Positions 1 to 64,000 of a stretch of DNA of 64,000 nt are shown here, piece by piece. Position numbers and translations under genes: made by a program. The number at the start of each line of letters is the position of its first letter. Positions within the stretch are counted from its first letter, which is position 1. Below the pieces are notes generated by a model, which was not told where the DNA came from, did not search any database, and worked only from the letters and a program-made list of their open reading frames with translations. Origin of the DNA: Candidatus Hydrogenedentota bacterium (GTDB lineage Bacteria > Hydrogenedentota > Hydrogenedentia > Hydrogenedentales > SLHB01); contig BTVY01000042.1 in the NCBI GenBank assembly GCA_045863335.1, positions 1-64,000 of the forward strand, written 5' to 3'.

Positions 1-245
1 GCAACAACGGCTTCGATACACCAAAGGCTATTTACAGAAAGTTCTTGACACGGGCGACGTACTCGGTTTTTCACGCCCTTGACACCCTTGCCGTACAGTT
101 CTATGATTTCTATAGACCAATTCGGATTGGCCGCCGGAAGGTCCTGATGGGGGAATTCGGCCAGTGACGGTGGGGAACTTACCTAAACCCACCTGCGTGA
201 ATCCAATACGCGTTGGATAGAACGCAATGAGATGGGGGACACACG

Positions 246-1214
246 ATGTCACAAAAAACTGACCGCCGCACCTTCGTAAAGAGCGCGCTCACGGCCCCCG
301 CCGCCATGGCCCTCGCCATGCAGTCAGGCGGAAGCGCGGCCATTGCGCAAGACACACCGGCCGCCGCACCGGGTACCCTTCCGCACGGACAAATCGGCGA
401 CATGCAGGTCAGCCGTCTCCTGCTCGGGGGTAATCTCCTGACCCACTTCACCCACAGCCGCGATCTCAAGTATGTCTACAACCTCGCGGCCCATTACAAC
501 ACCGATGAGAAGATCATCGAAACCCTTGCCGTCGCCGAGCAGAACGGCATCAACACGCTCGTCATCCACACCGTACCGCACGTACTCGAAACGCTCCGTA
601 CCTATCGCGTGGACCGGGGCGGCAAGATCCAGTGGATCATCTGCCCGACCGCTCCCGTGGGCAATGATCTCACCGAATACGCCAAGCAGGTCGAAGATCT
701 CGTGAATGACGGTTGCGAAGCCATCTATCTCTGGGGGGTGCATGCGGACAAGCTAGTCTCGGAAGGTCGTTTGGATACGATAGCCCGGCTCGTGGGACTG
801 GCGAAAGAACGCGGCGTTCCCTCCGGCGTCGGCGCGCACGATGCCGCCGTGGTTATGGCCTGTGAAGAACATGGAGTCGAGGCGGACTTCTACATCAAGA
901 CGCTCCACCACCACAAATACGCCACCGGACCCAAGCCCCACGAATTGACCGCGCCCTACTGCGAGATTCCGGGCTATTGGTGCCGCGATCCCCAGGAGAT
1001 CATCGCGTTCATGGAAACGGTCGAAAAACCATGGATCGCCTTCAAGGTCATGGCCGCGGGCGCCATCCCTCCGGCGAGCGCCTTCCAGTACGCCTTCAAC
1101 AATGGCGCCGACCATGTCCTCGCCGGTATGTTTGATTTCGAGATTGCCGAAGACGCCGGCATCATCCGCGACGTCCTCGCCAGCGTGGACCGCAAGCGTC
1201 CGTGGCGAAGCTGA
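246..1214 (+). CDS. Tat-exported aldo/keto-reductase-like (TIM barrel) protein
   Basis: TDRRTFVK twin-arginine signal; VSRLLLGGN and KPWIAFKVMAAG resemble AKR-fold motifs. Confidence 0.6.
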   Translation: MSQKTDRRTFVKSALTAPAAMALAMQSGGSAAIAQDTPAAAPGTLPHGQIGDMQVSRLLLGGNLLTHFTHSRDLKYVYNLAAHYNTDEKIIETLAVAEQNGINTLVIHTVPHVLETLRTYRVDRGGKIQWIICPTAPVGNDLTEYAKQVEDLVNDGCEAIYLWGVHADKLVSEGRLDTIARLVGLAKERGVPSGVGAHDAAVVMACEEHGVEADFYIKTLHHHKYATGPKPHELTAPYCEIPGYWCRDPQEIIAFMETVEKPWIAFKVMAAGAIPPASAFQYAFNNGADHVLAGMFDFEIAEDAGIIRDVLASVDRKRPWRS

Positions 1215-2086
1215 TCGTTTTACTCGCGTGCATGGTCGTACTCGCGCCTGTCGTCCTTCCCGACGACGCGGGCGCGCCGCCCTTCTTCGCCTTCTGCATG
1301 GACACCCACGACAGCGCGAAGCGCTCGCTCGAAGAGCAAGCCGCGCTGCTCCAGGAACTCGGCTACGATGGCGCCGGCCACCTCTGGCTGGACGACGTGG
1401 ACCAACGCATCGCAACGCTCGACGCCCATGGCTTAACGCTGTTCCAAGTCTACCTGCGCGTCAACATCGCTCCTGATGCGACCGAACCCTACGACCCCCG
1501 TCTCAAGGATGTCCTGCCCGCGCTGAACGGCCGCGGCACCATGCTCGCCCTCTTGGTCAGTGGAGGTCCTCCATCCGATCCAACCGGCGACGCGCGGGCC
1601 GTCGAACTCGTCCGCGAGATCGCCGATCTGGCAGCAGCGTCAGGCGTTCGCGTCGCACTCTATCCCCACGCCGGAGACTGGCTGGAGCGCGTCGAAGACG
1701 CCATCCGCGTGGTCCAAAAAGTCGACCGGCCAAACGTGGGTCTCATGTTCAATCTATGCCACTGGCTCAAGGTAGACAACGAAGAAAACCTGAAGCCGCT
1801 GCTGACCGCCGCGATGCCCTACCTGTTCGCCGTCAGCATCCACGGCGCCGACCGCGCCGAAGCAATCCACGCCGGCACTGGCAACTGGATCCAACCCCTC
1901 GACAGCGGCACCTTCGACATCGGTGCCTTCCTCAATACCCTGCGCGAACTCGGCTATCGCGGTCCCATCGGTCTCCAATGCTACGGCCTCCCCGGCGACG
2001 CCCGCGACCACCTCACCCGATCCATCACCGCCTGGCGCACCATCACCGCCCCCGTTGCATCCTCCGCCGCAACCGATACCCCCTGA
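1202..2086 (+). CDS. Sugar phosphate isomerase/epimerase family (xylose isomerase-like TIM barrel), secreted
   Basis: Signal peptide; LQELGYDG, VALYPH, NVGLMFNLCH, LRELGYRGPIGLQ motifs; overlaps upstream stop. Confidence 0.75.
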   Translation: MAKLIVLLACMVVLAPVVLPDDAGAPPFFAFCMDTHDSAKRSLEEQAALLQELGYDGAGHLWLDDVDQRIATLDAHGLTLFQVYLRVNIAPDATEPYDPRLKDVLPALNGRGTMLALLVSGGPPSDPTGDARAVELVREIADLAAASGVRVALYPHAGDWLERVEDAIRVVQKVDRPNVGLMFNLCHWLKVDNEENLKPLLTAAMPYLFAVSIHGADRAEAIHAGTGNWIQPLDSGTFDIGAFLNTLRELGYRGPIGLQCYGLPGDARDHLTRSITAWRTITAPVASSAATDTP

Positions 2087-2130
2087 ATTCACCACGCAAT
2101 CCAAGCAATCCTGCTCCCGCCTCATCCCCG

Positions 2131-2256
2131 TCCGTGTAAGTCCGCGTAAGTCCGTGTAAGTCCGTGCAAGTCCGTGCAAGTCCGTGCAAGTCCGTGTAAG
2201 TCCGTGTAAGTCCGTGTATGTCCGTGTATGTCCGTGTATGTCCGTGTATGTCCGTG
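2131..2256. repeat. Tandem 10-mer array (TCCGTGTAAG/TCCGTGCAAG/TCCGTGTATG), about 12.5 units
   Basis: Directly visible; variants occur in blocks. Confidence 0.97.
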
Positions 2257-2260
2257 GTCC

Positions 2261-2300
2261 AATCCGCAATCCGCAATCCGCAATCCGCAATCCGCAATTC
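2261..2300. repeat. Tandem 7-mer AATCCGC x5
   Basis: Directly visible; related copy at ~10745-10778. Confidence 0.95.
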
Positions 2301-2301
2301 C

Positions 2302-3216
2302 CTACTCCCCCCGGGCCCCCGCCGCGATCCACATCCGGATCGCATGCAATTCTTCCTCCGCCAATTCCTCCCCGTCCTTCGGCATCTTCGGCTCATAGAT
2401 CCCCCGAATATGAAACACCATCGGACTATTATCCGGCGCCCCCGGAATCACCGCCGGCCCCGCATAATCTCCCCCCGCAAGGATTCCCGCGTGGCTGCTG
2501 AGATCAAGCCCGGCTTCAGGGTCATCCCCGCCGTGACACTCCACACACCAGCTTTCCAGGATCGGCATGATATCCTTCGCGAACAAGATCCCCGCCGCCG
2601 CAGCGGGATCGATCGGCAGCGTCTTCGGTGTGTAAATGGCATTCAACGATTCGTCGTTCACCGGCGCCACCGCTGGCGCAATCGCCGCGGCCGATACCAC
2701 ATAGCCCCCGACCACCGGCGTCGCACCCGACACGCCATCCGCGCCCATCACCGGCGTCCCAATCCCATACCCATACACCAAACGCCCGCCGCTGGACCCC
2801 GCAAACAACACCGTGGCGGCTACCGCAAAGCCGCACACCCCGGCGAGCCCCGCCACGTAAGGTCCGGCTGTGCGCGTTCCAAAATGACTGGCGAAAAAGA
2901 GAACCGACGTAGCAAACCCGATCGCGGCGGCCGCGTATCCCAATATCCGATGCTGGCTCACGACCGCTTCGATCTCGGCGCTCCCAAGCGCCACCAGTCC
3001 CGACGCCGCATGATTGCCCGCCATGGACGCGGCCAACCCCGCCAGTCCCGCGACGAGAAAATACGCGCCCGTGAACAAGCGTATGCCGGGCCATTTCTTG
3101 GGCGCGGCGATTGCAAGAAGAATCAATGGAATGCCAAGCAGCCCCAGGCTAATCGGCAAATGCGAAGAGGCCGCATGCAACGCATGGGGCGACTCCAGAA
3201 CTCGCGTCAAGTCCAT
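2302..3216 (-). CDS. DUF2231-like membrane domain fused to planctomycete-type cytochrome c domain
   Basis: HAASSHLPI motif and several TM helices; C-terminal FAKDIMPILESWCVECHG (CxxCH) and AVIPGAPDNS...MP motifs. Confidence 0.8.
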   Translation of the reverse strand: MDLTRVLESPHALHAASSHLPISLGLLGIPLILLAIAAPKKWPGIRLFTGAYFLVAGLAGLAASMAGNHAASGLVALGSAEIEAVVSQHRILGYAAAAIGFATSVLFFASHFGTRTAGPYVAGLAGVCGFAVAATVLFAGSSGGRLVYGYGIGTPVMGADGVSGATPVVGGYVVSAAAIAPAVAPVNDESLNAIYTPKTLPIDPAAAAGILFAKDIMPILESWCVECHGGDDPEAGLDLSSHAGILAGGDYAGPAVIPGAPDNSPMVFHIRGIYEPKMPKDGEELAEEELHAIRMWIAAGARGE

Positions 3217-3403
3217 ACGAAAACCTTCAAGCGGGGGAAGGCCATAAGCAAGGGGGGGAGGCGCCATCCGCCGAAGCGAATACCTGCCACCGAATCATTG
3301 GAACAGAACGCCAACCGCGGATTCAATTGCGATTGACCAGATGCAACTGACCGGGTGAACACGCAACCCGGCGCACTTCTCCAACACCAAGCGCAACACC
3401 ACC

Positions 3404-3505
3404 CCGCCGCCCTCGCGCACGCGGGGGCCCATCTTCTTTGTGGCGCAGACAAACCACGAACCCGCACCATCCCCGTCACCCTCGCGAAAGCGGGGGTCCA
3501 TCTTC
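3404..3505. repeat. Two REP-like hairpins (family B: GTCAYCCYCGCG-N3-GCGGGGxxCCATCTT)
   Basis: Copies at ~3404-3436 and 3474-3505; relatives at 10631-10660, 30418-30450, 33838-33870. Confidence 0.8.
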
Positions 3506-3619
3506 TGTACGCCAATCGCGTCTCCACGCAAACACGCAGTTGAACGCTCCTCCATAGAACGATACGCTATGGCCCTGAGTCTTCGTCATGTTCGATAGTC
3601 CGCGAGAATCCTCCGCAAA

Positions 3620-3652
3620 AAGTCCCCCTTAGAAGGGGGATAGGGGGATGTT
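3620..3652. repeat. REP-like element (family C: CCCCCTT-N-RAAGGGGG hairpin + GGGGGATGTTC)
   Basis: Matches copies at 25429, 25822, 28572, 28731, 28890, 29023, 37979. Confidence 0.8.
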
Positions 3653-3675
3653 CCGGAAGGAAGGAATCACACCTC

Positions 3676-4332
3676 ATGAAACCGCTAACGACCTGCATAC
3701 TCGCCCTCGCACTCGCAATGACCCTCGTCTCGTGCCAAACCACCGAAACGGAATCCGTGGCCGTGCAGCAAGACGCCGCGGCCAACGACGCCCCCTGGAC
3801 GCCCCTGCTCAACGGCACAAACCTCGACGGCTGGACGCCCCGCGGCGGCGCCACGTGGAAGTTGGAAGAAGGCGTGCTCATTGGGCAGTCGGAAAACGGC
3901 CAGGGTCATATCTACGCCGGGCCCGAGCTCACGGACCTCGAAGTAAAAGGCGTCTTTCGCATCACCAGCCAGGGTAAGAACGCCAACAGTGGACTCTACT
4001 TCCGCGCCAACCCGCCCGCCGACAATCCCGACGATTATCCCCGCGGCTACGAAGCGCAGATTTGCAACACCCACGATGCCTACACCGGCTGGTTGTGGAA
4101 ACCCGGCACGCCCGTGGGCAAAGCTTCCGAGTTGTTGACGAAGGACGGCGAGTGGTTCTCCATGCGCGTCAAAGCCGTTGGTGACACGGTACAGATCTGG
4201 GTGAACGACCAGTTGGTCATGACCCATCAAGACAGCGAATACGACAAAGGCTACTTCGCGATCCAGTGCCACAACCCCGGCATGACCGTCGAAGCGAAAG
4301 AACTCTATTACCGCGACTTGAGCGGCATGTAA
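3676..4332 (+). CDS. DUF1080 (3-keto-disaccharide hydrolase-like) lipoprotein
   Basis: Lipobox LVSC; LLNGTNLDGW, ANSGLYFR, GYEAQI, GYFAIQCH motifs. Confidence 0.9.
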   Translation: MKPLTTCILALALAMTLVSCQTTETESVAVQQDAAANDAPWTPLLNGTNLDGWTPRGGATWKLEEGVLIGQSENGQGHIYAGPELTDLEVKGVFRITSQGKNANSGLYFRANPPADNPDDYPRGYEAQICNTHDAYTGWLWKPGTPVGKASELLTKDGEWFSMRVKAVGDTVQIWVNDQLVMTHQDSEYDKGYFAIQCHNPGMTVEAKELYYRDLSGM

Positions 4333-4353
4333 CAGTCGCGCCAGTATGCATTC

Positions 4354-4381
4354 ACGGGCGGGAGAACATCCCGCCCGTTTC
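4354..4381. terminator. Hairpin between convergent genes, probable (bidirectional) terminator
   Basis: ACGGGCGGGA-gaaca-TCCCGCCCGT followed by TTT. Confidence 0.6.
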
Positions 4382-4385
4382 GGTT

Positions 4386-5282
4386 TCACCCAGCCTGCGC
4401 CGCGATGAAGTCGCGCACCGCGTCCGCTTGTTCCCGATGACCGTCGATGAGCACCGCCGCAAGAATGGAATACCCGTCCAGCTTCTCCTGCTCCACCAAC
4501 TCCGCGATGCCGTCCATTTGTTGTTTCACCATGTCCACCGGAATCGGCGCCACCTTCGTGTAGTCGCGAAGGTACACGCCCATGACGATCGGCTTGTCCG
4601 GGAACAGCGCGCGGCACTCGTCCACGTACTGCGGCATGCGAACGATGTCCTCCGACTTCCAGATCCACAACGTCACCACATCCATGTGCGGCCGCATCGC
4701 CGTCCAGAAATCCGCCTTCTCAAACTCGTGCGTATACACCACCGACCACAACTTCAGCGCGGGACTCATCTCCCGAATCTTCGCGCGAATATCGGCGAAC
4801 TGCTCGGGCCCATATTCAAACCGCTCCATCAATCCCAACAGGTCGTCGCAATACACCCCGCTGATGTTCTTAAACCGCTTCGCCAGTTCCCCGACCTTCG
4901 CGCCTTCCGCCAGCACCGTTCCCGGATCGCTCGTCGCCTGACACACCGGCCGCCCGTTCTCATCCCATACCCAGCCCCACTTGCTGATATCGCAGGTGAC
5001 CTCCTCGTACTCGGAGAGAAGTTCAAGCGCATGAACGTCATTCGGGTGAAACAGATAGTTCGCCCGCGAGAGACCGAAATAACGCGCCCCCTGTCCCAAC
5101 CCATAGATCGACGGCGGTACCCCGGGATCGATTCCCTGGCCTTCCCACACCCAACCAATCTCGCGAAAGCTCGGCTTCCCGTTTGCATGCGGTTTTTGCG
5201 CTTCTGCACCTTGTGCCGCGCTTGCCAATCCAATCGCAGCCCCCGCAACCGACGCCGTCTGAATGAACTCCCGACGATTCAT
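4386..5282 (-). CDS. Tat-exported hypothetical protein (probable TIM barrel)
   Basis: MNRREFIQ Tat signal, GGAGGT RBS upstream. Confidence 0.75.
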   Translation of the reverse strand: MNRREFIQTASVAGAAIGLASAAQGAEAQKPHANGKPSFREIGWVWEGQGIDPGVPPSIYGLGQGARYFGLSRANYLFHPNDVHALELLSEYEEVTCDISKWGWVWDENGRPVCQATSDPGTVLAEGAKVGELAKRFKNISGVYCDDLLGLMERFEYGPEQFADIRAKIREMSPALKLWSVVYTHEFEKADFWTAMRPHMDVVTLWIWKSEDIVRMPQYVDECRALFPDKPIVMGVYLRDYTKVAPIPVDMVKQQMDGIAELVEQEKLDGYSILAAVLIDGHREQADAVRDFIAAQAG

Positions 5283-5312
5283 CGAAACCTCCACTCCAGC
5301 GAAACGACCGCC

Positions 5313-6659
5313 TTAAAACCCCCGCACCACATACGCCTGCAAAACCCCCGACTCGTCGGAATTGAAAAACCCCGTCGTCCCATCCGGCGACAGGAACGGA
5401 TGCATATGCGCGCCCTTCACCCACGAACATTTCGGGTGCGCCACGGTCCGCAGGTTCTGCAACGGACTCTCCCCGGGCGCCCCCAACTCCGCAACGACTA
5501 CGCGCCCTTCCGGATTCATCGGACCTGTGTCGGAGATGATCCGCGTCCCTTCGATGTCCGTCGCGAAATGATAGAAATCCGGCTGCTCCAATTCCCGGCT
5601 CAGATCGTTCCGAATGGCTCCCGGCGTCTCCAATCCGAGATGTCCCTGATCCGCCACGGCTCGCCCCTCGATCAACCGCGCGCTCCGCGGCTCCCGCGTC
5701 CCCGTGCTCGTAATGGCCCACGCACTCCGCCCCCGCCAACACTGGTGCCCCTGACACTGCTCGTTCCCGTCCCGGCCCCACGGCATCGTCCGGAAGTTCG
5801 TCCCGTCATCGCGGATCACATGGATGTCCGCGCCCGCACCGCTTACCAACGTCGTGATCTCGCCTTGCGGATTCGCCTTGTTCCCATGATTCTCTTGAAT
5901 GAGGATGTCGTGGCTCGCCTCCGTGTCCCGCGACCGCGAATACTGCGCGTGCAGATTGCACCACGTCTGCCCTTGCAGGATCAGCTCCACCGTCGCCTTC
6001 GCCACATCGAAGATCATCAGTCCAAACGGCGCGTCCTCCGTCTCGCCATCCCCGAGAAACGCCGACAACGCCAGTCGCTCGCCGTCCGACGAAATGGTGG
6101 AGAGGGGGTAGATATGGCTTGGTCGCATCCCCGTTCCCGGCACGCCATCATCCAGCACCAGGATCGTCTCCCGTTCCGTGCCATCCAGCCGTACCCGCTT
6201 CAGCGTGAGACGCCCGCCGTTCACCTCCGTCTCATTCACGAAGTAATAGAGGTACGCCCCGTCCGGCGTCATCGAAGGCGCCGTCGCGCCGGTCTCCTCC
6301 GTCAACGGCGACAACGAACACCCGTCCTCCATATCGCACAACAGATACCGGTGCTCCGGATCGTTCTTATCGCTCCCATGCGCATGCGCCGACCGGTGCA
6401 ACACAAACCGCTTCGAGTCCGGCGCAAAGATCTGCGCCTCCATATACACATGGCAACTCGGCACCGTCTCCGACGTCAGTTGAAAAACCTCCGTCCCTGC
6501 CGGCGCATCCGGCGCCACCAGATCCGGCCGCGCAATCGCTTTCATACTCGCCGCCCCAGACTCCTGCGCCCTTGCTCTCAGGCCCGGCATCCCCGCCATC
6601 AAACCCAACCCCCCATAGCCCAATCCCCGCAAAAACGTTCTCCGCGTGTGTTTACTCAT
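5313..6659 (-). CDS. Tat-exported oligogalacturonate-lyase-like beta-propeller protein
   Basis: TRRTFLRG Tat signal; HVYMEAQIFAPD and HMHPFLSPDG...FNSD motifs. Confidence 0.7.
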   Translation of the reverse strand: MSKHTRRTFLRGLGYGGLGLMAGMPGLRARAQESGAASMKAIARPDLVAPDAPAGTEVFQLTSETVPSCHVYMEAQIFAPDSKRFVLHRSAHAHGSDKNDPEHRYLLCDMEDGCSLSPLTEETGATAPSMTPDGAYLYYFVNETEVNGGRLTLKRVRLDGTERETILVLDDGVPGTGMRPSHIYPLSTISSDGERLALSAFLGDGETEDAPFGLMIFDVAKATVELILQGQTWCNLHAQYSRSRDTEASHDILIQENHGNKANPQGEITTLVSGAGADIHVIRDDGTNFRTMPWGRDGNEQCQGHQCWRGRSAWAITSTGTREPRSARLIEGRAVADQGHLGLETPGAIRNDLSRELEQPDFYHFATDIEGTRIISDTGPMNPEGRVVVAELGAPGESPLQNLRTVAHPKCSWVKGAHMHPFLSPDGTTGFFNSDESGVLQAYVVRGF

Positions 6660-6935
6660 ACGCGATCCCTCGGCTTCCGTAAGCCCGTGTTTGTATTGGG
6701 TTGTGTCCCAACACAAGACCCGTGTCGCAAGTTTTGTCGCAAGTTACTCTGCGAGGTAGTAGACGAGCTGGTTCGTTGCGCTTTTCCCCTTGTGGCTCCC
6801 ATCTCTTCTGGCGCGTCTGACGCAGCCAGCTTCCGGCAACATATACCATCACCCTCCAACCGCGCAAAGCACGGAAGTGGATACACCCGGAGCACATCCC
6901 GCCGTAGCACTGTCCCAGTGGCATGCATCGGGTTC

Positions 6936-6981
6936 TGAAAACGGTCAGGGCCTGCCCGGAGTCGATACCGGGCAGGCCCTG
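6936..6981 (-). terminator. Intrinsic terminator of katG
   Basis: 14-bp stem CAGGGCCTGCCCGG/CCGGGCAGGCCCTG followed on minus strand by GTTTTC. Confidence 0.8.
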
Positions 6982-7021
6982 CGGATGCGATAGATTGTAA
7001 TCGATGCGCTACGCGCGGCGA

Positions 7022-9205
<2,184 letters not shown>

Positions 9206-9245
9206 TCAGTAACTTCGCCCGCTATTCTTCGTTATAGTTGTAAAT

Positions 9246-9680
9246 TCAACGCATACCCGCATCCGGAACCGCACCGCGACACTCCGGACAGACGCCCCAG
9301 AAAATGACTTCCGCCTCGTCGATCGTGTAGCCCGAGTCGTCCGCCGCATGCAGACACGGCGTTTCGCCCACGGCACAATCCACGTCCTCCACCCGCCCGC
9401 ACACGCGGCAAATCAGGTGGTGGTGATTGTCCCCGACCCGGTCCTCATACCGCGCCGGCGACCCCGCCGGTTGAATGCGCCGGATCAGCCCCTTCTCCGA
9501 CAGAACGCCCAAAGCATCGTACACCCCCTGCCGCGAAATGGCCCCAATCTCCGCCCGCACATCCTCCGCAATGGCATCCGCCGTCCCATGAGGGCGCGCC
9601 GCCACCGCCCGCAGCACTGCCAACCGCTGCGCGGTAACCTGGACCCCGTGGTCGCGAAGATATTGAGCCGGATCGGACAT
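9246..9680 (-). CDS. furA: Fur-family peroxide-responsive regulator (FurA/PerR type)
   Basis: [41 protein letters not shown]; directly upstream of katG. Confidence 0.92.
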
Positions 9681-9718
9681 GAGGGGAGTATACTCTAGAG
9701 TTTGGACTTTGTCAAGTC
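9681..9718 (-). promoter_or_regulatory. Sigma70 promoter of leaderless furA-katG transcript with overlapping palindromic operator
   Basis: Minus strand TTGACA(9715-9710)-17 bp-TATACT(9692-9687)-6 bp-ATG; GACTT-N4-AAGTC palindrome over the -35. Confidence 0.85.
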
Positions 9719-9941
9719 TTTGAGTTATACAAACATTGGCAGGCGTAACCATCCGCCCGCCAATGGATTGGCCGGGTAAGCCCGGCTTCGGTACGCTACG
9801 CTGGGGCAACCCCCTCGTCGCGCGTCAGCTTCTCTGTGGAGTGGGATGGACCGGTTTAGATGGCCTCGGCCACGGCCCGCGCTTTAGAGCCGATCGGGAA
9901 TGCTTCGGGCGGGATTCTCTCCGCGTCCGTCCGCGAAAGTT

Positions 9942-10056
9942 TGTGTCTGTCCCCGTGCATCCGTGTCTGTCCCTGTCTATACGCGTGCATCCGAGTCTGT
10001 CCGTGTCTGTCCGTGTCTGTCCGTGTCTGTCCGTGTCTGTCCGTGTCTGTCCGTGT
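9942..10056. repeat. Tandem 10-mer array (CCGTGTCTGT and variants)
   Basis: Directly visible; same TCCGTG core as 2131-2256. Confidence 0.95.
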
Positions 10057-10261
10057 GCTTTGCAGCCTACCGCCTCCAGCCTCGTCCCTGTCCTGCTCCC
10101 GCCACTCTTTTCTGAGATCGCAAATCTGAAACTCTCAAATCATCACCAGCCCCAACGAACCCACGCCCGGACTCCGCCCGCCATCATCACTCATCATTCA
10201 TCACTCATCATTTTGCCCCACTGCAACACCCTGCCCGATCTCTATAAGGAGATCTCACACC

Positions 10262-11734
10262 ATGCCAACCACCCCCAAACACACTACCCTCGGCACCCCC
10301 TGTGCGCGTTCCTGGACCAACGACTGGATCGCCACCGTCGACGCAACCGAATCCGAACGCAACCACCGCATCTGCGGCGCCCGCCTACCCGACGGCACGC
10401 CTTGTTGCAACGAATCCGGCCACCCATCCGGACGCTGCCCATTCCACGGCGGCTTCGATCTCACCGGCGCGCCCCAAGGCAACCGCAACCACGTCATCCA
10501 CGGACTCTACTCCCGCCGCCTCAGACCCTGCACCCAAACCTGCCCCCACTGGCAAACCTGCCCAGTCGCCAACCGTCATACTCGTCCAGGCGAATTCGGG
10601 AAACACGGAGACCCAGCTACCCACCCAGATCGTCATCCCCGTGAAAACGGGGACCCATCTTCGGACTTCTCCGATCCGACCGATCGATCCGATCCGTCCG
10701 ATTCCTCGCTCCAGACTACAGCCTACAGACTAAAGACTTCTTCCATTCCGCAATCCGCAGCCCGCAATCCGCAATTCCCCACCTGCCCCTACCAACTCGC
10801 CGAATACAACACCGTCCTGACCGACGCCCTCGCCATCGTCGAATCCCAGCCCCACCCCAACCCCATGGGCATCCACACCGCCCACAACGTCGCCACCCTC
10901 CAAGTCCTCGTCAGCACCGCCGCCAGCCAACTCGCGCAGGCCCCTAACCTCTGGACCTCCGAAGACCCCAACCCCGACCACCCAAACCCCACACCCCACA
11001 CCCCAAACCCCAGCATGGTCCTCGCCTTCACCCGCCTCATGCGCGAGTTCAGACACTCCCTGAAACTCCTCCACGCACCGGGGTTGACCCCCTTGAACCG
11101 TCACAATTCCATGGGTGCACCCCCAACCGCCGAAGGCATCCTCCGCCACGCCGAACGTTCCAAACACGACACCGGCCTCGACCCCGATTCCCTCGACGCC
11201 GCCCAACTCCAACCCCAAACGCCCGAGACCCACGCCAAAGCCTTTGTCCAACAGGCTGCGTTAGCCGGAGGACAAGGCCGCGACGTGGAAATGTGCGAAG
11301 CCTTCGACAACGCCGCCCTCCTCGACGAACCCTACGCCGAATCCGAACGCGGCCACGTCTTAGCCAGCTACCGTCCCGCCAGACACAGCGTCTCCGAAGA
11401 ACTCGCCGAAGCCATCCTCGGCCATCTCCACATCGAACCGCCAACATCAAACGGCAAAGGACAACCCATGCCCAACGAACACGCCCCCAACACAACCGCG
11501 CCCAGCAACGGACAAACGTCAACCGATGAACCCGACGACATCCTCCAGTACTACCTCGATCTCATCCGAGACGGAAAAATGCCCCCAGAAGCTTTCCCCA
11601 TCGGCTCCCCATTCCGAGCCCAAGCCGAAACCAAGAACGCAGGTCCACCCACTGCCGCCACGTCGCAGTCTCTCGGCGAAGAAAGGCCAGCGACCCGGGA
11701 GTTCCGCGACAAAGGTGGTCCTGTCCCAGCGTAG
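10262..11734 (+). CDS. HGGxSTG-type Zn-finger protein, putative phage terminase small subunit-like
   Basis: CGARLPDGTPC...GRCPFHGG..TGAPQGNRNHVIHGLYS resembles HGGxSTG / GAPxGNxNAxxHGxY motifs; lies upstream of TerL. Confidence 0.65.
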   Translation: MPTTPKHTTLGTPCARSWTNDWIATVDATESERNHRICGARLPDGTPCCNESGHPSGRCPFHGGFDLTGAPQGNRNHVIHGLYSRRLRPCTQTCPHWQTCPVANRHTRPGEFGKHGDPATHPDRHPRENGDPSSDFSDPTDRSDPSDSSLQTTAYRLKTSSIPQSAARNPQFPTCPYQLAEYNTVLTDALAIVESQPHPNPMGIHTAHNVATLQVLVSTAASQLAQAPNLWTSEDPNPDHPNPTPHTPNPSMVLAFTRLMREFRHSLKLLHAPGLTPLNRHNSMGAPPTAEGILRHAERSKHDTGLDPDSLDAAQLQPQTPETHAKAFVQQAALAGGQGRDVEMCEAFDNAALLDEPYAESERGHVLASYRPARHSVSEELAEAILGHLHIEPPTSNGKGQPMPNEHAPNTTAPSNGQTSTDEPDDILQYYLDLIRDGKMPPEAFPIGSPFRAQAETKNAGPPTAATSQSLGEERPATREFRDKGGPVPA

Positions 11735-11870
11735 TTCTGCCACCCTCAGTCGAGCGATGCGATATGGAACCGCGCCGTGTCCAGTGGTCCCGCTCGTGGC
11801 TTGCTCTGTTGCGACTGCGGCTCGGCTACAATTCTAAACCGCTTAGGAACAGCTAATGTGCACATCGACT

Positions 11871-12954
11871 GTTTTGCCCTTTCAGGGCGATGCTTGGGAT
11901 GTACCTGTTCCCAGGCGTTGCCCTGGGCTGTCCTGTACGACCCCTTCGGGGTCCAAGACCGGCTGCAGGCAAACCCAGTTCCACGATCCTCCATATCGTC
12001 CATGTCGTTCGTATCGCCCGTGCAGGTCTGTGCGGGGTTGTGTCCGTCTGTGCCGGTCCGTGTCGGTCCATACCCTCCCGACCTGCAGCCTCCGGTCTCC
12101 AGCCTGGTTTTCTGTCCGTGTAGGCCAATTGAAAAACGAGGGGCTCCGACCCTTCTCGCCAATACTTGACCACCCGCTACCCCGAAGGGGTATAACAGGA
12201 CAGCCCAGGGCAACGCCCTGGGAAACCGTTTGCACCAATTTGATCGCCCTGAAAGGGCAGTACAGGAGTTCACAAAATGGCGCAATCCCTTTCCGTGAAC
12301 CTGATTCATCTCATCTACAGCACAAAACACCGGAAACCCCATCTCACCGACGCCGTACGCCCGAAACTGTTCGCATACCAGGCGGGCATCTACGAAACCT
12401 TTGATTGCCCCGCCATCACGATCGGTGGAACCGGTGACCACATTCACGCGTTGTTTGTGTTGTCGAAGAACCTCGCTTTGTGCGATCTGATCAAGGAGGT
12501 CAAAAAAGCCTCCTCCAAATGGCTCAAGACACAGGGTCCCGAATTTGCCGAATTCCAATGGCAAAACGGCTACGGAGCCTTCTCCCTGAGTCAATCCCAT
12601 GTCGCCAGGGCGCGGCGCTATATCGATGCGCAGGTTGAACACCACCGAACCGTCACGTTTCAAGACGAATTCCGCTTGTTCCTGAAACGGTACCGCATTG
12701 AATACGACGAACGATACGTGTGGGATTGATCGGCCCGTTTTGCCCTTTCAGGGCGATGCTTAGGGGTCTGCCTGTTCCCAGGGCGTTGCCCTGGGCTGTC
12801 CTGTACGACCCCTTCGGGGTCTAAGACCGACAGCGCGTAAACCCAGTTCCACCATCATCCATGTCGTCCGTGTCAATCGTATCGTCCATGTCTGTCCACA
12901 CCCAATTGACCTCCAGCCTCCGGTCTCCAGTCTCCAGACTGGTTTCCGTCCGTG
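11871..12954. mobile_element. REP-flanked Y1 transposase locus (RAYT/IS200-like) with three ~83-bp multi-hairpin repeats (family D)
   Basis: Copies at 11871-11952 (+), 12179-12263 (inverted), 12737-12821 (+); imperfect direct repeat 11871-12121 vs 12737-12954. Confidence 0.85.
12277..12729 (+). CDS. tnpA: IS200/IS605-family Y1 transposase (REP-associated type)
   Basis: HLIYSTKHR, DHIH (HUH), WQNGYGAFS, catalytic RYI..Q.EHH, YDERYVWD. Confidence 0.95.
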   Translation: MAQSLSVNLIHLIYSTKHRKPHLTDAVRPKLFAYQAGIYETFDCPAITIGGTGDHIHALFVLSKNLALCDLIKEVKKASSKWLKTQGPEFAEFQWQNGYGAFSLSQSHVARARRYIDAQVEHHRTVTFQDEFRLFLKRYRIEYDERYVWD

Positions 12955-13290
12955 TTCACCACACAACCTCGGAGCACCCAAACCCATGCCACCCAAACCC
13001 CAACCCCTCTGGTCCACCCCCACCTACACACCAAAACTCAACAACCACGATCAATCCGTCTGTTCGATTGACCTCCAGCCCCCAGAAGCCTTCCCCATCG
13101 GCTCCCCATACCGGGTCCAGGCCGAAACTCACGAGTAACGGCGAGTCCATCTAAGTCCATACCGTCTGTGCAAGTCCGATGTAGCGCAGGCGTCCCCGCC
13201 TGCATTCTTTGGAGTTTTGTCTCAGGATTTGCAGTCGCGCAGCGGCGTGACTGCGCTACATCCGCCGCCCAACCCCGGAGCAACCCCAAA

Positions 13291-14778
13291 ATGACACGCA
13301 ATTCCAACCACCTATGGTCCACCCCCAACTACCCATCGAAGCTGTTGAGCAAACGCGCGTCCGTGCCCGTCCGTGTAGGTCCGTGTAGGTCCGTGCAACC
13401 CCGCACAACCTTCGCCCGACTCCACCTCCGCGATCCCCACGGGTCGCCCTGGCAACCGCGGCCCTACCAATTCCTCTCCCTGGAATCCCGGGCGCCGCGG
13501 AAGGTGCATTGCGATGGGCGGGATGTGGGGAAGACGTCGGAGATTGAGATTGCGGCGGCGTGGGCGGCGATGATGCGTCCGAATTCGCAGATGTTGATTG
13601 CGACGCAGTGTGAGAATCATCTGTTTCCGTTGATGGACCGGATCGTGCGGGTGTTTGAACGGAATCCGGCGTTTCGCGGGACGCTGGTGGATGTGAAGCG
13701 GACGCCGTCGTGGTGTCTGCGGTTTGCGAACGGGTTCGTGTTGTGGGGACGGATCGCGGGGCCGCACGGGATGAATTTCCAGGGGCTGCATGTGGATTGG
13801 CAGATCGTCGATGAGGCGCAGGAGATGACGGATGCGGCGTGGGAGGAGATGTTCCAGGCGCTGAATGGGGGCGGGTGGCGCTGGGTGTATGGGGTGCCGA
13901 ATGGGTTGCGGAACACGTTCCACCGGATGACGACGGACCCGAGTGCGGAGCAGTACAACTGGCCGTCGATGTTGAACCCGGCGTGGTCGGTGGAGAAGGA
14001 GGCGGAGCTGGCGCGGTTGTACGGCGGCACGGATTCGCCGGGGTACGTGCATCGCGTGCTGGGGCAGCATGGGTCGCCGGCGTATGCGGTGTTCGATCTG
14101 AACGCGTACCTCGCGTGTGTGGACGAGGGGCTCGCGTGGTTCGAGGCGTCGCTGGGGGAAGACGATCCCTTCGAGGCGCCGTCGGGCGTGGCGAAGGGGA
14201 CGTATTACCTGGGTTGCGACCTGGGGTACGTGCGGGACCCGTCGGAGTTTGTGATCTACCGGAGCGCGCCGCCGGATCTGGTGAACGTGGGGCGCGTGCA
14301 TCTGCGCGGGGTCAACTATCACCGGCAGCAGGGGATCATCGAGGAGCTGGATCGCGCCTACGACTTCCGCGTCATCGGCATCGACGCGGGGAACAACGGG
14401 AGCGCGGTGGCGCACAACCTGAAGAACATCGACGTGGAGTGGCACGGGAAGGTCATGGCCTTCGAGTTCGGCGGCGTCACGGAGACGGGGTCCTTTCCCG
14501 ACGGATCGCCGGACCGGCGTCCGACGAAGCTGTTCATGACGGAACTGCTGCAGCGGCGGATGGCGGACCGGACGATCGTCTTTCCGCCGCTGGCCGAACG
14601 GGAGTCGCAGTACGCAGGCCACACGTACACCGCCGGCATGCGGGGTCAGGTGTTGTTCGACAAGGGGAACGACCACCTCATCGACGCGGACCGTTGCGCG
14701 GTGTTGGCGCATTACCTGGACACTCAGGAGCTAAGCGCGGGGTCGTATTATCCCCATCTCCGGTTGGAGGCGTTCTGA
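13291..14778 (+). CDS. Phage terminase large subunit-like ATPase/nuclease (start uncertain; ORF open from 13168)
   Basis: PRPYQ adenine motif, GRDVGKT Walker A, IVDEAQE Walker B, GVPNG coupling motif, LGCDLG and DHLIDA RNase-H acidic residues. Confidence 0.88.
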   Translation: MTRNSNHLWSTPNYPSKLLSKRASVPVRVGPCRSVQPRTTFARLHLRDPHGSPWQPRPYQFLSLESRAPRKVHCDGRDVGKTSEIEIAAAWAAMMRPNSQMLIATQCENHLFPLMDRIVRVFERNPAFRGTLVDVKRTPSWCLRFANGFVLWGRIAGPHGMNFQGLHVDWQIVDEAQEMTDAAWEEMFQALNGGGWRWVYGVPNGLRNTFHRMTTDPSAEQYNWPSMLNPAWSVEKEAELARLYGGTDSPGYVHRVLGQHGSPAYAVFDLNAYLACVDEGLAWFEASLGEDDPFEAPSGVAKGTYYLGCDLGYVRDPSEFVIYRSAPPDLVNVGRVHLRGVNYHRQQGIIEELDRAYDFRVIGIDAGNNGSAVAHNLKNIDVEWHGKVMAFEFGGVTETGSFPDGSPDRRPTKLFMTELLQRRMADRTIVFPPLAERESQYAGHTYTAGMRGQVLFDKGNDHLIDADRCAVLAHYLDTQELSAGSYYPHLRLEAF

Positions 14779-14916
14779 ATTGCGGTATGGATTCTTCGGG
14801 AATGACAACGGCACAGCGCGAATGACGCCATTGCCTGAAAGTTGCGAAGTCCCTCGCCAAAAGCACATGCTCTGCTACGGCCCAGTTGAACCCGGGCCGC
14901 TACGAGGGGAACCCAT

Positions 14917-17415
14917 ATGAAGTTCGTCACCACAGTAAGTCTGTTCATTCTTGTCGCGACACCGATTGTGGCCGCGGCAATCGCACCCGTCCAGATGGAG
15001 GGATGGGGCATCGTCGTCGCGGACGACGCTACGCCGAGCGAGCGTTACGCGGCGGATGAGTTTCAGGCCTTGTTCCAGCAATTGACCGGACTCTCCCTCG
15101 ACATTCGCGGGACCGCCCCGGAGGACGGTCACGCCGTGTATATCGGACCGGGCGCTGCGATTCATGCGCCGTCCATCGGGTTTGACGCCGAAGGCATGGG
15201 GGAGGAGGCGATGCGCATTCGCACCGATGGAGAGAATATCGTCATTGCGGGCGGACGGCCCCGCGGGACGCTGTATGGCGTCTACGAGTTTTTCGAACGG
15301 TACTGCGGCGTGCGATTTCTGACCGTGGACCACACGCACTTCCCGGCGGCGGAGACTATTCCGCCCATTAGGCCGACGGACTTCACGTATGCCCCGCCAT
15401 TCTCGTTCCGTTGGAGCTATTACAAGGCCAACTCGGATCATCCCGAGTTTGCGGCGCGCCTTCACGTCAATACGGTGACGCGCGAGGAACGGCTTGGCGG
15501 CATGACCGGCCAGTCGCTCATCGGCCACAGCTATGCCCGTTGGATCAACCCGGAGAAGTACGGCGAGACACATCCCGAATACTTTGCCTATATCGACGGC
15601 GAGCGCAGAAACACTATCCCCGCGCCGGCCACGGAACCTTGCGTGACCAATCCGGAGGTCATCGACATCATCACGCAATGCGTTCTCGACGAAATCGCCG
15701 CCAATCCCACCATGGAGAATATTGCGGTAAGCCAGAACGATAACGATGCGTATTGCCGGTGCGCCGAGTGCGAGGCCATCAACGAACGCGAAGGCACGCC
15801 AATGGGGGCCAACCTCGCGCTGGTCAACGCTGTGGCCGAGCGGGTCGAAGAAAAGTACCCGGATGTGATGGTTGGCACTTTGGCGTATTGGTATACCCGC
15901 AGGGCGCCCAAGACCATCAAGCCCCGCCACAACGTGCAGATCCAACTGTGCAGCATCGAGTGCTGTGAACTGCACCCCATCAACGACCCGGCTTGTCCAA
16001 AGAACGTCGAGTTCTGCAAAGACGTCATGGACTGGAAAGCCATCAGCGACAACGTGTGGATTTGGAATTACAACACCAATTTCTCGTATTACGATCTGCC
16101 GTTCCCGAATCTGCGCGTCATCGGACCCAACGTGCGCTTCTTCCGGGATAACAACGCCAAGGGCGTTTTCATGCAGGCCAACGCCATGGGCGACGCGGGT
16201 GAGATGTGCGATCTGCGCAACTACCTCATGGCGCGCACGCTCTGGGACCCGGAGTTGGAGAGCTGGCCGCTCGTTGAAGAGTTCTGCGCGCTGCACTACG
16301 AAGACGCCGCGCCGGTGATCCTCGAGTACCTCAACCTCAATCACGAGAACGCCGAGGTTCACGGCAACCATCCCAATTGCGGGGCCTTCCCGGTGGAACT
16401 GGGGTTAACCCCCGAGAGCGTGGAGAAGGGATTCGACCTGTTTCAACAGGCCCTCGCGCTTGCGCCGAACGATACCGTGCGCGCCCGGGTGGAAATGGCG
16501 TCCATTCCCGCGTACCGCGCGCTCATCGTGGCGAACGGCAGGCCCTGGAAGAATACGGACGGTGTGGTGAAGCGCGATTTGCCCGAACGGTTCAGCTCGG
16601 TGATTCCGGATTACATCGCCTTGTGCAAGAAGTACAACATGTCCTATGTGGCCGAGGGTCGGGCGTCCAGTATCTATTTCGAGCAACTCGAGAAGATGGC
16701 CGCCATGCCGTCCGTGGGAATCGAGAACGCAATCTGGCGCGTGACGATCCTTCCCGAACAGAACGGAAAGATGATCGAACTGGTGCACAAGCCCTCGGGC
16801 CGTCACGTGTTGCCGGCCATGACCCACGACAACATTCTTCAGGGTTGCCTCGATGAAGTTGCCCAGGCCGGGTTCACGTCGGATGCCTTCTCGGTCTTCG
16901 ACGCCCAAGTTGAAGACAATGTGATTCGACTGGTCCGTAAACTTGAAGACGGCAGTACCGTCGAGCGAAGCGTCGGGTTCAAGCCCGGCGAGCCGGACGC
17001 CATCCTGTGCACCTCACGGGTCACCAACCACGGCGCCGAACCTCGGCTCTTCCAGTTTCGTACGCGTCCGGAGTTCAACGCGTACAGCGGCAGTGCTGAT
17101 GAGAAGGTCGTGGCGGCCTACGTGAAGGGGGACACCTGGGTCCAGTTCAACCGGGAGTGGAAAGACGGTACGGGTCCTGACAGCGATCTCCTGGCGGCGT
17201 CCCGGGGCGGCGGCATGGCCTACTTCAATCATGAGATCAAGAGCGGTATGGAAGTCACCTACGCGCCGGACAGTGTAAAGTACCCCCGGCTACGCTGGTA
17301 TCCGCAGTACGAGCAAGTGAACCTGGAGCTATTTTCCAACGACGTAGAGCTGAACCCCGGCGAATCGCTCGCGATGGAATACACCCTCCGCCATCTCGCC
17401 GAACCGCCGCAATAG
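14917..17415 (+). CDS. DUF4838 domain secreted protein (GH20/GH67-like N-terminal domain)
   Basis: Signal peptide; ERYAADE, GGRPRGTLYGVYEFFE, HPEYFA, PCVTNP, YCRCAEC, VGTLAY. Confidence 0.85.
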   Translation: MKFVTTVSLFILVATPIVAAAIAPVQMEGWGIVVADDATPSERYAADEFQALFQQLTGLSLDIRGTAPEDGHAVYIGPGAAIHAPSIGFDAEGMGEEAMRIRTDGENIVIAGGRPRGTLYGVYEFFERYCGVRFLTVDHTHFPAAETIPPIRPTDFTYAPPFSFRWSYYKANSDHPEFAARLHVNTVTREERLGGMTGQSLIGHSYARWINPEKYGETHPEYFAYIDGERRNTIPAPATEPCVTNPEVIDIITQCVLDEIAANPTMENIAVSQNDNDAYCRCAECEAINEREGTPMGANLALVNAVAERVEEKYPDVMVGTLAYWYTRRAPKTIKPRHNVQIQLCSIECCELHPINDPACPKNVEFCKDVMDWKAISDNVWIWNYNTNFSYYDLPFPNLRVIGPNVRFFRDNNAKGVFMQANAMGDAGEMCDLRNYLMARTLWDPELESWPLVEEFCALHYEDAAPVILEYLNLNHENAEVHGNHPNCGAFPVELGLTPESVEKGFDLFQQALALAPNDTVRARVEMASIPAYRALIVANGRPWKNTDGVVKRDLPERFSSVIPDYIALCKKYNMSYVAEGRASSIYFEQLEKMAAMPSVGIENAIWRVTILPEQNGKMIELVHKPSGRHVLPAMTHDNILQGCLDEVAQAGFTSDAFSVFDAQVEDNVIRLVRKLEDGSTVERSVGFKPGEPDAILCTSRVTNHGAEPRLFQFRTRPEFNAYSGSADEKVVAAYVKGDTWVQFNREWKDGTGPDSDLLAASRGGGMAYFNHEIKSGMEVTYAPDSVKYPRLRWYPQYEQVNLELFSNDVELNPGESLAMEYTLRHLAEPPQ

Positions 17416-17449
17416 CCGCACCGTAACCCCTGTGCGATAGGGAAAACAA

Positions 17450-17475
17450 TGGTGGAGGCGGCGGGAATCGAACCC
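17450..17475 (-). repeat. att site: 26-bp duplicate of tmRNA 3' end
   Basis: TGGTGGAGGCGGCGGGAATCGAACCC identical to 23887-23912. Confidence 0.97.
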
Positions 17476-17923
17476 TCTCTGAAAACCGACACAATCGCTA
17501 CACTTCTCGCGCAGAAAGTACACACAAACCACACGCTCGAATCAGCTTGCGACGACCTCATCGACACTTTCCGTACACTTCCCGAACAGAATCGTGACAC
17601 TTTCTTGCACCTCATTTGTGCAATATACGTGCAATGGAATGCGCTACCGCCCTCGACCAAAAACATGCTCCGAAATTGGGCTTCATTGCCCGAGGACGTC
17701 AAAGAACATGTAGAGAGAATGGCAGAGCAGCTACAGGTAGCGGAAGAACTCGAATGAGCGGGTGTGTGTGTGTGTGCTTCTGTGACGGGTACTCAAAAGT
17801 GGAATTTGACCAGATGAGAATGAATCGGGATGGCCAGTTGGTGCATCATTGCCTTGAAAACAATCCAGGATTTGGTGTGAACGCCTCCGCGACGAACAGA
17901 GATCGACAGATGGATCGGAAGAA

Positions 17924-19393
17924 TTGAACACGCGTGAACTCAAGAACCTGGTCGCAGACGGAGAGTCGGAGCGCCTTGAACTGAAGCGCTCCACGGGCCA
18001 GAGAACCGAAGCCACGAAAAGTGTTTGCGCCATGCTCAATGGCATGGGTGGCTTCGTCGTGTTCGGTGTGACCGACCGGCGAGAAATCGTTGGCCAACAG
18101 GTCACAGCGAAAACCCTTGAAGATATCGCGGCCGAACTGCGACGAATTGAACCGCCTGCATTTCCCGACATCGAGACGATTACGGTCAAGAAAGACCACG
18201 ATGTGATTGTATTGACGGTCCCCGGCAGCGCGGGACCCTATCACTACGATGGACGGCCTTACATCCGGCAGGGTCCGACCACCATGGTCATGCCGCGCGA
18301 AGAATATGAAAGAAGGCTCGTCGAACGTCTACACGCCAATCGCCGATGGGAAAATGAACCCGTTGCCGAGGGCGTATCCATAGGGGACCTCGACAAGCAG
18401 GAAATCCAAAATACGATGGACACCGCCATCAGCTTGGGGAGACTGGAGCCCACGGGGCGTCGAGACGTGGAGTCAATTCTTCGTGGCTTGGAACTCATCC
18501 GCGAAGGCAAACTCCTGAACGCGGCCGTTGCCCTTTACGGAAAGAGCGATAGACTCAAGACGCTCTATCCGCAGTTCAGCATAAGGCTCGCCCGTTTTCG
18601 TGGCGTGAATCGCCTTGCCGATTTCTCGGACAACCGGCAGTACTGGGGGCATGCATTCTCGCTCTTGAGCCGGGCCCAGTCTTTTCTCATGGATCACGTG
18701 CCAATCGCCGGGAGGGTCGTTTCGGGCAAGATGGTCCGTGAGGATCAGCCGCTCTATCCGCTTCGGGCAACGCGCGAGGCGCTGGCGAACGCTTTCTGCC
18801 ACCGTGATTACACGGTACCTGGCGGTGCGGTCGCTGTGGCCATGTACGATGACCACCTCGAGATTACCAACCCTGGCGCGCTTCATTTTGGAATTACCCC
18901 TGAGAAGCTGAAAGTGCCCCACGAGTCCAAACCGTGGAATCCAATCATCGCGAACGTCTTCTACCGGGCTGGAATCATCGAGCGATGGGGAAGTGGCACG
19001 CTCAATATCATCGACTGGTGCACGGAGAACGGCAATCCCGCGCCGGAATGGCAGGAGCAGGCAGGCTCTGTTTTCGTGACATTCCCTCCGGCGGAGCCGC
19101 ACGGGGCAATCTCAGGAAAGGATAAGGATCGGGACCAAGTTGGGACCAAGTTGGGACTAAGTCGGGACCAAGTTCTCGCCATGCGTCAAGTCACTGTGGG
19201 GAAAGGGATTGCAGCGATCTTGGCGTCGTCTGGGAGAACCAATAGGACCAAGTTCAGGGACCAAGTTTTAAAACCACTTTTGGAAGCCGGACTCGTCGAA
19301 TTGACGATCCCAGACAAGCCCCGGAGCAGCAAGCAGCAATATCGCCTGACGGAAGCAGGAAAGCGATATCTTGCGGACTTGGACAAGGCCTGA
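17924..19393 (+). CDS. AlbA_2 (Schlafen-like) + HATPase_c_4 + C-terminal wHTH protein
   Basis: GESERLELKRS..CAMLNGMGG.V.FGVTD; REALANAFCHRDY; NPIIANVFYRAGIIERWGSG; PDKPRSSKQQYRLT. Confidence 0.88.
   Translation: MNTRELKNLVADGESERLELKRSTGQRTEATKSVCAMLNGMGGFVVFGVTDRREIVGQQVTAKTLEDIAAELRRIEPPAFPDIETITVKKDHDVIVLTVPGSAGPYHYDGRPYIRQGPTTMVMPREEYERRLVERLHANRRWENEPVAEGVSIGDLDKQEIQNTMDTAISLGRLEPTGRRDVESILRGLELIREGKLLNAAVALYGKSDRLKTLYPQFSIRLARFRGVNRLADFSDNRQYWGHAFSLLSRAQSFLMDHVPIAGRVVSGKMVREDQPLYPLRATREALANAFCHRDYTVPGGAVAVAMYDDHLEITNPGALHFGITPEKLKVPHESKPWNPIIANVFYRAGIIERWGSGTLNIIDWCTENGNPAPEWQEQAGSVFVTFPPAEPHGAISGKDKDRDQVGTKLGLSRDQVLAMRQVTVGKGIAAILASSGRTNRTKFRDQVLKPLLEAGLVELTIPDKPRSSKQQYRLTEAGKRYLADLDKA
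19130..19173. repeat. Intragenic 11-mer YGGGACYAAGT x4
   Basis: Directly visible; two more GGACCAAGT copies at 19245 and 19258. Confidence 0.93.
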
Positions 19394-19498
19394 ACGTGCT
19401 TAGGGAGACTTCTCGACCGGCAATTGGCCCAAATCGTCGGGCGTGAAATATGGCTTTCCAACTTGGCCCCAATGTATTGAAGGCGAACTCGGACCAGC

Positions 19499-22002
19499 AT
19501 GTCGCATGATGATGAACGGCTCGGACAGGAGCTTGCGAAAGCAAGAGAGGAAATCTGCCGACTCCAGGAGGAGAACAGACGCCTAAGGGCTGTTCTTGGC
19601 GCATTCTCCGTGAAGACCGGCAGTGCCATCAGGACGCCAACGGCCAACGTACAGCTCGCAACCAGGCCACCGTCAACAATGCCACCGACTCCACCGCGTG
19701 ATTCGCAGGCAGTAGCTGATAAACGGATTAAGCTTTTTCGCGCATTGTTTCGCGGCAGGGATGACGTCTACGCCGTACGCTGGGAGAATAAGAAGGGGAA
19801 ATCCGGCTATTCGCCCGCCTGCGCCCACGAGTGGAATCCAATGATCTGCAAGAAGCCTGGAGGCAGGTGCACGGATTGCAATTATCTTCCGCTCACGGAC
19901 GATGTGGTTCGCGCCCACCTTCTCGGACAGAAAACCATCGGCATTTATCCCATGCTAAGCGATGAGACATGCTGGTTCCTTGCCGCCGACTTTGATAAGG
20001 AAGGTTGGCTAGAAGACGCTCGAACATTCCTTGCGACGAGCTGGGCAATGAAAGTGCCGGTATACCTGGAACGCTCGCGATCGGGAAATGGCGCGCATGC
20101 ATGGATATTCTTCGAGCAGGCCGTGCCCGCGGCGGTGGCTCGGAAATTGGGCAGTGCAATTTTGACGTCATCGATGGAGAAACGTCACCAAGTCGGACTG
20201 AATTCTTACGATCGGCTATTCCCAAACCAAGATACGATGCCCAAAGGCGGGTTTGGAAACCTAATTGCAGCCCCACTGCAACGAACACCGAGAGACGGGG
20301 GAAACTCCGTGTTCCTTGACGATGATTTTGAGCCTCATTCTGACCAGTGGAGCTTTCTCGCCGCGGTCAAACGTCTCTCTATCGGCGCACTCGAACGGAT
20401 TATCCGAGATGCCGAACAGCGAGACATCATCGTGGGTGTTCGCCTGCCGATTGTCGATGAAACACGCGGAATAGATCCTTGGACACTACCCCCGTCGCGA
20501 AAACGTGCTGAACCTCCAATTCCTGGCCCCTTGCCGAAGGACTTGACTATCGTCAGGAGCAATCTGCTCTATTTGGAGAAGCGTTCTCTGAATCCTTCGT
20601 TGACCAACCGCATCATTCGGCTGGCAGCGTTTCAGAATCCCGAATTCTATGCCGCACAGTCGATGCGCCTTTCGACGTTTGGAAAACCAAGGGTGATTGG
20701 TTGTGCGGAGGAGTTTCCCGACCACGTTGGGATTCCGCGCGGGTGCTTCGAAGATCTGAAAGTCTTTCTTGAGTCGCACGCGGTTGAGCTCAAAGTCAAA
20801 GACGAGCGCCTGACGGGAACACCTGTGGCGTTCTCGTTCCATGGCCAACTCAGTAGCGAACAACAGTCCGCGGCCGAGGAGTTGGTTGAACACGATGATG
20901 GTGTCTTCGTAGCACCGCCCGGCTTCGGCAAGACCGTGCTGGCGGCGTGGCTCATCGCACAAAGAAACGTAAATACGCTCGTTCTTGTGCATCGCACGGC
21001 GCTCCTGGAGCAATGGCGTGAGCAGCTCGCCCTCTTTCTGAACGTGAATAGACAGTCTATCGGAATGATAGGAAGTGGTCGGCACAAGACCACGGCTCTT
21101 CTGGACGTCGCAATGTTGCAGACTCTTCAGCGGAAGGGACAGGTAGCCGATCTCGTGGCCGACTATGGCTTCGTTATTGCAGACGAATGTCACCACCTTT
21201 CGGCCTTCACGTTCGAGCGCATTATGAGGGAGGTTAAGGCGAAGTATGTGCTAGGCCTGACGGCAACGCCGATTCGAAAGGACGGCCACCACCCCATCAT
21301 ATTCATGCAGTGTGGTCCAATCAGGCAACGCATCAGCGCCAAACTTGCTGCGGTGCGTCGGCCATTTGAACATCTTGTCGTTCCCCGCGAGACAAGACTG
21401 GTCGTAAACCTACCAGAACCTTCGATTCATGACGTGTACCACGCTATCACCCACGACGAGACGCGAAATCGACAAATCGTCGACGACATCGTACGGGCGG
21501 TGAATTCGGGGCGTTCGCCGATTGTGCTTACCGAGCGTGTCGACCATCTCAAAACGTTGGAATCCATGTTACGAACGCGAGCACTGACGCAGAAGATCCT
21601 CGTCTTAAGGGGTGGAATGAAGTCCAGTGAACGGACCGATGCTCAAGAAGCTCTCTCAATAGACGCCGCCAATGAGACCATAGTGATCCTTGCGACTGGA
21701 AAATTCATCGGCGAGGGGTTCGATTATTCCCGACTCGACACACTTTTTTCGCCATGCCCATATCATGGCGAGGCACACTGGAACAATACGTTGGCCGTCT
21801 GCACCGATTGCACGAAAGCAAATGCGAGGTGCGAGTGTACGACTACGTGGACTGCAACGTCCCAATACTCACAAGGATGTACGCGAAACGCATTCGTGGG
21901 TATCGCGCCATGGGGTATTCAGTATTGGAGCAGGACGATCAACTGGCGCTTCGATATGAACTCGGACACTCGAGAGATAGTGTGAACCGAGGGCCGGATT
22001 AA
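19499..22002 (+). pseudogene. TOTE-type AEP primase domain + SF2 (ResIII-like) helicase, frameshifted near 21745
   Basis: LFRGRDDVYA, FLAADFD, ERSRSGNGAHAW, GFGNLIAAPLQ; GFGKT, DECHH, GLTATP; motif VI QYVGRLHR lies in another frame (21754-22002). Confidence 0.85.
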
Positions 22003-22104
22003 AGATGGCGATTTTCGCTTGACCGATTCCTGAATAACAACGTGTCGAAACCTCTGATGTAACCGTGTACAGAGATCAAGGGACAGCCGCCCGCGGCAGT
22101 CCGT

Positions 22105-23277
22105 CTACCACCAAGAGAATACTTGCTCGTCCAGCACGGAGTAGGGACTGGTTCGAAGGGGATCAAGGCGGTCGGCCTGCTGAAGCGCCCACTCGATCCA
22201 CTCGAAAACAGATTGATCGCCATACATGAACGCTTCTTCCTCCGCCCGATCGCGAACCGCGGCGACATATTCGCGGATCATCTGACTGCGCTTCCATGCG
22301 TCGACATGTTTTTCCAAGTATTCCAAGCGGGCGCGTTCCCGTTGCTGTAGCTGGCGAATCTCTTCGTTCTTACGCTGCCGCTCAAGTCGCTTTGCCTCTT
22401 CGATCGCCCGCTGGAGCTTATCGGAACGGCTGGAAACCGCCGACCGAAAAAGGGCGCAAATGAACTTGTTGAGCATTAACTCCACCCGTTGAATCTTCCC
22501 GTCCGACCAATTCTGGCGACCGTAAGAGCTGGCGTCACGCTTGATGCACAATACGAGTTGGCCGCTCGGATGATACGTGTATTCCGTTCGGTCGTACCGC
22601 CAGGAATCTCGCTCTTTCTCGCGCTTTTGCGCGGGTGTCAGTTCTTTCTCCCGCCGATGCACCTTTTCCTCAAGCCCGATTCCAAACGTCTCGCCCAGCA
22701 CCGTGACCCGAGTGGGGAGTTCCGTTTCCCCTGTTAGTTCGACAGCGATGTTTCGGGCTTCCAGTGCCTTCAGCAACGCGTCCATGATGCACAGCGCTCT
22801 GGATAACGCATTCCTGGACACCCGTATGTCCAAGCACTTCTGGGCGTTCGGGTAAAGCAATTGCCGCTCGTTTTCGGGAGCGTTGCGAAGGCTCCTCTCG
22901 GCTCTTGCAACATAGGGATGGGGATCTAACAGTTCACTGGTCACGGTTACTTGCTTTTCGGGAAGCGCTTCCTCCGTAATCAGACTTTCCGCTTGCCGTC
23001 TCTGCTCCTCGTCGTAGGGCCGCTCGTCCACGACATACAGCTTGAGAACGATTTCTTCCTTGCCGGGCAGCGGCTTCAGCGGGGCCTGTTGAATCGGCTT
23101 TCCATGCTGGACTTTTACCCAATGTCCCATCGGCGGTCGAGGTATTTCGTACTCCTCAGACAACTGAAGCAACTGGCCGTACCAGAGCCCGAGTTCCTTT
23201 TCCAACACTTTCAATGGTTTGCTCCACAGCTGTTCGTACAGGTCTTTGCGGGTTGTCCGCCATTCTCTGGTTTTCAT
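22105..23277 (-). CDS. Island-associated hypothetical protein (N-terminal HTH-like, C-terminal coiled coil)
   Basis: TRKDLYEQLWSKP...IPRPPMGHW N-terminus; WIEWALQQADRLDPL C-terminus. Confidence 0.75.
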   Translation of the reverse strand: MKTREWRTTRKDLYEQLWSKPLKVLEKELGLWYGQLLQLSEEYEIPRPPMGHWVKVQHGKPIQQAPLKPLPGKEEIVLKLYVVDERPYDEEQRRQAESLITEEALPEKQVTVTSELLDPHPYVARAERSLRNAPENERQLLYPNAQKCLDIRVSRNALSRALCIMDALLKALEARNIAVELTGETELPTRVTVLGETFGIGLEEKVHRREKELTPAQKREKERDSWRYDRTEYTYHPSGQLVLCIKRDASSYGRQNWSDGKIQRVELMLNKFICALFRSAVSSRSDKLQRAIEEAKRLERQRKNEEIRQLQQRERARLEYLEKHVDAWKRSQMIREYVAAVRDRAEEEAFMYGDQSVFEWIEWALQQADRLDPLRTSPYSVLDEQVFSWW

Positions 23278-23886
23278 TTTCCTGCTCCTGAACGTGGCCG
23301 ATTCTTGCTTGGGTAAGCGAAGGCAGCAACGCGCATCCGTTCCCCGTTTCCGGTTAACGAACGGAGTAGACCGCCTTAAGCGTTCCAGCACGGATGAGCT
23401 ATTGCCACTGAATGAGTTTCTACACGGTAGTTGAGCTTAGCAAAGGACGGATGTCAGGTCTTGGTTGGCTGGCTGGAAAACGACAGATCTCGCGATGCGT
23501 GATATGGAGCGTGGATCTACCCTATGGTTCCGCGGTTACCCGTCAAACACGCGAACATCTCCGGTTGCCCCGGCGCACAAGACGCTTTCCCACGTTTCTT
23601 ACGGCGCCAGCACGTTCCAGTCCATGATGGACGCAATTCTTGGGCAGCAGCGATGTCGAGACGGGGTCGCACGGTTGGGTTTTGGATGTGTAAGCCGACA
23701 GGATATCGATTGAAAAGCGCACGTAAAATGTGCAATTGATGTGCAACTGGTCTTTGGCACCCAGTCTATTGGTCTGTGTAAGTCGTTCAAGAAAAAGCGC
23801 TTACAAACGCCGCAATCTATTGATGGCGGCGGGTAGATGGCCAGACGCCACAAATTGCGTAAGCCATTGTTGTTAAACAAGTTAGT

Positions 23887-24244
23887 TGGTGGAGGCGGCG
23901 GGAATCGAACCCGCGTCCGAAAGTGCGTCCCTGCAAGCATCTACGTGTGTAGCCCGTCCTTTAGGATTCGCCGCCGTCGCACGCGTCGGGCTCGCTTACG
24001 ACGGCCGCTAGGCGGGGTCGGTACTCTCCGCCGAAGTCCCCGCCGGACTTCGACCTCGAGGCCCGCTGTCGTCGCCTTAGCCCCCTAGCAGGCGGTCAGG
24101 GGTAAGACGCGCTACTCTAGATTAAGCAGCGAGTGCCAATGGTTCGTTGGCATTTGTTTGGTAATCGGCTTTTTACGAGGCCAACCGATCAACCTCGACA
24201 CGCAACTTACGCTTCAACACTCCCGTCGAAACCATGTCGCCCCC
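23887..24244 (-). ncRNA. ssrA: tmRNA, tag peptide (A)ANEPLALAA
   Basis: 5' GGGGGCGACATGGTTTCGACGGG, 3' GGTTCGATTCCCGCCGCCTCCACCA with G3-U pair; tag ORF at 24151-24122. Confidence 0.97.
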
Positions 24245-24401
24245 ACGAGGCGAACCAACCTAAGACGGCAGTATGCGCATCGATGGCCTAAGCCATCTCA
24301 AGGTATTATGCCACATGGTAACCCGTTTACGCGAATCTATGGACGATATGGACACTATGGACGGTATGGACTTTGCGGTTCGGAGGTGGAGCGAGCGCGC
24401 C

Positions 24402-25391
24402 ATGGGTGGTAAGATGCTGCCAATGTTCCGCAACTTCACCATCTCATACGCCCGCAAGAACATCCGCATGCGCGAGGTGCGGCCCCTCAGTTTTCAGCGG
24501 CAGAGTGTTGCATTTGTGTTGTCCGAGGCAAATCGCAAGATTCCGCTGGCGGCGGGCAATGTTGAATTCGACATGACGCCGGTGATCGAGTACGGCGAGC
24601 GCGTCATCGCGGAGATCAAGGCGCGCGAGGGGAAACGGCCGGACGAAGACGTGACCCGGATGGCGGTGCACAAGAATCTGTCGGCCTTTTACCTCAAGAC
24701 CATCGCGCACGTGGTGTATCACGTGCCCGTGATGAACTCGATCCTGGAATGGACGCCCATTCGCGACGGAGGGACGCTCTACGAGTTCGAGGATATCTGC
24801 CCGTCTTTCACCGTGCACACGAAGCAGGGGGTGCTCGCGCCGGTGGTGCAGAATCCGCACCAGCGCACACTGATCGATGTGGCCAACGAGATGCGTATCC
24901 TCACCCGCAAGGCGCGCCGCACGGACATGAACGAACTGTACCGCCGCTGCGCCTTGGAGTACGTCGGGTATGCGCTGCGGGAGTTCGATTTCTCCGGGTT
25001 CGCGGGCGCGTGGTTGTGGGCGAAGTCCACGCTGTGGCCCGAGCCGGTGCCGGAGAACATGCGCAACGTGCCGGAAGACCAGAAGCTGCGTCCGAAGGAG
25101 GTCATCGGCGCGACGACGACGATCGCAAACATCGGCATGTCGGTCGACGGTTGGCAGACCATCTCCGCCATGCCGCCGACCTTCACCTTCGGCTGGGGGA
25201 TCGGACACATACGGCAGTTGCCGCGCATCATCGACGGGGAAATTGTGCCGCGTCAGATCGTGACCATGGCCGTTGTGTTCGACCACCGCGCCATGGATGG
25301 CGGCGATATCTTCCCCTTCGTGGAAGTCATGAACGGGTACATCAACAACCCGGAACGCATCTTCGAGTGGAAGCCCGGCGACCCGGTCTGA
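24402..25391 (+). CDS. Stand-alone 2-oxoacid dehydrogenase E2-like acyltransferase catalytic domain (no lipoyl domain)
   Basis: GVLAPVVQNP, GATTTIANIG, catalytic FDHRAMDG; GGAGG RBS. Confidence 0.8.
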   Translation: MGGKMLPMFRNFTISYARKNIRMREVRPLSFQRQSVAFVLSEANRKIPLAAGNVEFDMTPVIEYGERVIAEIKAREGKRPDEDVTRMAVHKNLSAFYLKTIAHVVYHVPVMNSILEWTPIRDGGTLYEFEDICPSFTVHTKQGVLAPVVQNPHQRTLIDVANEMRILTRKARRTDMNELYRRCALEYVGYALREFDFSGFAGAWLWAKSTLWPEPVPENMRNVPEDQKLRPKEVIGATTTIANIGMSVDGWQTISAMPPTFTFGWGIGHIRQLPRIIDGEIVPRQIVTMAVVFDHRAMDGGDIFPFVEVMNGYINNPERIFEWKPGDPV

Positions 25392-25428
25392 CGGTTGCGG
25401 TGATCTGCCGAGGGCTTCGATGATTATT

Positions 25429-25858
25429 GAAGAACATCTCCCTAGAGCCCCCTTCGAAGCGGTGCAGTTCTGGCAATACCGGTCATGCACTCCGGAAACC
25501 GCAATATCGTTGTGAGGGCATGGCCAATTGCTGTAGGCACAATGGGTCGGGCTTTCAGCCCTATGGACAAAAGACAATTCCTTTCCTGGGCCTGCGGCCC
25601 AGGCTGGTATTAGACGGGCCGTTGGCCCTCCGGAGAATTCCTTCGTGGTACGAGGATTGTGACATCTGCGCCAACGGCGCGCTCTATACCAGCATGGGGC
25701 AACGCCCCATGAAAACGGGAATACAGGCCATGGAGGGCTGAAAGCCCGATTCACGTTCGATCAAGAGTTGCTTTGGAGAACCCCTGCTACAGAGTGCAAG
25801 TCGAGCGGTACCGAAAGAACTGCACCCCTTCGAAGGGGGACTAAGGGGGATGTACTTC
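25429..25858. repeat. Nested REP cluster: inverted family-C pair enclosing an inverted family-D-like doublet
   Basis: C at 25429-25460 and 25822-25858; GGGCTTTCAGCCCT at ~25550 and AGGGCTGAAAGCCCG at ~25735. Confidence 0.75.
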
Positions 25859-25879
25859 AGCGTTCCGGGCTATCGCGTT

Positions 25880-25969
25880 TCACAGTTGATTGTGATCGAC
25901 GAGGCCTCGGGTTACGCGGGTGACGATGGCGATGGCCCAGCGGCGCGGGAGGATGCGCGCGAGGAATGC
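25880..25969 (-). pseudogene. Displaced duplicate of the last 30 codons of the SDR gene
   Basis: 85/90 nt identical to 26456-26545 including the stop codon. Confidence 0.92.
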
Positions 25970-25995
25970 TGGGAAGCGGTGTCAGGTTGCGGTCG

Positions 25996-26331
25996 TTACA
26001 TCGTTCTTCCGACGAGGATGAAACTTCCACCGATGATGATCACCGGTCCGGCCACCACCACCCACGCCAGCACGAACGCGATGGCGATGATCGCAGTGGC
26101 CCACATGGGTAATCGCGGGTTGACAAACTTCCGAAACAAGAACGGAGCAATGCCAACTGCTGCGCCGCCGAAAGCCACGATGCCCCACAACATCGGTAGA
26201 TAGTCGTTCGTGAAGCCGGGCTCCGCGTTTGCGGCGGCGACGCCAATGGTGCCGCACAGCGCGACGCGTACCGCTGCGACAGCCCGGAACGGGATCTCGC
26301 GACGCGAGGCTCTGCAATCAATCTGGATCAT
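25996..26331 (-). CDS. Small membrane protein (signal/TM segments)
   Basis: GGAGG RBS; hydrophobic segments. Confidence 0.6.
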   Translation of the reverse strand: MIQIDCRASRREIPFRAVAAVRVALCGTIGVAAANAEPGFTNDYLPMLWGIVAFGGAAVGIAPFLFRKFVNPRLPMWATAIIAIAFVLAWVVVAGPVIIIGGSFILVGRTM

Positions 26332-26455
26332 TGCTTCACTCCTCCGTTGGGACCGACTTCAGCCACTATAGCATCTCCGGTCGCTTTCCGAAAGGCACCC
26401 CGCACCGTCTCCGAGCCTATTCAATCGCGCACGTGGATTCGGCAGACGTTCCGGT

Positions 26456-27262
26456 TCATAGTTGCTTGTGATCGACGAGGCCCCGGGTGACGCGGGTGAC
26501 GATGGCGATGGCCCAGCGGCGTGGGAGGATGCGCGCGAGGAATGCGGAGAAACGGGTCATTAAGGGGGCAGAGATGGTCTTTCGACCGAGGTCGCGCAGG
26601 GCGAGTCTGGCGATGGCTTCTGGACTCGACGAAAACCGCCAGATGCGATCGCAGTCGGCCTGGGAGAAGCCCTCGGCTTTGAAGAAGTCCGTCTTCATTC
26701 CCGCGGGACACACGGTCAGGCAATCGATGGGTGTGTCTTTCAATTCGCCCCAGAGCGATTCGCCGAAGTGCATGAGAAAGGCTTTAGAGGCGCAGTAGGC
26801 CGCTTCGTTCGGGCACGAGATGAACGCCTGCAACGATGACACGATGATCACCGCGCCGGCCTGCCGCTCCAACATCTGCGGCAGGTATTCGCGGGTGAGC
26901 AGGAGGGGAGCGAGGCAGTTGAGTTGAACGAGTTGTTTCAGCTTCTCGGGGTTTCGTGTTTGGAAGGCGCCGCCGTGGGCGACTCCGGCACAATTAACGA
27001 GGATGCCTATGGGAAGATCCGCGAGACTTTCGGTGAGATTGCCGATGGCATCGTCCGATGCCAGATCGATTTCGAGGGGGCGGCACGTGACGCCGTGCTT
27101 TTCGCCCAGCTCGCTGGCGAGCGCATCCAGCGCGTCTTGTCCCAATCCGACGATGACGCAGTTCACGCCTTCGGCCGCGATCTGCCGCGCGAACTCGCGG
27201 CCCAGACCGGAAGACGCTCCCGTAATTACTGCCCAGTCTCCGTAGCGACTGAGTCCGCTCAT
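26456..27262 (-). CDS. Short-chain dehydrogenase/reductase
   Basis: TGASSGLG, VNCAG, YCASK. Confidence 0.95.
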   Translation of the reverse strand: MSGLSRYGDWAVITGASSGLGREFARQIAAEGVNCVIVGLGQDALDALASELGEKHGVTCRPLEIDLASDDAIGNLTESLADLPIGILVNCAGVAHGGAFQTRNPEKLKQLVQLNCLAPLLLTREYLPQMLERQAGAVIIVSSLQAFISCPNEAAYCASKAFLMHFGESLWGELKDTPIDCLTVCPAGMKTDFFKAEGFSQADCDRIWRFSSSPEAIARLALRDLGRKTISAPLMTRFSAFLARILPRRWAIAIVTRVTRGLVDHKQL

Positions 27263-28530
27263 TTCTTGCGGTCAGCCCACTTGCGAATCGTCGCGGGTCC
27301 GCAGGGTTCGCCCGCGCGCGCGAGTTCTTCCAGCACATCCGCCGCGGTCGCTGCGCCGTTCGCGTTCGCGACCTCTGCGGAAAAGCTCCGCGAGGTTTCG
27401 CGGTACTTGGGGTTCTCCATGACTTCCTTGATCGCGTTGACCAGCCAGTCCGCCGTGGTGTGCCGCGCCTGGTGGTAGAGGCCGAGTCCCCGTTTCTGAA
27501 TCATGGCGCCGGTGAGTTTTTGTTCGAGCTGGTTCCACAGGGCGATCATCGGCAGACCCGCTTCCAGGGCTTGATACATCGTGCTGTTGCCGCCGTGGAA
27601 GATGATGGCTTCGCAATGCTTCACGATGGTGCGGCCCGGGGCGTAATCGGTGATCCGGAAGTTGGCCGGGGCCATCGCGATGGTCTCGTCGCTGGCCTGT
27701 CCGCCCGTGGTCACGATGAAGCGATAAGGCAACTTGCCCAACGCGTCGTAGACGCGCCGCAACAGCGGGTCGAGCATGCCCGTGGTACCCAGGGAGAAGT
27801 AAATATTCGTCTGGCCGTCGTCCAGTTCCCTGAACCACTCCGGCGTTTCCGTGGGCGGTTCGGAAAGGATTGGCCCGACCATCTTCCAGTTCCAGTCGTC
27901 GGGATAGTCGTAGAGATTGGGGAGGTCCGGCGAGATCATTGGAATCGATTTCAGTAGTCTTACCGAGTTGATGGGGTCGACGCCGTACTTCTTATAGACG
28001 GGACGCCGGAAGCGTTCCAGGTGGATCTTGTCCCACAGGAAGATCGCGGGACCGGTAACGGTCCACGGCGACAGGAACTGCCCCGCGTAAGCGTTCTGGA
28101 TTCCCGCCGCGGGGATTCCTTTTACGTACGCGGCGTTGCTGGCCGCGATGGAGGCGTCGCCGATGATGATGTCGGGCTGTTCCGCTTCGATGGCCTTGAT
28201 GTAGCCCTCGAAGATCTTGTCCAGCGGCGTCCAGCTACCGAGGCGCAACAGCGCGAGGCCCACCGCGAGAAAGCCGCCCTTCTCGAAGGTCTCGAAGATG
28301 TAGCCGTAGTCCTGTTCCTGGGTGAAATGGCATTTGAACCCGTTCTTCACGGCCACGTGGCTGCGCCAGCCGGGCCGTTCCGGATTTTCCACGGCGAAGA
28401 CGACGTCGTGGCCGCGGTCGCGCAAGACTTTGCCGATCTCCACGCACCGGCACACGTGGGATAACATGTACGACATGGGCGCGAACATGAACTTCAAGGG
28501 ACGACCATCCTTTGGTGTTTCGAGTGTCAT
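27259..28530 (-). CDS. GT1-family (UDP-glycosyltransferase/MGT-like) glycosyltransferase
   Basis: SHV..C..IGK.L..RGHDV, YFSLGT, IFHGGNSTMYQALEAGLP. Confidence 0.88.
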   Translation of the reverse strand: MTLETPKDGRPLKFMFAPMSYMLSHVCRCVEIGKVLRDRGHDVVFAVENPERPGWRSHVAVKNGFKCHFTQEQDYGYIFETFEKGGFLAVGLALLRLGSWTPLDKIFEGYIKAIEAEQPDIIIGDASIAASNAAYVKGIPAAGIQNAYAGQFLSPWTVTGPAIFLWDKIHLERFRRPVYKKYGVDPINSVRLLKSIPMISPDLPNLYDYPDDWNWKMVGPILSEPPTETPEWFRELDDGQTNIYFSLGTTGMLDPLLRRVYDALGKLPYRFIVTTGGQASDETIAMAPANFRITDYAPGRTIVKHCEAIIFHGGNSTMYQALEAGLPMIALWNQLEQKLTGAMIQKRGLGLYHQARHTTADWLVNAIKEVMENPKYRETSRSFSAEVANANGAATAADVLEELARAGEPCGPATIRKWADRKK

Positions 28531-28571
28531 GTTGATAGCCGATCCCGCGATCGCGGCTGCGGGGATCTGCT

Positions 28572-29060
28572 GAAGAACATCCCCCTTGATCCCCCTTTAA
28601 AGGGGGAATTGGACCTAACGCAATTGGAATGTCTGCATTTAGTACGGTCGGCCCTAGCGAGGGTTGCCTGCGCGTTTTCTCTGATCATGCCTTCGGGAGT
28701 TCGAGCGAGGGTAGTCACGGGGCTTGTGTTGAAGAACATCCCCCTTGATCCCCCTTCAAAGGGGGAGTTTGGCCCAGCGCAGTTGTAGCGTCTGTGTTCG
28801 GTTTGGTCGGCCCTGGCGAAGATAGCCAGTGTGGTTGCTCTGGTCAGACCTGCGGGAGTTTGAGCGAGGGCAGTCACGGGGCCTGTGTTGAAGAACATCC
28901 CCCTTGATCCCCCTTCAAAGGGGGAGTTTTGCTCATCCGCGGCGAACGCAAGGAGTGGCGCGACGCGGCCCAAACTGAACGCATCCCCGTCCCTGAATCG
29001 CGACGTAAAGCGTCGCGACCCATTCCCCCTTTGAAGGGGGATCAAGGGGGATGTTCTTCT
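28572..29060. repeat. 159-bp tandem units built on family-C REP (starts 28572, 28731, 28890) plus an inverted copy at 29023-29060
   Basis: GAAGAACATCCCCCTTGATCCCCCTTYAAAGGGGGA repeated; spacers homologous. Confidence 0.93.
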
Positions 29061-29269
29061 CGTTTCGAGCGTCATTCTAATGAACCCGTACACAACCCAG
29101 TTCGCGGAAGATTGGCAATCTAAGCCGCCGCCGGTTGCACTGGCACCTGCTTAACCCCAAGCCGGATAATCGCCCCGTGCAGTGCGCTGCGGTTTTGTGG
29201 AAGAATACCTGTCCCCGGCTTGTCCACGCAAGGACCACGGGTTGTGAACGCGGAAGAGGAGTGAAGACG

Positions 29270-30274
29270 ATGGCATTTCGAGCGGATCGATACGACCGGA
29301 TGCGGTACCGGCGCTGTGGGCGGACCGGCCTCATGCTGCCCATGATTTCATTGGGCATGTGGCACAACTTCGGCACCCACGCCGACCACGATACCTGCAT
29401 CGAAATGATGAAAACCGCCTTCGACCTTGGCATCAACCACTTTGACCTTGCCAATAACTACGGCCCGGAGCCCGGCAGCGCGGAGGCGCGGGTGGGCAAG
29501 ATTCTGCGCGACGAGTTCCGGGCCCACCGCGACGAACTGATCATCTCCACGAAGGCGGGGTACCGCATGTGGCCGGGACCCTACGGCGAGTGGGGGAGCA
29601 AGAAGTACCTCGTCGCCAGCCTGGACCAGTCACTCAAGCGGATGGGACTCGACTACGTCGACATCTTCTATTCGCACCGGCCCGATCCCGATACGCCGTT
29701 GGAGGAGACGCTCGGCGCGTTGGACCTCATCGTGAAACAGGGCAAGGCGCTGTACGCCGGGGTGAGCAGTTACCGCGGCGCATTCTTCGTGAAGTCCTGC
29801 GAGTTGGTCAAGCAACACGAGTGGACGCCGATCACGATCCATCAGCCGCTCTACAACATGCTCGACCGTTGGATCGAAACCGACCTGCTCGAATACACGG
29901 ACGCCTACGGCGTGGGCGTCATCGCGTTCAGCCCGCTGGCACAGGGGCGGCTCACGAGCAAATACATCGACCCCGCAAACCCCATTCCCAAAGACAGCCG
30001 CGCCGCCGATCCCGACGGCTTCCTCCAGGCCGAAGAAGTCACCAAGAAAGTCGTGCGCGGCGTCCGCAAACTCGCCAAAGTCGCCGAAGCCCGCGAGCAG
30101 ACCATCGCCCAATGCGCCCTCTCCTGGACCCTCCGCGACCCCCGCGTCACCAGCGCCCTAATCGGCGCCCGCACGCCCGAGCAGATCATCGACTGCGCCG
30201 CTGCGATCGGGAACACGAGTTTCTCGATTGAGGAGTTGGCGGAGATTAATGACCTGTGGTTGGAGCCGGCGTAA
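29270..30274 (+). CDS. gpr: Aldo/keto reductase, L-glyceraldehyde 3-phosphate reductase (YghZ/Gpr) type
   Basis: ISLGMWHNFG, FDLANNYGP, STKAGY.MWPGPYGEWGSKKY, FSPLAQG. Confidence 0.9.
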   Translation: MAFRADRYDRMRYRRCGRTGLMLPMISLGMWHNFGTHADHDTCIEMMKTAFDLGINHFDLANNYGPEPGSAEARVGKILRDEFRAHRDELIISTKAGYRMWPGPYGEWGSKKYLVASLDQSLKRMGLDYVDIFYSHRPDPDTPLEETLGALDLIVKQGKALYAGVSSYRGAFFVKSCELVKQHEWTPITIHQPLYNMLDRWIETDLLEYTDAYGVGVIAFSPLAQGRLTSKYIDPANPIPKDSRAADPDGFLQAEEVTKKVVRGVRKLAKVAEAREQTIAQCALSWTLRDPRVTSALIGARTPEQIIDCAAAIGNTSFSIEELAEINDLWLEPA

Positions 30275-30285
30275 TTACGGGAACC

Positions 30286-30450
30286 GTAGCGACCGGGTTC
30301 CACCCCGGGCGGGTCCCGGAGCCAAAGACGTCCGGCGTGGAAGCCGGACTCTACAGGGGAGCGATGCGATTCGTCGAAGTTTGAGCTGTTTGGCGGGGGA
30401 CCGAGTCAGCGACGCGTGCGAAGATGGATCCCCGCGTCCACGAGGATGAC
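30286..30450. repeat. GTAG...CTAC REP-like element (family A, 30286-30355) plus family-B hairpin (30418-30450)
   Basis: Homologous to 33906-33975 and 33838-33870. Confidence 0.85.
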
Positions 30451-30630
30451 AGTTTGGGCGGCAGGCTAGCAGCTGGTTATCCGGCAACGCAGTTGGTTTG
30501 AGCGACCACATCTAGGTAATTGGACTAGTCAGTGGCGGATTGATCGCTGGAGTTCGCTTCCGGTCTGCGCCGTGCGTAAACCCATTAGATCAATAGCACC
30601 AGCAACGGTCTCATAAATCCACACGGTGGT

Positions 30631-33600
30631 CTACGGTGCTGAAACTTCCTTCGTAGACTTCCAATTCTGTATTTCGTCGCGCAACGAAATGGTACTGATC
30701 TGCAGACCTGTGGTCTCTTGCTCGTCGTAGCGCTCTAGTGACAATTGCATAGTTTCAGAGTCGTAAGTCCAACTGCGAATACCGTCCCACTCATCACCAC
30801 CCAGGGAGGCGGGTTGCCACTTCTGACGCTCCTCATCAAAGGAGCGTACATAGAGTCTTACAAAGTTTCCGTTCCCTGAGGGACCGGTCATTTCAATAAT
30901 CCATGGTAGAGCCTCACCCATGTCAACCAATTCATTTGTAATGAAGCTCAACTCGCGGGAAGGAACAAGGTCGGGAATCTCAGGATCCATTAGATCGCAG
31001 ACAATGAACTCATCACCTGAATCCTGCACTGTGTACGGGGCCACACGGATGCGACGAAACGACATTCCGTCAACAATCCAAAACACGTGATGAAACACAA
31101 CAATAGGATTCAATGAGCTTGTGAATCCACTCTTATACAACACGGCCGGCCGCGTGTCCCCGTCCAGACTGTCATACGTGGAATTACACATTTCTTCCGG
31201 AACAGACTGCTCATCTCGTGATACACTCACCTTGATTTTTTGGGGAATTTCCACCCAGTTAATGATATCCGCGAGCCTCCTCTTCACGGCATCGAAGGTC
31301 GCCTCCTGCTCAAACGTTCCGATCACCAAGTCGCGCAGACGTTCATCAAGGAAGATCGTCTTCGTTCTCCACACAGACATCCACTGGACCCAGCCCGTAC
31401 TGTGCTGCTTTTCAAGGAATTCGATATAAGTTTGCGCATCATGCTTAAAAGCAAGAATTAGCTCGTCCAAGTCATCACTCAAGGCTGGTGGTGTAATATA
31501 ACAAGTCAATCCTCCAGATTGTGTTTGCGGGATTTGGTGCTCGTTCTGGACGTTTGATGTTCGATCTTCGACGGACTTTACGACTTCCCGTTGCGCCCAA
31601 TCGGTTACATTCAAAGTAGCGTCGACAGACTCGCCAAATCGTTCCAAAGAGTAGCTGTACCGAAGCTCACAGGTTTCCCGATCGTAATATATGTCGGCGA
31701 ACTTATAGAGACCCTCGGGCACGACCGACTCGCTCAATTTCCACAGTTCGTTTTGCGGGTCGTAGACCATACGGTACAAGGTCACGTCCGTCTCTTGTGC
31801 GACGCCGTAGGAGATGAATATCAGCACCGGCTTGGCTACCTCGTTCGAGAACGCGTCAAGGAAATAGTAAAACCAGCAAAGGGGCGGACCGGCCGTGAAG
31901 CTCACGGCCCCATCACCAAGTTCCGGGAAGGTGGAGAGCCGGGCACCGCTGGGTTCCACGTGGATCACGTACGGTACGGTTATTCCCCGGCTCCAGCCCC
32001 ACATGGGTCTGACGAACGAATTCTGAAGCGCGTAGATTCGCTCGCCATCCGGAGAATCGATGGACCAGCACAACACCCTGGGGAGCTTGTCGGCGTCGGT
32101 CAGTTCCATCTGTATTGAGGTGTCCACGCCGGGCAGCGTGGGGCCGCCACGGACGTCAAATGTTCCAGGTTCGATCTGCTCGAAAGAGGCGACTCCCTCC
32201 AACGCGCGTTGGACGCTTTCTACGTCCGGCAACGTTTCGAATGCGACCAGAAGGCATTGGCGCACCGCCGCGTCCATTGGGGGTAGGGCCTTTTCCATAA
32301 TGAGCAAATTGTCGGGTTGCGGGACTTTCAAAACCGCTTGCCCATTGTCGTCAATCGTGTAGGCCAATGCGTCGCTCGCTTGCGCGATGTACCGGTCGTT
32401 GGCTTCGCGCAGTTGGGCAATGGCGTCGTCGAGAGATGGGTGCGGACTTTCCTGCAGAATCCTCTCACCCAAAACAGTGACTAGTTCTGAGTACGCGCCC
32501 CTGAGGTTAACTGCTAACTCCCTCGCCAGCGCTCTATCCTCCGCGAACTCCGCCAGCACACACTCCGCCTGCAGGACATCCAGCGTTTGAGCCACCTGAA
32601 GGCACTCCCTAACGTTTTTGAGAGACTTCGCTGGTATCCAAAGTTCTGCTCCCGCAGCGCCAAAGATCACTAGTGAGTTCTGTTCGAGCGCACGTGACAC
32701 GTCAGTGAAAGCATTGGCGGATAGATCGCCGACACGAGGAGAATCGGCAATAGTTTGCGCGGACGTCGAGACACCGGCCAAGAAATCGAAATCTCCGTAG
32801 AACAGAGGACACGGCAGACTACTGTTGGCAAATCGTACGAACACCGGACTCGGCCATGGCTTCACAAGCACGAAAGATCCTGGGTTATCTTCTGTTAGTA
32901 CCTCAGTCACAATCTCCTGAGATCGCACAAATTCAATCGTTGCACTAAGCGCCTCTTGCCTATCCGAGTACTCGCGAAGCAGGTGTGCATACAGAAAATT
33001 ATTCACATACCTCAGTAATTCTGAATCTGATCGGAACTGGCCATCTATAGGAAGGGAAAACTTCGCAGAATTCTCTCCCTCCACCGGCTGTAGAATGAAA
33101 GATCTGACTGTGACACCGTTTATGCAGAGATCTGCTTTACTGGACGTCTTTACGGTTTCGACCTTGTATGGAGGTGGGATAAAGTTCCCGTGAACTATTA
33201 CAACGCCTTTATCGACTCCACCGGAGAAGTGAGGGCTTAAGCGCTCGCGCGTGAAAGTATTAATCACGGCATTTTGCGAGAGAGTTGGGTCGTAGCGTCT
33301 AGTTGACGACGACACTGCAGCGACAACACGCCAGCGACCGTCCACCAATCGATAATCGAGTTGCCCTTCCGATGCTAAAGTTGTAATGAACCTGAGCCAC
33401 GTTGCGGGCTTCTCAATTTTGCTCGCATAATCAATACTCACGTACGTTGTCAGTGGCTGATCAAATTCGATCTCACTCCCATCTAATTCTGCAATAGAAA
33501 CTAACAGTTCACGCGCCGGGACGCAGCGGGCGATGATGCTTAGGGTTTCGCCTCCTTCGGGTGCTTCTTCTATACGTAGATATCCGATGGGATAGGAAGT

Positions 33601-33723
33601 AAGGAGAGCGTCTCCGGTGGGCGTGCAGACCTGCGAAAGGGAGAGTGTTGATCCTGCGCAAGCGACTGCAATGGATGCCAATGCGAGGCAGTGGCGGTGT
33701 ATACGGTGGTATGGTGTGTCCAT
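30631..33723 (-). CDS. Large AT-richer secreted hypothetical protein (~1030 aa) with tandem duplicated C-terminal domain
   Basis: Long ORF; signal-like LALASIAVACAG; atypical composition; internal repeat. Confidence 0.8.
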   Translation of the reverse strand: MDTPYHRIHRHCLALASIAVACAGSTLSLSQVCTPTGDALLTSYPIGYLRIEEAPEGGETLSIIARCVPARELLVSIAELDGSEIEFDQPLTTYVSIDYASKIEKPATWLRFITTLASEGQLDYRLVDGRWRVVAAVSSSTRRYDPTLSQNAVINTFTRERLSPHFSGGVDKGVVIVHGNFIPPPYKVETVKTSSKADLCINGVTVRSFILQPVEGENSAKFSLPIDGQFRSDSELLRYVNNFLYAHLLREYSDRQEALSATIEFVRSQEIVTEVLTEDNPGSFVLVKPWPSPVFVRFANSSLPCPLFYGDFDFLAGVSTSAQTIADSPRVGDLSANAFTDVSRALEQNSLVIFGAAGAELWIPAKSLKNVRECLQVAQTLDVLQAECVLAEFAEDRALARELAVNLRGAYSELVTVLGERILQESPHPSLDDAIAQLREANDRYIAQASDALAYTIDDNGQAVLKVPQPDNLLIMEKALPPMDAAVRQCLLVAFETLPDVESVQRALEGVASFEQIEPGTFDVRGGPTLPGVDTSIQMELTDADKLPRVLCWSIDSPDGERIYALQNSFVRPMWGWSRGITVPYVIHVEPSGARLSTFPELGDGAVSFTAGPPLCWFYYFLDAFSNEVAKPVLIFISYGVAQETDVTLYRMVYDPQNELWKLSESVVPEGLYKFADIYYDRETCELRYSYSLERFGESVDATLNVTDWAQREVVKSVEDRTSNVQNEHQIPQTQSGGLTCYITPPALSDDLDELILAFKHDAQTYIEFLEKQHSTGWVQWMSVWRTKTIFLDERLRDLVIGTFEQEATFDAVKRRLADIINWVEIPQKIKVSVSRDEQSVPEEMCNSTYDSLDGDTRPAVLYKSGFTSSLNPIVVFHHVFWIVDGMSFRRIRVAPYTVQDSGDEFIVCDLMDPEIPDLVPSRELSFITNELVDMGEALPWIIEMTGPSGNGNFVRLYVRSFDEERQKWQPASLGGDEWDGIRSWTYDSETMQLSLERYDEQETTGLQISTISLRDEIQNWKSTKEVSAP

Positions 33724-33837
33724 TTGAACCCCCAAATTTTCCAAGACCCGGGATAGGGGTCTATCGTTCCCTATACTATTATACCTCTGCGAGCAATGTG
33801 GTTGCGCAACGCATCGCGCTATGGATTCGGAGTGAAT

Positions 33838-33975
33838 GCGAAGATGGGTCCCCGCCTGCGCGGGGATGACGGCATCGAGGTGCTCGCGGTTTCGGGCATG
33901 GAATTGTAGCGCCCGGGTTCCACCCCGGGCGAGTGACGGAGCCGGGGACGTCCGGCGTGGAAGCCGGACGCTACA
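33838..33975. repeat. Family-B hairpin plus family-A REP-like element
   Basis: Homologous to 30286-30450 in mirrored order. Confidence 0.85.
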
Positions 33976-34026
33976 GTGCGGATTCTCTTGTGGAAGGTGG
34001 ACGTTACGGGGGATTCTCATCTCGGT

Positions 34027-34386
34027 TCACCGGTTTCGGGCGTAGACCAGTGTTTGCAGAATCGGGATTGTGGAGAAGAGGAGGATGGGTCCGATCATGA
34101 TGATCCATCCGGTGACGCTCAGGCCGATGTCGGGGCCGAGGTTTAACGTCATCTTGACCGCTCCGCTTGCGATCAGACCGAAGGACCACCAGAACATGGC
34201 GCGGCCGCCGTACTCGTTGATGGCGTACCAGTCTTCTTCGGAGCGGAAGGCTTTGGGTATGCGGAATCCGTAGAACTGGTTCATGGGGATGGTGCGGCGC
34301 ATCAGGGGGATGCATAACAGCATGAACAGGATCCCGCAGCCGATGTCCGACAGGCCCAGGATGATCCCGATTGCATTGGCAGGCAT
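34027..34386 (-). CDS. SdpI/YfhL family membrane protein
   Basis: PMNQFYGFRIPKAFRSEEDWYAINEYGGR between TM helices. Confidence 0.85.
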   Translation of the reverse strand: MPANAIGIILGLSDIGCGILFMLLCIPLMRRTIPMNQFYGFRIPKAFRSEEDWYAINEYGGRAMFWWSFGLIASGAVKMTLNLGPDIGLSVTGWIIMIGPILLFSTIPILQTLVYARNR

Positions 34387-34477
34387 TGATGTCGTCCTTA
34401 TCAGCTTTCTTCAGGCTTGTCTCTCAAAGAAGGAATGCACTTGTTGGAGGTAGCCTTCGAGACATGCCCTGGCGTCG

Positions 34478-34966
34478 TCAGTCCACCCGTTCTGTTCTGT
34501 ACTCATTGGACGGTTCCCCCGGTTGTCCATTTCGTCCTATTTGTTCTGCAATGACTCGCGCCAGTTCCTCCGACGCCTCGCAGTACACGCGCGTCTTCAG
34601 TTCGGGCGCGGAGAAGAAGTGTCGTTTGCGCGCCGGGTCCACGCTGTGGATTTCAACGCAAGGTCCCCAATATCCGCTGTCGAGGGATGCGGAAACGATC
34701 GTTTCCATTCGCTCGTGCGGGCCGCACGCAGGAAACCAGAGATCGATTTCCATTCGCTGGGGCGGGAGAGCAAGACAGGAAATGAGCACGCGCCGGCCGG
34801 TCACGCAGACCGCGAGATTGGTCATGATCGGGTACGTCCAGAGGCCCAGGCTGTGGGCGCAGCGGGTGACGATGGCGCGCGGTTCTTTGACGGGATAGAG
34901 GATGGCTTCGCCGGGCAGGAAGGGGGACATGGCGCCGAATTTGTAGCGGATGTACATGACCGTCAT
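34478..34966 (-). CDS. Hypothetical protein
   Basis: ORF with GGGGA RBS, co-oriented with neighbours. Confidence 0.6.
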   Translation of the reverse strand: MTVMYIRYKFGAMSPFLPGEAILYPVKEPRAIVTRCAHSLGLWTYPIMTNLAVCVTGRRVLISCLALPPQRMEIDLWFPACGPHERMETIVSASLDSGYWGPCVEIHSVDPARKRHFFSAPELKTRVYCEASEELARVIAEQIGRNGQPGEPSNEYRTERVD

Positions 34967-35090
34967 CGCACGATCCCCCGCGAGTCGCGTTGAGGCCGTT
35001 TCCCCCGAAGCGGGCCTCTCGCGCGCTTCATCTATACAGTACCATAAGCTAGTATTTGTCGCAAGGTAGAATATTGGGGTGTGGGGTGAA

Positions 35091-35483
35091 GTTCTTTCGC
35101 CCTTCCAGGGCTTCGCGATCTGGCCGGGGCCGTACCCAGGGTTCCGCTCGTGCCTCGCTCCACCCTGGGCTACAATCGGGTCGCCCCTACCGGGGCTGCG
35201 GGCTTCCGAGCGGTTGCGTGTGGAAAGGGCTGCGGGATTGCGAGGCGTCGTGTGTAGATGTCGGAAGAATAGGTACAGGTACCATTTTCCATTTTGGGCG
35301 CGGAGAAGATCTTGGGTGTGGAGAAGGAAAATGGTACCAGTCCCGATTTTTCACGCTTGGGTGTACGGTTCTTTCGCCCTTCCAGGGCTTCGCGATCTGG
35401 CCGGGGCTGTACCCAGGGTTCCGCTCGTGCCTCGCTCCACCCTGGGCAACAATCGGGTCGCCCCTGCCGGGGCTGCGGGCTTC
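35091..35483. repeat. Two ~115-bp direct family-D-like REP copies enclosing an inverted GGTACCATTTTCC/GGAAAATGGTACC pair
   Basis: 35091-35205 vs 35368-35483 nearly identical; related copy at 62584-62696. Confidence 0.9.
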
Positions 35484-35514
35484 TGATTGGTTGCGTGTGG
35501 ATGGGGCGCATGTC

Positions 35515-35676
35515 ATCCGGCAGTGCGGCGCGGGTGGTGGTGCAGGTCATCCGGCAGTGCGGCGTGGGAGGGGGTGCGGGTTATCCGGCAGTGCGGCGTG
35601 GGTGGGGTGCGGGTTATCCGGCAGTGCGGCGCGGATGGGGGTGCAGGTCATCCGGCAGTGCGGCGTGGGTGGGGGT
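35515..35676. repeat. ~34-bp tandem repeat x5 (ATCCGGCAGTGCGGCG + G-rich linker)
   Basis: Directly visible. Confidence 0.9.
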
Positions 35677-35901
35677 GAGGGTTCCTGAGCGGTTGCGTGC
35701 GATTGAGCGATTCACGCGGGGGAAGCCGAACGCCATTCGGCATTGATTGGATGTTTTCGTGGGCTGGCCAGATTTCTCACGCCACTCCGGGCCGTCGCGT
35801 CGTCTTTGTTTGGAATTTTGGATTTGTTTCGGATTTCGAGCTCTCGCCTCGGCATAGCGTACGGCGGATCCAGGGTCGGATTTCGGATTTAGCTTTTCCG
35901 C

Positions 35902-36366
35902 CTAATCTTGTCCCTTGCGCACGGACTTTACTGCGCGGTCCATTTCGCGTTTGACTTCGCGTTCCTGGATGGTGCGGCGTTTGTCGATGGTTTGTTTGCC
36001 TCGGCAGAGGCCGAGTTCGACTTTGGCTTTGCCGTCTTTGAAGTAGACGCTGAGGGGGACGAGGGTCAGGCCTTTTTCGGCGACTTGGGCGCCGAGACGT
36101 TCGATCTCGCGTTTGTGGAGCAGGAGTTTTCGTTGGCGTTCGGGGTCGTGGTTCCAGACGGTGCCCTGTTCGTAGGGGTTGATGTGGGCGCCGATCAAAT
36201 ACATCTCACCCCCGACGATGTCGGCGTAGCTGTCTTTGAGCACCATCTGGCCGGCGCGCAGGGATTTGACTTCGGTTCCGCGCAATACGATACCTGCCTC
36301 GTGCTTTTCGAGCACGTGGTAATCGTGGCGCGCGCGCCGGTTCGATACAATGGTTTTGATTCCCAT
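35902..36366 (-). CDS. smpB: SsrA-binding protein
   Basis: NRRARHDY, EAGIVLRGTEVKSLR, RKLLLHKREI, DKR. Confidence 0.98.
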   Translation of the reverse strand: MGIKTIVSNRRARHDYHVLEKHEAGIVLRGTEVKSLRAGQMVLKDSYADIVGGEMYLIGAHINPYEQGTVWNHDPERQRKLLLHKREIERLGAQVAEKGLTLVPLSVYFKDGKAKVELGLCRGKQTIDKRRTIQEREVKREMDRAVKSVRKGQD

Positions 36367-36423
36367 GGGTTGCAAACCTATGACGTGGGTCTTGCCCACA
36401 GGGTTAAGCGATCTGGCCGAAGT

Positions 36424-36480
36424 AAATCCGAAATTCGAAGCACGAAATCCGAAACAAATTCGAATGATCTAAATTCGAAA
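36424..36480. repeat. Degenerate 7-mer repeat (AAATCCG/AAATTCG family)
   Basis: Relatives at ~35805-35890, 50551-50600, 50740-50800, 62749-62815, 63220-63280. Confidence 0.85.
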
Positions 36481-36603
36481 CGTGCCACATCCATGGTGCG
36501 GAGCAGGAACGTGGCGCTGGGGCTCTTCAGGATGCAGGCGGGGACGCCTGCGCTACATTTTAGCTTAATTCAGATTACTACCGTTCAAACATCCAGTTCT
36601 TAC

Positions 36604-37908
36604 CTAAGGGATGATCGACTCCAATGCGGTCATCATTGTTGGTCCGGCTTCGGGGCCGGGGGACATGCTAACGAGGTACTCGGCGTGGGGCATGGTGTCG
36701 CCTTCGAAATACTCTGATTTCAGAATGTAGCCGAGTTCGTCCAGTCCCAATCCGACGACCATCTTGGGGCCGGAGTCCATCAGCTCCTTCGTTTTCCAAC
36801 CGTGGATTGGGGAAGTCTCGCCCGGATGCGTTGCGATCTGGACGGGTCCGATCGCGATCCAGGCGACTTCGGTTTCCACGGTGTCACCCATGGGGCGATC
36901 GACGATACCCAAGGCGCTCAATTGCTTGAAACCCTCGTTGGCGACGGGAATCGTGAACACTTTGTTCGCAAAGCGAATCGCGGTGTCCTCTATCGGGTTC
37001 ATCTGTTCCATGGCGGCGAGCACGTCGGCCGCGAATCGTTTGCCATAGTCTTCCGCCAGGGCGAAGGTGCGTTCCGGGGTGACGGGTTGAATCCAGCCGC
37101 CGATGGCGCCCTGGAGGAAGAGGTGCTCGCCGGGATAAAGGGCGCTCATCTCCTTGTAAAACGCGCCAATATAGTCCGCGCTGACTTCGCTGACGGTTCC
37201 ATCCACGCAGGTGGGGTGACAGGCGAAGTTCGTCAGCGTCGCGATGTTCACGCCCGATTCGTCCAGGCACTGCAACACGACAACGCTCCGGTCGACTTCG
37301 CCGGGCTCACAGTCGTTCACCACCCAGCCTTCGCCCGATTCCGTTTCGGCGACGTGCAGCGTTGCGGGGCGTCGCGCTGCGGCCGCTTGGGCGACTTGGT
37401 CCGCCGCAACTTCGATGAGATGGTCGAGGTAGGCGGGATCAACGCCGGACGTGGTCTCGTCCGGACCCCAAATGCCGATGACGTCGGGTCCCGCGTGGGT
37501 ATGGGTTGACGAGACGATGATGCGCTCCTCGGGAAGCGTGATGCCAGACAGCTTCTCCACAGCCGCTTTGCGAATTCGCTGCACGGTGGGGTAAGGGAGG
37601 CCGATGCAATCGACCGCCACGAAGGCGACCGGCGTCGCGCCGTCGTCCAGGACTACGGCCTTCGCAAAAATGTCGTCGTATACGCCAGTAAACCGGCGAT
37701 TCTTCGCATCGCCGGCGATGTGCGTTCCGATGGGCGGAGTGACAACCGCGGAAGCCGCCCCTGCCTTGAACACCGTTTGCTTCTCCTTCGCGTCTGCAAG
37801 ATTGATTTCGCGCGTTGGCGCGTCCGTCGCGACGGTTGTCGTCGCTCGTTGGCCACAGCCTAGCGCACACGCCGCGATCACGGCGACAAGTATCGCTGCG
37901 CTATGCAT
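36604..37908 (-). CDS. Neutral/alkaline ceramidase-like lipoprotein
   Basis: Lipobox ALGC; SSTHTHAGPD, NFACHPT, FLQGAIGG. Confidence 0.8.
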   Translation of the reverse strand: MHSAAILVAVIAACALGCGQRATTTVATDAPTREINLADAKEKQTVFKAGAASAVVTPPIGTHIAGDAKNRRFTGVYDDIFAKAVVLDDGATPVAFVAVDCIGLPYPTVQRIRKAAVEKLSGITLPEERIIVSSTHTHAGPDVIGIWGPDETTSGVDPAYLDHLIEVAADQVAQAAAARRPATLHVAETESGEGWVVNDCEPGEVDRSVVVLQCLDESGVNIATLTNFACHPTCVDGTVSEVSADYIGAFYKEMSALYPGEHLFLQGAIGGWIQPVTPERTFALAEDYGKRFAADVLAAMEQMNPIEDTAIRFANKVFTIPVANEGFKQLSALGIVDRPMGDTVETEVAWIAIGPVQIATHPGETSPIHGWKTKELMDSGPKMVVGLGLDELGYILKSEYFEGDTMPHAEYLVSMSPGPEAGPTMMTALESIIP

Positions 37909-37978
37909 ACCCCCGGCAACTGTGGCCACTAGTGTAGTGATTTCGAGATTCTTTCAATAATTTCAAACTGGTATCTGA

Positions 37979-38016
37979 GGGAACATCCCCCTAATCCCCC
38001 TTCAAAGGGGGACTTT
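37979..38016. repeat. Family-C REP-like element downstream of tolB
   Basis: GGAACATCCCCCTAATCCCCCTTCAAAGGGGGAC. Confidence 0.8.
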
Positions 38017-38067
38017 GAGCAAAACGTCGCACAAAATTTTTGATAAGGACCTTAGGTTTCGCGCCCA

Positions 38068-39369
38068 CTAGCGGCGCGGTCCCCAGTCGGGCCCTTGCCC
38101 GCGCGCGCTGAGCCGGGGCACCTTCCGATTCTCGCCGGTCGCAACCGTCACGGTCCACAATTCCGCCGAGCCGCCTCGCGTGGAGCTGAAGATGACGTGC
38201 CGCGAATCACGAGACCAACTTGGGGATTCGTTCGATCCGCCTGAACTCGTCATTTGCCGCGGGTTGCTTCCATCGGCGCCCATGACGTAGATCTCGAATC
38301 CCTCGCCGCCTTTCTCGACGACATAGGCAATCGATTGTCCGTCCGGCGACCAGGACGGGTCGTAGGACTTGCCGCCCTGGAGTGACGCGCGCCGCGCGCT
38401 TCCGCCGGTGGCGTCCATGACGTAGATCTGCGGGTTCCCGCCGCGTTCGCTGACGAAGGCGATCTGCCGTCCGTCGGGACTGAAGGTCGGCGATGAATCG
38501 ACGGCGGGGTCGTTCGTCAAGCGTTGCTTGTTCGAGCCGTCCGCGTTCATGATGTAGATCTCTGAGTTCGCGTCCTTGCTCAACACCATGGCGATGCGTT
38601 TGCCGTCCGGGGACCAGGCGGGGGCACTGTTCATGCCCACTTCTTTGGAGACGGCGGTGGATACGCCCGAGGCGAGGTCGTAGACATAGAGGAACTGGTA
38701 GCGATCCTTGTACGAAACGTAGGCGATCTTCGAGCCGTCGGGCGAAAAGGCGGGAAGAATGGAAATGGAGCCGTGCTTGGTCAATTGCGTTTCGTTGGCG
38801 CCGTCGTAATCGGAGACGAAGATTTCTTTCTTCCCCGTTTGGCCACCGCTGAAGCAAACTTGTGTGGACGCGATGCCCGGCTCGCCGTCGAGGTAGCGCA
38901 CGATCTCGTCGGCAAATTGATGGGAGACCAGGCGCCACCAGGACTCCTGGGCGGCGAGGCGCTTGCCGACGACCTGCTGACCCGATGCCACATCGAACAA
39001 CCGGCATTCCGCGGCGATCTGACCGCCCGCGGTGGTCACGTAGACGTGGACTAGAAACTCCGCGGACGTGGTACGCCACTGGTCGAAGTTGATCTGTGTG
39101 GCATCGCTCGTGAAGCCGGCAAAGCCTTGCGGGAATTCAGGGCGCGTGAGCACCCGGACCAGCCCCGTAAAGTCCAAGTCGTCCGACAGCACCTGCGCCA
39201 TCTCGACGCCCATGGATTCGGATCCGGGCGCCGTGACGAAGGTTGGGACGGCGACGGGAATGCGTTTGTCCGCGGGTCCCTTCGTGATGTCTCCGACGAC
39301 GCGTTGCTCCTGCGCCGATGACAGCACAGTGGCTAGAATGCAAAGTGCGCAGATTCGCAATACTTTCAC
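38068..39369 (-). CDS. tolB: Tol-Pal beta-propeller protein TolB
   Basis: IPVAVP.F N-domain, HQFADEI, six PD40-type repeats (PAWSPDGK); AGGAGG RBS before GTG. Confidence 0.92.
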   Translation of the reverse strand: MKVLRICALCILATVLSSAQEQRVVGDITKGPADKRIPVAVPTFVTAPGSESMGVEMAQVLSDDLDFTGLVRVLTRPEFPQGFAGFTSDATQINFDQWRTTSAEFLVHVYVTTAGGQIAAECRLFDVASGQQVVGKRLAAQESWWRLVSHQFADEIVRYLDGEPGIASTQVCFSGGQTGKKEIFVSDYDGANETQLTKHGSISILPAFSPDGSKIAYVSYKDRYQFLYVYDLASGVSTAVSKEVGMNSAPAWSPDGKRIAMVLSKDANSEIYIMNADGSNKQRLTNDPAVDSSPTFSPDGRQIAFVSERGGNPQIYVMDATGGSARRASLQGGKSYDPSWSPDGQSIAYVVEKGGEGFEIYVMGADGSNPRQMTSSGGSNESPSWSRDSRHVIFSSTRGGSAELWTVTVATGENRKVPRLSARGQGPDWGPRR

Positions 39370-39392
39370 GATGGTTCTTCCTCCTAAGCCGA

Positions 39393-40223
39393 TTACCATT
39401 GCGGTATGAAGTTGTAGACGACCTGTACTTCCGGCTGCGTGTACCCGTCCGGCAAGGGCGGGAACGGCGCAGCCGATTTCACGGCTTCGATGGCGGACTT
39501 GCCTATCGCCGGATCGAGCGCGTGTTTCAATATTTCCGGTTCACCAATCAGCCTTCCGTCCCGGCTCACCCAGAACGATACTACCGCTTCATTGTTCTGC
39601 GGATCGATCCGGACGCCTACCGGCAATTGCCAGGCCCGTTCCACCTTGCGCTGGACCAGGCCGCCCCAGGTGCCCAAGACCGTCGGAAGCGCCTGCTTGA
39701 TGCTGACGCCGGGCTTTGCCGCGGGTTGCGGCGGCGTTGGCTTCTCCACCGGCTTGGGCTCCGGTTTCGGTTCGGGCTTTGGCTCGGGCTTGGGCTCCGG
39801 CTTGGGCTCCGGCTTGGGTTCGGGCTTCGGCTCTGGCTTGGGCTCCGGCTTCGGTTCGGGTTTCGGTTCGGGTTTCGGTTCGGGTTTCGGTTCGGGTTTC
39901 GGTTCCGGCGGTTTCGGTATCGGCGCCTCCTCCTTTGGTGGAGGGGGCGGTGGTGGTGGTTCGGGTTCCGGCTCCGGCGGTGGAGGAGGAGGTTCCGGTT
40001 CGGGCTGCACCTCTTCCACCGGAGCCTCGGCCTGCTCCGCAACATCCCCGGGCGAAAAGAATTCGACTTGATACACGCTGGGATGCTCGGTTGGTTGTTT
40101 GAAGGCGAAGAACCATGCGACAGCGGCGACCGCGCCCACGTGCAAGAGCAGCGATACGATGATCGCTCGCCTCAGTGCAGGCGAGGAATGGTGTAGCCAG
40201 TAATAGTCGTAACGATCCTGCAT
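39393..40223 (-). CDS. TolA/TonB-family energy transducer with PKPE-rich linker
   Basis: SLLLH TM motif, (PKPE)n, C-terminal AIEAVKSAAPFPPLP; upstream of tolB. Confidence 0.85.
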   Translation of the reverse strand: MQDRYDYYWLHHSSPALRRAIIVSLLLHVGAVAAVAWFFAFKQPTEHPSVYQVEFFSPGDVAEQAEAPVEEVQPEPEPPPPPPEPEPEPPPPPPPPKEEAPIPKPPEPKPEPKPEPKPEPKPEPKPEPKPEPKPEPKPEPKPEPKPEPKPEPKPEPKPVEKPTPPQPAAKPGVSIKQALPTVLGTWGGLVQRKVERAWQLPVGVRIDPQNNEAVVSFWVSRDGRLIGEPEILKHALDPAIGKSAIEAVKSAAPFPPLPDGYTQPEVQVVYNFIPQW

Positions 40224-40633
40224 GAATGATTGAGACGATTCCAGATGGTTGCGATCATAGCAATCCGGTCTTGGACAGTACGGTCATGCTCGACGGCGTC
40301 CGCCACGCCGGGGTGCAAACCGGGTGTGGCCGACCGATATAGAGGCGCTCCAACGGGTGCTGAGTATGGCACAATCCGTGTTCCCGATGCAAAGACGGCG
40401 CGAGCGGCTCACACCACATCTACCGCCTCACACGTGACTTACCCCAACAGTTGGTAGCCACCTGCTATTGAGAATACTATCCCCGGCCACGTCGCAAAGT
40501 TGCGCCGCTGATCTGGAAAACCCGACCCGCCATGTCTACAATACTTGCCGCGTCATCGCGTGCTGGCTTGTTCGGTTTGGAAGGAAAGGATGGGCGACTG
40601 CCGGTCCCCGCCCATTTGCGTCTCATTGCATTC

Positions 40634-42298
40634 ATGACAGACACATCCCCAGCACCATCGACAAGCCCGGAGGCCGATGCGCGGCTCCTGAGCCTGTACA
40701 TTCGCGCGTTGGTCTGGTACCTCGTCCTCGTCGGCGCGTTCGCGTTGTTTGGCATCGAGTCCATCTACCGGAACCCGACTCCATTTCACGCGCTGGTGTA
40801 TCCCGCGGGCGAGACGTGGAGCGGTCCGTTGTTCATCATGGGAATCATCGGGGTTGGCGTGTTCGCCTTCGTGCGGTTTACAGCGCCGCCGGGAACCATC
40901 GCGCCGCACCGTGTTGCGCTGTTCGCGGGCGCTTCATTCCTCTGGGTCATGGCCCTTGTCGCGGTACTCTCCCGGGAGGACGGGCTTGCCGCGGGCAACG
41001 CATCATTGTGGGCCGTGCTTTGGGAAGGTTCCCGCTGGCAGATTCCGGCCCTCGTCGTGGCGTTTACATTCGCAATGTTCGGTCATCGCTGGTATCGCGA
41101 ACATCCGATCCTCGACGATGCCCATGGCATACCGTGCCTCCGTTCGGTGTTGACAGCGCTGATCGCGTTTTCGATTTTGTTTTCGGCGGCCGTTGCCATG
41201 GTCCGCGGTGGCATGAATGGCGTATCTGACGCTTACGAGCGGGAGACGTACGAGTACATCGGGGACATTGGACTGCGAACGACCATTCGCATTTTCTTAC
41301 GCGACTACAATTCGTTGCACGAGTACTTGTCGATGCATTCCAAGGTGCATCCCCCGGGCCCCGTGGTGATCCTTTGGCTGATTTCCAAAGTGACCTTCAC
41401 GCGCAGCCCCCTGGTTTTATCATGGGGCACGATCGTGTTGGGGAGCACGGCGATCATTCCGCTGTTTCTGTGGGTGCGTGACCTGTTCGGTGCGCGCCAG
41501 GCGCTTCTCAGCGCGATCCTTTACAGTCTCGTGCCCAGCATTGTCCTCTTCACGGCCACAAGTGCCGATATCTTGTTCATGCCGCTCACGCTTTGGACGC
41601 TTTTCCTGTTCTGGCGGGCGATTCACCGGAACTCCTGGAAGTACGCGCTTGGGGCCGGTGCGCTGTACGCGGTCATGTCGCTTTGTTCGTTTTCGTTGCT
41701 GAGCGTTGGCGCGTTTTTCGGGTTGGTTGGGCTTTGGCGTCTGGGTCAACCGGGGATGCGCCTTTCCGTGATTCGGACCGCGGCTCTCATGATCGCTTCG
41801 TTCCTGGCGGTGCACCTGGCCGTGTACTACTGGTCCGGCTTCGACGTTATCGAATGTTTTCGTCTGGCAAAGGCGCAATTCGATGAGGATCAGGCCAACC
41901 TCGACATCTACACGCCCCGCTATCCCGCGTGGGTTTTCCGCTTTCTCAATCCGATGACGCTTTTCTTTTTCGCAGGAATCCCGGTGTCGGTTCTTTTCTG
42001 TCTGCGCATTCTCCACCCCAGACAGGAGACTCCGTCGCAAGAGGAATCGGGTGTGCCCTCCCGGCAGTTGTTTATCGTATTCGCATTGACCCTGTTCGTG
42101 CTGAATCTTCTGTACCTGGGGCGTGGAGAGGGTGAACGGTCGGCCATGTACATACTGCCTTTCGTTGTGATTCCGGCGGCGCATTTGTTACACGAACACT
42201 GCGTTCGCGCCGGGTCCATCCGGCCGGCGGTGGTGGTATTCGTGTTTCTCGCGATACAAAGTTGGGCCATCGAGAGCTGTCTATACACATACTGGTGA
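40634..42298 (+). CDS. GT39/ArnT-like polytopic membrane glycosyltransferase
   Basis: Many TM helices; HSKVHPPGP motif; adjacent GT2. Confidence 0.75.
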   Translation: MTDTSPAPSTSPEADARLLSLYIRALVWYLVLVGAFALFGIESIYRNPTPFHALVYPAGETWSGPLFIMGIIGVGVFAFVRFTAPPGTIAPHRVALFAGASFLWVMALVAVLSREDGLAAGNASLWAVLWEGSRWQIPALVVAFTFAMFGHRWYREHPILDDAHGIPCLRSVLTALIAFSILFSAAVAMVRGGMNGVSDAYERETYEYIGDIGLRTTIRIFLRDYNSLHEYLSMHSKVHPPGPVVILWLISKVTFTRSPLVLSWGTIVLGSTAIIPLFLWVRDLFGARQALLSAILYSLVPSIVLFTATSADILFMPLTLWTLFLFWRAIHRNSWKYALGAGALYAVMSLCSFSLLSVGAFFGLVGLWRLGQPGMRLSVIRTAALMIASFLAVHLAVYYWSGFDVIECFRLAKAQFDEDQANLDIYTPRYPAWVFRFLNPMTLFFFAGIPVSVLFCLRILHPRQETPSQEESGVPSRQLFIVFALTLFVLNLLYLGRGEGERSAMYILPFVVIPAAHLLHEHCVRAGSIRPAVVVFVFLAIQSWAIESCLYTYW

Positions 42299-42314
42299 GG
42301 AAGGGACCAGAAGG

Positions 42315-43106
42315 ATGTGGCGTGACAAGAAGGTTTCGGTTGTATTCCCTACGTACAATGAGAAGGATTCGATACGCGAGGCCGTTGAGGAGTTCTTCGC
42401 CAGCGGATATGTGGACGAGGTCGTGGTGGTGAATAACAATGCGGCCGAGGGCACGGACGACGAGGTGCGGCCCACGCAGGCCCGGCTGGTGCACGAGACG
42501 CGTCAAGGGTACGGCCATGCCATTTGGAAGGGCCTAGCGGAAGCGACGGGCGACATTCTGATGATTGCGGAACCGGACGGCACCTTTTCTGGCAACGACG
42601 TGATCAAGCTGCTGGCGTATTCGGATGATGCGCCGGTCGTCTTTGGCACGCGCACGCAGCGCGAGTTCGTCTGGGACGGGGCGAACATGGGCTGGTTCCT
42701 GAAGGTCGGCAACTGGGCCGTAGGCAAGATGGTGGAGTTCCTATTCAACACCACGATCTTGACGGACGTGGGTTGTTCGATGCGGTTGTTTCACCGGGAA
42801 GCCTACGAACGCATCGCGCCACAGTTCTCTATAGGCGGGTCGCACTTCGGGCCGCAGATGCTGTTGCTTACCATTCTCAATGACATCAAGTTCATCGAAA
42901 TCCCCGTCAACTACCGGAAGCGGGTAGGGGAGTCGTCGGTTACGGGGGACAAGATCAAGGCTTTTCGTCTTGGGATGACGATGATCTTCATGATCCTGCG
43001 TTACCGGATCCGGTCGTGGTTTGGTTGGCGGCCCGGGCCTGGGTCGAATCCGTACGCGAAGGCACCCACTGCAGACGTCGACCTGAGTGAACCCAAAGAT
43101 CTCTAG
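42315..43106 (+). CDS. GT2 polyprenol-phosphate glycosyltransferase (DPM1-like)
   Basis: VSVVFPTYNE, GYGHAI, LTDVGC, EIPVNYRKRVGES. Confidence 0.9.
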   Translation: MWRDKKVSVVFPTYNEKDSIREAVEEFFASGYVDEVVVVNNNAAEGTDDEVRPTQARLVHETRQGYGHAIWKGLAEATGDILMIAEPDGTFSGNDVIKLLAYSDDAPVVFGTRTQREFVWDGANMGWFLKVGNWAVGKMVEFLFNTTILTDVGCSMRLFHREAYERIAPQFSIGGSHFGPQMLLLTILNDIKFIEIPVNYRKRVGESSVTGDKIKAFRLGMTMIFMILRYRIRSWFGWRPGPGSNPYAKAPTADVDLSEPKDL

Positions 43107-43192
43107 TCCATCGTGCGCGGGCACGAAGCCGATGTACAGGCGAGGATCCTGCTGCTGGAGATCAGGAGGGGGATCGAGAACGCTTCGCGCTT

Positions 43193-43242
43193 CGATCCCG
43201 ATCCCGATCCCGAAAGCGATCCCGATAGCGATCCCGAACCCG
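43193..43242. repeat. Degenerate GATCCC hexamer run
   Basis: Directly visible in a convergent intergenic region. Confidence 0.75.
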
Positions 43243-43395
43243 TTAGCGAAAGGGGTGGCGGGAGATGGTCGGTGGCTGGATGGAAAAAAAGAGACCTCAG
43301 AATCTGCCAGGCGAAACCGCTTGGAGATTCTGAGATCTCAAATCCTCACTCTGACTTGAACCAGCCGGCCGTGGGTATGGCAAAACCGGTTAACT

Positions 43396-44115
43396 TTATG
43401 CCGCGGGAGCTTCCGCTGCCGGGGCTTCTGCTGCCGCGGGCGCTTCGTCGGTCTTGTTGGCGACGATGTCGAGGATGAGCAGGCACATGTCCCGGATGGC
43501 GTAGTCGGCGAGCGTGCTTTGATAGGTAATGCCGAAGTCCTGGCGATTCATTTCAAATTCGGCCTGCGCGGTGAGCTTGTCGCCTTCGACGGTGACCGTT
43601 GCCGGGAACGTGAATTCCTTGGTCACATCGCGAATCGTGAAGTCGCCCGTGACGGAGTAGCCTTCTGCCGTTTTCTTCGCGCTTTTGGATTTGAACGACG
43701 AAGTGGGGTAGACGCCGGGCTTGAAGAAATGCTCGTCGCCCTGAAGTTTCTTGGTGATTTCCGGATCGTCGGCGTAGGCGGACGTCATATCCACCGTCAC
43801 ATCGATCTTCATGGTTTCGGGATGCCCTTCGACCATGGTTACAGTACCGTCGAAGAGCGTCCAGCCGCCTTCACGGGTGCCGATGGGCACCGTGGCGTTC
43901 CACATGATGGCCGAGTAGTCGGGGTCGATCTTGTAGGTCACCATTTCGCCTTCCGGCATTTCGGCGGGCGTTTCCTCGACGGCGGTTTCACCGGGGGCTT
44001 CGGAGGAGGTGGACTCCTGCGGCGCGGGCGTTTCCGCCGGTTTCCCGCATCCAAGCGTGGCCGTCAATCCCGCCACGAGACATAACATTACGATAGCCAA
44101 ACTTACGCGTCGCAT
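43396..44115 (-). CDS. YceI-like lipoprotein
   Basis: Lipobox TLGC; YKIDP..S, FF....YP...F, TGDFTIRDVTK, NRQDFGI. Confidence 0.88.
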   Translation of the reverse strand: MRRVSLAIVMLCLVAGLTATLGCGKPAETPAPQESTSSEAPGETAVEETPAEMPEGEMVTYKIDPDYSAIMWNATVPIGTREGGWTLFDGTVTMVEGHPETMKIDVTVDMTSAYADDPEITKKLQGDEHFFKPGVYPTSSFKSKSAKKTAEGYSVTGDFTIRDVTKEFTFPATVTVEGDKLTAQAEFEMNRQDFGITYQSTLADYAIRDMCLLILDIVANKTDEAPAAAEAPAAEAPAA

Positions 44116-44592
44116 AATCCACTCTCTCCTTCCCGTTTTTCACGGGTGCTAAATTGGTCAAACGGCCCCCATACTACCGAGGCCGGCTTTTGAAGTCATC
44201 CCGGCGCGCGAGCGGCGCGTTGCGCCGCGATTGCCTGGCGGCCCAAGCCCTAACAGGCGTCCGCGCAAGGCATTGGACCCCGATCTTGGGCCGAGGTTCG
44301 CGCACCCCTCGGGATGCTAGCATGTTGTTGCCGGTGATGTCGAACCTGCGGCGGGAGTTCATCGTAGTTGCCGGCCGCCCTGTGAATGACGCGGCGCACC
44401 ATTGACCGGCGAACAGGTTTTCCGCAAACATGCTCGGTCAATAGATGGCAGATGCCTGCCTCATATAGGGTTTTGAAGGGTGAAAACCTCATTTAGGGTA
44501 ACGTCTTGAAAATGCGAATACGTCTAACGTGCTTGTTTTTAAGTGGTTGCGAATTGGCCTGGTTTCGGCACGGAAGGTGCTTTATAAGGGGC

Positions 44593-45450
44593 ATGCAGCT
44601 GGACGCAGCGCTGAGAAAGTTGAATCTGTATCGTGTTTTGATGGCAACCGTGTTGACGGTCGTGGCAGGCGGCATTGCATTTGGGCAACCTCAGTTGGAA
44701 GTGACGCCTGCGCCCGAGTCCGTAACGGTGGGCGAGACGTTTCGCGTTTCCTATGAGGTTTCGTGGAGTGGCGCTCCCGGCGACTACACGGTGTTGCCGG
44801 CGGAATTGGAGCCCGTGGAATGGGGCACATGTACGCTGCTGCCGTCAAAGGCTTATGTGCGCGATGGGCTGAACGTCATTGTTCAGACCGTCGAGTTCGT
44901 GGCAAATCAACCGGGCGAGGTGGAAATCCCCGCCGTTGAGATTCAGTACCTGCGCCCCGAGGACGTGCAAAAGCCGGAGAAGCCAGATACCCCAATGCAC
45001 CTGAATGCTTCTGACGCTCCCCCCAAGCTCAGAGCAGACCCTTTCCCTCTCCTGGTGCAACCCCACACAACCCCTGCCTGGCTCTTCGGTGTTCTCGGGG
45101 CGCTCTTTTTTTTTCTGCTGGCAGCCCTTGCCTGGTGGATGGCGTCACGCCGGCGAAAGCCGTCCGCTGCGCCCCAACCCTCTGGAGTGGTCGATCGGGT
45201 CGCGGTGAACGCGCACCTGGACCGTGCCAAGCGTAAACGCCTGGAAGGCGACTTTTATGGGGCGTATCGCGACATGGCCATGGCGGCGGGTCTTCTGAAA
45301 TCAAAGGCACCCGAATTGGAGGGCAAGTTAACCGCCCGTGCCGATGAGATTGGGTATCGCGGCGTCCGGCCGACCGATGACGAAATGGAAGGTGATATCC
45401 GCGGGATCGAGCGCATATTGGCGCAAGATGAAACAATTCCAGGGGCTTAG
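44593..45450 (+). CDS. BatD-like Ig-domain membrane protein
   Basis: Signal, VTVGETF, PGEVEIPAVEIQY, single TM; precedes moxR. Confidence 0.65.
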   Translation: MQLDAALRKLNLYRVLMATVLTVVAGGIAFGQPQLEVTPAPESVTVGETFRVSYEVSWSGAPGDYTVLPAELEPVEWGTCTLLPSKAYVRDGLNVIVQTVEFVANQPGEVEIPAVEIQYLRPEDVQKPEKPDTPMHLNASDAPPKLRADPFPLLVQPHTTPAWLFGVLGALFFFLLAALAWWMASRRRKPSAAPQPSGVVDRVAVNAHLDRAKRKRLEGDFYGAYRDMAMAAGLLKSKAPELEGKLTARADEIGYRGVRPTDDEMEGDIRGIERILAQDETIPGA

Positions 45451-45628
45451 GCGGCGTGTGGTACTATGGTGAATGCAAGGGCTGCCCGCTTCCATGCGGT
45501 GGAGTTCCGTTGATTGAGTCCTGGTTTATTGGCGCAAAAGGAGTCCGTTCGCCAGAGTTCCGGCTTGCTGTGAACCCGGCGGTAAGACGATATGGGTCAA
45601 GAAGTACGGCAATGAGGGGTGCGAATCG

Positions 45629-46615
45629 ATGAGTGTATCTGTAGAGTCCATCCGGCGGAACGTGGAGGCCCAGTCCCCGTTCATCAATCGTCTTCGGGCC
45701 GAAATCGGCCGCGTGGTGGTCGGTCAGCAATACATGGTCGACCGGCTGCTCATCGGCATCCTGGCCAACGGGCACGTGTTGATCGAGGGCGTTCCGGGCT
45801 TGGCCAAGACGACCGCGGTGAAGACATTGGCCCGGGCGATGCAGTGCAAATTCAGCCGCATCCAGTTTACGCCCGACCTGCTCCCCGCCGATCTAATTGG
45901 TACGCTTGTGTACAGCCCCAAAGATGGCGACTTTACGACGAAGAAGGGTCCCATCTTCGGCAATATCATCCTGGCGGACGAAATTAACCGCGCGCCCGCG
46001 AAGGTGCAGAGCGCGTTGCTCGAAGCTATGCAGGAGCGCCAGGTCACCATTGGCGATGAGACCTTCCCGCTGGACGAGCCCTTCATGGTGCTCGCGACGC
46101 AGAACCCCATCGAGCAGGAGGGGACCTACCCGCTTCCCGAGGCGCAGGTGGACCGGTTCATGCTCAAGCTGCGCGTCAACTATCCGACCAAGGCGGAGGA
46201 GCGGGAGATCATGGACCGCGTGGACTTGTTACACGAAGCCCGCGTGGACACGGTTGTGACGAAGCACGAGATCCTTCATGCGCGGGACGTGGTCAACGAG
46301 ATCTACGTGGACGAGAAGGCGAAGAACTATATTGTCGATATCGTGCAGGCGACCCGCCATCCCGATGCGTACGGCATGCCCATCAAGCACCTCATTGAAT
46401 ACGGCGCTTCGCCGCGCGCCACGATCTACCTGCAACAGGCGGCCCGGGCACAGGCTTTCCTGCAAGGCGAAGGGAATGTGTTTCCGAACGATGTGAAGCA
46501 GGTGGCGATGGACATCCTCCGGCACCGGGTCATCATAACGTACGAGGCGGAGGCTGAAAACAAGACAAGCGAAGACATCATCCGCATGATCCTCGACACG
46601 GTCCCGGTACCCTGA
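45629..46615 (+). CDS. moxR: MoxR-family AAA+ ATPase
   Basis: GVPGLAKT, RIQFTPDLLPAD, LADEINRAPAKVQSALLEAMQE, TQNPIEQEGTYPLPEAQ. Confidence 0.97.
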   Translation: MSVSVESIRRNVEAQSPFINRLRAEIGRVVVGQQYMVDRLLIGILANGHVLIEGVPGLAKTTAVKTLARAMQCKFSRIQFTPDLLPADLIGTLVYSPKDGDFTTKKGPIFGNIILADEINRAPAKVQSALLEAMQERQVTIGDETFPLDEPFMVLATQNPIEQEGTYPLPEAQVDRFMLKLRVNYPTKAEEREIMDRVDLLHEARVDTVVTKHEILHARDVVNEIYVDEKAKNYIVDIVQATRHPDAYGMPIKHLIEYGASPRATIYLQQAARAQAFLQGEGNVFPNDVKQVAMDILRHRVIITYEAEAENKTSEDIIRMILDTVPVP

Positions 46616-46643
46616 TCGGCGGATCGCGGCTGAAAGTGGCAAG

Positions 46644-47522
46644 ATGATACCGCAGGAAGTCATGCAGGAAATTCGCCGGATTCAGATCCGGACGAATCAC
46701 ATGGTCAACGACATACTCACGGGGCAGTACGAGAGTGTGTTCAAAGGCCAGGGAATGGAGTTCAAAGAAGTCCGCGAGTACGTTCCGGGCGACGAGATCC
46801 GTCTCATCGACTGGAACGTGACGGCCCGCACGGGCGTCCCCCACGTGAAACTTCTCGCGGAAGAGCGCGAACTGACGGTTATGCTGTTGGTGGATGCCAG
46901 CGGGTCCGGCCGGTTCGGGAGCGTCCGGCGTTTCAAGAACGAACTCGCGGCGGAGCTTTGCGCCGTCCTCGCCATTTCGGCCATCAAGAACAACGACAAG
47001 GTCGGTCTCATCATTTTCACGGACGACGTGGAACTCTACGTACCCCCGAGCAAAGGGCGCCGCCACGTGTTGCGCGTCATCCGGGAGGTTCTTTTCTTCG
47101 AGCCGAAGGGGCGCAAGACGGATATCCCCGGCGCGTTGCACTTTCTGAACGGCATTACAAAGCGGCGGGCGGTGACCTTCCTGGTATCCGATTTCATGGC
47201 AGACGGCTACGAGGTGCCCATGCGCGTCGCGGCCAAGCGTCACGATCTAATCGCCGTCGTTGTCAGCGACCCGCGCGAGGCGGAACTGCCGAACGTCGGA
47301 CTGCTCAACGTGCGCGATGCGGAGACGGATCGCGAGGTGCTTGTGGACACGAGCAACGCGTCCGTCCGCGAGCAGTATGCGCTGGAAGCGCGGAAACGAG
47401 CCGCGGAACGCGACCGGATTCTGCGCCGTAACCGGGTCGATGCCATCCACGTGCGTACAGACCGGCCTTACGTGGAAGAGATCTATCGTTTCTTCCGGAT
47501 GCGGGAACGCCGTTATGCATGA
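46644..47522 (+). CDS. DUF58 family protein
   Basis: GQGMEF.EVREYVPGDEIR.IDWNVTAR. Confidence 0.95.
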   Translation: MIPQEVMQEIRRIQIRTNHMVNDILTGQYESVFKGQGMEFKEVREYVPGDEIRLIDWNVTARTGVPHVKLLAEERELTVMLLVDASGSGRFGSVRRFKNELAAELCAVLAISAIKNNDKVGLIIFTDDVELYVPPSKGRRHVLRVIREVLFFEPKGRKTDIPGALHFLNGITKRRAVTFLVSDFMADGYEVPMRVAAKRHDLIAVVVSDPREAELPNVGLLNVRDAETDREVLVDTSNASVREQYALEARKRAAERDRILRRNRVDAIHVRTDRPYVEEIYRFFRMRERRYA

Positions 47523-48585
47523 CGACTCGGTACAGACCGGTGATCACGAAACGCCGGAGCGGCTGAAGCAGTTTCGCGCCCGCTACGAGGGGGATGCCTG
47601 CGGCGGGCGAGGACGGCGTTGGTTGAAGCCCGTGCTCCTTGCGGGGGCGGTGTTACTCGGGTTGTGGGGGGCGGACGTGTTTTTGCGGGGCGCCATTGCC
47701 GATTCGACGGCGCAGCGCGGCGGCATGTCGGCCGAGGAATGGCGGGAGTACGCCGTTTACCTGGAAGGGAAGGATCTGCCCGCCGAAGCGATGAAGGCGT
47801 ATGAGAAGTATCTGGAAACGGCAACGCTGTCCGATGAGGCGCGCGCGAAGGTTTGCTATTCCATGGCGTTGCTTGCCGTGGATGCGGGCGACTATCGCGA
47901 TGCCTTGGCGAAGCTGTATCAGGCCGAGTTGCTATCGCCGGATTGTCCCTTGAAACCGGAGATCGACAAGAAGGTTGTGATGTGCCTCGAGCATCTGGGG
48001 CGCAAGGACGCGTTGCGGCGCGAATTGCGTCATCGAAGCCATGTGGCTCAGCCTGCTGAGGATGTAGCAGCCGACCAAGTTGTGCTCGCGGAAAGCGGCG
48101 ACATGGTGCTCACGAAGCGCGATTTCGAACGTGAGCTGGAGGCGTTACCTTCGTCCGTGCGGGCTGGGTTGAACACGGCCGAGGCCAAAGGGGAGTACCT
48201 GCGCAGTGTCGTCGCGCGGCGGATGCTCGTGGAGAAGGCGCTGCGGATGGAGTTGGACCGGGACCCGGAGATCCTGGACAGGCTGGAGCAGCAGCGCAAT
48301 GCGTTGATCGTCGAGAAACTCATCGACGAGCAGGTGGCCGGGCTTTCCGAGCCCACACCGGAGGACGTGGAACGTTTCTATCGCGCGGAACTGGACCGGT
48401 TCACGATGCCGGGGTCGGATGAAGTCCCGCCGTTCGAACGGGTGAAAGAGCGGGCGGCCCAGATGCTTCAGGTTCAGCGGGAGCAGGAAGCCATGGCCCG
48501 GCTGATCGAGCAGACCCTCGCGGAACAGAAGGTGACGTTTCATGCGGAACGCCTCGAATCCAACGATACGGGAGCGGCGCCATGA
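47515..48585 (+). CDS. TPR + SurA/PrsA-like chaperone domain membrane-anchored protein
   Basis: N-terminal TM, TPR-like helices, LVEKALRMELDRDPE and PFERVK motifs. Confidence 0.6.
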   Translation: MHDDSVQTGDHETPERLKQFRARYEGDACGGRGRRWLKPVLLAGAVLLGLWGADVFLRGAIADSTAQRGGMSAEEWREYAVYLEGKDLPAEAMKAYEKYLETATLSDEARAKVCYSMALLAVDAGDYRDALAKLYQAELLSPDCPLKPEIDKKVVMCLEHLGRKDALRRELRHRSHVAQPAEDVAADQVVLAESGDMVLTKRDFERELEALPSSVRAGLNTAEAKGEYLRSVVARRMLVEKALRMELDRDPEILDRLEQQRNALIVEKLIDEQVAGLSEPTPEDVERFYRAELDRFTMPGSDEVPPFERVKERAAQMLQVQREQEAMARLIEQTLAEQKVTFHAERLESNDTGAAP

Positions 48586-49499
48586 GGTATTTCGCACTGC
48601 TCCTGGCTGGATTTGCCGCGGCGCAGAATCCCGTCGATGTGTATGTCACGGTCGATCCGCCCGAGATTCCTTTTCACCGGCAGACGCGCGTTTCCATTAC
48701 GGTAGAAGCCCCGGCGAATGCTGAGGTCACGATGCCGCAACTGGCGGGGAAGTTTGGTGGCCTGAATGTGTATGGCGAGCCGGACTTCACGAGCGAAGTG
48801 CTTCCGGACGGGCGCAAACAGGTGGTCGAGACGTACGTGCTGGATCCGATTTTCACCGGTAACTACCCCGTCGAACCGGTGAAGGTCACCGTGGGCGATG
48901 CAGGAGAAATCACGGTCCCGGTTCCCGCGATACGGGTTCGTGAGCTTACCGAAGCCGAAGAGCAGGCAGCCCTGGAGTTTGTCGAGAGCCAAGGGCCGGT
49001 GGATATCGAGACGCCGCTGTTGGAGCGGTGGGAAGTCTGGGGCGTGTTATTGGCCGTCGCGGCCATCGTCTTGATTGTCTTGTTCTACCTGCTCCGTAAC
49101 CGCAAGGTTGTCCAGCGGCTTGCGCCGCCGCCGAACGCGTGGGACCTCGCCTATAGCAGGCTCCGGGAACTCGACGCGCGGAAATGGCCCGAACAGGGAC
49201 GTATCCAACCGTATTATGTAGAACTCTCGTCGATTCTCCGTCATTACATTGAAGATCGGTTTACGCTGCACGCGCCGGAGATGACGACGCCGGAGTTCCT
49301 GACAGAGGCGTCGAAGAGCGGGGCGCTGAGCGCCGATCACCAGGACTTGCTCGCTCACTTTCTGCGTCATTGCGACCGCGTGAAGTTCGCCCAGTTCCGC
49401 CCGACCCAGGGCGATATGGAGCGCAGCTTCGCGGAGGTACTGCGCTTCGTCGATGATACGGTTCCAAAACCGGCGGCAGGCGGGGAGGAGGCGGCATGA
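48582..49499 (+). CDS. BatD-like/DUF4381-type membrane protein
   Basis: Ig-like N-domain, TM, YYVELSSILRHYIE..F...APEMTT.EF, DRVKFA. Confidence 0.75.
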   Translation: MRYFALLLAGFAAAQNPVDVYVTVDPPEIPFHRQTRVSITVEAPANAEVTMPQLAGKFGGLNVYGEPDFTSEVLPDGRKQVVETYVLDPIFTGNYPVEPVKVTVGDAGEITVPVPAIRVRELTEAEEQAALEFVESQGPVDIETPLLERWEVWGVLLAVAAIVLIVLFYLLRNRKVVQRLAPPPNAWDLAYSRLRELDARKWPEQGRIQPYYVELSSILRHYIEDRFTLHAPEMTTPEFLTEASKSGALSADHQDLLAHFLRHCDRVKFAQFRPTQGDMERSFAEVLRFVDDTVPKPAAGGEEAA

Positions 49500-50548
49500 A
49501 CCTTTCGGGCCTCTTCTCCTTCAACGCGATAATGTATCCGGCGGCGCTCTTGCTGCTTATCGGCGTGCTGGTGCTGTTCATCGCGGAGTTGTTTGCCCGG
49601 GCGCCGGGCGCCATGTCCGTGTCCACCGGCGAAACGCTGGCGACGATCCGCGGCCGCCATCCCGGCGCGTTGTACCGGATTCCCGCGCTGTTGCGCGCGG
49701 TGGGGCTGGCCCTGCTGGTGGTGGCCTTGGCTCGCCCGTTGCAAGGATTGTCGCCCCAGAAGGACAAGGCGGACATCGTGGACGTGATGTTGTGCGTCGA
49801 CTTGTCACAGAGCATGAGCGTGACCGATTTCCGCACGCGCGATACGCGCATGAACCGGCTAGAGGTGACGAAGGAAGCGGTTCGCGACTTCATCGACAGC
49901 AGGAAGAACCGGCCATCCGATCGGTACGGTCTCGACCGATTGGGCTTGATCCTGTACGCCAAGTACGCGTGGACCCAAACGCCGTTGACTCTCGACTACG
50001 CGGTGCTCGAACGCGACCTGGAAAACGCGGAAATCAACACGCGCGAGCAGAGCAAACAGGGTACGGCAATCGGGTCCGCCATCGGCCTGGCGGTGAGCAA
50101 GCTGCGCAAGTCCGAAGCGAAGAACAAGGTGATTATCCTGTTGACCGACGGCCGCAACAACGAGGGGGAACTCGATCCCTTGACCGCGGCGCAGCTCGCG
50201 CAGGAGTACGGGATTCGCATTTACACCATCGGCGCCGGTTCCAGCGACGAGGTTCTCGTCACGTCGGAGACCCTTTTCGGGCCCATGCCGGACATTCGGC
50301 GTCTGCCGATCGATGAGGAAACCTTGCGCCAGATCGCGGACATCACCGGAGGCCGGTTCTACCGGGCGACGGACCTGGAATCGTTGCATGGCGCATATCA
50401 AGAGATTAACGAACTGGAAACCACCGAGGTCGAACTCGGCGATTATTACGAATACAAAGAGGCGTTCATGCCGTGGGCGGCACTGGGCGCAGTTGCTCTG
50501 TTAGCGAGCGTGTTTTCGAGGCGGTATCGGTTTGAGCCGATACCGTAG
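49496..50548 (+). CDS. batA: VWA domain protein BatA
   Basis: ALARP, MIDAS DLSQSM, GTAIGSAIG, LLTDG, IYTIG. Confidence 0.92.
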   Translation: MNLSGLFSFNAIMYPAALLLLIGVLVLFIAELFARAPGAMSVSTGETLATIRGRHPGALYRIPALLRAVGLALLVVALARPLQGLSPQKDKADIVDVMLCVDLSQSMSVTDFRTRDTRMNRLEVTKEAVRDFIDSRKNRPSDRYGLDRLGLILYAKYAWTQTPLTLDYAVLERDLENAEINTREQSKQGTAIGSAIGLAVSKLRKSEAKNKVIILLTDGRNNEGELDPLTAAQLAQEYGIRIYTIGAGSSDEVLVTSETLFGPMPDIRRLPIDEETLRQIADITGGRFYRATDLESLHGAYQEINELETTEVELGDYYEYKEAFMPWAALGAVALLASVFSRRYRFEPIP

Positions 50549-50550
50549 GG

Positions 50551-50800
50551 AAAATTCAAAAATCGAAGCACGAAATCCGAAACAAATTCGAATGTTTCAA
50601 ATGAAGAAAAGAAGAAACAGAAGAAGTTTTCGTACCAGAAGCCAATCCTCGGAATACGTGGGCGTTGCTCCATTCGGCGAATTCGCAGTCGTCTTCCCCC
50701 TAGGCGGCATCTTTCCTTGGAGGCAACCAGCGGTAGTTCATTTGAATTTTGGTCATTCGAACTTGTTTCGGATTTCGTGCTTCGTATTTCGGATTTGGTT
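50551..50800. repeat. Inverted pair of 7-mer-family repeats enclosing a ~140-bp core between batA and batB
   Basis: CGAAGCACGAAATCCGAAACAAATTCGAATG vs CATTCGAACTTGTTTCGGATTTCGTGCTTCG. Confidence 0.88.
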
Positions 50801-50847
50801 TTGCACTGACAAGAGAGTAATGGCGACGGCCTTGTCTGGAGCGTAAC

Positions 50848-51963
50848 GTGGAACTTGGGTTTGCATTCGAATGGCGACACCTTCCGTGGTGGGCTGCTTT
50901 GGCGGCCGCCGCAATTGGCCTGGTGTATCTTGCCCTTCGCCTGCTGGAGAGGCGCAGGCATGCGCGCGTGCAACGCGTGGTCGATGCCAAACTCGCGCCA
51001 CGGCTGCTGCCCGGGTATGACGCCCGAATACGCCGCCCCCTGACGTGGCTGACCATGTTTGGGTGCGTGTGTCTCGCCCTGACTTTCGCGCAGCCCCATT
51101 GGGGGCAGTCCTGGCAGGAAGTGCGCCGGGCGAGCCGCGATATTGTAATTCTCCTCGATACGTCGGAAAGCATGCGCGCGGCCAATCCTTTGCCCGACCG
51201 CATGGAGCGGGCCAAGCAAAAGATCATGACGTTGCTCGATCGTGCTCCGGGCGATCGGTTCGCCTTGATTGCCTTTTCCGGCGCGGCGGCGCTCCAATGT
51301 CCGCTCACGCTGGACCACGGGTACTTCAAATCCGTTCTTAACACCATCGATACAAACACGATCAGCGAAGAGGGAACGGACATCGCCTCCGCAATCGACG
51401 CCGCGGTAGAACTTTTCAAGAAGGAGGACGAAAGCACGGGGCGAAGCGGCAAGGCGTCGCGCGCGATGTTGCTTATCTCGGACGGCGAACAGGGTGATGA
51501 GATTCCCGGCGACCCCGTGGAGGCGGCAGAGGCTGCCAGTGACTACGGCCGCGTTTTTGTCATCGGCGTTGGCGACCCCGAAGGCACGGAAGTGAAGCTG
51601 CCGGATTGGATGGGGCGATATGTAACGGTCATGGACGGAGACAAGCCGCACCTGTCCATGCTCGACGAGGATCTGCTTTCGCGTATCGCGATTGCCGGTA
51701 ATGGCGCGTATACCCGGTCGCGCATCGACTCATGGGATATCGAACAGTTGTTCGAGCGGTTTGAAGTGCTTTCCGCGCGCGATATGGAGAGTGATGTGCG
51801 GCTGCGTCTGGTGAACCGGTATCAGTGGCCGCTCGCGCTTGCGATTCTCGCGTTTGCCGCGGAAGGTCTTTGGCTTGTGCTCATGCCGTGGTTCCGGTTG
51901 TGGCGCTTGCGCCGGGCCGGGCAGGCGCAGCGCGCGAACGAGGCGGAGGAAGAGTATGCGTAA
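50848..51963 (+). CDS. batB: VWA domain protein BatB
   Basis: AQPHWG, DTSESM, CPLTLD, LISDGE, NRYQWPL. Confidence 0.9.
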   Translation: MELGFAFEWRHLPWWAALAAAAIGLVYLALRLLERRRHARVQRVVDAKLAPRLLPGYDARIRRPLTWLTMFGCVCLALTFAQPHWGQSWQEVRRASRDIVILLDTSESMRAANPLPDRMERAKQKIMTLLDRAPGDRFALIAFSGAAALQCPLTLDHGYFKSVLNTIDTNTISEEGTDIASAIDAAVELFKKEDESTGRSGKASRAMLLISDGEQGDEIPGDPVEAAEAASDYGRVFVIGVGDPEGTEVKLPDWMGRYVTVMDGDKPHLSMLDEDLLSRIAIAGNGAYTRSRIDSWDIEQLFERFEVLSARDMESDVRLRLVNRYQWPLALAILAFAAEGLWLVLMPWFRLWRLRRAGQAQRANEAEEEYA

Positions 51964-52894
51964 TGCCACCGCCATAGTCCTGCTTTGCGCGCTCGCTTCA
52001 GCCAGTCACGCGGATTCCTTCCGGGAAAAGCTCAACGCGGCGAACGCGCTACTTCGTGGCGGGGATGTGCAGGCGGCGTTGGACGGATACCGCGACCTGC
52101 GCGTCGACGATCCGGAGTCCCCCGAGTTGCTCTACAACCTGGGTTGTGCGAGGTATCAGGAGGCCCTTCAAGATCTCCAAGGGGCATTGAAAAGCGCCGA
52201 GGAGAATCCCTTTGCGGAAGCGCATGCGACCTTCGAGAAGGCGCAGGCGTTGGGGGGTGGCGCGCTTCGGGAAGATGCCGCGTTCAACAAGGCGAATTGC
52301 CTGGCCCAATTTGCACGATACCTATCGCCCGATGACGTCGGGCAAGATGAGATCATCGATGCGTATCAACAATCGATTGCCGCGTACGAGGATGTCTTGC
52401 GCCAGTATCCCGATCATGCGGGCGCCCGGAAGAACCTCGATCACATGCGATATACCCTGAAAAAGATGCTCCAGAATCCGCCTCCGCCGCCCGACGAGAA
52501 TCAGGGGAAGGGAGAGAACGAACCCCAGGAAGAGCAGAAGCAGGAAGAGCAGCCACCGGACCCGTCGACGGAGCAGCAACCGGGCGAGCAGGAGCAACCG
52601 CAGCAAGCGCAGCAAGACTCCGAGTCTGAGGATGAATCGCAACAGCAAGAACAGCCTGAGCCCGAGGAGTCCGAGGAGAACCAGGATCCCGAAGAACAGA
52701 TGCAGAACGCGGCAGAGCCGGACGAACAAGAGGAAGAAGAGCAGCGCGAGGCGCGAGCCGTGGAAGCCGGGGATCTCCCCGATCGCCAGACCATCGAAGC
52801 GTTGCTTCAATCGCTGGAGGATCGCGATCAGATGGAGCAGCAGTCCGAACGCCGGGAGCCGCGCCAGACTCGAATCCGGCGGGAGTGGTGGTAA
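51956..52894 (+). CDS. batC: TPR protein BatC-like with Q/E-rich linker
   Basis: YNLG, FNKAN, ARKNL, acidic Q-rich tract, terminal EWW. Confidence 0.8.
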   Translation: MRNATAIVLLCALASASHADSFREKLNAANALLRGGDVQAALDGYRDLRVDDPESPELLYNLGCARYQEALQDLQGALKSAEENPFAEAHATFEKAQALGGGALREDAAFNKANCLAQFARYLSPDDVGQDEIIDAYQQSIAAYEDVLRQYPDHAGARKNLDHMRYTLKKMLQNPPPPPDENQGKGENEPQEEQKQEEQPPDPSTEQQPGEQEQPQQAQQDSESEDESQQQEQPEPEESEENQDPEEQMQNAAEPDEQEEEEQREARAVEAGDLPDRQTIEALLQSLEDRDQMEQQSERREPRQTRIRREWW

Positions 52895-54639
52895 TGCGCG
52901 GCATTTTCGCTCTAGCGTTCGGCTTGATTCTAGCGTCTGCCGCGCACGCGCAGGGTACGGTCACGGTCAGTGTCGATCGGGACACCGTGGTCCAGGGCGA
53001 GGTGTTCCGGATTACGGTCCAGGCCAGTGGCGAGCGCATCGGCGAGCCGGAACTTCCGGAGATCGAGGGATTGCAGATCGATCCGGACCCGGTTTACCGC
53101 AGTCTGCAGACGAGCATTGTGAATGGTCAGATGTCGGCCAATAAGCTGCGCGGATACAACGCGGTGGCCCTCCAGGCGGGCACGGTAACCATCCCGCCTA
53201 TTGGCGTGCAAATCGCCGATCAAATTGTTCTGAGCCAGCCGGTAACGTTGACCGTGCTCCCGGAACGTCATGGCGCGTCGAACCGGCGCGGGGGTGGGTC
53301 AGGAGGTGCGATCTCACTTGAGGACGTCTTGCAGTTGACCGTCGACCTCGAAAAGCGGGAGGCGTACCAGGGCGAGCCGATCCTCGTGACTTTTACACTT
53401 TGGGCCATGGGGGGGTCCCAGGTGCGTCAAATCGAGTCCGAGTTTCCGGACACGACGGGTTTTTATGCCATCCCGCGGGAACCGGAACAGATGGATCGAG
53501 GAGTGGATACGGTTCGGGATGGCCGGCAGTTCACGGCGGTCCATTGGGAGCAGACGATCTATCCGACCAAGACGGGGGAACTGGAGATCGGCCCCTGGAT
53601 CTGGCACGGCGTGCTGGTTCCGCCGAACACAATGCGCGCCCGCAATATGGATCTCATCACCGATCCGGTGCGCATCTCCGTGAAACCACTGCCGGAACCG
53701 CCCGCAGGTTTTGTGGGCGCGGTGGGCCAATTCGACGTGTCCGTTCGCAAGCCTTCGGCGAACCCGATCCGCGGAGTCCCATTCGATCTCGCGGTGACGA
53801 TCTCCGGGAATGGGAATCCCGATGGCATTCAAGCGCCGCCGCTTCCCGAAGTGGAGTGGGCGTATATCGCCGAACCGCGGCGCGAACCGGGACGCGATCC
53901 GCGCAACGGCAGGGAACGAGTGGAGCGAACGTTTGTCTACTCCATAACGCCCATGGAAGAGGGCGCCCGGGAAATGCCGGGGATCGAGTTCTGCTATTTC
54001 GATCCGGAACTCGAGGACTATACCGTTGCCAAGACGGACTCCCTCGAGTGGATGATTCGCCCCTCCACGGAGCCCGATCCCAAGATCGTCGTCGATGGCG
54101 GTGCGATGCAGGACTCTGGCGTGGAGGTTTTGGGCAAGGATATCCTGCCGATCATTACCAACCCGGGACCGCTGCGACGACGCACCGCCCTGGTGTGGGT
54201 GGTACCGCCTGCGGTCGTGATCCCGGCGCTGGCCTACGGTGGACTGGCGTTGTTCGTCCGCCACCGCCGGCGATTGGCCGGCGATACCGGATTCGCACGG
54301 GCGCACCGGGCGACGCGTCTGGCCCAACGCCGGCTCGCCGGGATTCACGAGCTTCCCGATCCGGTGGACGGACTCTATCGTGCTCTCGTAGGTTACATAG
54401 CGGACGTGTTCAACGTTCAGGAATCTGGTTTGACGTCAGCGGATATTGACGTTCTGCTGAAAGGGCGGCAGGTCGATGCCGAAACCGCGGGCTCGATGAT
54501 TCGCATCCTCAAGACCTGCGAACGCGCGCGCTACGGCTCCACACCCCTCTCTGATGACGAATTGAACGCGTTGGTTCATGGCGCGCTGCATGGGATGGAA
54601 CGACTCGACACCGCACGCGCTAACGGAGGTATGGGATGA
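52894..54639 (+). CDS. batD: BatD family protein
   Basis: VSVDRDTV, YQGEP, VKPLP...FVGAVGQF, ISGNGN. Confidence 0.88.
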   Translation: MRGIFALAFGLILASAAHAQGTVTVSVDRDTVVQGEVFRITVQASGERIGEPELPEIEGLQIDPDPVYRSLQTSIVNGQMSANKLRGYNAVALQAGTVTIPPIGVQIADQIVLSQPVTLTVLPERHGASNRRGGGSGGAISLEDVLQLTVDLEKREAYQGEPILVTFTLWAMGGSQVRQIESEFPDTTGFYAIPREPEQMDRGVDTVRDGRQFTAVHWEQTIYPTKTGELEIGPWIWHGVLVPPNTMRARNMDLITDPVRISVKPLPEPPAGFVGAVGQFDVSVRKPSANPIRGVPFDLAVTISGNGNPDGIQAPPLPEVEWAYIAEPRREPGRDPRNGRERVERTFVYSITPMEEGAREMPGIEFCYFDPELEDYTVAKTDSLEWMIRPSTEPDPKIVVDGGAMQDSGVEVLGKDILPIITNPGPLRRRTALVWVVPPAVVIPALAYGGLALFVRHRRRLAGDTGFARAHRATRLAQRRLAGIHELPDPVDGLYRALVGYIADVFNVQESGLTSADIDVLLKGRQVDAETAGSMIRILKTCERARYGSTPLSDDELNALVHGALHGMERLDTARANGGMG

Positions 54640-55409
54640 CCGTGCTGGCGATTGTGAGCCTGATCCACGGAGCGACTGTTTTCAACAGTGCCTTCGATCG
54701 CGCGAACGCCGCGTATCTTGAAGACGACTTTCAGACGGCCATCAAGGGGTATGAGCAACTCGTGTCGGACGGTGTGGCCGATGCCGACCTTTTCTACAAC
54801 CTGGGCAACGCGTATTACCGTGCGGGCCGGCTGGGCCCCGCCATCGCCAATTACGAGCGGGCGCTGCATTTGCGGCCAGACTTCGAGTCGGCAGATCGCA
54901 ACCTCGCTCAATGCCTTGGAGAAACGCAACGTCAACTGAGCGCTCCGTTGCCGCCGCCCTGGCAACAGGCGCTGCTTTTCTGGCATTCCGGATTGACGCC
55001 CAAGGCGTCGCTCGTGGTCGCGCTCGCGTGCTGGATACTGGTATGGGCGCTGCTGGCAATCCGGTTGAAATGGCGGCGTCCATATCTTCGGCGGGCGGCT
55101 GTAGTTTCCGCAGTCTTGGCGGTGATGTTTGGTCTGTCGTCTTGGGTCAAGGAGCATCCGCCATTGCTCGCAGTGGCCAACAACGACAATGTGCCCGTGC
55201 GCTACGGGATTGGCCCCGACGAAACGCTGCGTTTTGAATTGTTTGCCGGCGATCGGGTGGTCGTAGAAAGACGCGCCGATGGTTGGTTTCGCGTCGCCAC
55301 CGCCGGGGGGGAACGCGGATGGGTTGAAGAGGATGAACTGACCCTTGTCGGGCCGCCGTATCCGCGTCCAGCAGACGAGTCGGCGGATAGAGAGGAAGGT
55401 CGTTCGTGA
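54636..55409 (+). CDS. batE: TPR + SH3 protein BatE
   Basis: YNLGNAYYRAG.LG.AIANYERA; C-terminal GW.RV...GERGWV. Confidence 0.85.
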   Translation: MTVLAIVSLIHGATVFNSAFDRANAAYLEDDFQTAIKGYEQLVSDGVADADLFYNLGNAYYRAGRLGPAIANYERALHLRPDFESADRNLAQCLGETQRQLSAPLPPPWQQALLFWHSGLTPKASLVVALACWILVWALLAIRLKWRRPYLRRAAVVSAVLAVMFGLSSWVKEHPPLLAVANNDNVPVRYGIGPDETLRFELFAGDRVVVERRADGWFRVATAGGERGWVEEDELTLVGPPYPRPADESADREEGRS

Positions 55410-58093
55410 CCGTCTCATTTGATGTAATGGTCGATCAGGCTCGTTCGGGGCTCACGCAGGGCGAGGCGCTCGAGCGGAACACGTGCCTTCGCGCAACGCG
55501 GCAATACGCGGTCGAACGGCGTACGGCCATTCGTCAGCGGCATGACGACGCGGCATCGGGCAGCGACGTGGTGCACATGATGTCGAGCGCGGCGGACGAG
55601 ATCGTGCGCGGCGTGTTTCAATTTGCGGCGAACTCCCTGTCCACGAGGCGCTCCATCACCACCCGCGTCGCGCTGTGTGCGCTGGGCGGCTACGGGCGCG
55701 GGGAACTCAGCCCCTACTCCGACCTCGACGTTTGCCTGCTCTACGAAGGTCCCCTCGATGAACCAATCCGCGCGCTGAACAGTTACATTATCCCTTTTCT
55801 CTGGGATAGCGGATTCGCGGTCGGCTACTCGATCCACAGCGTGCGTGAAGCCGTCGAGCTTGCCGAGAGCGATATCCAGGCGTTTACACGATTTCTCGAA
55901 GGCCGCCTCCTGGCCGGCGAAAGCACCGTCTACGCGCGGCTCAAGCTGAGCATTCGCGAACTCAAGTCGGGCGCCATGGCGGGACGGTTCATCGAATCCA
56001 AGGTCCACGACCGGTATGAGGGGCTTTCTTCTGAGCATCGGGATCTCTTTGATTCCGAACCAAACGTCAAAGAAAGCGCCGGCGGCCTGCGCGACTTTCA
56101 CACGGCGCTTTGGTTGTTGATGATGTCGCATGACGTCGACACGCTGGACGAAGCGGTTGCGCAGGGAATTATCACACCCGACGAACACCTTGATTTTGTC
56201 GACGGCCTTGATTTCGTCTGGCGAATCCGGAACGAACTGCATTTTCATTGTGGCAAAGCCGAAGACCGGCTCACGTTTGCGTTGCAAGCGCACGTGGCCA
56301 AGGCCTTCGGCTACAAGAACAGCCATCACTTCATGCAGAGTTATTATACGGCAGCGGGAAAGCTGCGCCGGTTTCTGCGAATTGCGGCGCGGGTGTGCAA
56401 CTACGCGCCCTTGGCGAACCTGCCGGACGCGGGGATGCCGGTGGCGCAGGAGTATGCCATTGAGAACGGGGAGCTGTATGTGGGCGCGGGGGACCCGAAC
56501 TGGTTCGCGCACAATCCGGCCCGACTCATGGAAGTGTTCTGGTTGTGCGCGCGTCACCTTGTTCCGCTCAGCCGTCCGTCCGAGGTGTCCGTCGCGGAGA
56601 ACCTTCATCTCGTGAACGACACGTTTCGGGCCAACAACATCGTTCGCCGATTCTTCACGGCTATCTGCAATCGGCCGCTTCAGGCCGGACATGCGCTACG
56701 CCAGGCGGCGAACTGCGGTTTGTTGGGGCGTTATCTTCCCGAGTTCGAGGCGGTGCATGACGTCATTCGTTACGAGGACTTTCATTCATATCCGGTAGGC
56801 GAACACACGCTGCGCGCGATCGAATCGCTTGCGAAGATCGATAACCTCGAAGGCGCGGTAGGGCGCTGCCTTCAAGAAGCGTTAGAGAATCTTTCCGATC
56901 CGTACATTCTGGTCATGACGATCCTTTTCCACGATCTCGGCAAGGTCGAAGGCGACGTGCATACGGAGGCCAGTGTTCGCATCACGCGGGAGATTTGCGC
57001 CCGCACGGGTATTCCGCCGGAAGACGAGGAGCGCATTGCGTTTCTCGTGCAGCACCATACGCTGATGACGAACATCAGCCAGTACCGGGACATTGACGAC
57101 GAAGATATCGTGCGCAGTTTTGCCGACACGATGAAGACGGAATCGCGTCTTCGCGCGCTGTTCTTGCTGTCTTATGCCGACCTGTCGGCAGTGGGCCCGG
57201 CGGTGTGGACCGATTGGAAGGGGGCTCTGCTGTTGCAGCTCTACCTGCGATCGGTCAAGCATTTGCTGGGCCGGGCGGAGACGGTGGGCGAATCGTATTG
57301 GGAGTCGGAAAAGGCGGCTCAAGTGCGCGCGACGGTGCGGCCGGACTTGCAGGCCGAAGTTGAATCCCACCTCCGGGGACTAGGATCGCGGTACTTCATC
57401 GCTTTCGAGTCTGGACAGATCGCCGAGCACCTGGAGTGCGTTGAAGAGGCGCGGCGCACGGGGCTTTCGGTCAAGTGCATCCCGAAAGAATCGCTTGGCA
57501 TGAGCGATGTGGTTATCTGCACAAAAGACCGCCACGGGCTGTTCTCCATGATTGCGGGGTGTTTTTCGTCGCTGCTCATCGATATTAACAACGCAGCTCT
57601 GTTTACGCGGGAAGATGGCATCGTTGTCGATTGTTTCACCGTGGCGGATGCGCGGCGGCTGCGGCCACTCACGTCAGCCCAAGGGGCGAAAGTGGAGCAG
57701 GTACTTCGGTCTATCCTGTTGGGCGACGAAGATGTACAAGTCCTTGTCGACCGGGCCCGGCGCCGTTTGTTTGCATTGCTGCAACCGAAGACGCACATTC
57801 CGACGCGGGTCGAGTTTGACAATGATTCCTCCCGCGGACATACCATTGTGGATATTGAAACTGGTGACCGTACCGGACTCCTCTACGATATTACGCGCGC
57901 TTTGTCGGAACTTGGCCTCGATATCGCGACCGCTCGAATCGTAACCGACGCAAGGCGGGTGCGCGATTCGTTTTACGTGACAAGTACCAATCGAAAAATC
58001 GAAGACGATGCAATACTGGCGACGCTGCGCGATGGGTTGCACCAAGCCATTCATCCGCGTGCCGTAGCCGACACCAAAGGAGAGCATGTATGA
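55406..58093 (+). CDS. glnD: [Protein-PII] uridylyltransferase
   Basis: ALGGYGRGELSPYSDLD, NVKESAGGLRDFH, HD motif FHDLGK, two ACT domains (DRHGLF, DRTGLLY). Confidence 0.96.
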   Translation: MTVSFDVMVDQARSGLTQGEALERNTCLRATRQYAVERRTAIRQRHDDAASGSDVVHMMSSAADEIVRGVFQFAANSLSTRRSITTRVALCALGGYGRGELSPYSDLDVCLLYEGPLDEPIRALNSYIIPFLWDSGFAVGYSIHSVREAVELAESDIQAFTRFLEGRLLAGESTVYARLKLSIRELKSGAMAGRFIESKVHDRYEGLSSEHRDLFDSEPNVKESAGGLRDFHTALWLLMMSHDVDTLDEAVAQGIITPDEHLDFVDGLDFVWRIRNELHFHCGKAEDRLTFALQAHVAKAFGYKNSHHFMQSYYTAAGKLRRFLRIAARVCNYAPLANLPDAGMPVAQEYAIENGELYVGAGDPNWFAHNPARLMEVFWLCARHLVPLSRPSEVSVAENLHLVNDTFRANNIVRRFFTAICNRPLQAGHALRQAANCGLLGRYLPEFEAVHDVIRYEDFHSYPVGEHTLRAIESLAKIDNLEGAVGRCLQEALENLSDPYILVMTILFHDLGKVEGDVHTEASVRITREICARTGIPPEDEERIAFLVQHHTLMTNISQYRDIDDEDIVRSFADTMKTESRLRALFLLSYADLSAVGPAVWTDWKGALLLQLYLRSVKHLLGRAETVGESYWESEKAAQVRATVRPDLQAEVESHLRGLGSRYFIAFESGQIAEHLECVEEARRTGLSVKCIPKESLGMSDVVICTKDRHGLFSMIAGCFSSLLIDINNAALFTREDGIVVDCFTVADARRLRPLTSAQGAKVEQVLRSILLGDEDVQVLVDRARRRLFALLQPKTHIPTRVEFDNDSSRGHTIVDIETGDRTGLLYDITRALSELGLDIATARIVTDARRVRDSFYVTSTNRKIEDDAILATLRDGLHQAIHPRAVADTKGEHV

Positions 58094-59541
58094 GAACCCG
58101 AGGATTTCGAGCACTAATTGTTGTGTCGGCGGCCGTCGGATGGGTGTCGCTGGCGTCGGCGATTAGTCCGATGCTGAAAGAGTTGGAGGACGCGTACATC
58201 CGCATCGGCGAGCAGGTGCGGCCGTCGGTGGTCAACATCGACGCCGAGCAGGAAGCGCCGGAAGGCATGGATGATCCGAGGATGCGGAGCATGGAGGAGT
58301 TGTTTCGCTATTTCAACATTCCCATGCCGGAGGGCCACCCGCCCCGCGGCCGGCAACCGTTGCCGATGGCGTCGGGATCCGGGTTCATTTACGACAATGA
58401 GGGCCATATCATTACGAATAACCACGTCGTCGAGAAGGCCACATCCTTAAAAGTCCGCATTCACACGGGCGAGGTGTTCGACGCGGAGGTGATTGGCACG
58501 GATCCGGATACGGATCTGGCCGTCATCAAGATCGATACTGACAAAGATCTTCCAGTTGCCACGTTGGGCGATTCCGATGACATCAAGGTCGGGCAGTTTG
58601 CCATCGCGCTGGGAAGCCCGCGTGGTCTTGAGGGCTCGCTTTCCTTTGGGCACGTCAGCGCGCTGGGTCGCGACGACTTGCGACTTCCGACGGACATGAG
58701 GTTCCAGAACTTCATTCAGACCGATGCCGCCATCAACCTCGGCAATAGCGGGGGTCCGCTTTGCGATATTGACGGCAAGGTTATCGGTATCAACACGGCG
58801 ATTGTGTTCGGCGCGGAGTCGCTTGGCTTCGCGATCCCGGTAAACACCGCGAAACGGATTGTGCCGCAGCTGATCGAGCAGGGGAAGATCGTTCGCGGAT
58901 TCCTCGGCGTAAGCATTATGGATGTCGAAGATGTTGCCGAGACGTCGGGGTCGTTCACGGTTGCTGAACTGATGGACGTGCTTGGGCTTCCGGACACATC
59001 CGGGGCGTACGTGGAAAGCGCGGCGCCGGATTCTCCCGCGGAGAAGGCTGGTATCAAGAATGACGATGTCATTCGGAAAGTGAACGGCGCGACCGTTCAG
59101 GATTCGAAGGAGCTCGTTCGGCGGATTTCCGACTTTACTCCCGGCACGGAGGTGACGCTGGAGGTTTGGCGCGCCAAGGCGCCCATGGAACTGAAGGTCA
59201 CGCTTTCGGAGTTCCCGGGCCGCACCGCCGCGATGTTGGGCCAGGCGGTGCTGGGGATGCGTGTGCAGCCGCTGACGCCGGAGCTTCGCCAGCAGTTTGG
59301 AATTGGCGAGGACACGAGCGGCCTGCTCGTGGTGGATGTGGAACCGGATTCCCCTGCGGCGGAAGCAGAGATCATCAGCGGGGACATTATCACCGAAGTT
59401 GCCCAGCAGGGTCTCAGCACGGTGGAAGAGCTGAAGAGTCTGATTGCGGAGCACGGAAAGCCGGGCGAGTCGTTGTTGTTGCGAGTCGCGCGGCCGGGCG
59501 AGCGCCCGGTTCCGAAGGTGATCAAGATTCCCACCGAGTGA
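58090..59541 (+). CDS. degP: DegP/HtrA serine protease with two PDZ domains
   Basis: GSGFI, TNNHVV, DLAVIK, QTDAAINLGNSGGPL. Confidence 0.95.
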   Translation: MRTRGFRALIVVSAAVGWVSLASAISPMLKELEDAYIRIGEQVRPSVVNIDAEQEAPEGMDDPRMRSMEELFRYFNIPMPEGHPPRGRQPLPMASGSGFIYDNEGHIITNNHVVEKATSLKVRIHTGEVFDAEVIGTDPDTDLAVIKIDTDKDLPVATLGDSDDIKVGQFAIALGSPRGLEGSLSFGHVSALGRDDLRLPTDMRFQNFIQTDAAINLGNSGGPLCDIDGKVIGINTAIVFGAESLGFAIPVNTAKRIVPQLIEQGKIVRGFLGVSIMDVEDVAETSGSFTVAELMDVLGLPDTSGAYVESAAPDSPAEKAGIKNDDVIRKVNGATVQDSKELVRRISDFTPGTEVTLEVWRAKAPMELKVTLSEFPGRTAAMLGQAVLGMRVQPLTPELRQQFGIGEDTSGLLVVDVEPDSPAAEAEIISGDIITEVAQQGLSTVEELKSLIAEHGKPGESLLLRVARPGERPVPKVIKIPTE

Positions 59542-59702
59542 CGATAACGCAGCCGTAACGCTGTACTGTGTAATAAATCTGTGCCGCCGCGGGCCCGAAG
59601 TGACGGGTTCCGCGGCGGGCCGCGTTTGGGACCGGGGGCGAGAGGGTGTTTTCGATGCCCCGAATGGGGCGGCGTGGTACGATATGCGCGGAGAGAGTCG
59701 AG

Positions 59703-60158
59703 ATGGCAGATACGCTTAACGAAGGACCCTTGGCCGTCGTGCTCGTTCCGCCTCGCGAGCGGGCGCGCGCGGCGGCGGCCGCTGTGGGGGCTCTTGCCCT
59801 TCTCGTTCTTGGGGCCGTACTGGTTCCAGACGGTCGCGGCGTGGGCACCCATGAGCAACTTGGGCTGCCGCCGTGCACGACGTACCGGTTGTTTGGCTTT
59901 CCGTGCCCGTTTTGCGGAATGACAACGGCGTTTGCTCACATGGCCCATGGCCATGCCGTTGAGGCGTTTCAAACGCAACCCGCGGGAGCGTTGGCGTTTG
60001 TCGGGGCGATTGGATACGCGGTGTTCAACACTATCGTAGCGGGCACGGCCCGCGCCCCGGCCATGTTCAAGCGGCGTGCGGTGCGGCGGGCGATGTGGCA
60101 GGTGGGAATCGCCGTTGTCGCTTGCGCGTGGCTGTACAAGATCGCCGTCACGCTGTGA
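59703..60158 (+). CDS. DUF2752 family membrane protein
   Basis: GTHEQLGLPPC....FGFPCPFCGMTTAF. Confidence 0.88.
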   Translation: MADTLNEGPLAVVLVPPRERARAAAAAVGALALLVLGAVLVPDGRGVGTHEQLGLPPCTTYRLFGFPCPFCGMTTAFAHMAHGHAVEAFQTQPAGALAFVGAIGYAVFNTIVAGTARAPAMFKRRAVRRAMWQVGIAVVACAWLYKIAVTL

Positions 60159-60266
60159 GCGGGAGCACCACTTTGGCCGGTTCGGCACGATCCGGGTAAG
60201 AAGCTGGATTCAAAAGGGCATATACCGTATACTCCCGCCGCGCGTGACGAAGAGGTAGTACAGAAC

Positions 60267-61583
60267 ATGACGTTAGAATTCGGCGGCCAGCGGGTTCTCG
60301 TCGTTGACGACGAGACGGCGGTCGCAAAACTTATCGCTCGCGAAGTGCAACGGCGCCTCGGGTGTTCCGTGGAAACCGTGTTCGACGGCGACCAGGCGTT
60401 GCAGGCCTTGAACGAGGGGCCTTTCGACGTGCTGATCACGGATATGATGATGCCGGGATGTCACGGGCTCGAACTTGTGAGCCGCGTCAACCGCGACTTC
60501 CCCGGCACGGACGTGCTGGTGACGACCGCATTCCCCGCCGATTTTCCGTATGTGGAGGTCGTGCGGGCCGGGGCCACGGACTTCATCGAGAAGCCGCACT
60601 CGCCCGAGGAATTGCAGGCCAAGCTTATCCGGATCTTCCGCGAACGCGCGCTTACGTCTGAACTTGCCCGTGAGAAGCGCCAGGCGTTGGAGGACATGGA
60701 AGCCATGTCGCGGTTGCGGGACGCGCGGGCGGCGGCGGAGACGAAGTTTCAGCATCTCTTTGAATACTGCATGAACGGCATGCTCGTGGTGACGCCGTAC
60801 AGTTTCGTGATTCAGGACATGAACCACGCCTTCACCGAGATTTGCGGCCGGGCGCGCGAGGATTTGATTGGCCGCGCGGTTTTTGAGTACTTCGACGACG
60901 TCGAGCGCGAACGGCTGCGTCAGGGGATGGTTCTCGTAACCGACACGGGGAAGGCGATGTTGGGAGACATCATGCTCCAGCGCCCGGATCGGTCCGTCGT
61001 CTGCCTCGACGTAAGCCTGAGTCACATTCCAATTGAAACGGAACCGCTCATTCATTTTGTCTGCCAGGACGTGACCGAGCAGCGGGAACTGCAGCGGCGC
61101 CTCACCGAGATCGCGCAGACGGATCAACTGACCGGACTCTACAATAAACGGAGCTTTGATACCCGCCTCAGTGCGGCTGTCGGCCGCGCCAACAAGGACG
61201 GCTATCCGTTGACGCTCTTGTTTCTGGATATCGACAATTTCAAGCAGTGCAACGACACCCACGGGCATCAAGTGGGGGACGAACTCCTGGCCTCCGTGGG
61301 TCAGCTTATCCAGCGTCATACCCGCACCCGGATGGATTCGGCGTTCCGCTATGGGGGCGACGAGTTTGCGATCATCCTTGCCCAGGCGGATACGACCATT
61401 GGCGGGCGTGTGGCTGAGCGCGTGCGCGCCGAGTTCTGTGCGGGAGATGTTCGCGGCACGTCCCTCAGTATTGGAATCGGCGCGTTTACGCCCGGAATGA
61501 AGGCTGCCGAACTGCTCCGCATCGCCGATCATGCCCTGTATCGCGCCAAGCAGTCCGGGAAGAATCAGATCTGCATCAAATGA
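60267..61583 (+). CDS. Diguanylate cyclase (REC-PAS-GGDEF)
   Basis: LVVDD/TDMMMPG/KP receiver; PAS; DQLTGLYN, DIDNFK, RYGGDEF. Confidence 0.95.
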   Translation: MTLEFGGQRVLVVDDETAVAKLIAREVQRRLGCSVETVFDGDQALQALNEGPFDVLITDMMMPGCHGLELVSRVNRDFPGTDVLVTTAFPADFPYVEVVRAGATDFIEKPHSPEELQAKLIRIFRERALTSELAREKRQALEDMEAMSRLRDARAAAETKFQHLFEYCMNGMLVVTPYSFVIQDMNHAFTEICGRAREDLIGRAVFEYFDDVERERLRQGMVLVTDTGKAMLGDIMLQRPDRSVVCLDVSLSHIPIETEPLIHFVCQDVTEQRELQRRLTEIAQTDQLTGLYNKRSFDTRLSAAVGRANKDGYPLTLLFLDIDNFKQCNDTHGHQVGDELLASVGQLIQRHTRTRMDSAFRYGGDEFAIILAQADTTIGGRVAERVRAEFCAGDVRGTSLSIGIGAFTPGMKAAELLRIADHALYRAKQSGKNQICIK

Positions 61584-61635
61584 AGGATCGAGCGCGGACC
61601 CCGGATCGGCGAAGGGGGAACGGCGTGCCAACGTG

Positions 61636-62523
61636 ATGGATATTCTCTCCGCTGTAATTCCGGTCTTCCTGATCGCGGGGCTCGGTTTCGGCATCCGAAA
61701 GGCGTTTCCGCTTCATCTGAAGACGCTTTCCATTTTGAACATCTACATCCTCATTCCAAGTCTCGTGTTCGACAGTCTGTCAAAACGCGCGATCGATTGG
61801 ACGGTATTCGGCAAGATTGCGATGGCGGCGCTGGCGATGGTCGTCTTGCTGAGCGGACTGTTAATGGTTATTGCCCGGGTGCGACGGATGGAGCCTCAGC
61901 TCGAAAGCGCATTCCTCATGACCATGTTCGCGAACCTTGGCAACTTCGGTTTGCCGGTCGTGTTGTTCGCGTTTGGTGAAGAGGCCTTGTCAGTCGCCGT
62001 TGTCATCATGGTGTGTGGCGGGTTTCTTCAGAACAGCATCGGTTTGTATTTCGCGCAACGGAGCCGGCACAACGCTCTCGTGTCGGCGTTGCACGTGTTT
62101 CGCTTTCCAATGATATATGCGTTCGTGGCGGCGCTGATCGCGCAGCGCGCGGGATGGAGCCTTCCGCTTCCGATCGATCGCGCCGTCGAAATCACGGCGT
62201 CTGCCGCCATCCCCATACAATTGCTCATTGTCGGCGCGACCCTTGGGGAGACCCGGCTGGAAACCGGGGCGGATGTGTTTATTGCGACGGCGGTGCGCCT
62301 GGCCGGCGCGCCGGTATTGGCGCTTGCGGTTTGCGCGTTGGTTGGTTTGGAGGGCGAGGCCGCACGGGTGTTCATCGTACAGATGAGCGGGCCGGTCGCG
62401 GTGGGTATGGCGGTTTATGGTGTGCAGTTTGACCTGAAGCCGGGATTCCTCGCGAGTGCGGTTGCGTGGACCTTTCTGTTGAGCAGTGTGTCTATCACGA
62501 TCGTGCTGGCCGTGTTGATGTGA
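61636..62523 (+). CDS. AEC (auxin efflux carrier) family transporter
   Basis: IPSLVF, NLGNFGLPV, PMIYA; ~10 TM helices. Confidence 0.88.
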   Translation: MDILSAVIPVFLIAGLGFGIRKAFPLHLKTLSILNIYILIPSLVFDSLSKRAIDWTVFGKIAMAALAMVVLLSGLLMVIARVRRMEPQLESAFLMTMFANLGNFGLPVVLFAFGEEALSVAVVIMVCGGFLQNSIGLYFAQRSRHNALVSALHVFRFPMIYAFVAALIAQRAGWSLPLPIDRAVEITASAAIPIQLLIVGATLGETRLETGADVFIATAVRLAGAPVLALAVCALVGLEGEAARVFIVQMSGPVAVGMAVYGVQFDLKPGFLASAVAWTFLLSSVSITIVLAVLM

Positions 62524-62748
62524 AGGGTCTCCGGGCGATCGCGCGGGGTGATTGGGTTAGCTTGGCTGTCGCTGGGATTAACCGTTCTGTCGCCCCCGTT
62601 CGGGGGCTGTGCGGTGGTGGTGGACATCTGACCCGGGGTTCCGCTCGTGCCTCGCTCCACCCCGGGCTACATTCGAGTCGCCCCATCCGGGGCTGGCGTG
62701 GGTAGCTATCGTTGTATGATGAGTTGTGGTCTAGGCCCGGCTTGACGT

Positions 62749-63330
62749 GTTTTGGTCATTCGAATTTTGGTCATTAGGATTTGTTTCGGATTTCGTGCTT
62801 CGAGATTCGAATTTGGTTGCGGCTATGCCGCGCTGGGCTACAATCCTTCGCCCCTCCGGGGCTATGACAAACAGTCGTCGTGCTGTGCGTGTAAGCGACG
62901 ACTGCGATGTGGCCGTTGATCGAGCGTCGTCGTTCGTGCGCGGTCGCTGATCGTGGCAATGGCTGCGATGAAAGTCATGCTAGTCGTGCTGGAAGTACCG
63001 TAGCCTCTAATAGCGTCGTATTGAGTTTTCGCGCTATCGGGCGTGAAATGCAGTCGCGATTGGATCTTGAAGGTGCGTATGCCGTGGCTTGTGCGGCCTG
63101 CCTACGAGGTGTGTCGAGAGAGAGTGCGGTCATGGCCTTGAGGCCTTGGGCGAGGACGCTCAAGCCGCGGGTCATGTCCTGAGACTTTGGGCGAGGACGT
63201 CTAAGCCACGCGAGATGACTTTTTGGATTTTGGTCATTTGAATTTGTTTCGGATTTCGTGCTTCGGATCTCGTGCTTCGGATGCGCCGATGGCCGCACTG
63301 GGCTATAGGCCTTCGCCCCGCCGGGGCTTC
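62749..63330. repeat. ~110-bp composite direct repeats (7-mer tract + half REP) at 62749-62863 and 63220-63330 around a ~350-bp core
   Basis: TTTGTTTCGGATTTCGTGCTTCG...CTGGGCTA...CCTTCGCCCC.CCGGGGCT in both copies. Confidence 0.8.
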
Positions 63331-63838
63331 ATTGGGTTGCGGGGGCCGCTTGGGATTCCTTTGATGCGATCTTTCCCGAAAGCGTGACGCGCAAGACGAA
63401 TACGCCCAGGTCGCTTTTGAAGGGAACGGTCAGCCAGATGGTGTCCTGGGGATGTTCGATGACGTAGTCGCGGCCCCGAACGACGGCGGGAAGGCTGAGC
63501 GTTAGGGGAGGGGCTTCGTCTTCCGTCAAGCGCGCCTTGGCATCGCCCGCAATGATGTTGACGAGTTCGGCGATGCCGTCTACTACGGTGGCGTCCACGC
63601 ATTTGATTTCGGCGCCGAGGAGCTTGCTGACGCAGGAGACGGCGACGGCGGAGGAGAAAGCCAACGCGACGGTACCTCGAATGGAGCCGCTGATTCCGAC
63701 TACGGCGGTAATTTCGATGGGTGAAAAGTCACGTGTGCGCGTGATCTTACACTCGCCGCGGGTCACACTAGTTTCGAGCATGGTCTCGTAGGTTTTGGCG
63801 ACGGCCTCGATAAACGGATTGACGTAAGTTACATCCAT
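63329..63838 (-). CDS. cheX: Chemotaxis phosphatase CheX
   Basis: YVNPFIEA, VVGISGSIRG, DGIAELVNIIAG (ExxN), LSLPAVVRG. Confidence 0.92.
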   Translation of the reverse strand: MDVTYVNPFIEAVAKTYETMLETSVTRGECKITRTRDFSPIEITAVVGISGSIRGTVALAFSSAVAVSCVSKLLGAEIKCVDATVVDGIAELVNIIAGDAKARLTEDEAPPLTLSLPAVVRGRDYVIEHPQDTIWLTVPFKSDLGVFVLRVTLSGKIASKESQAAPATQ

Positions 63839-64000
63839 AGCCGATAACCTGATCCCATTGTTTCCCCCAATGAAACGAAATCCGAACAATCTCGTTCAGG
63901 TACGGACCTCGGGAAAATAGTGCGCTTCAATCATCGCACAAAAGGTGTGATAAATCACCAAGTGCGCCTCCTGAATGACCTTTACGCTGGTCCCCGGCGC

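Follow-up and report, generated by a model that had tools for sequence, protein, structure and literature searches.

Why a phage DNA-packaging gene should stand alone between host genes is the question raised by a large-terminase (TerL)-like gene in the window analysed here, a 64,000-nucleotide stretch of DNA from a Candidatus Hydrogenedentota bacterium. The open reading frame was found at 13168-14778 on the forward strand. Its motifs (RPYQF, GRDVGKT, VDEAQ, CDLGY, and NDHLIDAD) could all be read, and it matched PHROG_2, "terminase large subunit" (E 1.7e-20), confirming the intact TerL motifs reported in the initial annotation; no match was obtained with Pfam or NCBIfam profiles. The domains are an ASCE ATPase (GRDVGKT, VDEAQ) and an RNase H-like nuclease (CDLGY, GIDAGN, NDHLIDAD), in which K122, E216, D351, D406, D502, H503, and D506 are invariant across 23 relatives and D215 is nearly so (at least 90%). 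Codons 1 to ~40-75 are probably non-coding, because a terminator-like hairpin lies within the first of them (13186-13203) and the alignment with relatives begins only at residue ~74. The likely start is ATG 13291, which gives a gene at 13291-14778, or GTG 13393, rather than 13168. Evidence for the fold comes not from the window copy but from a model of a 66%-identical paralog (P0007; AF2, pLDDT 92.6), for which the best Foldseek matches were the TerLs T4 gp17, D6E, HK97, and Sf6 (E 1e-18 to 1e-12). Third-position GC content is host-like (0.83 versus 0.84 for katG). In an RNA-library run, near-identical contigs covered only 11506-11755 and 13183-13395; DNA can be present in libraries of this kind. 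The packaging gene of the window is real and intact.

The host flanks were as originally described: katG (7022-9187) and fur (9246-9809), both on the reverse strand, lie on one side, and a DUF4838 gene (14917-17415, forward strand) on the other. No phage structural Pfam family was detected among the 48 larger window ORFs scanned, in line with the earlier statement that the 64 kb holds no other phage gene, and no integrase, replication gene, repressor gene, or tRNA att site was found at the locus. With neither portal nor capsid in the window, TerL could be a co-opted nuclease or ATPase with a defence or other non-packaging role that needs no capsid, such as that of a decoy or effector belonging to a neighbouring conflict island. 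A lower-GC island (0.54-0.56) does lie 3 kb downstream, beside the tmRNA gene, and encodes a Schlafen/AlbA_2 protein and a TOTE-type primase-helicase. However, the native DUF4838 gene separates this island from TerL and its upstream neighbour, an ORF of the HGGxSTG type, and stays beside TerL in genome G003; the other window-type loci have metabolic neighbours, not defence genes; and PADLOC returned no match for either gene. Portal and capsid genes to go with the enzyme also occur elsewhere in the genome, and we regard a co-opted role, which the initial annotation had offered as one option, as very unlikely.

Those genes belong to a set that is split over at least two places in the genome. Contig C14 (124625-133623) encodes a portal, head proteins, a major capsid protein, a Dit-like tail protein, and others, with PHROG matches for the portal (2.6e-49), the major head protein (1.1e-52), Dit, and virion proteins; the set probably continues on C82. 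The portal is of the Mu type (PF06074 / PHROG_3753), and the capsid belongs to PHROG_3922. Contig C23 (32735-34731) carries a small partner protein and a second TerL, 66% identical to that of the window. In genomes G035 and G022 the portal-to-tail operon directly follows this core TerL, with the gene order found on C14. Across the 94 Hydrogenedentota genomes, core TerL with its small upstream partner was found in 89, the portal in 88, and the capsid in 84, compared with 92 for the housekeeping control Asd. The TerL tree shows 11 changes of family label (minimum possible, 10), as against 34-44 in 200 shuffles, demonstrating that the core set is phylum-wide, vertically inherited, and tracks taxonomy. 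A dispersed, domesticated particle gene set resembling a gene transfer agent (GTA) is present in this genome. The dispersed GTA proposed from the window thus stood at genome level only; the window TerL itself is an accessory paralog, and the terminase gene proper to the core system is the copy on C23.

Window-type TerL is patchy, being found in nine genomes, all of family f1. A core copy is present in every one of these genomes and is never replaced by the window type. In the TerL tree (79 rows), the window-type clade (6 rows, SH-aLRT 100) is nested among f1 core genes, on a stem branch longer than that of the core gene; it covers four genera, the core genes of which are placed elsewhere in the tree, and its internal branching roughly follows genera. 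Synteny held in part: G003 alone has a syntenic flank (93.7% identical at the nucleotide level over 2932 bases), and the flanks in G005, G004, G015, and G021 differ. Between the window and G003 copies dN/dS is 0.075, and within the clade it is 0.10-0.21 (core TerL, 0.02-0.08); at dS values of 0.25-1.0 for window-type pairs, these ratios demonstrate long purifying selection. Among the 120 listed of 421 public relatives, none bears a terminase name, and those named by their source are "hypothetical protein".

These data also bear on whether the gene is what remains of an ordinary prophage. True prophages do exist in the phylum, encoding a TerL that is related (33-38% identical) as well as portal and giant MuF-like head proteins; the portal family concerned was found in 8 of 94 genomes. 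The prophage TerLs, however, are separated from the core and window clade by a branch of 4.35 substitutions per site, whereas the window TerL shares 66% identity with a host gene that is inherited vertically, with no further phage gene in the 64 kb. A prophage remnant is contradicted by the distribution of core TerL, the tree, and dN/dS, and is scarcely credible; the window TerL is not a prophage relic. The initial preference for a retained motor over a decaying prophage was borne out, with an intact gene, dN/dS well away from 1, and nearest relatives outside prophages.

The upstream HGGxSTG ORF (10262-11734, forward strand; CPFHGGFDLTGAPQGNRNHVIHGLYS) is present as reported and encodes 490 residues, with a Cys/His motif resembling a zinc ribbon at the N terminus, a further conserved set of four Cys, a helical body, and disordered linkers. 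Residues 38-83 carry the Cys...Cys...GRC.FHGG..(S)TGAP.GN.N..HG.Y motif of NCBIfam NF041373 (HGG_STG); the score, however, was 22.8 bits against a cut-off of 29, and the domain accounts for only 28 of the 490 residues. Outside that domain the protein matched nothing known, and neither Pfam nor PHROGs gave a match for the ORF. The initial annotation had read the two genes as a small and large terminase pair. This did not hold up: no likeness to small terminases was detected by Pfam, PHROGs, NCBIfam, Foldseek, or profile comparison, and the small-terminase (TerS) position beside core TerL is occupied by a separate family of 150-170 residues, about one-third the size of the HGGxSTG protein (profile comparison probability, 0.35%). 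The structural model reached a pLDDT of only 69.8, with best Foldseek E values of 0.13 (BFVD) and 0.81 (PDB). The word HGGxSTG was not found in the literature searched. Four copies of the gene are present in this genome, one of them linked to TerL, and the solo copies have no common neighbours. The family occurs in 22 of 94 genomes, is multi-copy and patchy, far outnumbers window-type TerL, and is found in many genomes without it. An alignment of the four own-genome copies revealed a conserved 5' leader (10217-10261, forward strand) in which a hairpin, GATCTC..AAGGAGATC, covers the ribosome-binding site.

The two ORFs are not adjacent, because a RAYT gene and REP-like hairpins lie between them. 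The IS200-like/RAYT-like transposase gene (12277-12729, forward strand; 150 residues) matched Pfam Y1_Tnp (E 5.9e-21) and the PHROG_2577 transposase, and scored 49.6 bits with NCBIfam transpos_IS200, below the 55-bit cut-off. On its 5' side are REP-like hairpin elements (11869-12265) with inverted copies at 11914-11952 and 12179-12217, to which related copies occur on contigs C21, C38, and C3; on its 3' side is a further element (12737-12890), 88% identical to 11871-12022. This insertion had been missed in the initial annotation. A 51-nucleotide segment at the 3' end of the HGGxSTG gene (11581-11631, forward strand), coding for PPEAFPIGSP, is repeated across the insertion at 13078-13128 (90% identical). 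There, a 50-codon mini-ORF (12986-13137, forward strand) resembles the TerL leader at its start (LWSTP.Y..KL) and the HGGxSTG C terminus at its end (PPEAFPIGSP..AET), and looks like a remnant. At this locus, the insertion may have broken the coupling between HGGxSTG and TerL. A 10-nucleotide repeat array, (GTCCGTGTCT)n, lies 5' of the HGGxSTG gene (9999-10055, forward strand; degenerate form, 9920-10068), with three more units just 5' of GTG 13393 (13359-13395, forward strand); it is a generic intergenic repeat with 56 strand-specific loci in the genome, also found 5' of dnaJ, clpB, gatC, and metH.

Genomic linkage of the two genes is repeated. An HGGxSTG gene lies within 5 kb of window-type TerL at six loci, the window included: the genes adjoin at G004:C1, form one open frame of 947 residues at G015:C5, and are divergent, 2.8-4.4 kb apart, at G004:C24, G021:C23, and G088:C65. 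No HGGxSTG match was seen on G092:C69, which carries a window-type TerL, and no homolog of the core small partner was found at any window-type locus. The long HGGxSTG form and window-type TerL occur in the same genera (g1, g8, g11, and g17). Structure prediction with TerL residues 75-536 weakly supports a complex, with an ipSAE of 0.38 versus 0.00 for the best control, a partner pLDDT of at least 57, and runs agreeing in at least 21% of contacts. Among solved complexes, 116 of 157 passed the mark, as did 2 of 215 mismatched pairs; scores up to 0.60 comprised only 18 of the 157 together with both mismatches, so that 0.38 falls in a band where passes are more often wrong unless the pairing is already likely.

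This linkage weighs on the idea that TerL is a redundant duplicate on its way out, a recent paralog lacking a distinct role, kept by chance or for a mild dosage benefit, with its HGGxSTG neighbour a coincidence of repeat-rich regions. Such a fate would suit the patchy, f1-only distribution, the longer stem and raised dN/dS, the insertion alongside with its remnant mini-ORFs, and the two copies in G004, both of which bear a frame-shifting insertion of ~134 bp at the same place. Yet the purifying selection has been long, the catalytic residues are all retained, and six close loci, one a single frame, are unlikely to arise by chance at a few copies per 6-7-Mb genome. We consider this reading quite improbable.

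The window TerL most likely serves the particle of the core enzyme as an alternative packaging enzyme. The fuller proposal, that it is an accessory duplicate of the core packaging ATPase-nuclease coupled to HGGxSTG to give that particle a second packaging specificity, has in our judgement an even chance of being right. The copy would have arisen from the core gene inside family f1, lost its usual small partner, and then become coupled to the zinc-ribbon HGGxSTG protein, a later RAYT/REP insertion moving the two genes 1.5 kb apart. The enzyme would use the portal and procapsid of the core TerL as its docking site, with the HGGxSTG protein as a DNA-recognition or adaptor subunit. We infer that the bacterium produces particles with which the window TerL works, and that HGGxSTG binds both TerL and DNA.

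The pair might instead be a selfish hitch-hiker, a minimal mobile module parasitising the domesticated particle, in which the terminase packages DNA beside HGGxSTG copies and so spreads them between genomes, much as phage satellites redirect helper packaging. The unconserved location, the duplicate in G004, and a clade spanning four genera apart from their core genes are consistent with mobility, as are the multi-copy HGGxSTG genes, frequently near contig ends, among which homology starts sharply at 10217, 45 bp before the ATG. Against this, terminal inverted repeats were not observed on either side of the copies, integration and replication genes are missing from the locus, the GC3 of TerL is fully host-like, the clade branches roughly by genera, and the solo copies share no neighbours. 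A hitch-hiker is credible, if unlikely.

Returning to the accessory packaging enzyme, known systems offer partial parallels. The solved TerLs (T4 gp17, 3cpe; D6E, 5oe8; HK97, 6z6d; Sf6, 4idh) share its ASCE ATPase, RNase H-like nuclease, and catalytic residues but are only 12-16% identical, and a sequence search against PDB terminase chains gave no match. Phage satellites, such as SaPI/PICI elements with their own TerS and capsid-forming PICIs, carry their own terminase subunits and redirect helper packaging; like the window locus, they hold packaging genes without a full virion set and need capsids encoded elsewhere. The window locus differs in having no integrase, att site, replication, or repressor genes, its "helper" would be a host-owned domesticated particle, and its HGGxSTG partner is not a TerS by any test run. 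To our knowledge, no described GTA includes a diverged second terminase paired with something other than a TerS, and no fitting case was found in the literature by title or abstract. RcGTA-type agents of Alphaproteobacteria are multi-locus, vertically inherited sets of phage-derived particle genes. The Hydrogenedentota set likewise comprises phage genes for head, tail, and packaging but none for replication or integration; it is near-universal and single-copy in a large clade, tracks taxonomy, is under purifying selection, and is split over loci in some genomes. It differs in belonging to another phylum and another phage ancestry, as its portal and capsid families attest, and is known here through its genes. 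To this core system the window adds an accessory TerL copy, a swapped small partner in the HGGxSTG protein, and a RAYT/REP insertion.

Both genes reported in the initial annotation were present on the forward strand of the window, which covers positions 1–64,000 of contig C42 in a genome of 6.75 Mb in 105 contigs. The HGGxSTG ORF (10262–11734) encodes a protein of 490 aa with the motif CPFHGGFDLTGAPQGNRNHVIHGLYS, and the large terminase (TerL) ORF (13168–14778) contains the motifs RPYQF, GRDVGKT, VDEAQ, CDLGY, and NDHLIDAD. The flanks named there (katG, fur, and a DUF4838 gene) were also found around the pair and, as had been stated, no phage structural family was matched in the 48 larger window ORFs scanned. 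Overlooked at that stage was an IS200-like transposase (RAYT) gene between the two ORFs (12277–12729; Y1_Tnp, E = 5.9e-21), flanked on either side by REP-like hairpins. This insertion is bracketed by a 51-nt duplicate of the 3′ end of the HGGxSTG gene (11581–11631 and 13078–13128, 90% identical). In public sequencing runs, no well-flanked contig of a RAYT-less variant joined across the insert, the sides of the listed joints being 20–53 letters long and lying in repeats; runs with small word shares (X3 and X5–X23) were left out of habitat inference. Contigs of one RNA library matched only short near-identical parts of the window and were not counted as expression. Gene calls were made with our own ORF heuristic, and all genomes used are MAGs, in which many loci end at contig breaks.

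Translation of the TerL ORF probably begins only after its first 40–75 codons, judging from sequence features: a terminator-like hairpin lies at 13186–13203, within the 5′ part of the ORF, and relatives align only from residue ∼74. The surrounding hairpin element (13179–13237), GCAGGCGTCCCCGCCTGC with a T-rich tail after it, recurs at 82–100% identity on at least 12 other contigs, probably as a dispersed terminator or a repeat of the REP type. A 10-nt tandem repeat, (GTCCGTGNNN)n, was seen in the window at 2150–2256, 9999–10055, and 13359–13395, with 56 strand-specific loci genome-wide; its strand is that of the next gene, and it is often <100 bp from the gene start. Ten loci are at contig ends, so the repeat breaks the assembly. 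It stands upstream of the window HGGxSTG gene, the window TerL, and three genes of a structural operon on contig C14 (see below), and also of dnaJ, clpB, gatC, metH, a PBP gene, and glycosyltransferase genes. It was therefore rejected as a regulon mark of the pair and the operon; it is a generic intergenic repeat and does not evidence co-regulation. Elsewhere in the window, a lower-GC island (0.54–0.56) at 17924–23391, beside the tmRNA gene (23887–24244), contains genes for a Schlafen/AlbA_2–HATPase_c_4–Fic-C protein and for a fusion of a TOTE-type AEP primase with a ResIII/DEAD helicase, together with a family-less 428-aa ORF; it resembles a conflict-system island that has inserted at ssrA. 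A MoxR AAA–DUF58–VWA–VWA–TPR–BatD–TPR gene row at 45629–55409 constitutes an aerotolerance (Bat)-like operon.

The window TerL matched the curated profile PHROG_2, "terminase large subunit" (E = 1.7e-20). No Pfam or NCBIfam family was matched, and a sequence search of the PDB found no terminase. Its Walker A (GRDVGKT) and Walker B/Glu (VDEAQ) motifs are those of an N-terminal ASCE ATPase; across 23 relatives, Lys-122 and Glu-216 are invariant and Asp-215 is nearly invariant (≥90%). The ligands of the C-terminal RNase H-like nuclease, Asp-351, Asp-406, Asp-502, and Asp-506, are invariant. The whole-protein fold was demonstrated on a 66%-identical paralog from contig C23 (P0007), not on the window protein. 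The AF2 model of this paralog (pLDDT 92.6) gave the large terminases of T4 (gp17, E = 1.9e-18), D6E, HK97, and Sf6 as its best PDB matches, and its predicted nuclease domain resembles the TerL nucleases of G20c, P74-26, and SPP1. Among 120 listed of 421 public relatives, none bears a terminase name or a precomputed Pfam domain; those named by their source are "hypothetical protein", nearly all from Hydrogenedentes. A co-opted nuclease or decoy had been considered in the initial annotation; we regard a role in defence as less likely than one in packaging.

In the own genome, the portal and capsid profiles PF04860, PF05133, PHROG_2739, and PF04233 gave no match. These first, empty searches suggested a lone domesticated terminase, a reading overturned by matches to PF06074 (Mu portal; C14:124883–125734) and to PHROGs on C14. 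The latter delineate an operon at C14:124625–133623, continuing to the contig end, that encodes a portal (2.6e-49), a PHROG_16951 protein, a virion protein, a major head protein (1.1e-52), a Dit-like tail protein, and others. The C23 gene (33253–34731), here called core TerL, had matches in 89 of the 94 phylum genomes that are ≥90% complete (83 of 86 high-quality ones), mostly single and full-length at 52–95% identity; the window protein, used as query, found a match in 37 of 41 related genomes. Portal (88/94 genomes, 45–97% identity) and capsid (84/94, 57–99%) are almost always single-copy, and the housekeeping control Asd, encoded on the same contig as core TerL, was found in 92/94 (68–99%). 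TerL, portal, and capsid are inherited vertically across the clade, as for a GTA. Taken together with the C14 operon, this phylum-wide occurrence indicates that the genome has a GTA-like gene set that is dispersed and passed on vertically, bearing out the "dispersed GTA" option of the initial annotation.

In two genomes (G035 and G022), the portal-to-tail operon directly follows core TerL with the gene order seen on C14, and in three more (G085, G075, and G089) TerL and portal are, from their coordinates, <10 kb apart. The G035 cluster ends ∼12–13 kb past the small partner gene of TerL, and an own-genome search at that place yielded no additional gene of the cluster. No replication, integration, or lysogeny PHROG was matched in 13 ORFs around the C14 operon, which runs off the contig end, nor was any such Pfam family matched around core TerL on C23. 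Two genomes of 95–96% completeness (G027 and G041) have portal and capsid with no core TerL match at E ≤ 1e-5; three others (G017, G028, and G077) have TerL with no portal or capsid match. The family PF05065, present in only 12/94 genomes, accounts for one own-genome capsid, on contig C2. It lies in an island (C2:75811–84642) with an integrase, a primase–helicase, a small terminase (PHROG_83), the HK97-type capsid (PF05065, PHROG_10), and an ERCC4-type nuclease; no TerL or portal was seen there, and the island is a separate, satellite-like one.

A TerL tree of 79 rows was built by a "quick" method and includes long branches; it left out named-record loci (L043–L074, largely duplicates of the genomes used), partial hits <400 aa, two broken copies from G004, and a partial copy from G005 (C475). 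Core TerL genes group by family, with f13 (8/8), f8 (3/3), and f3 (3/3) each forming a single clade. Family labels change 11 times on the tree (minimum 10) versus 34–44 times in 200 shuffles (61 core rows, 11 families); as kin share labels, what is demonstrated is vertical descent rather than independence. The window TerL falls in a clade of six with copies from G003, G015, G089, G088, and G021 (SH-aLRT 100), nested among the core genes of family f1, beside the genus's own core clade and G012.

Nei–Gojobori dN/dS was 0.02–0.08 for eight core TerL pairs, 0.075 for the window copy and that of G003, and 0.10–0.21 for deeper window-type pairs. Decay of a duplicate gene is the less likely reading of a copy with these values and intact motifs. 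Broken copies do occur in G004, where two (on C24 and C1) share the same ∼134-bp insertion after residue ∼167, with the frame shifted; the insertion is either a small mobile element that was duplicated along with the gene or an assembly fault common to both. The DUF4838 flank of the window is common to G003 (93.7% nucleotide identity over 2932 bases) and absent from G005, and window-type loci in G004, G015, and G021 sit amid unrelated metabolic genes. A prophage remnant is also less likely. TerLs of the phylum's prophages are 33–38% identical and separated from core and window TerLs by a branch of 4.35; they adjoin a portal (PHROG_2739, a family in only 8/94 genomes) and a 1518-aa MuF-like protein. 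In these prophages (L079–L086; e.g. G023:C24:5277–16920), the MuF-like head protein has a further match, to endonuclease VII, and there are genes for two large DNA methyltransferases. A third TerL class, 42–45% identical to core, was found in four genomes (G084:C22, G083:C66, G044:C187, and G087:C343); at least two loci retain a homolog of the small partner of core TerL, an HNH endonuclease gene is nearby, and no portal was seen at the four loci. Since its members sit within the core clade on very long branches, their placement is unsure.

The small partner of core TerL is a 173-aa ORF that ends 4 bp inside the C23 TerL gene. With an iterated profile, 64 related ORFs were found beside TerL in the examined loci, spanning families f1, f2, f3, f5, f7, f8, f10, f11, f12, f13, and f15 and sharing motifs of the type RERLRKAxKELE … GLAD…P; none was found at window-type loci. 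No family library names it: 0/31 members matched a Pfam terminase family at E ≤ 1, PHROGs gave nothing, and a PDB profile search returned designed helical proteins only. A small-terminase (TerS) identity by sequence was rejected on these grounds, and the role given to this protein is deduced from the position of its gene, its size, and its conservation. A Terminase_4/Terminase_6 cluster ranked 9th in the Atlas (score 0.90), as a lead only.

At six window-type TerL loci, an HGGxSTG gene was found ≤5 kb away. It is co-oriented with and close to TerL in the window (prior to the RAYT insertion), on G004:C1, and on G015:C5, where a single 947-aa open frame spans both, and it is divergent at 2.8–4.4 kb at three other loci. 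No HGGxSTG gene was seen on G092:C69, and the loci of G003, G005, and G089 are truncated where their contigs stop. We conclude that the window TerL is an accessory paralog, intact and under selection, of the terminase belonging to a phylum-wide domesticated particle system, and that it is recurrently linked to an HGGxSTG protein.

The HGG_STG motif is visible in the HGGxSTG protein despite a score below the 29-bit cut-off of NCBIfam NF041373 (22.8 bits, E = 5.5e-05, residues 38–65). This was its only family match: Pfam (E ≤ 0.1) and PHROGs (E ≤ 0.01) gave none, TerS families included, and a Terminase_4 cluster ranked only 17th in the Atlas (score 0.76, again a lead only). The predicted structure is helical (pLDDT 69.8, pTM 0.53) and too weak to exclude a TerS fold; Foldseek returned no match to this model at E ≤ 0.001 in BFVD or PDB. 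Homology to the small partner of core TerL was rejected (hhalign probability 0.35%, E = 0.17). In an alignment of 28 sequences, Cys/His residues at 38, 48, 54, 59, and 62 are invariant, with further invariant Cys at 90, 94, 100, and 175. Public relatives with a name are all called hypothetical, and no paper was found with the word HGGxSTG. The family occurs in 22/94 phylum genomes, and a single genome can have as many as 13 matches. The own genome has four copies, 64–70% identical, whose neighbours are not shared. A 45-nt leader is common to all four genes (10217–10261 in the window, and the same place in C1, C37, and C51), and homology among them begins exactly there; within it, GATCTC…GAGATC can pair across the AAGGAG ribosome-binding site. 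Terminal inverted repeats, sought in considering the copies as a transposon, were not found.

Prediction of a TerL–HGGxSTG complex gave a score of 0.38 versus 0.00 for the best control, which weakly favours contact; partner pLDDT was ≥57, and the runs had ≥21% of their contacts in common. The mark used was attained by 116/157 solved and 2/215 mismatched pairs, scores ≤0.60 comprising only 18/157 solved pairs plus both mismatches that passed. The likeliest reading is that the window TerL acts on the procapsid used by core TerL, as an alternative packaging enzyme, with the HGGxSTG protein serving as its adaptor; this could benefit either the host or the pair itself. The boldest reading that the data allow, and one we consider improbable, is that the two genes together parasitise the packaging of a GTA-like particle that belongs to the host, the pair being made up of a duplicated terminase and a multi-copy zinc-ribbon DNA-binding protein; DNA beside HGGxSTG copies, the pair included, would be preferentially loaded into the domesticated capsids.

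No paper was found linking Hydrogenedentes with a terminase or a GTA; one paper (10.1101/2022.02.18.481119) contains both words, in unrelated passages. An uncultured phylum is seen here to retain a phage-derived particle gene set in ∼90% of its genomes, with a TerL that public records, where they give it a name (among 120 listed of 421), call only "hypothetical protein". In one family, a putative second packaging enzyme has evolved alongside a different partner, both forming a single open frame in one genome. For the HGGxSTG domain, to which no function is assigned, a first testable context is gained. If the partner sets packaging specificity, nature would have provided two terminases for one capsid, with which DNA selection by a domesticated particle, and the possibility of its exploitation by selfish genes, could be tested.

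GTAs are known from few lineages, and the choice of packaged DNA is a central open question. A PICI-like satellite module (integrase, att site, and replication) was not found beside the window pair in the 48 larger ORFs scanned, and the only RNA gene in window positions 1–30000 is that of tmRNA (23887–24244), beyond a native gene. To our knowledge, no satellite of a gene transfer agent has been described; the window pair would be one if the packaging-parasite reading holds.
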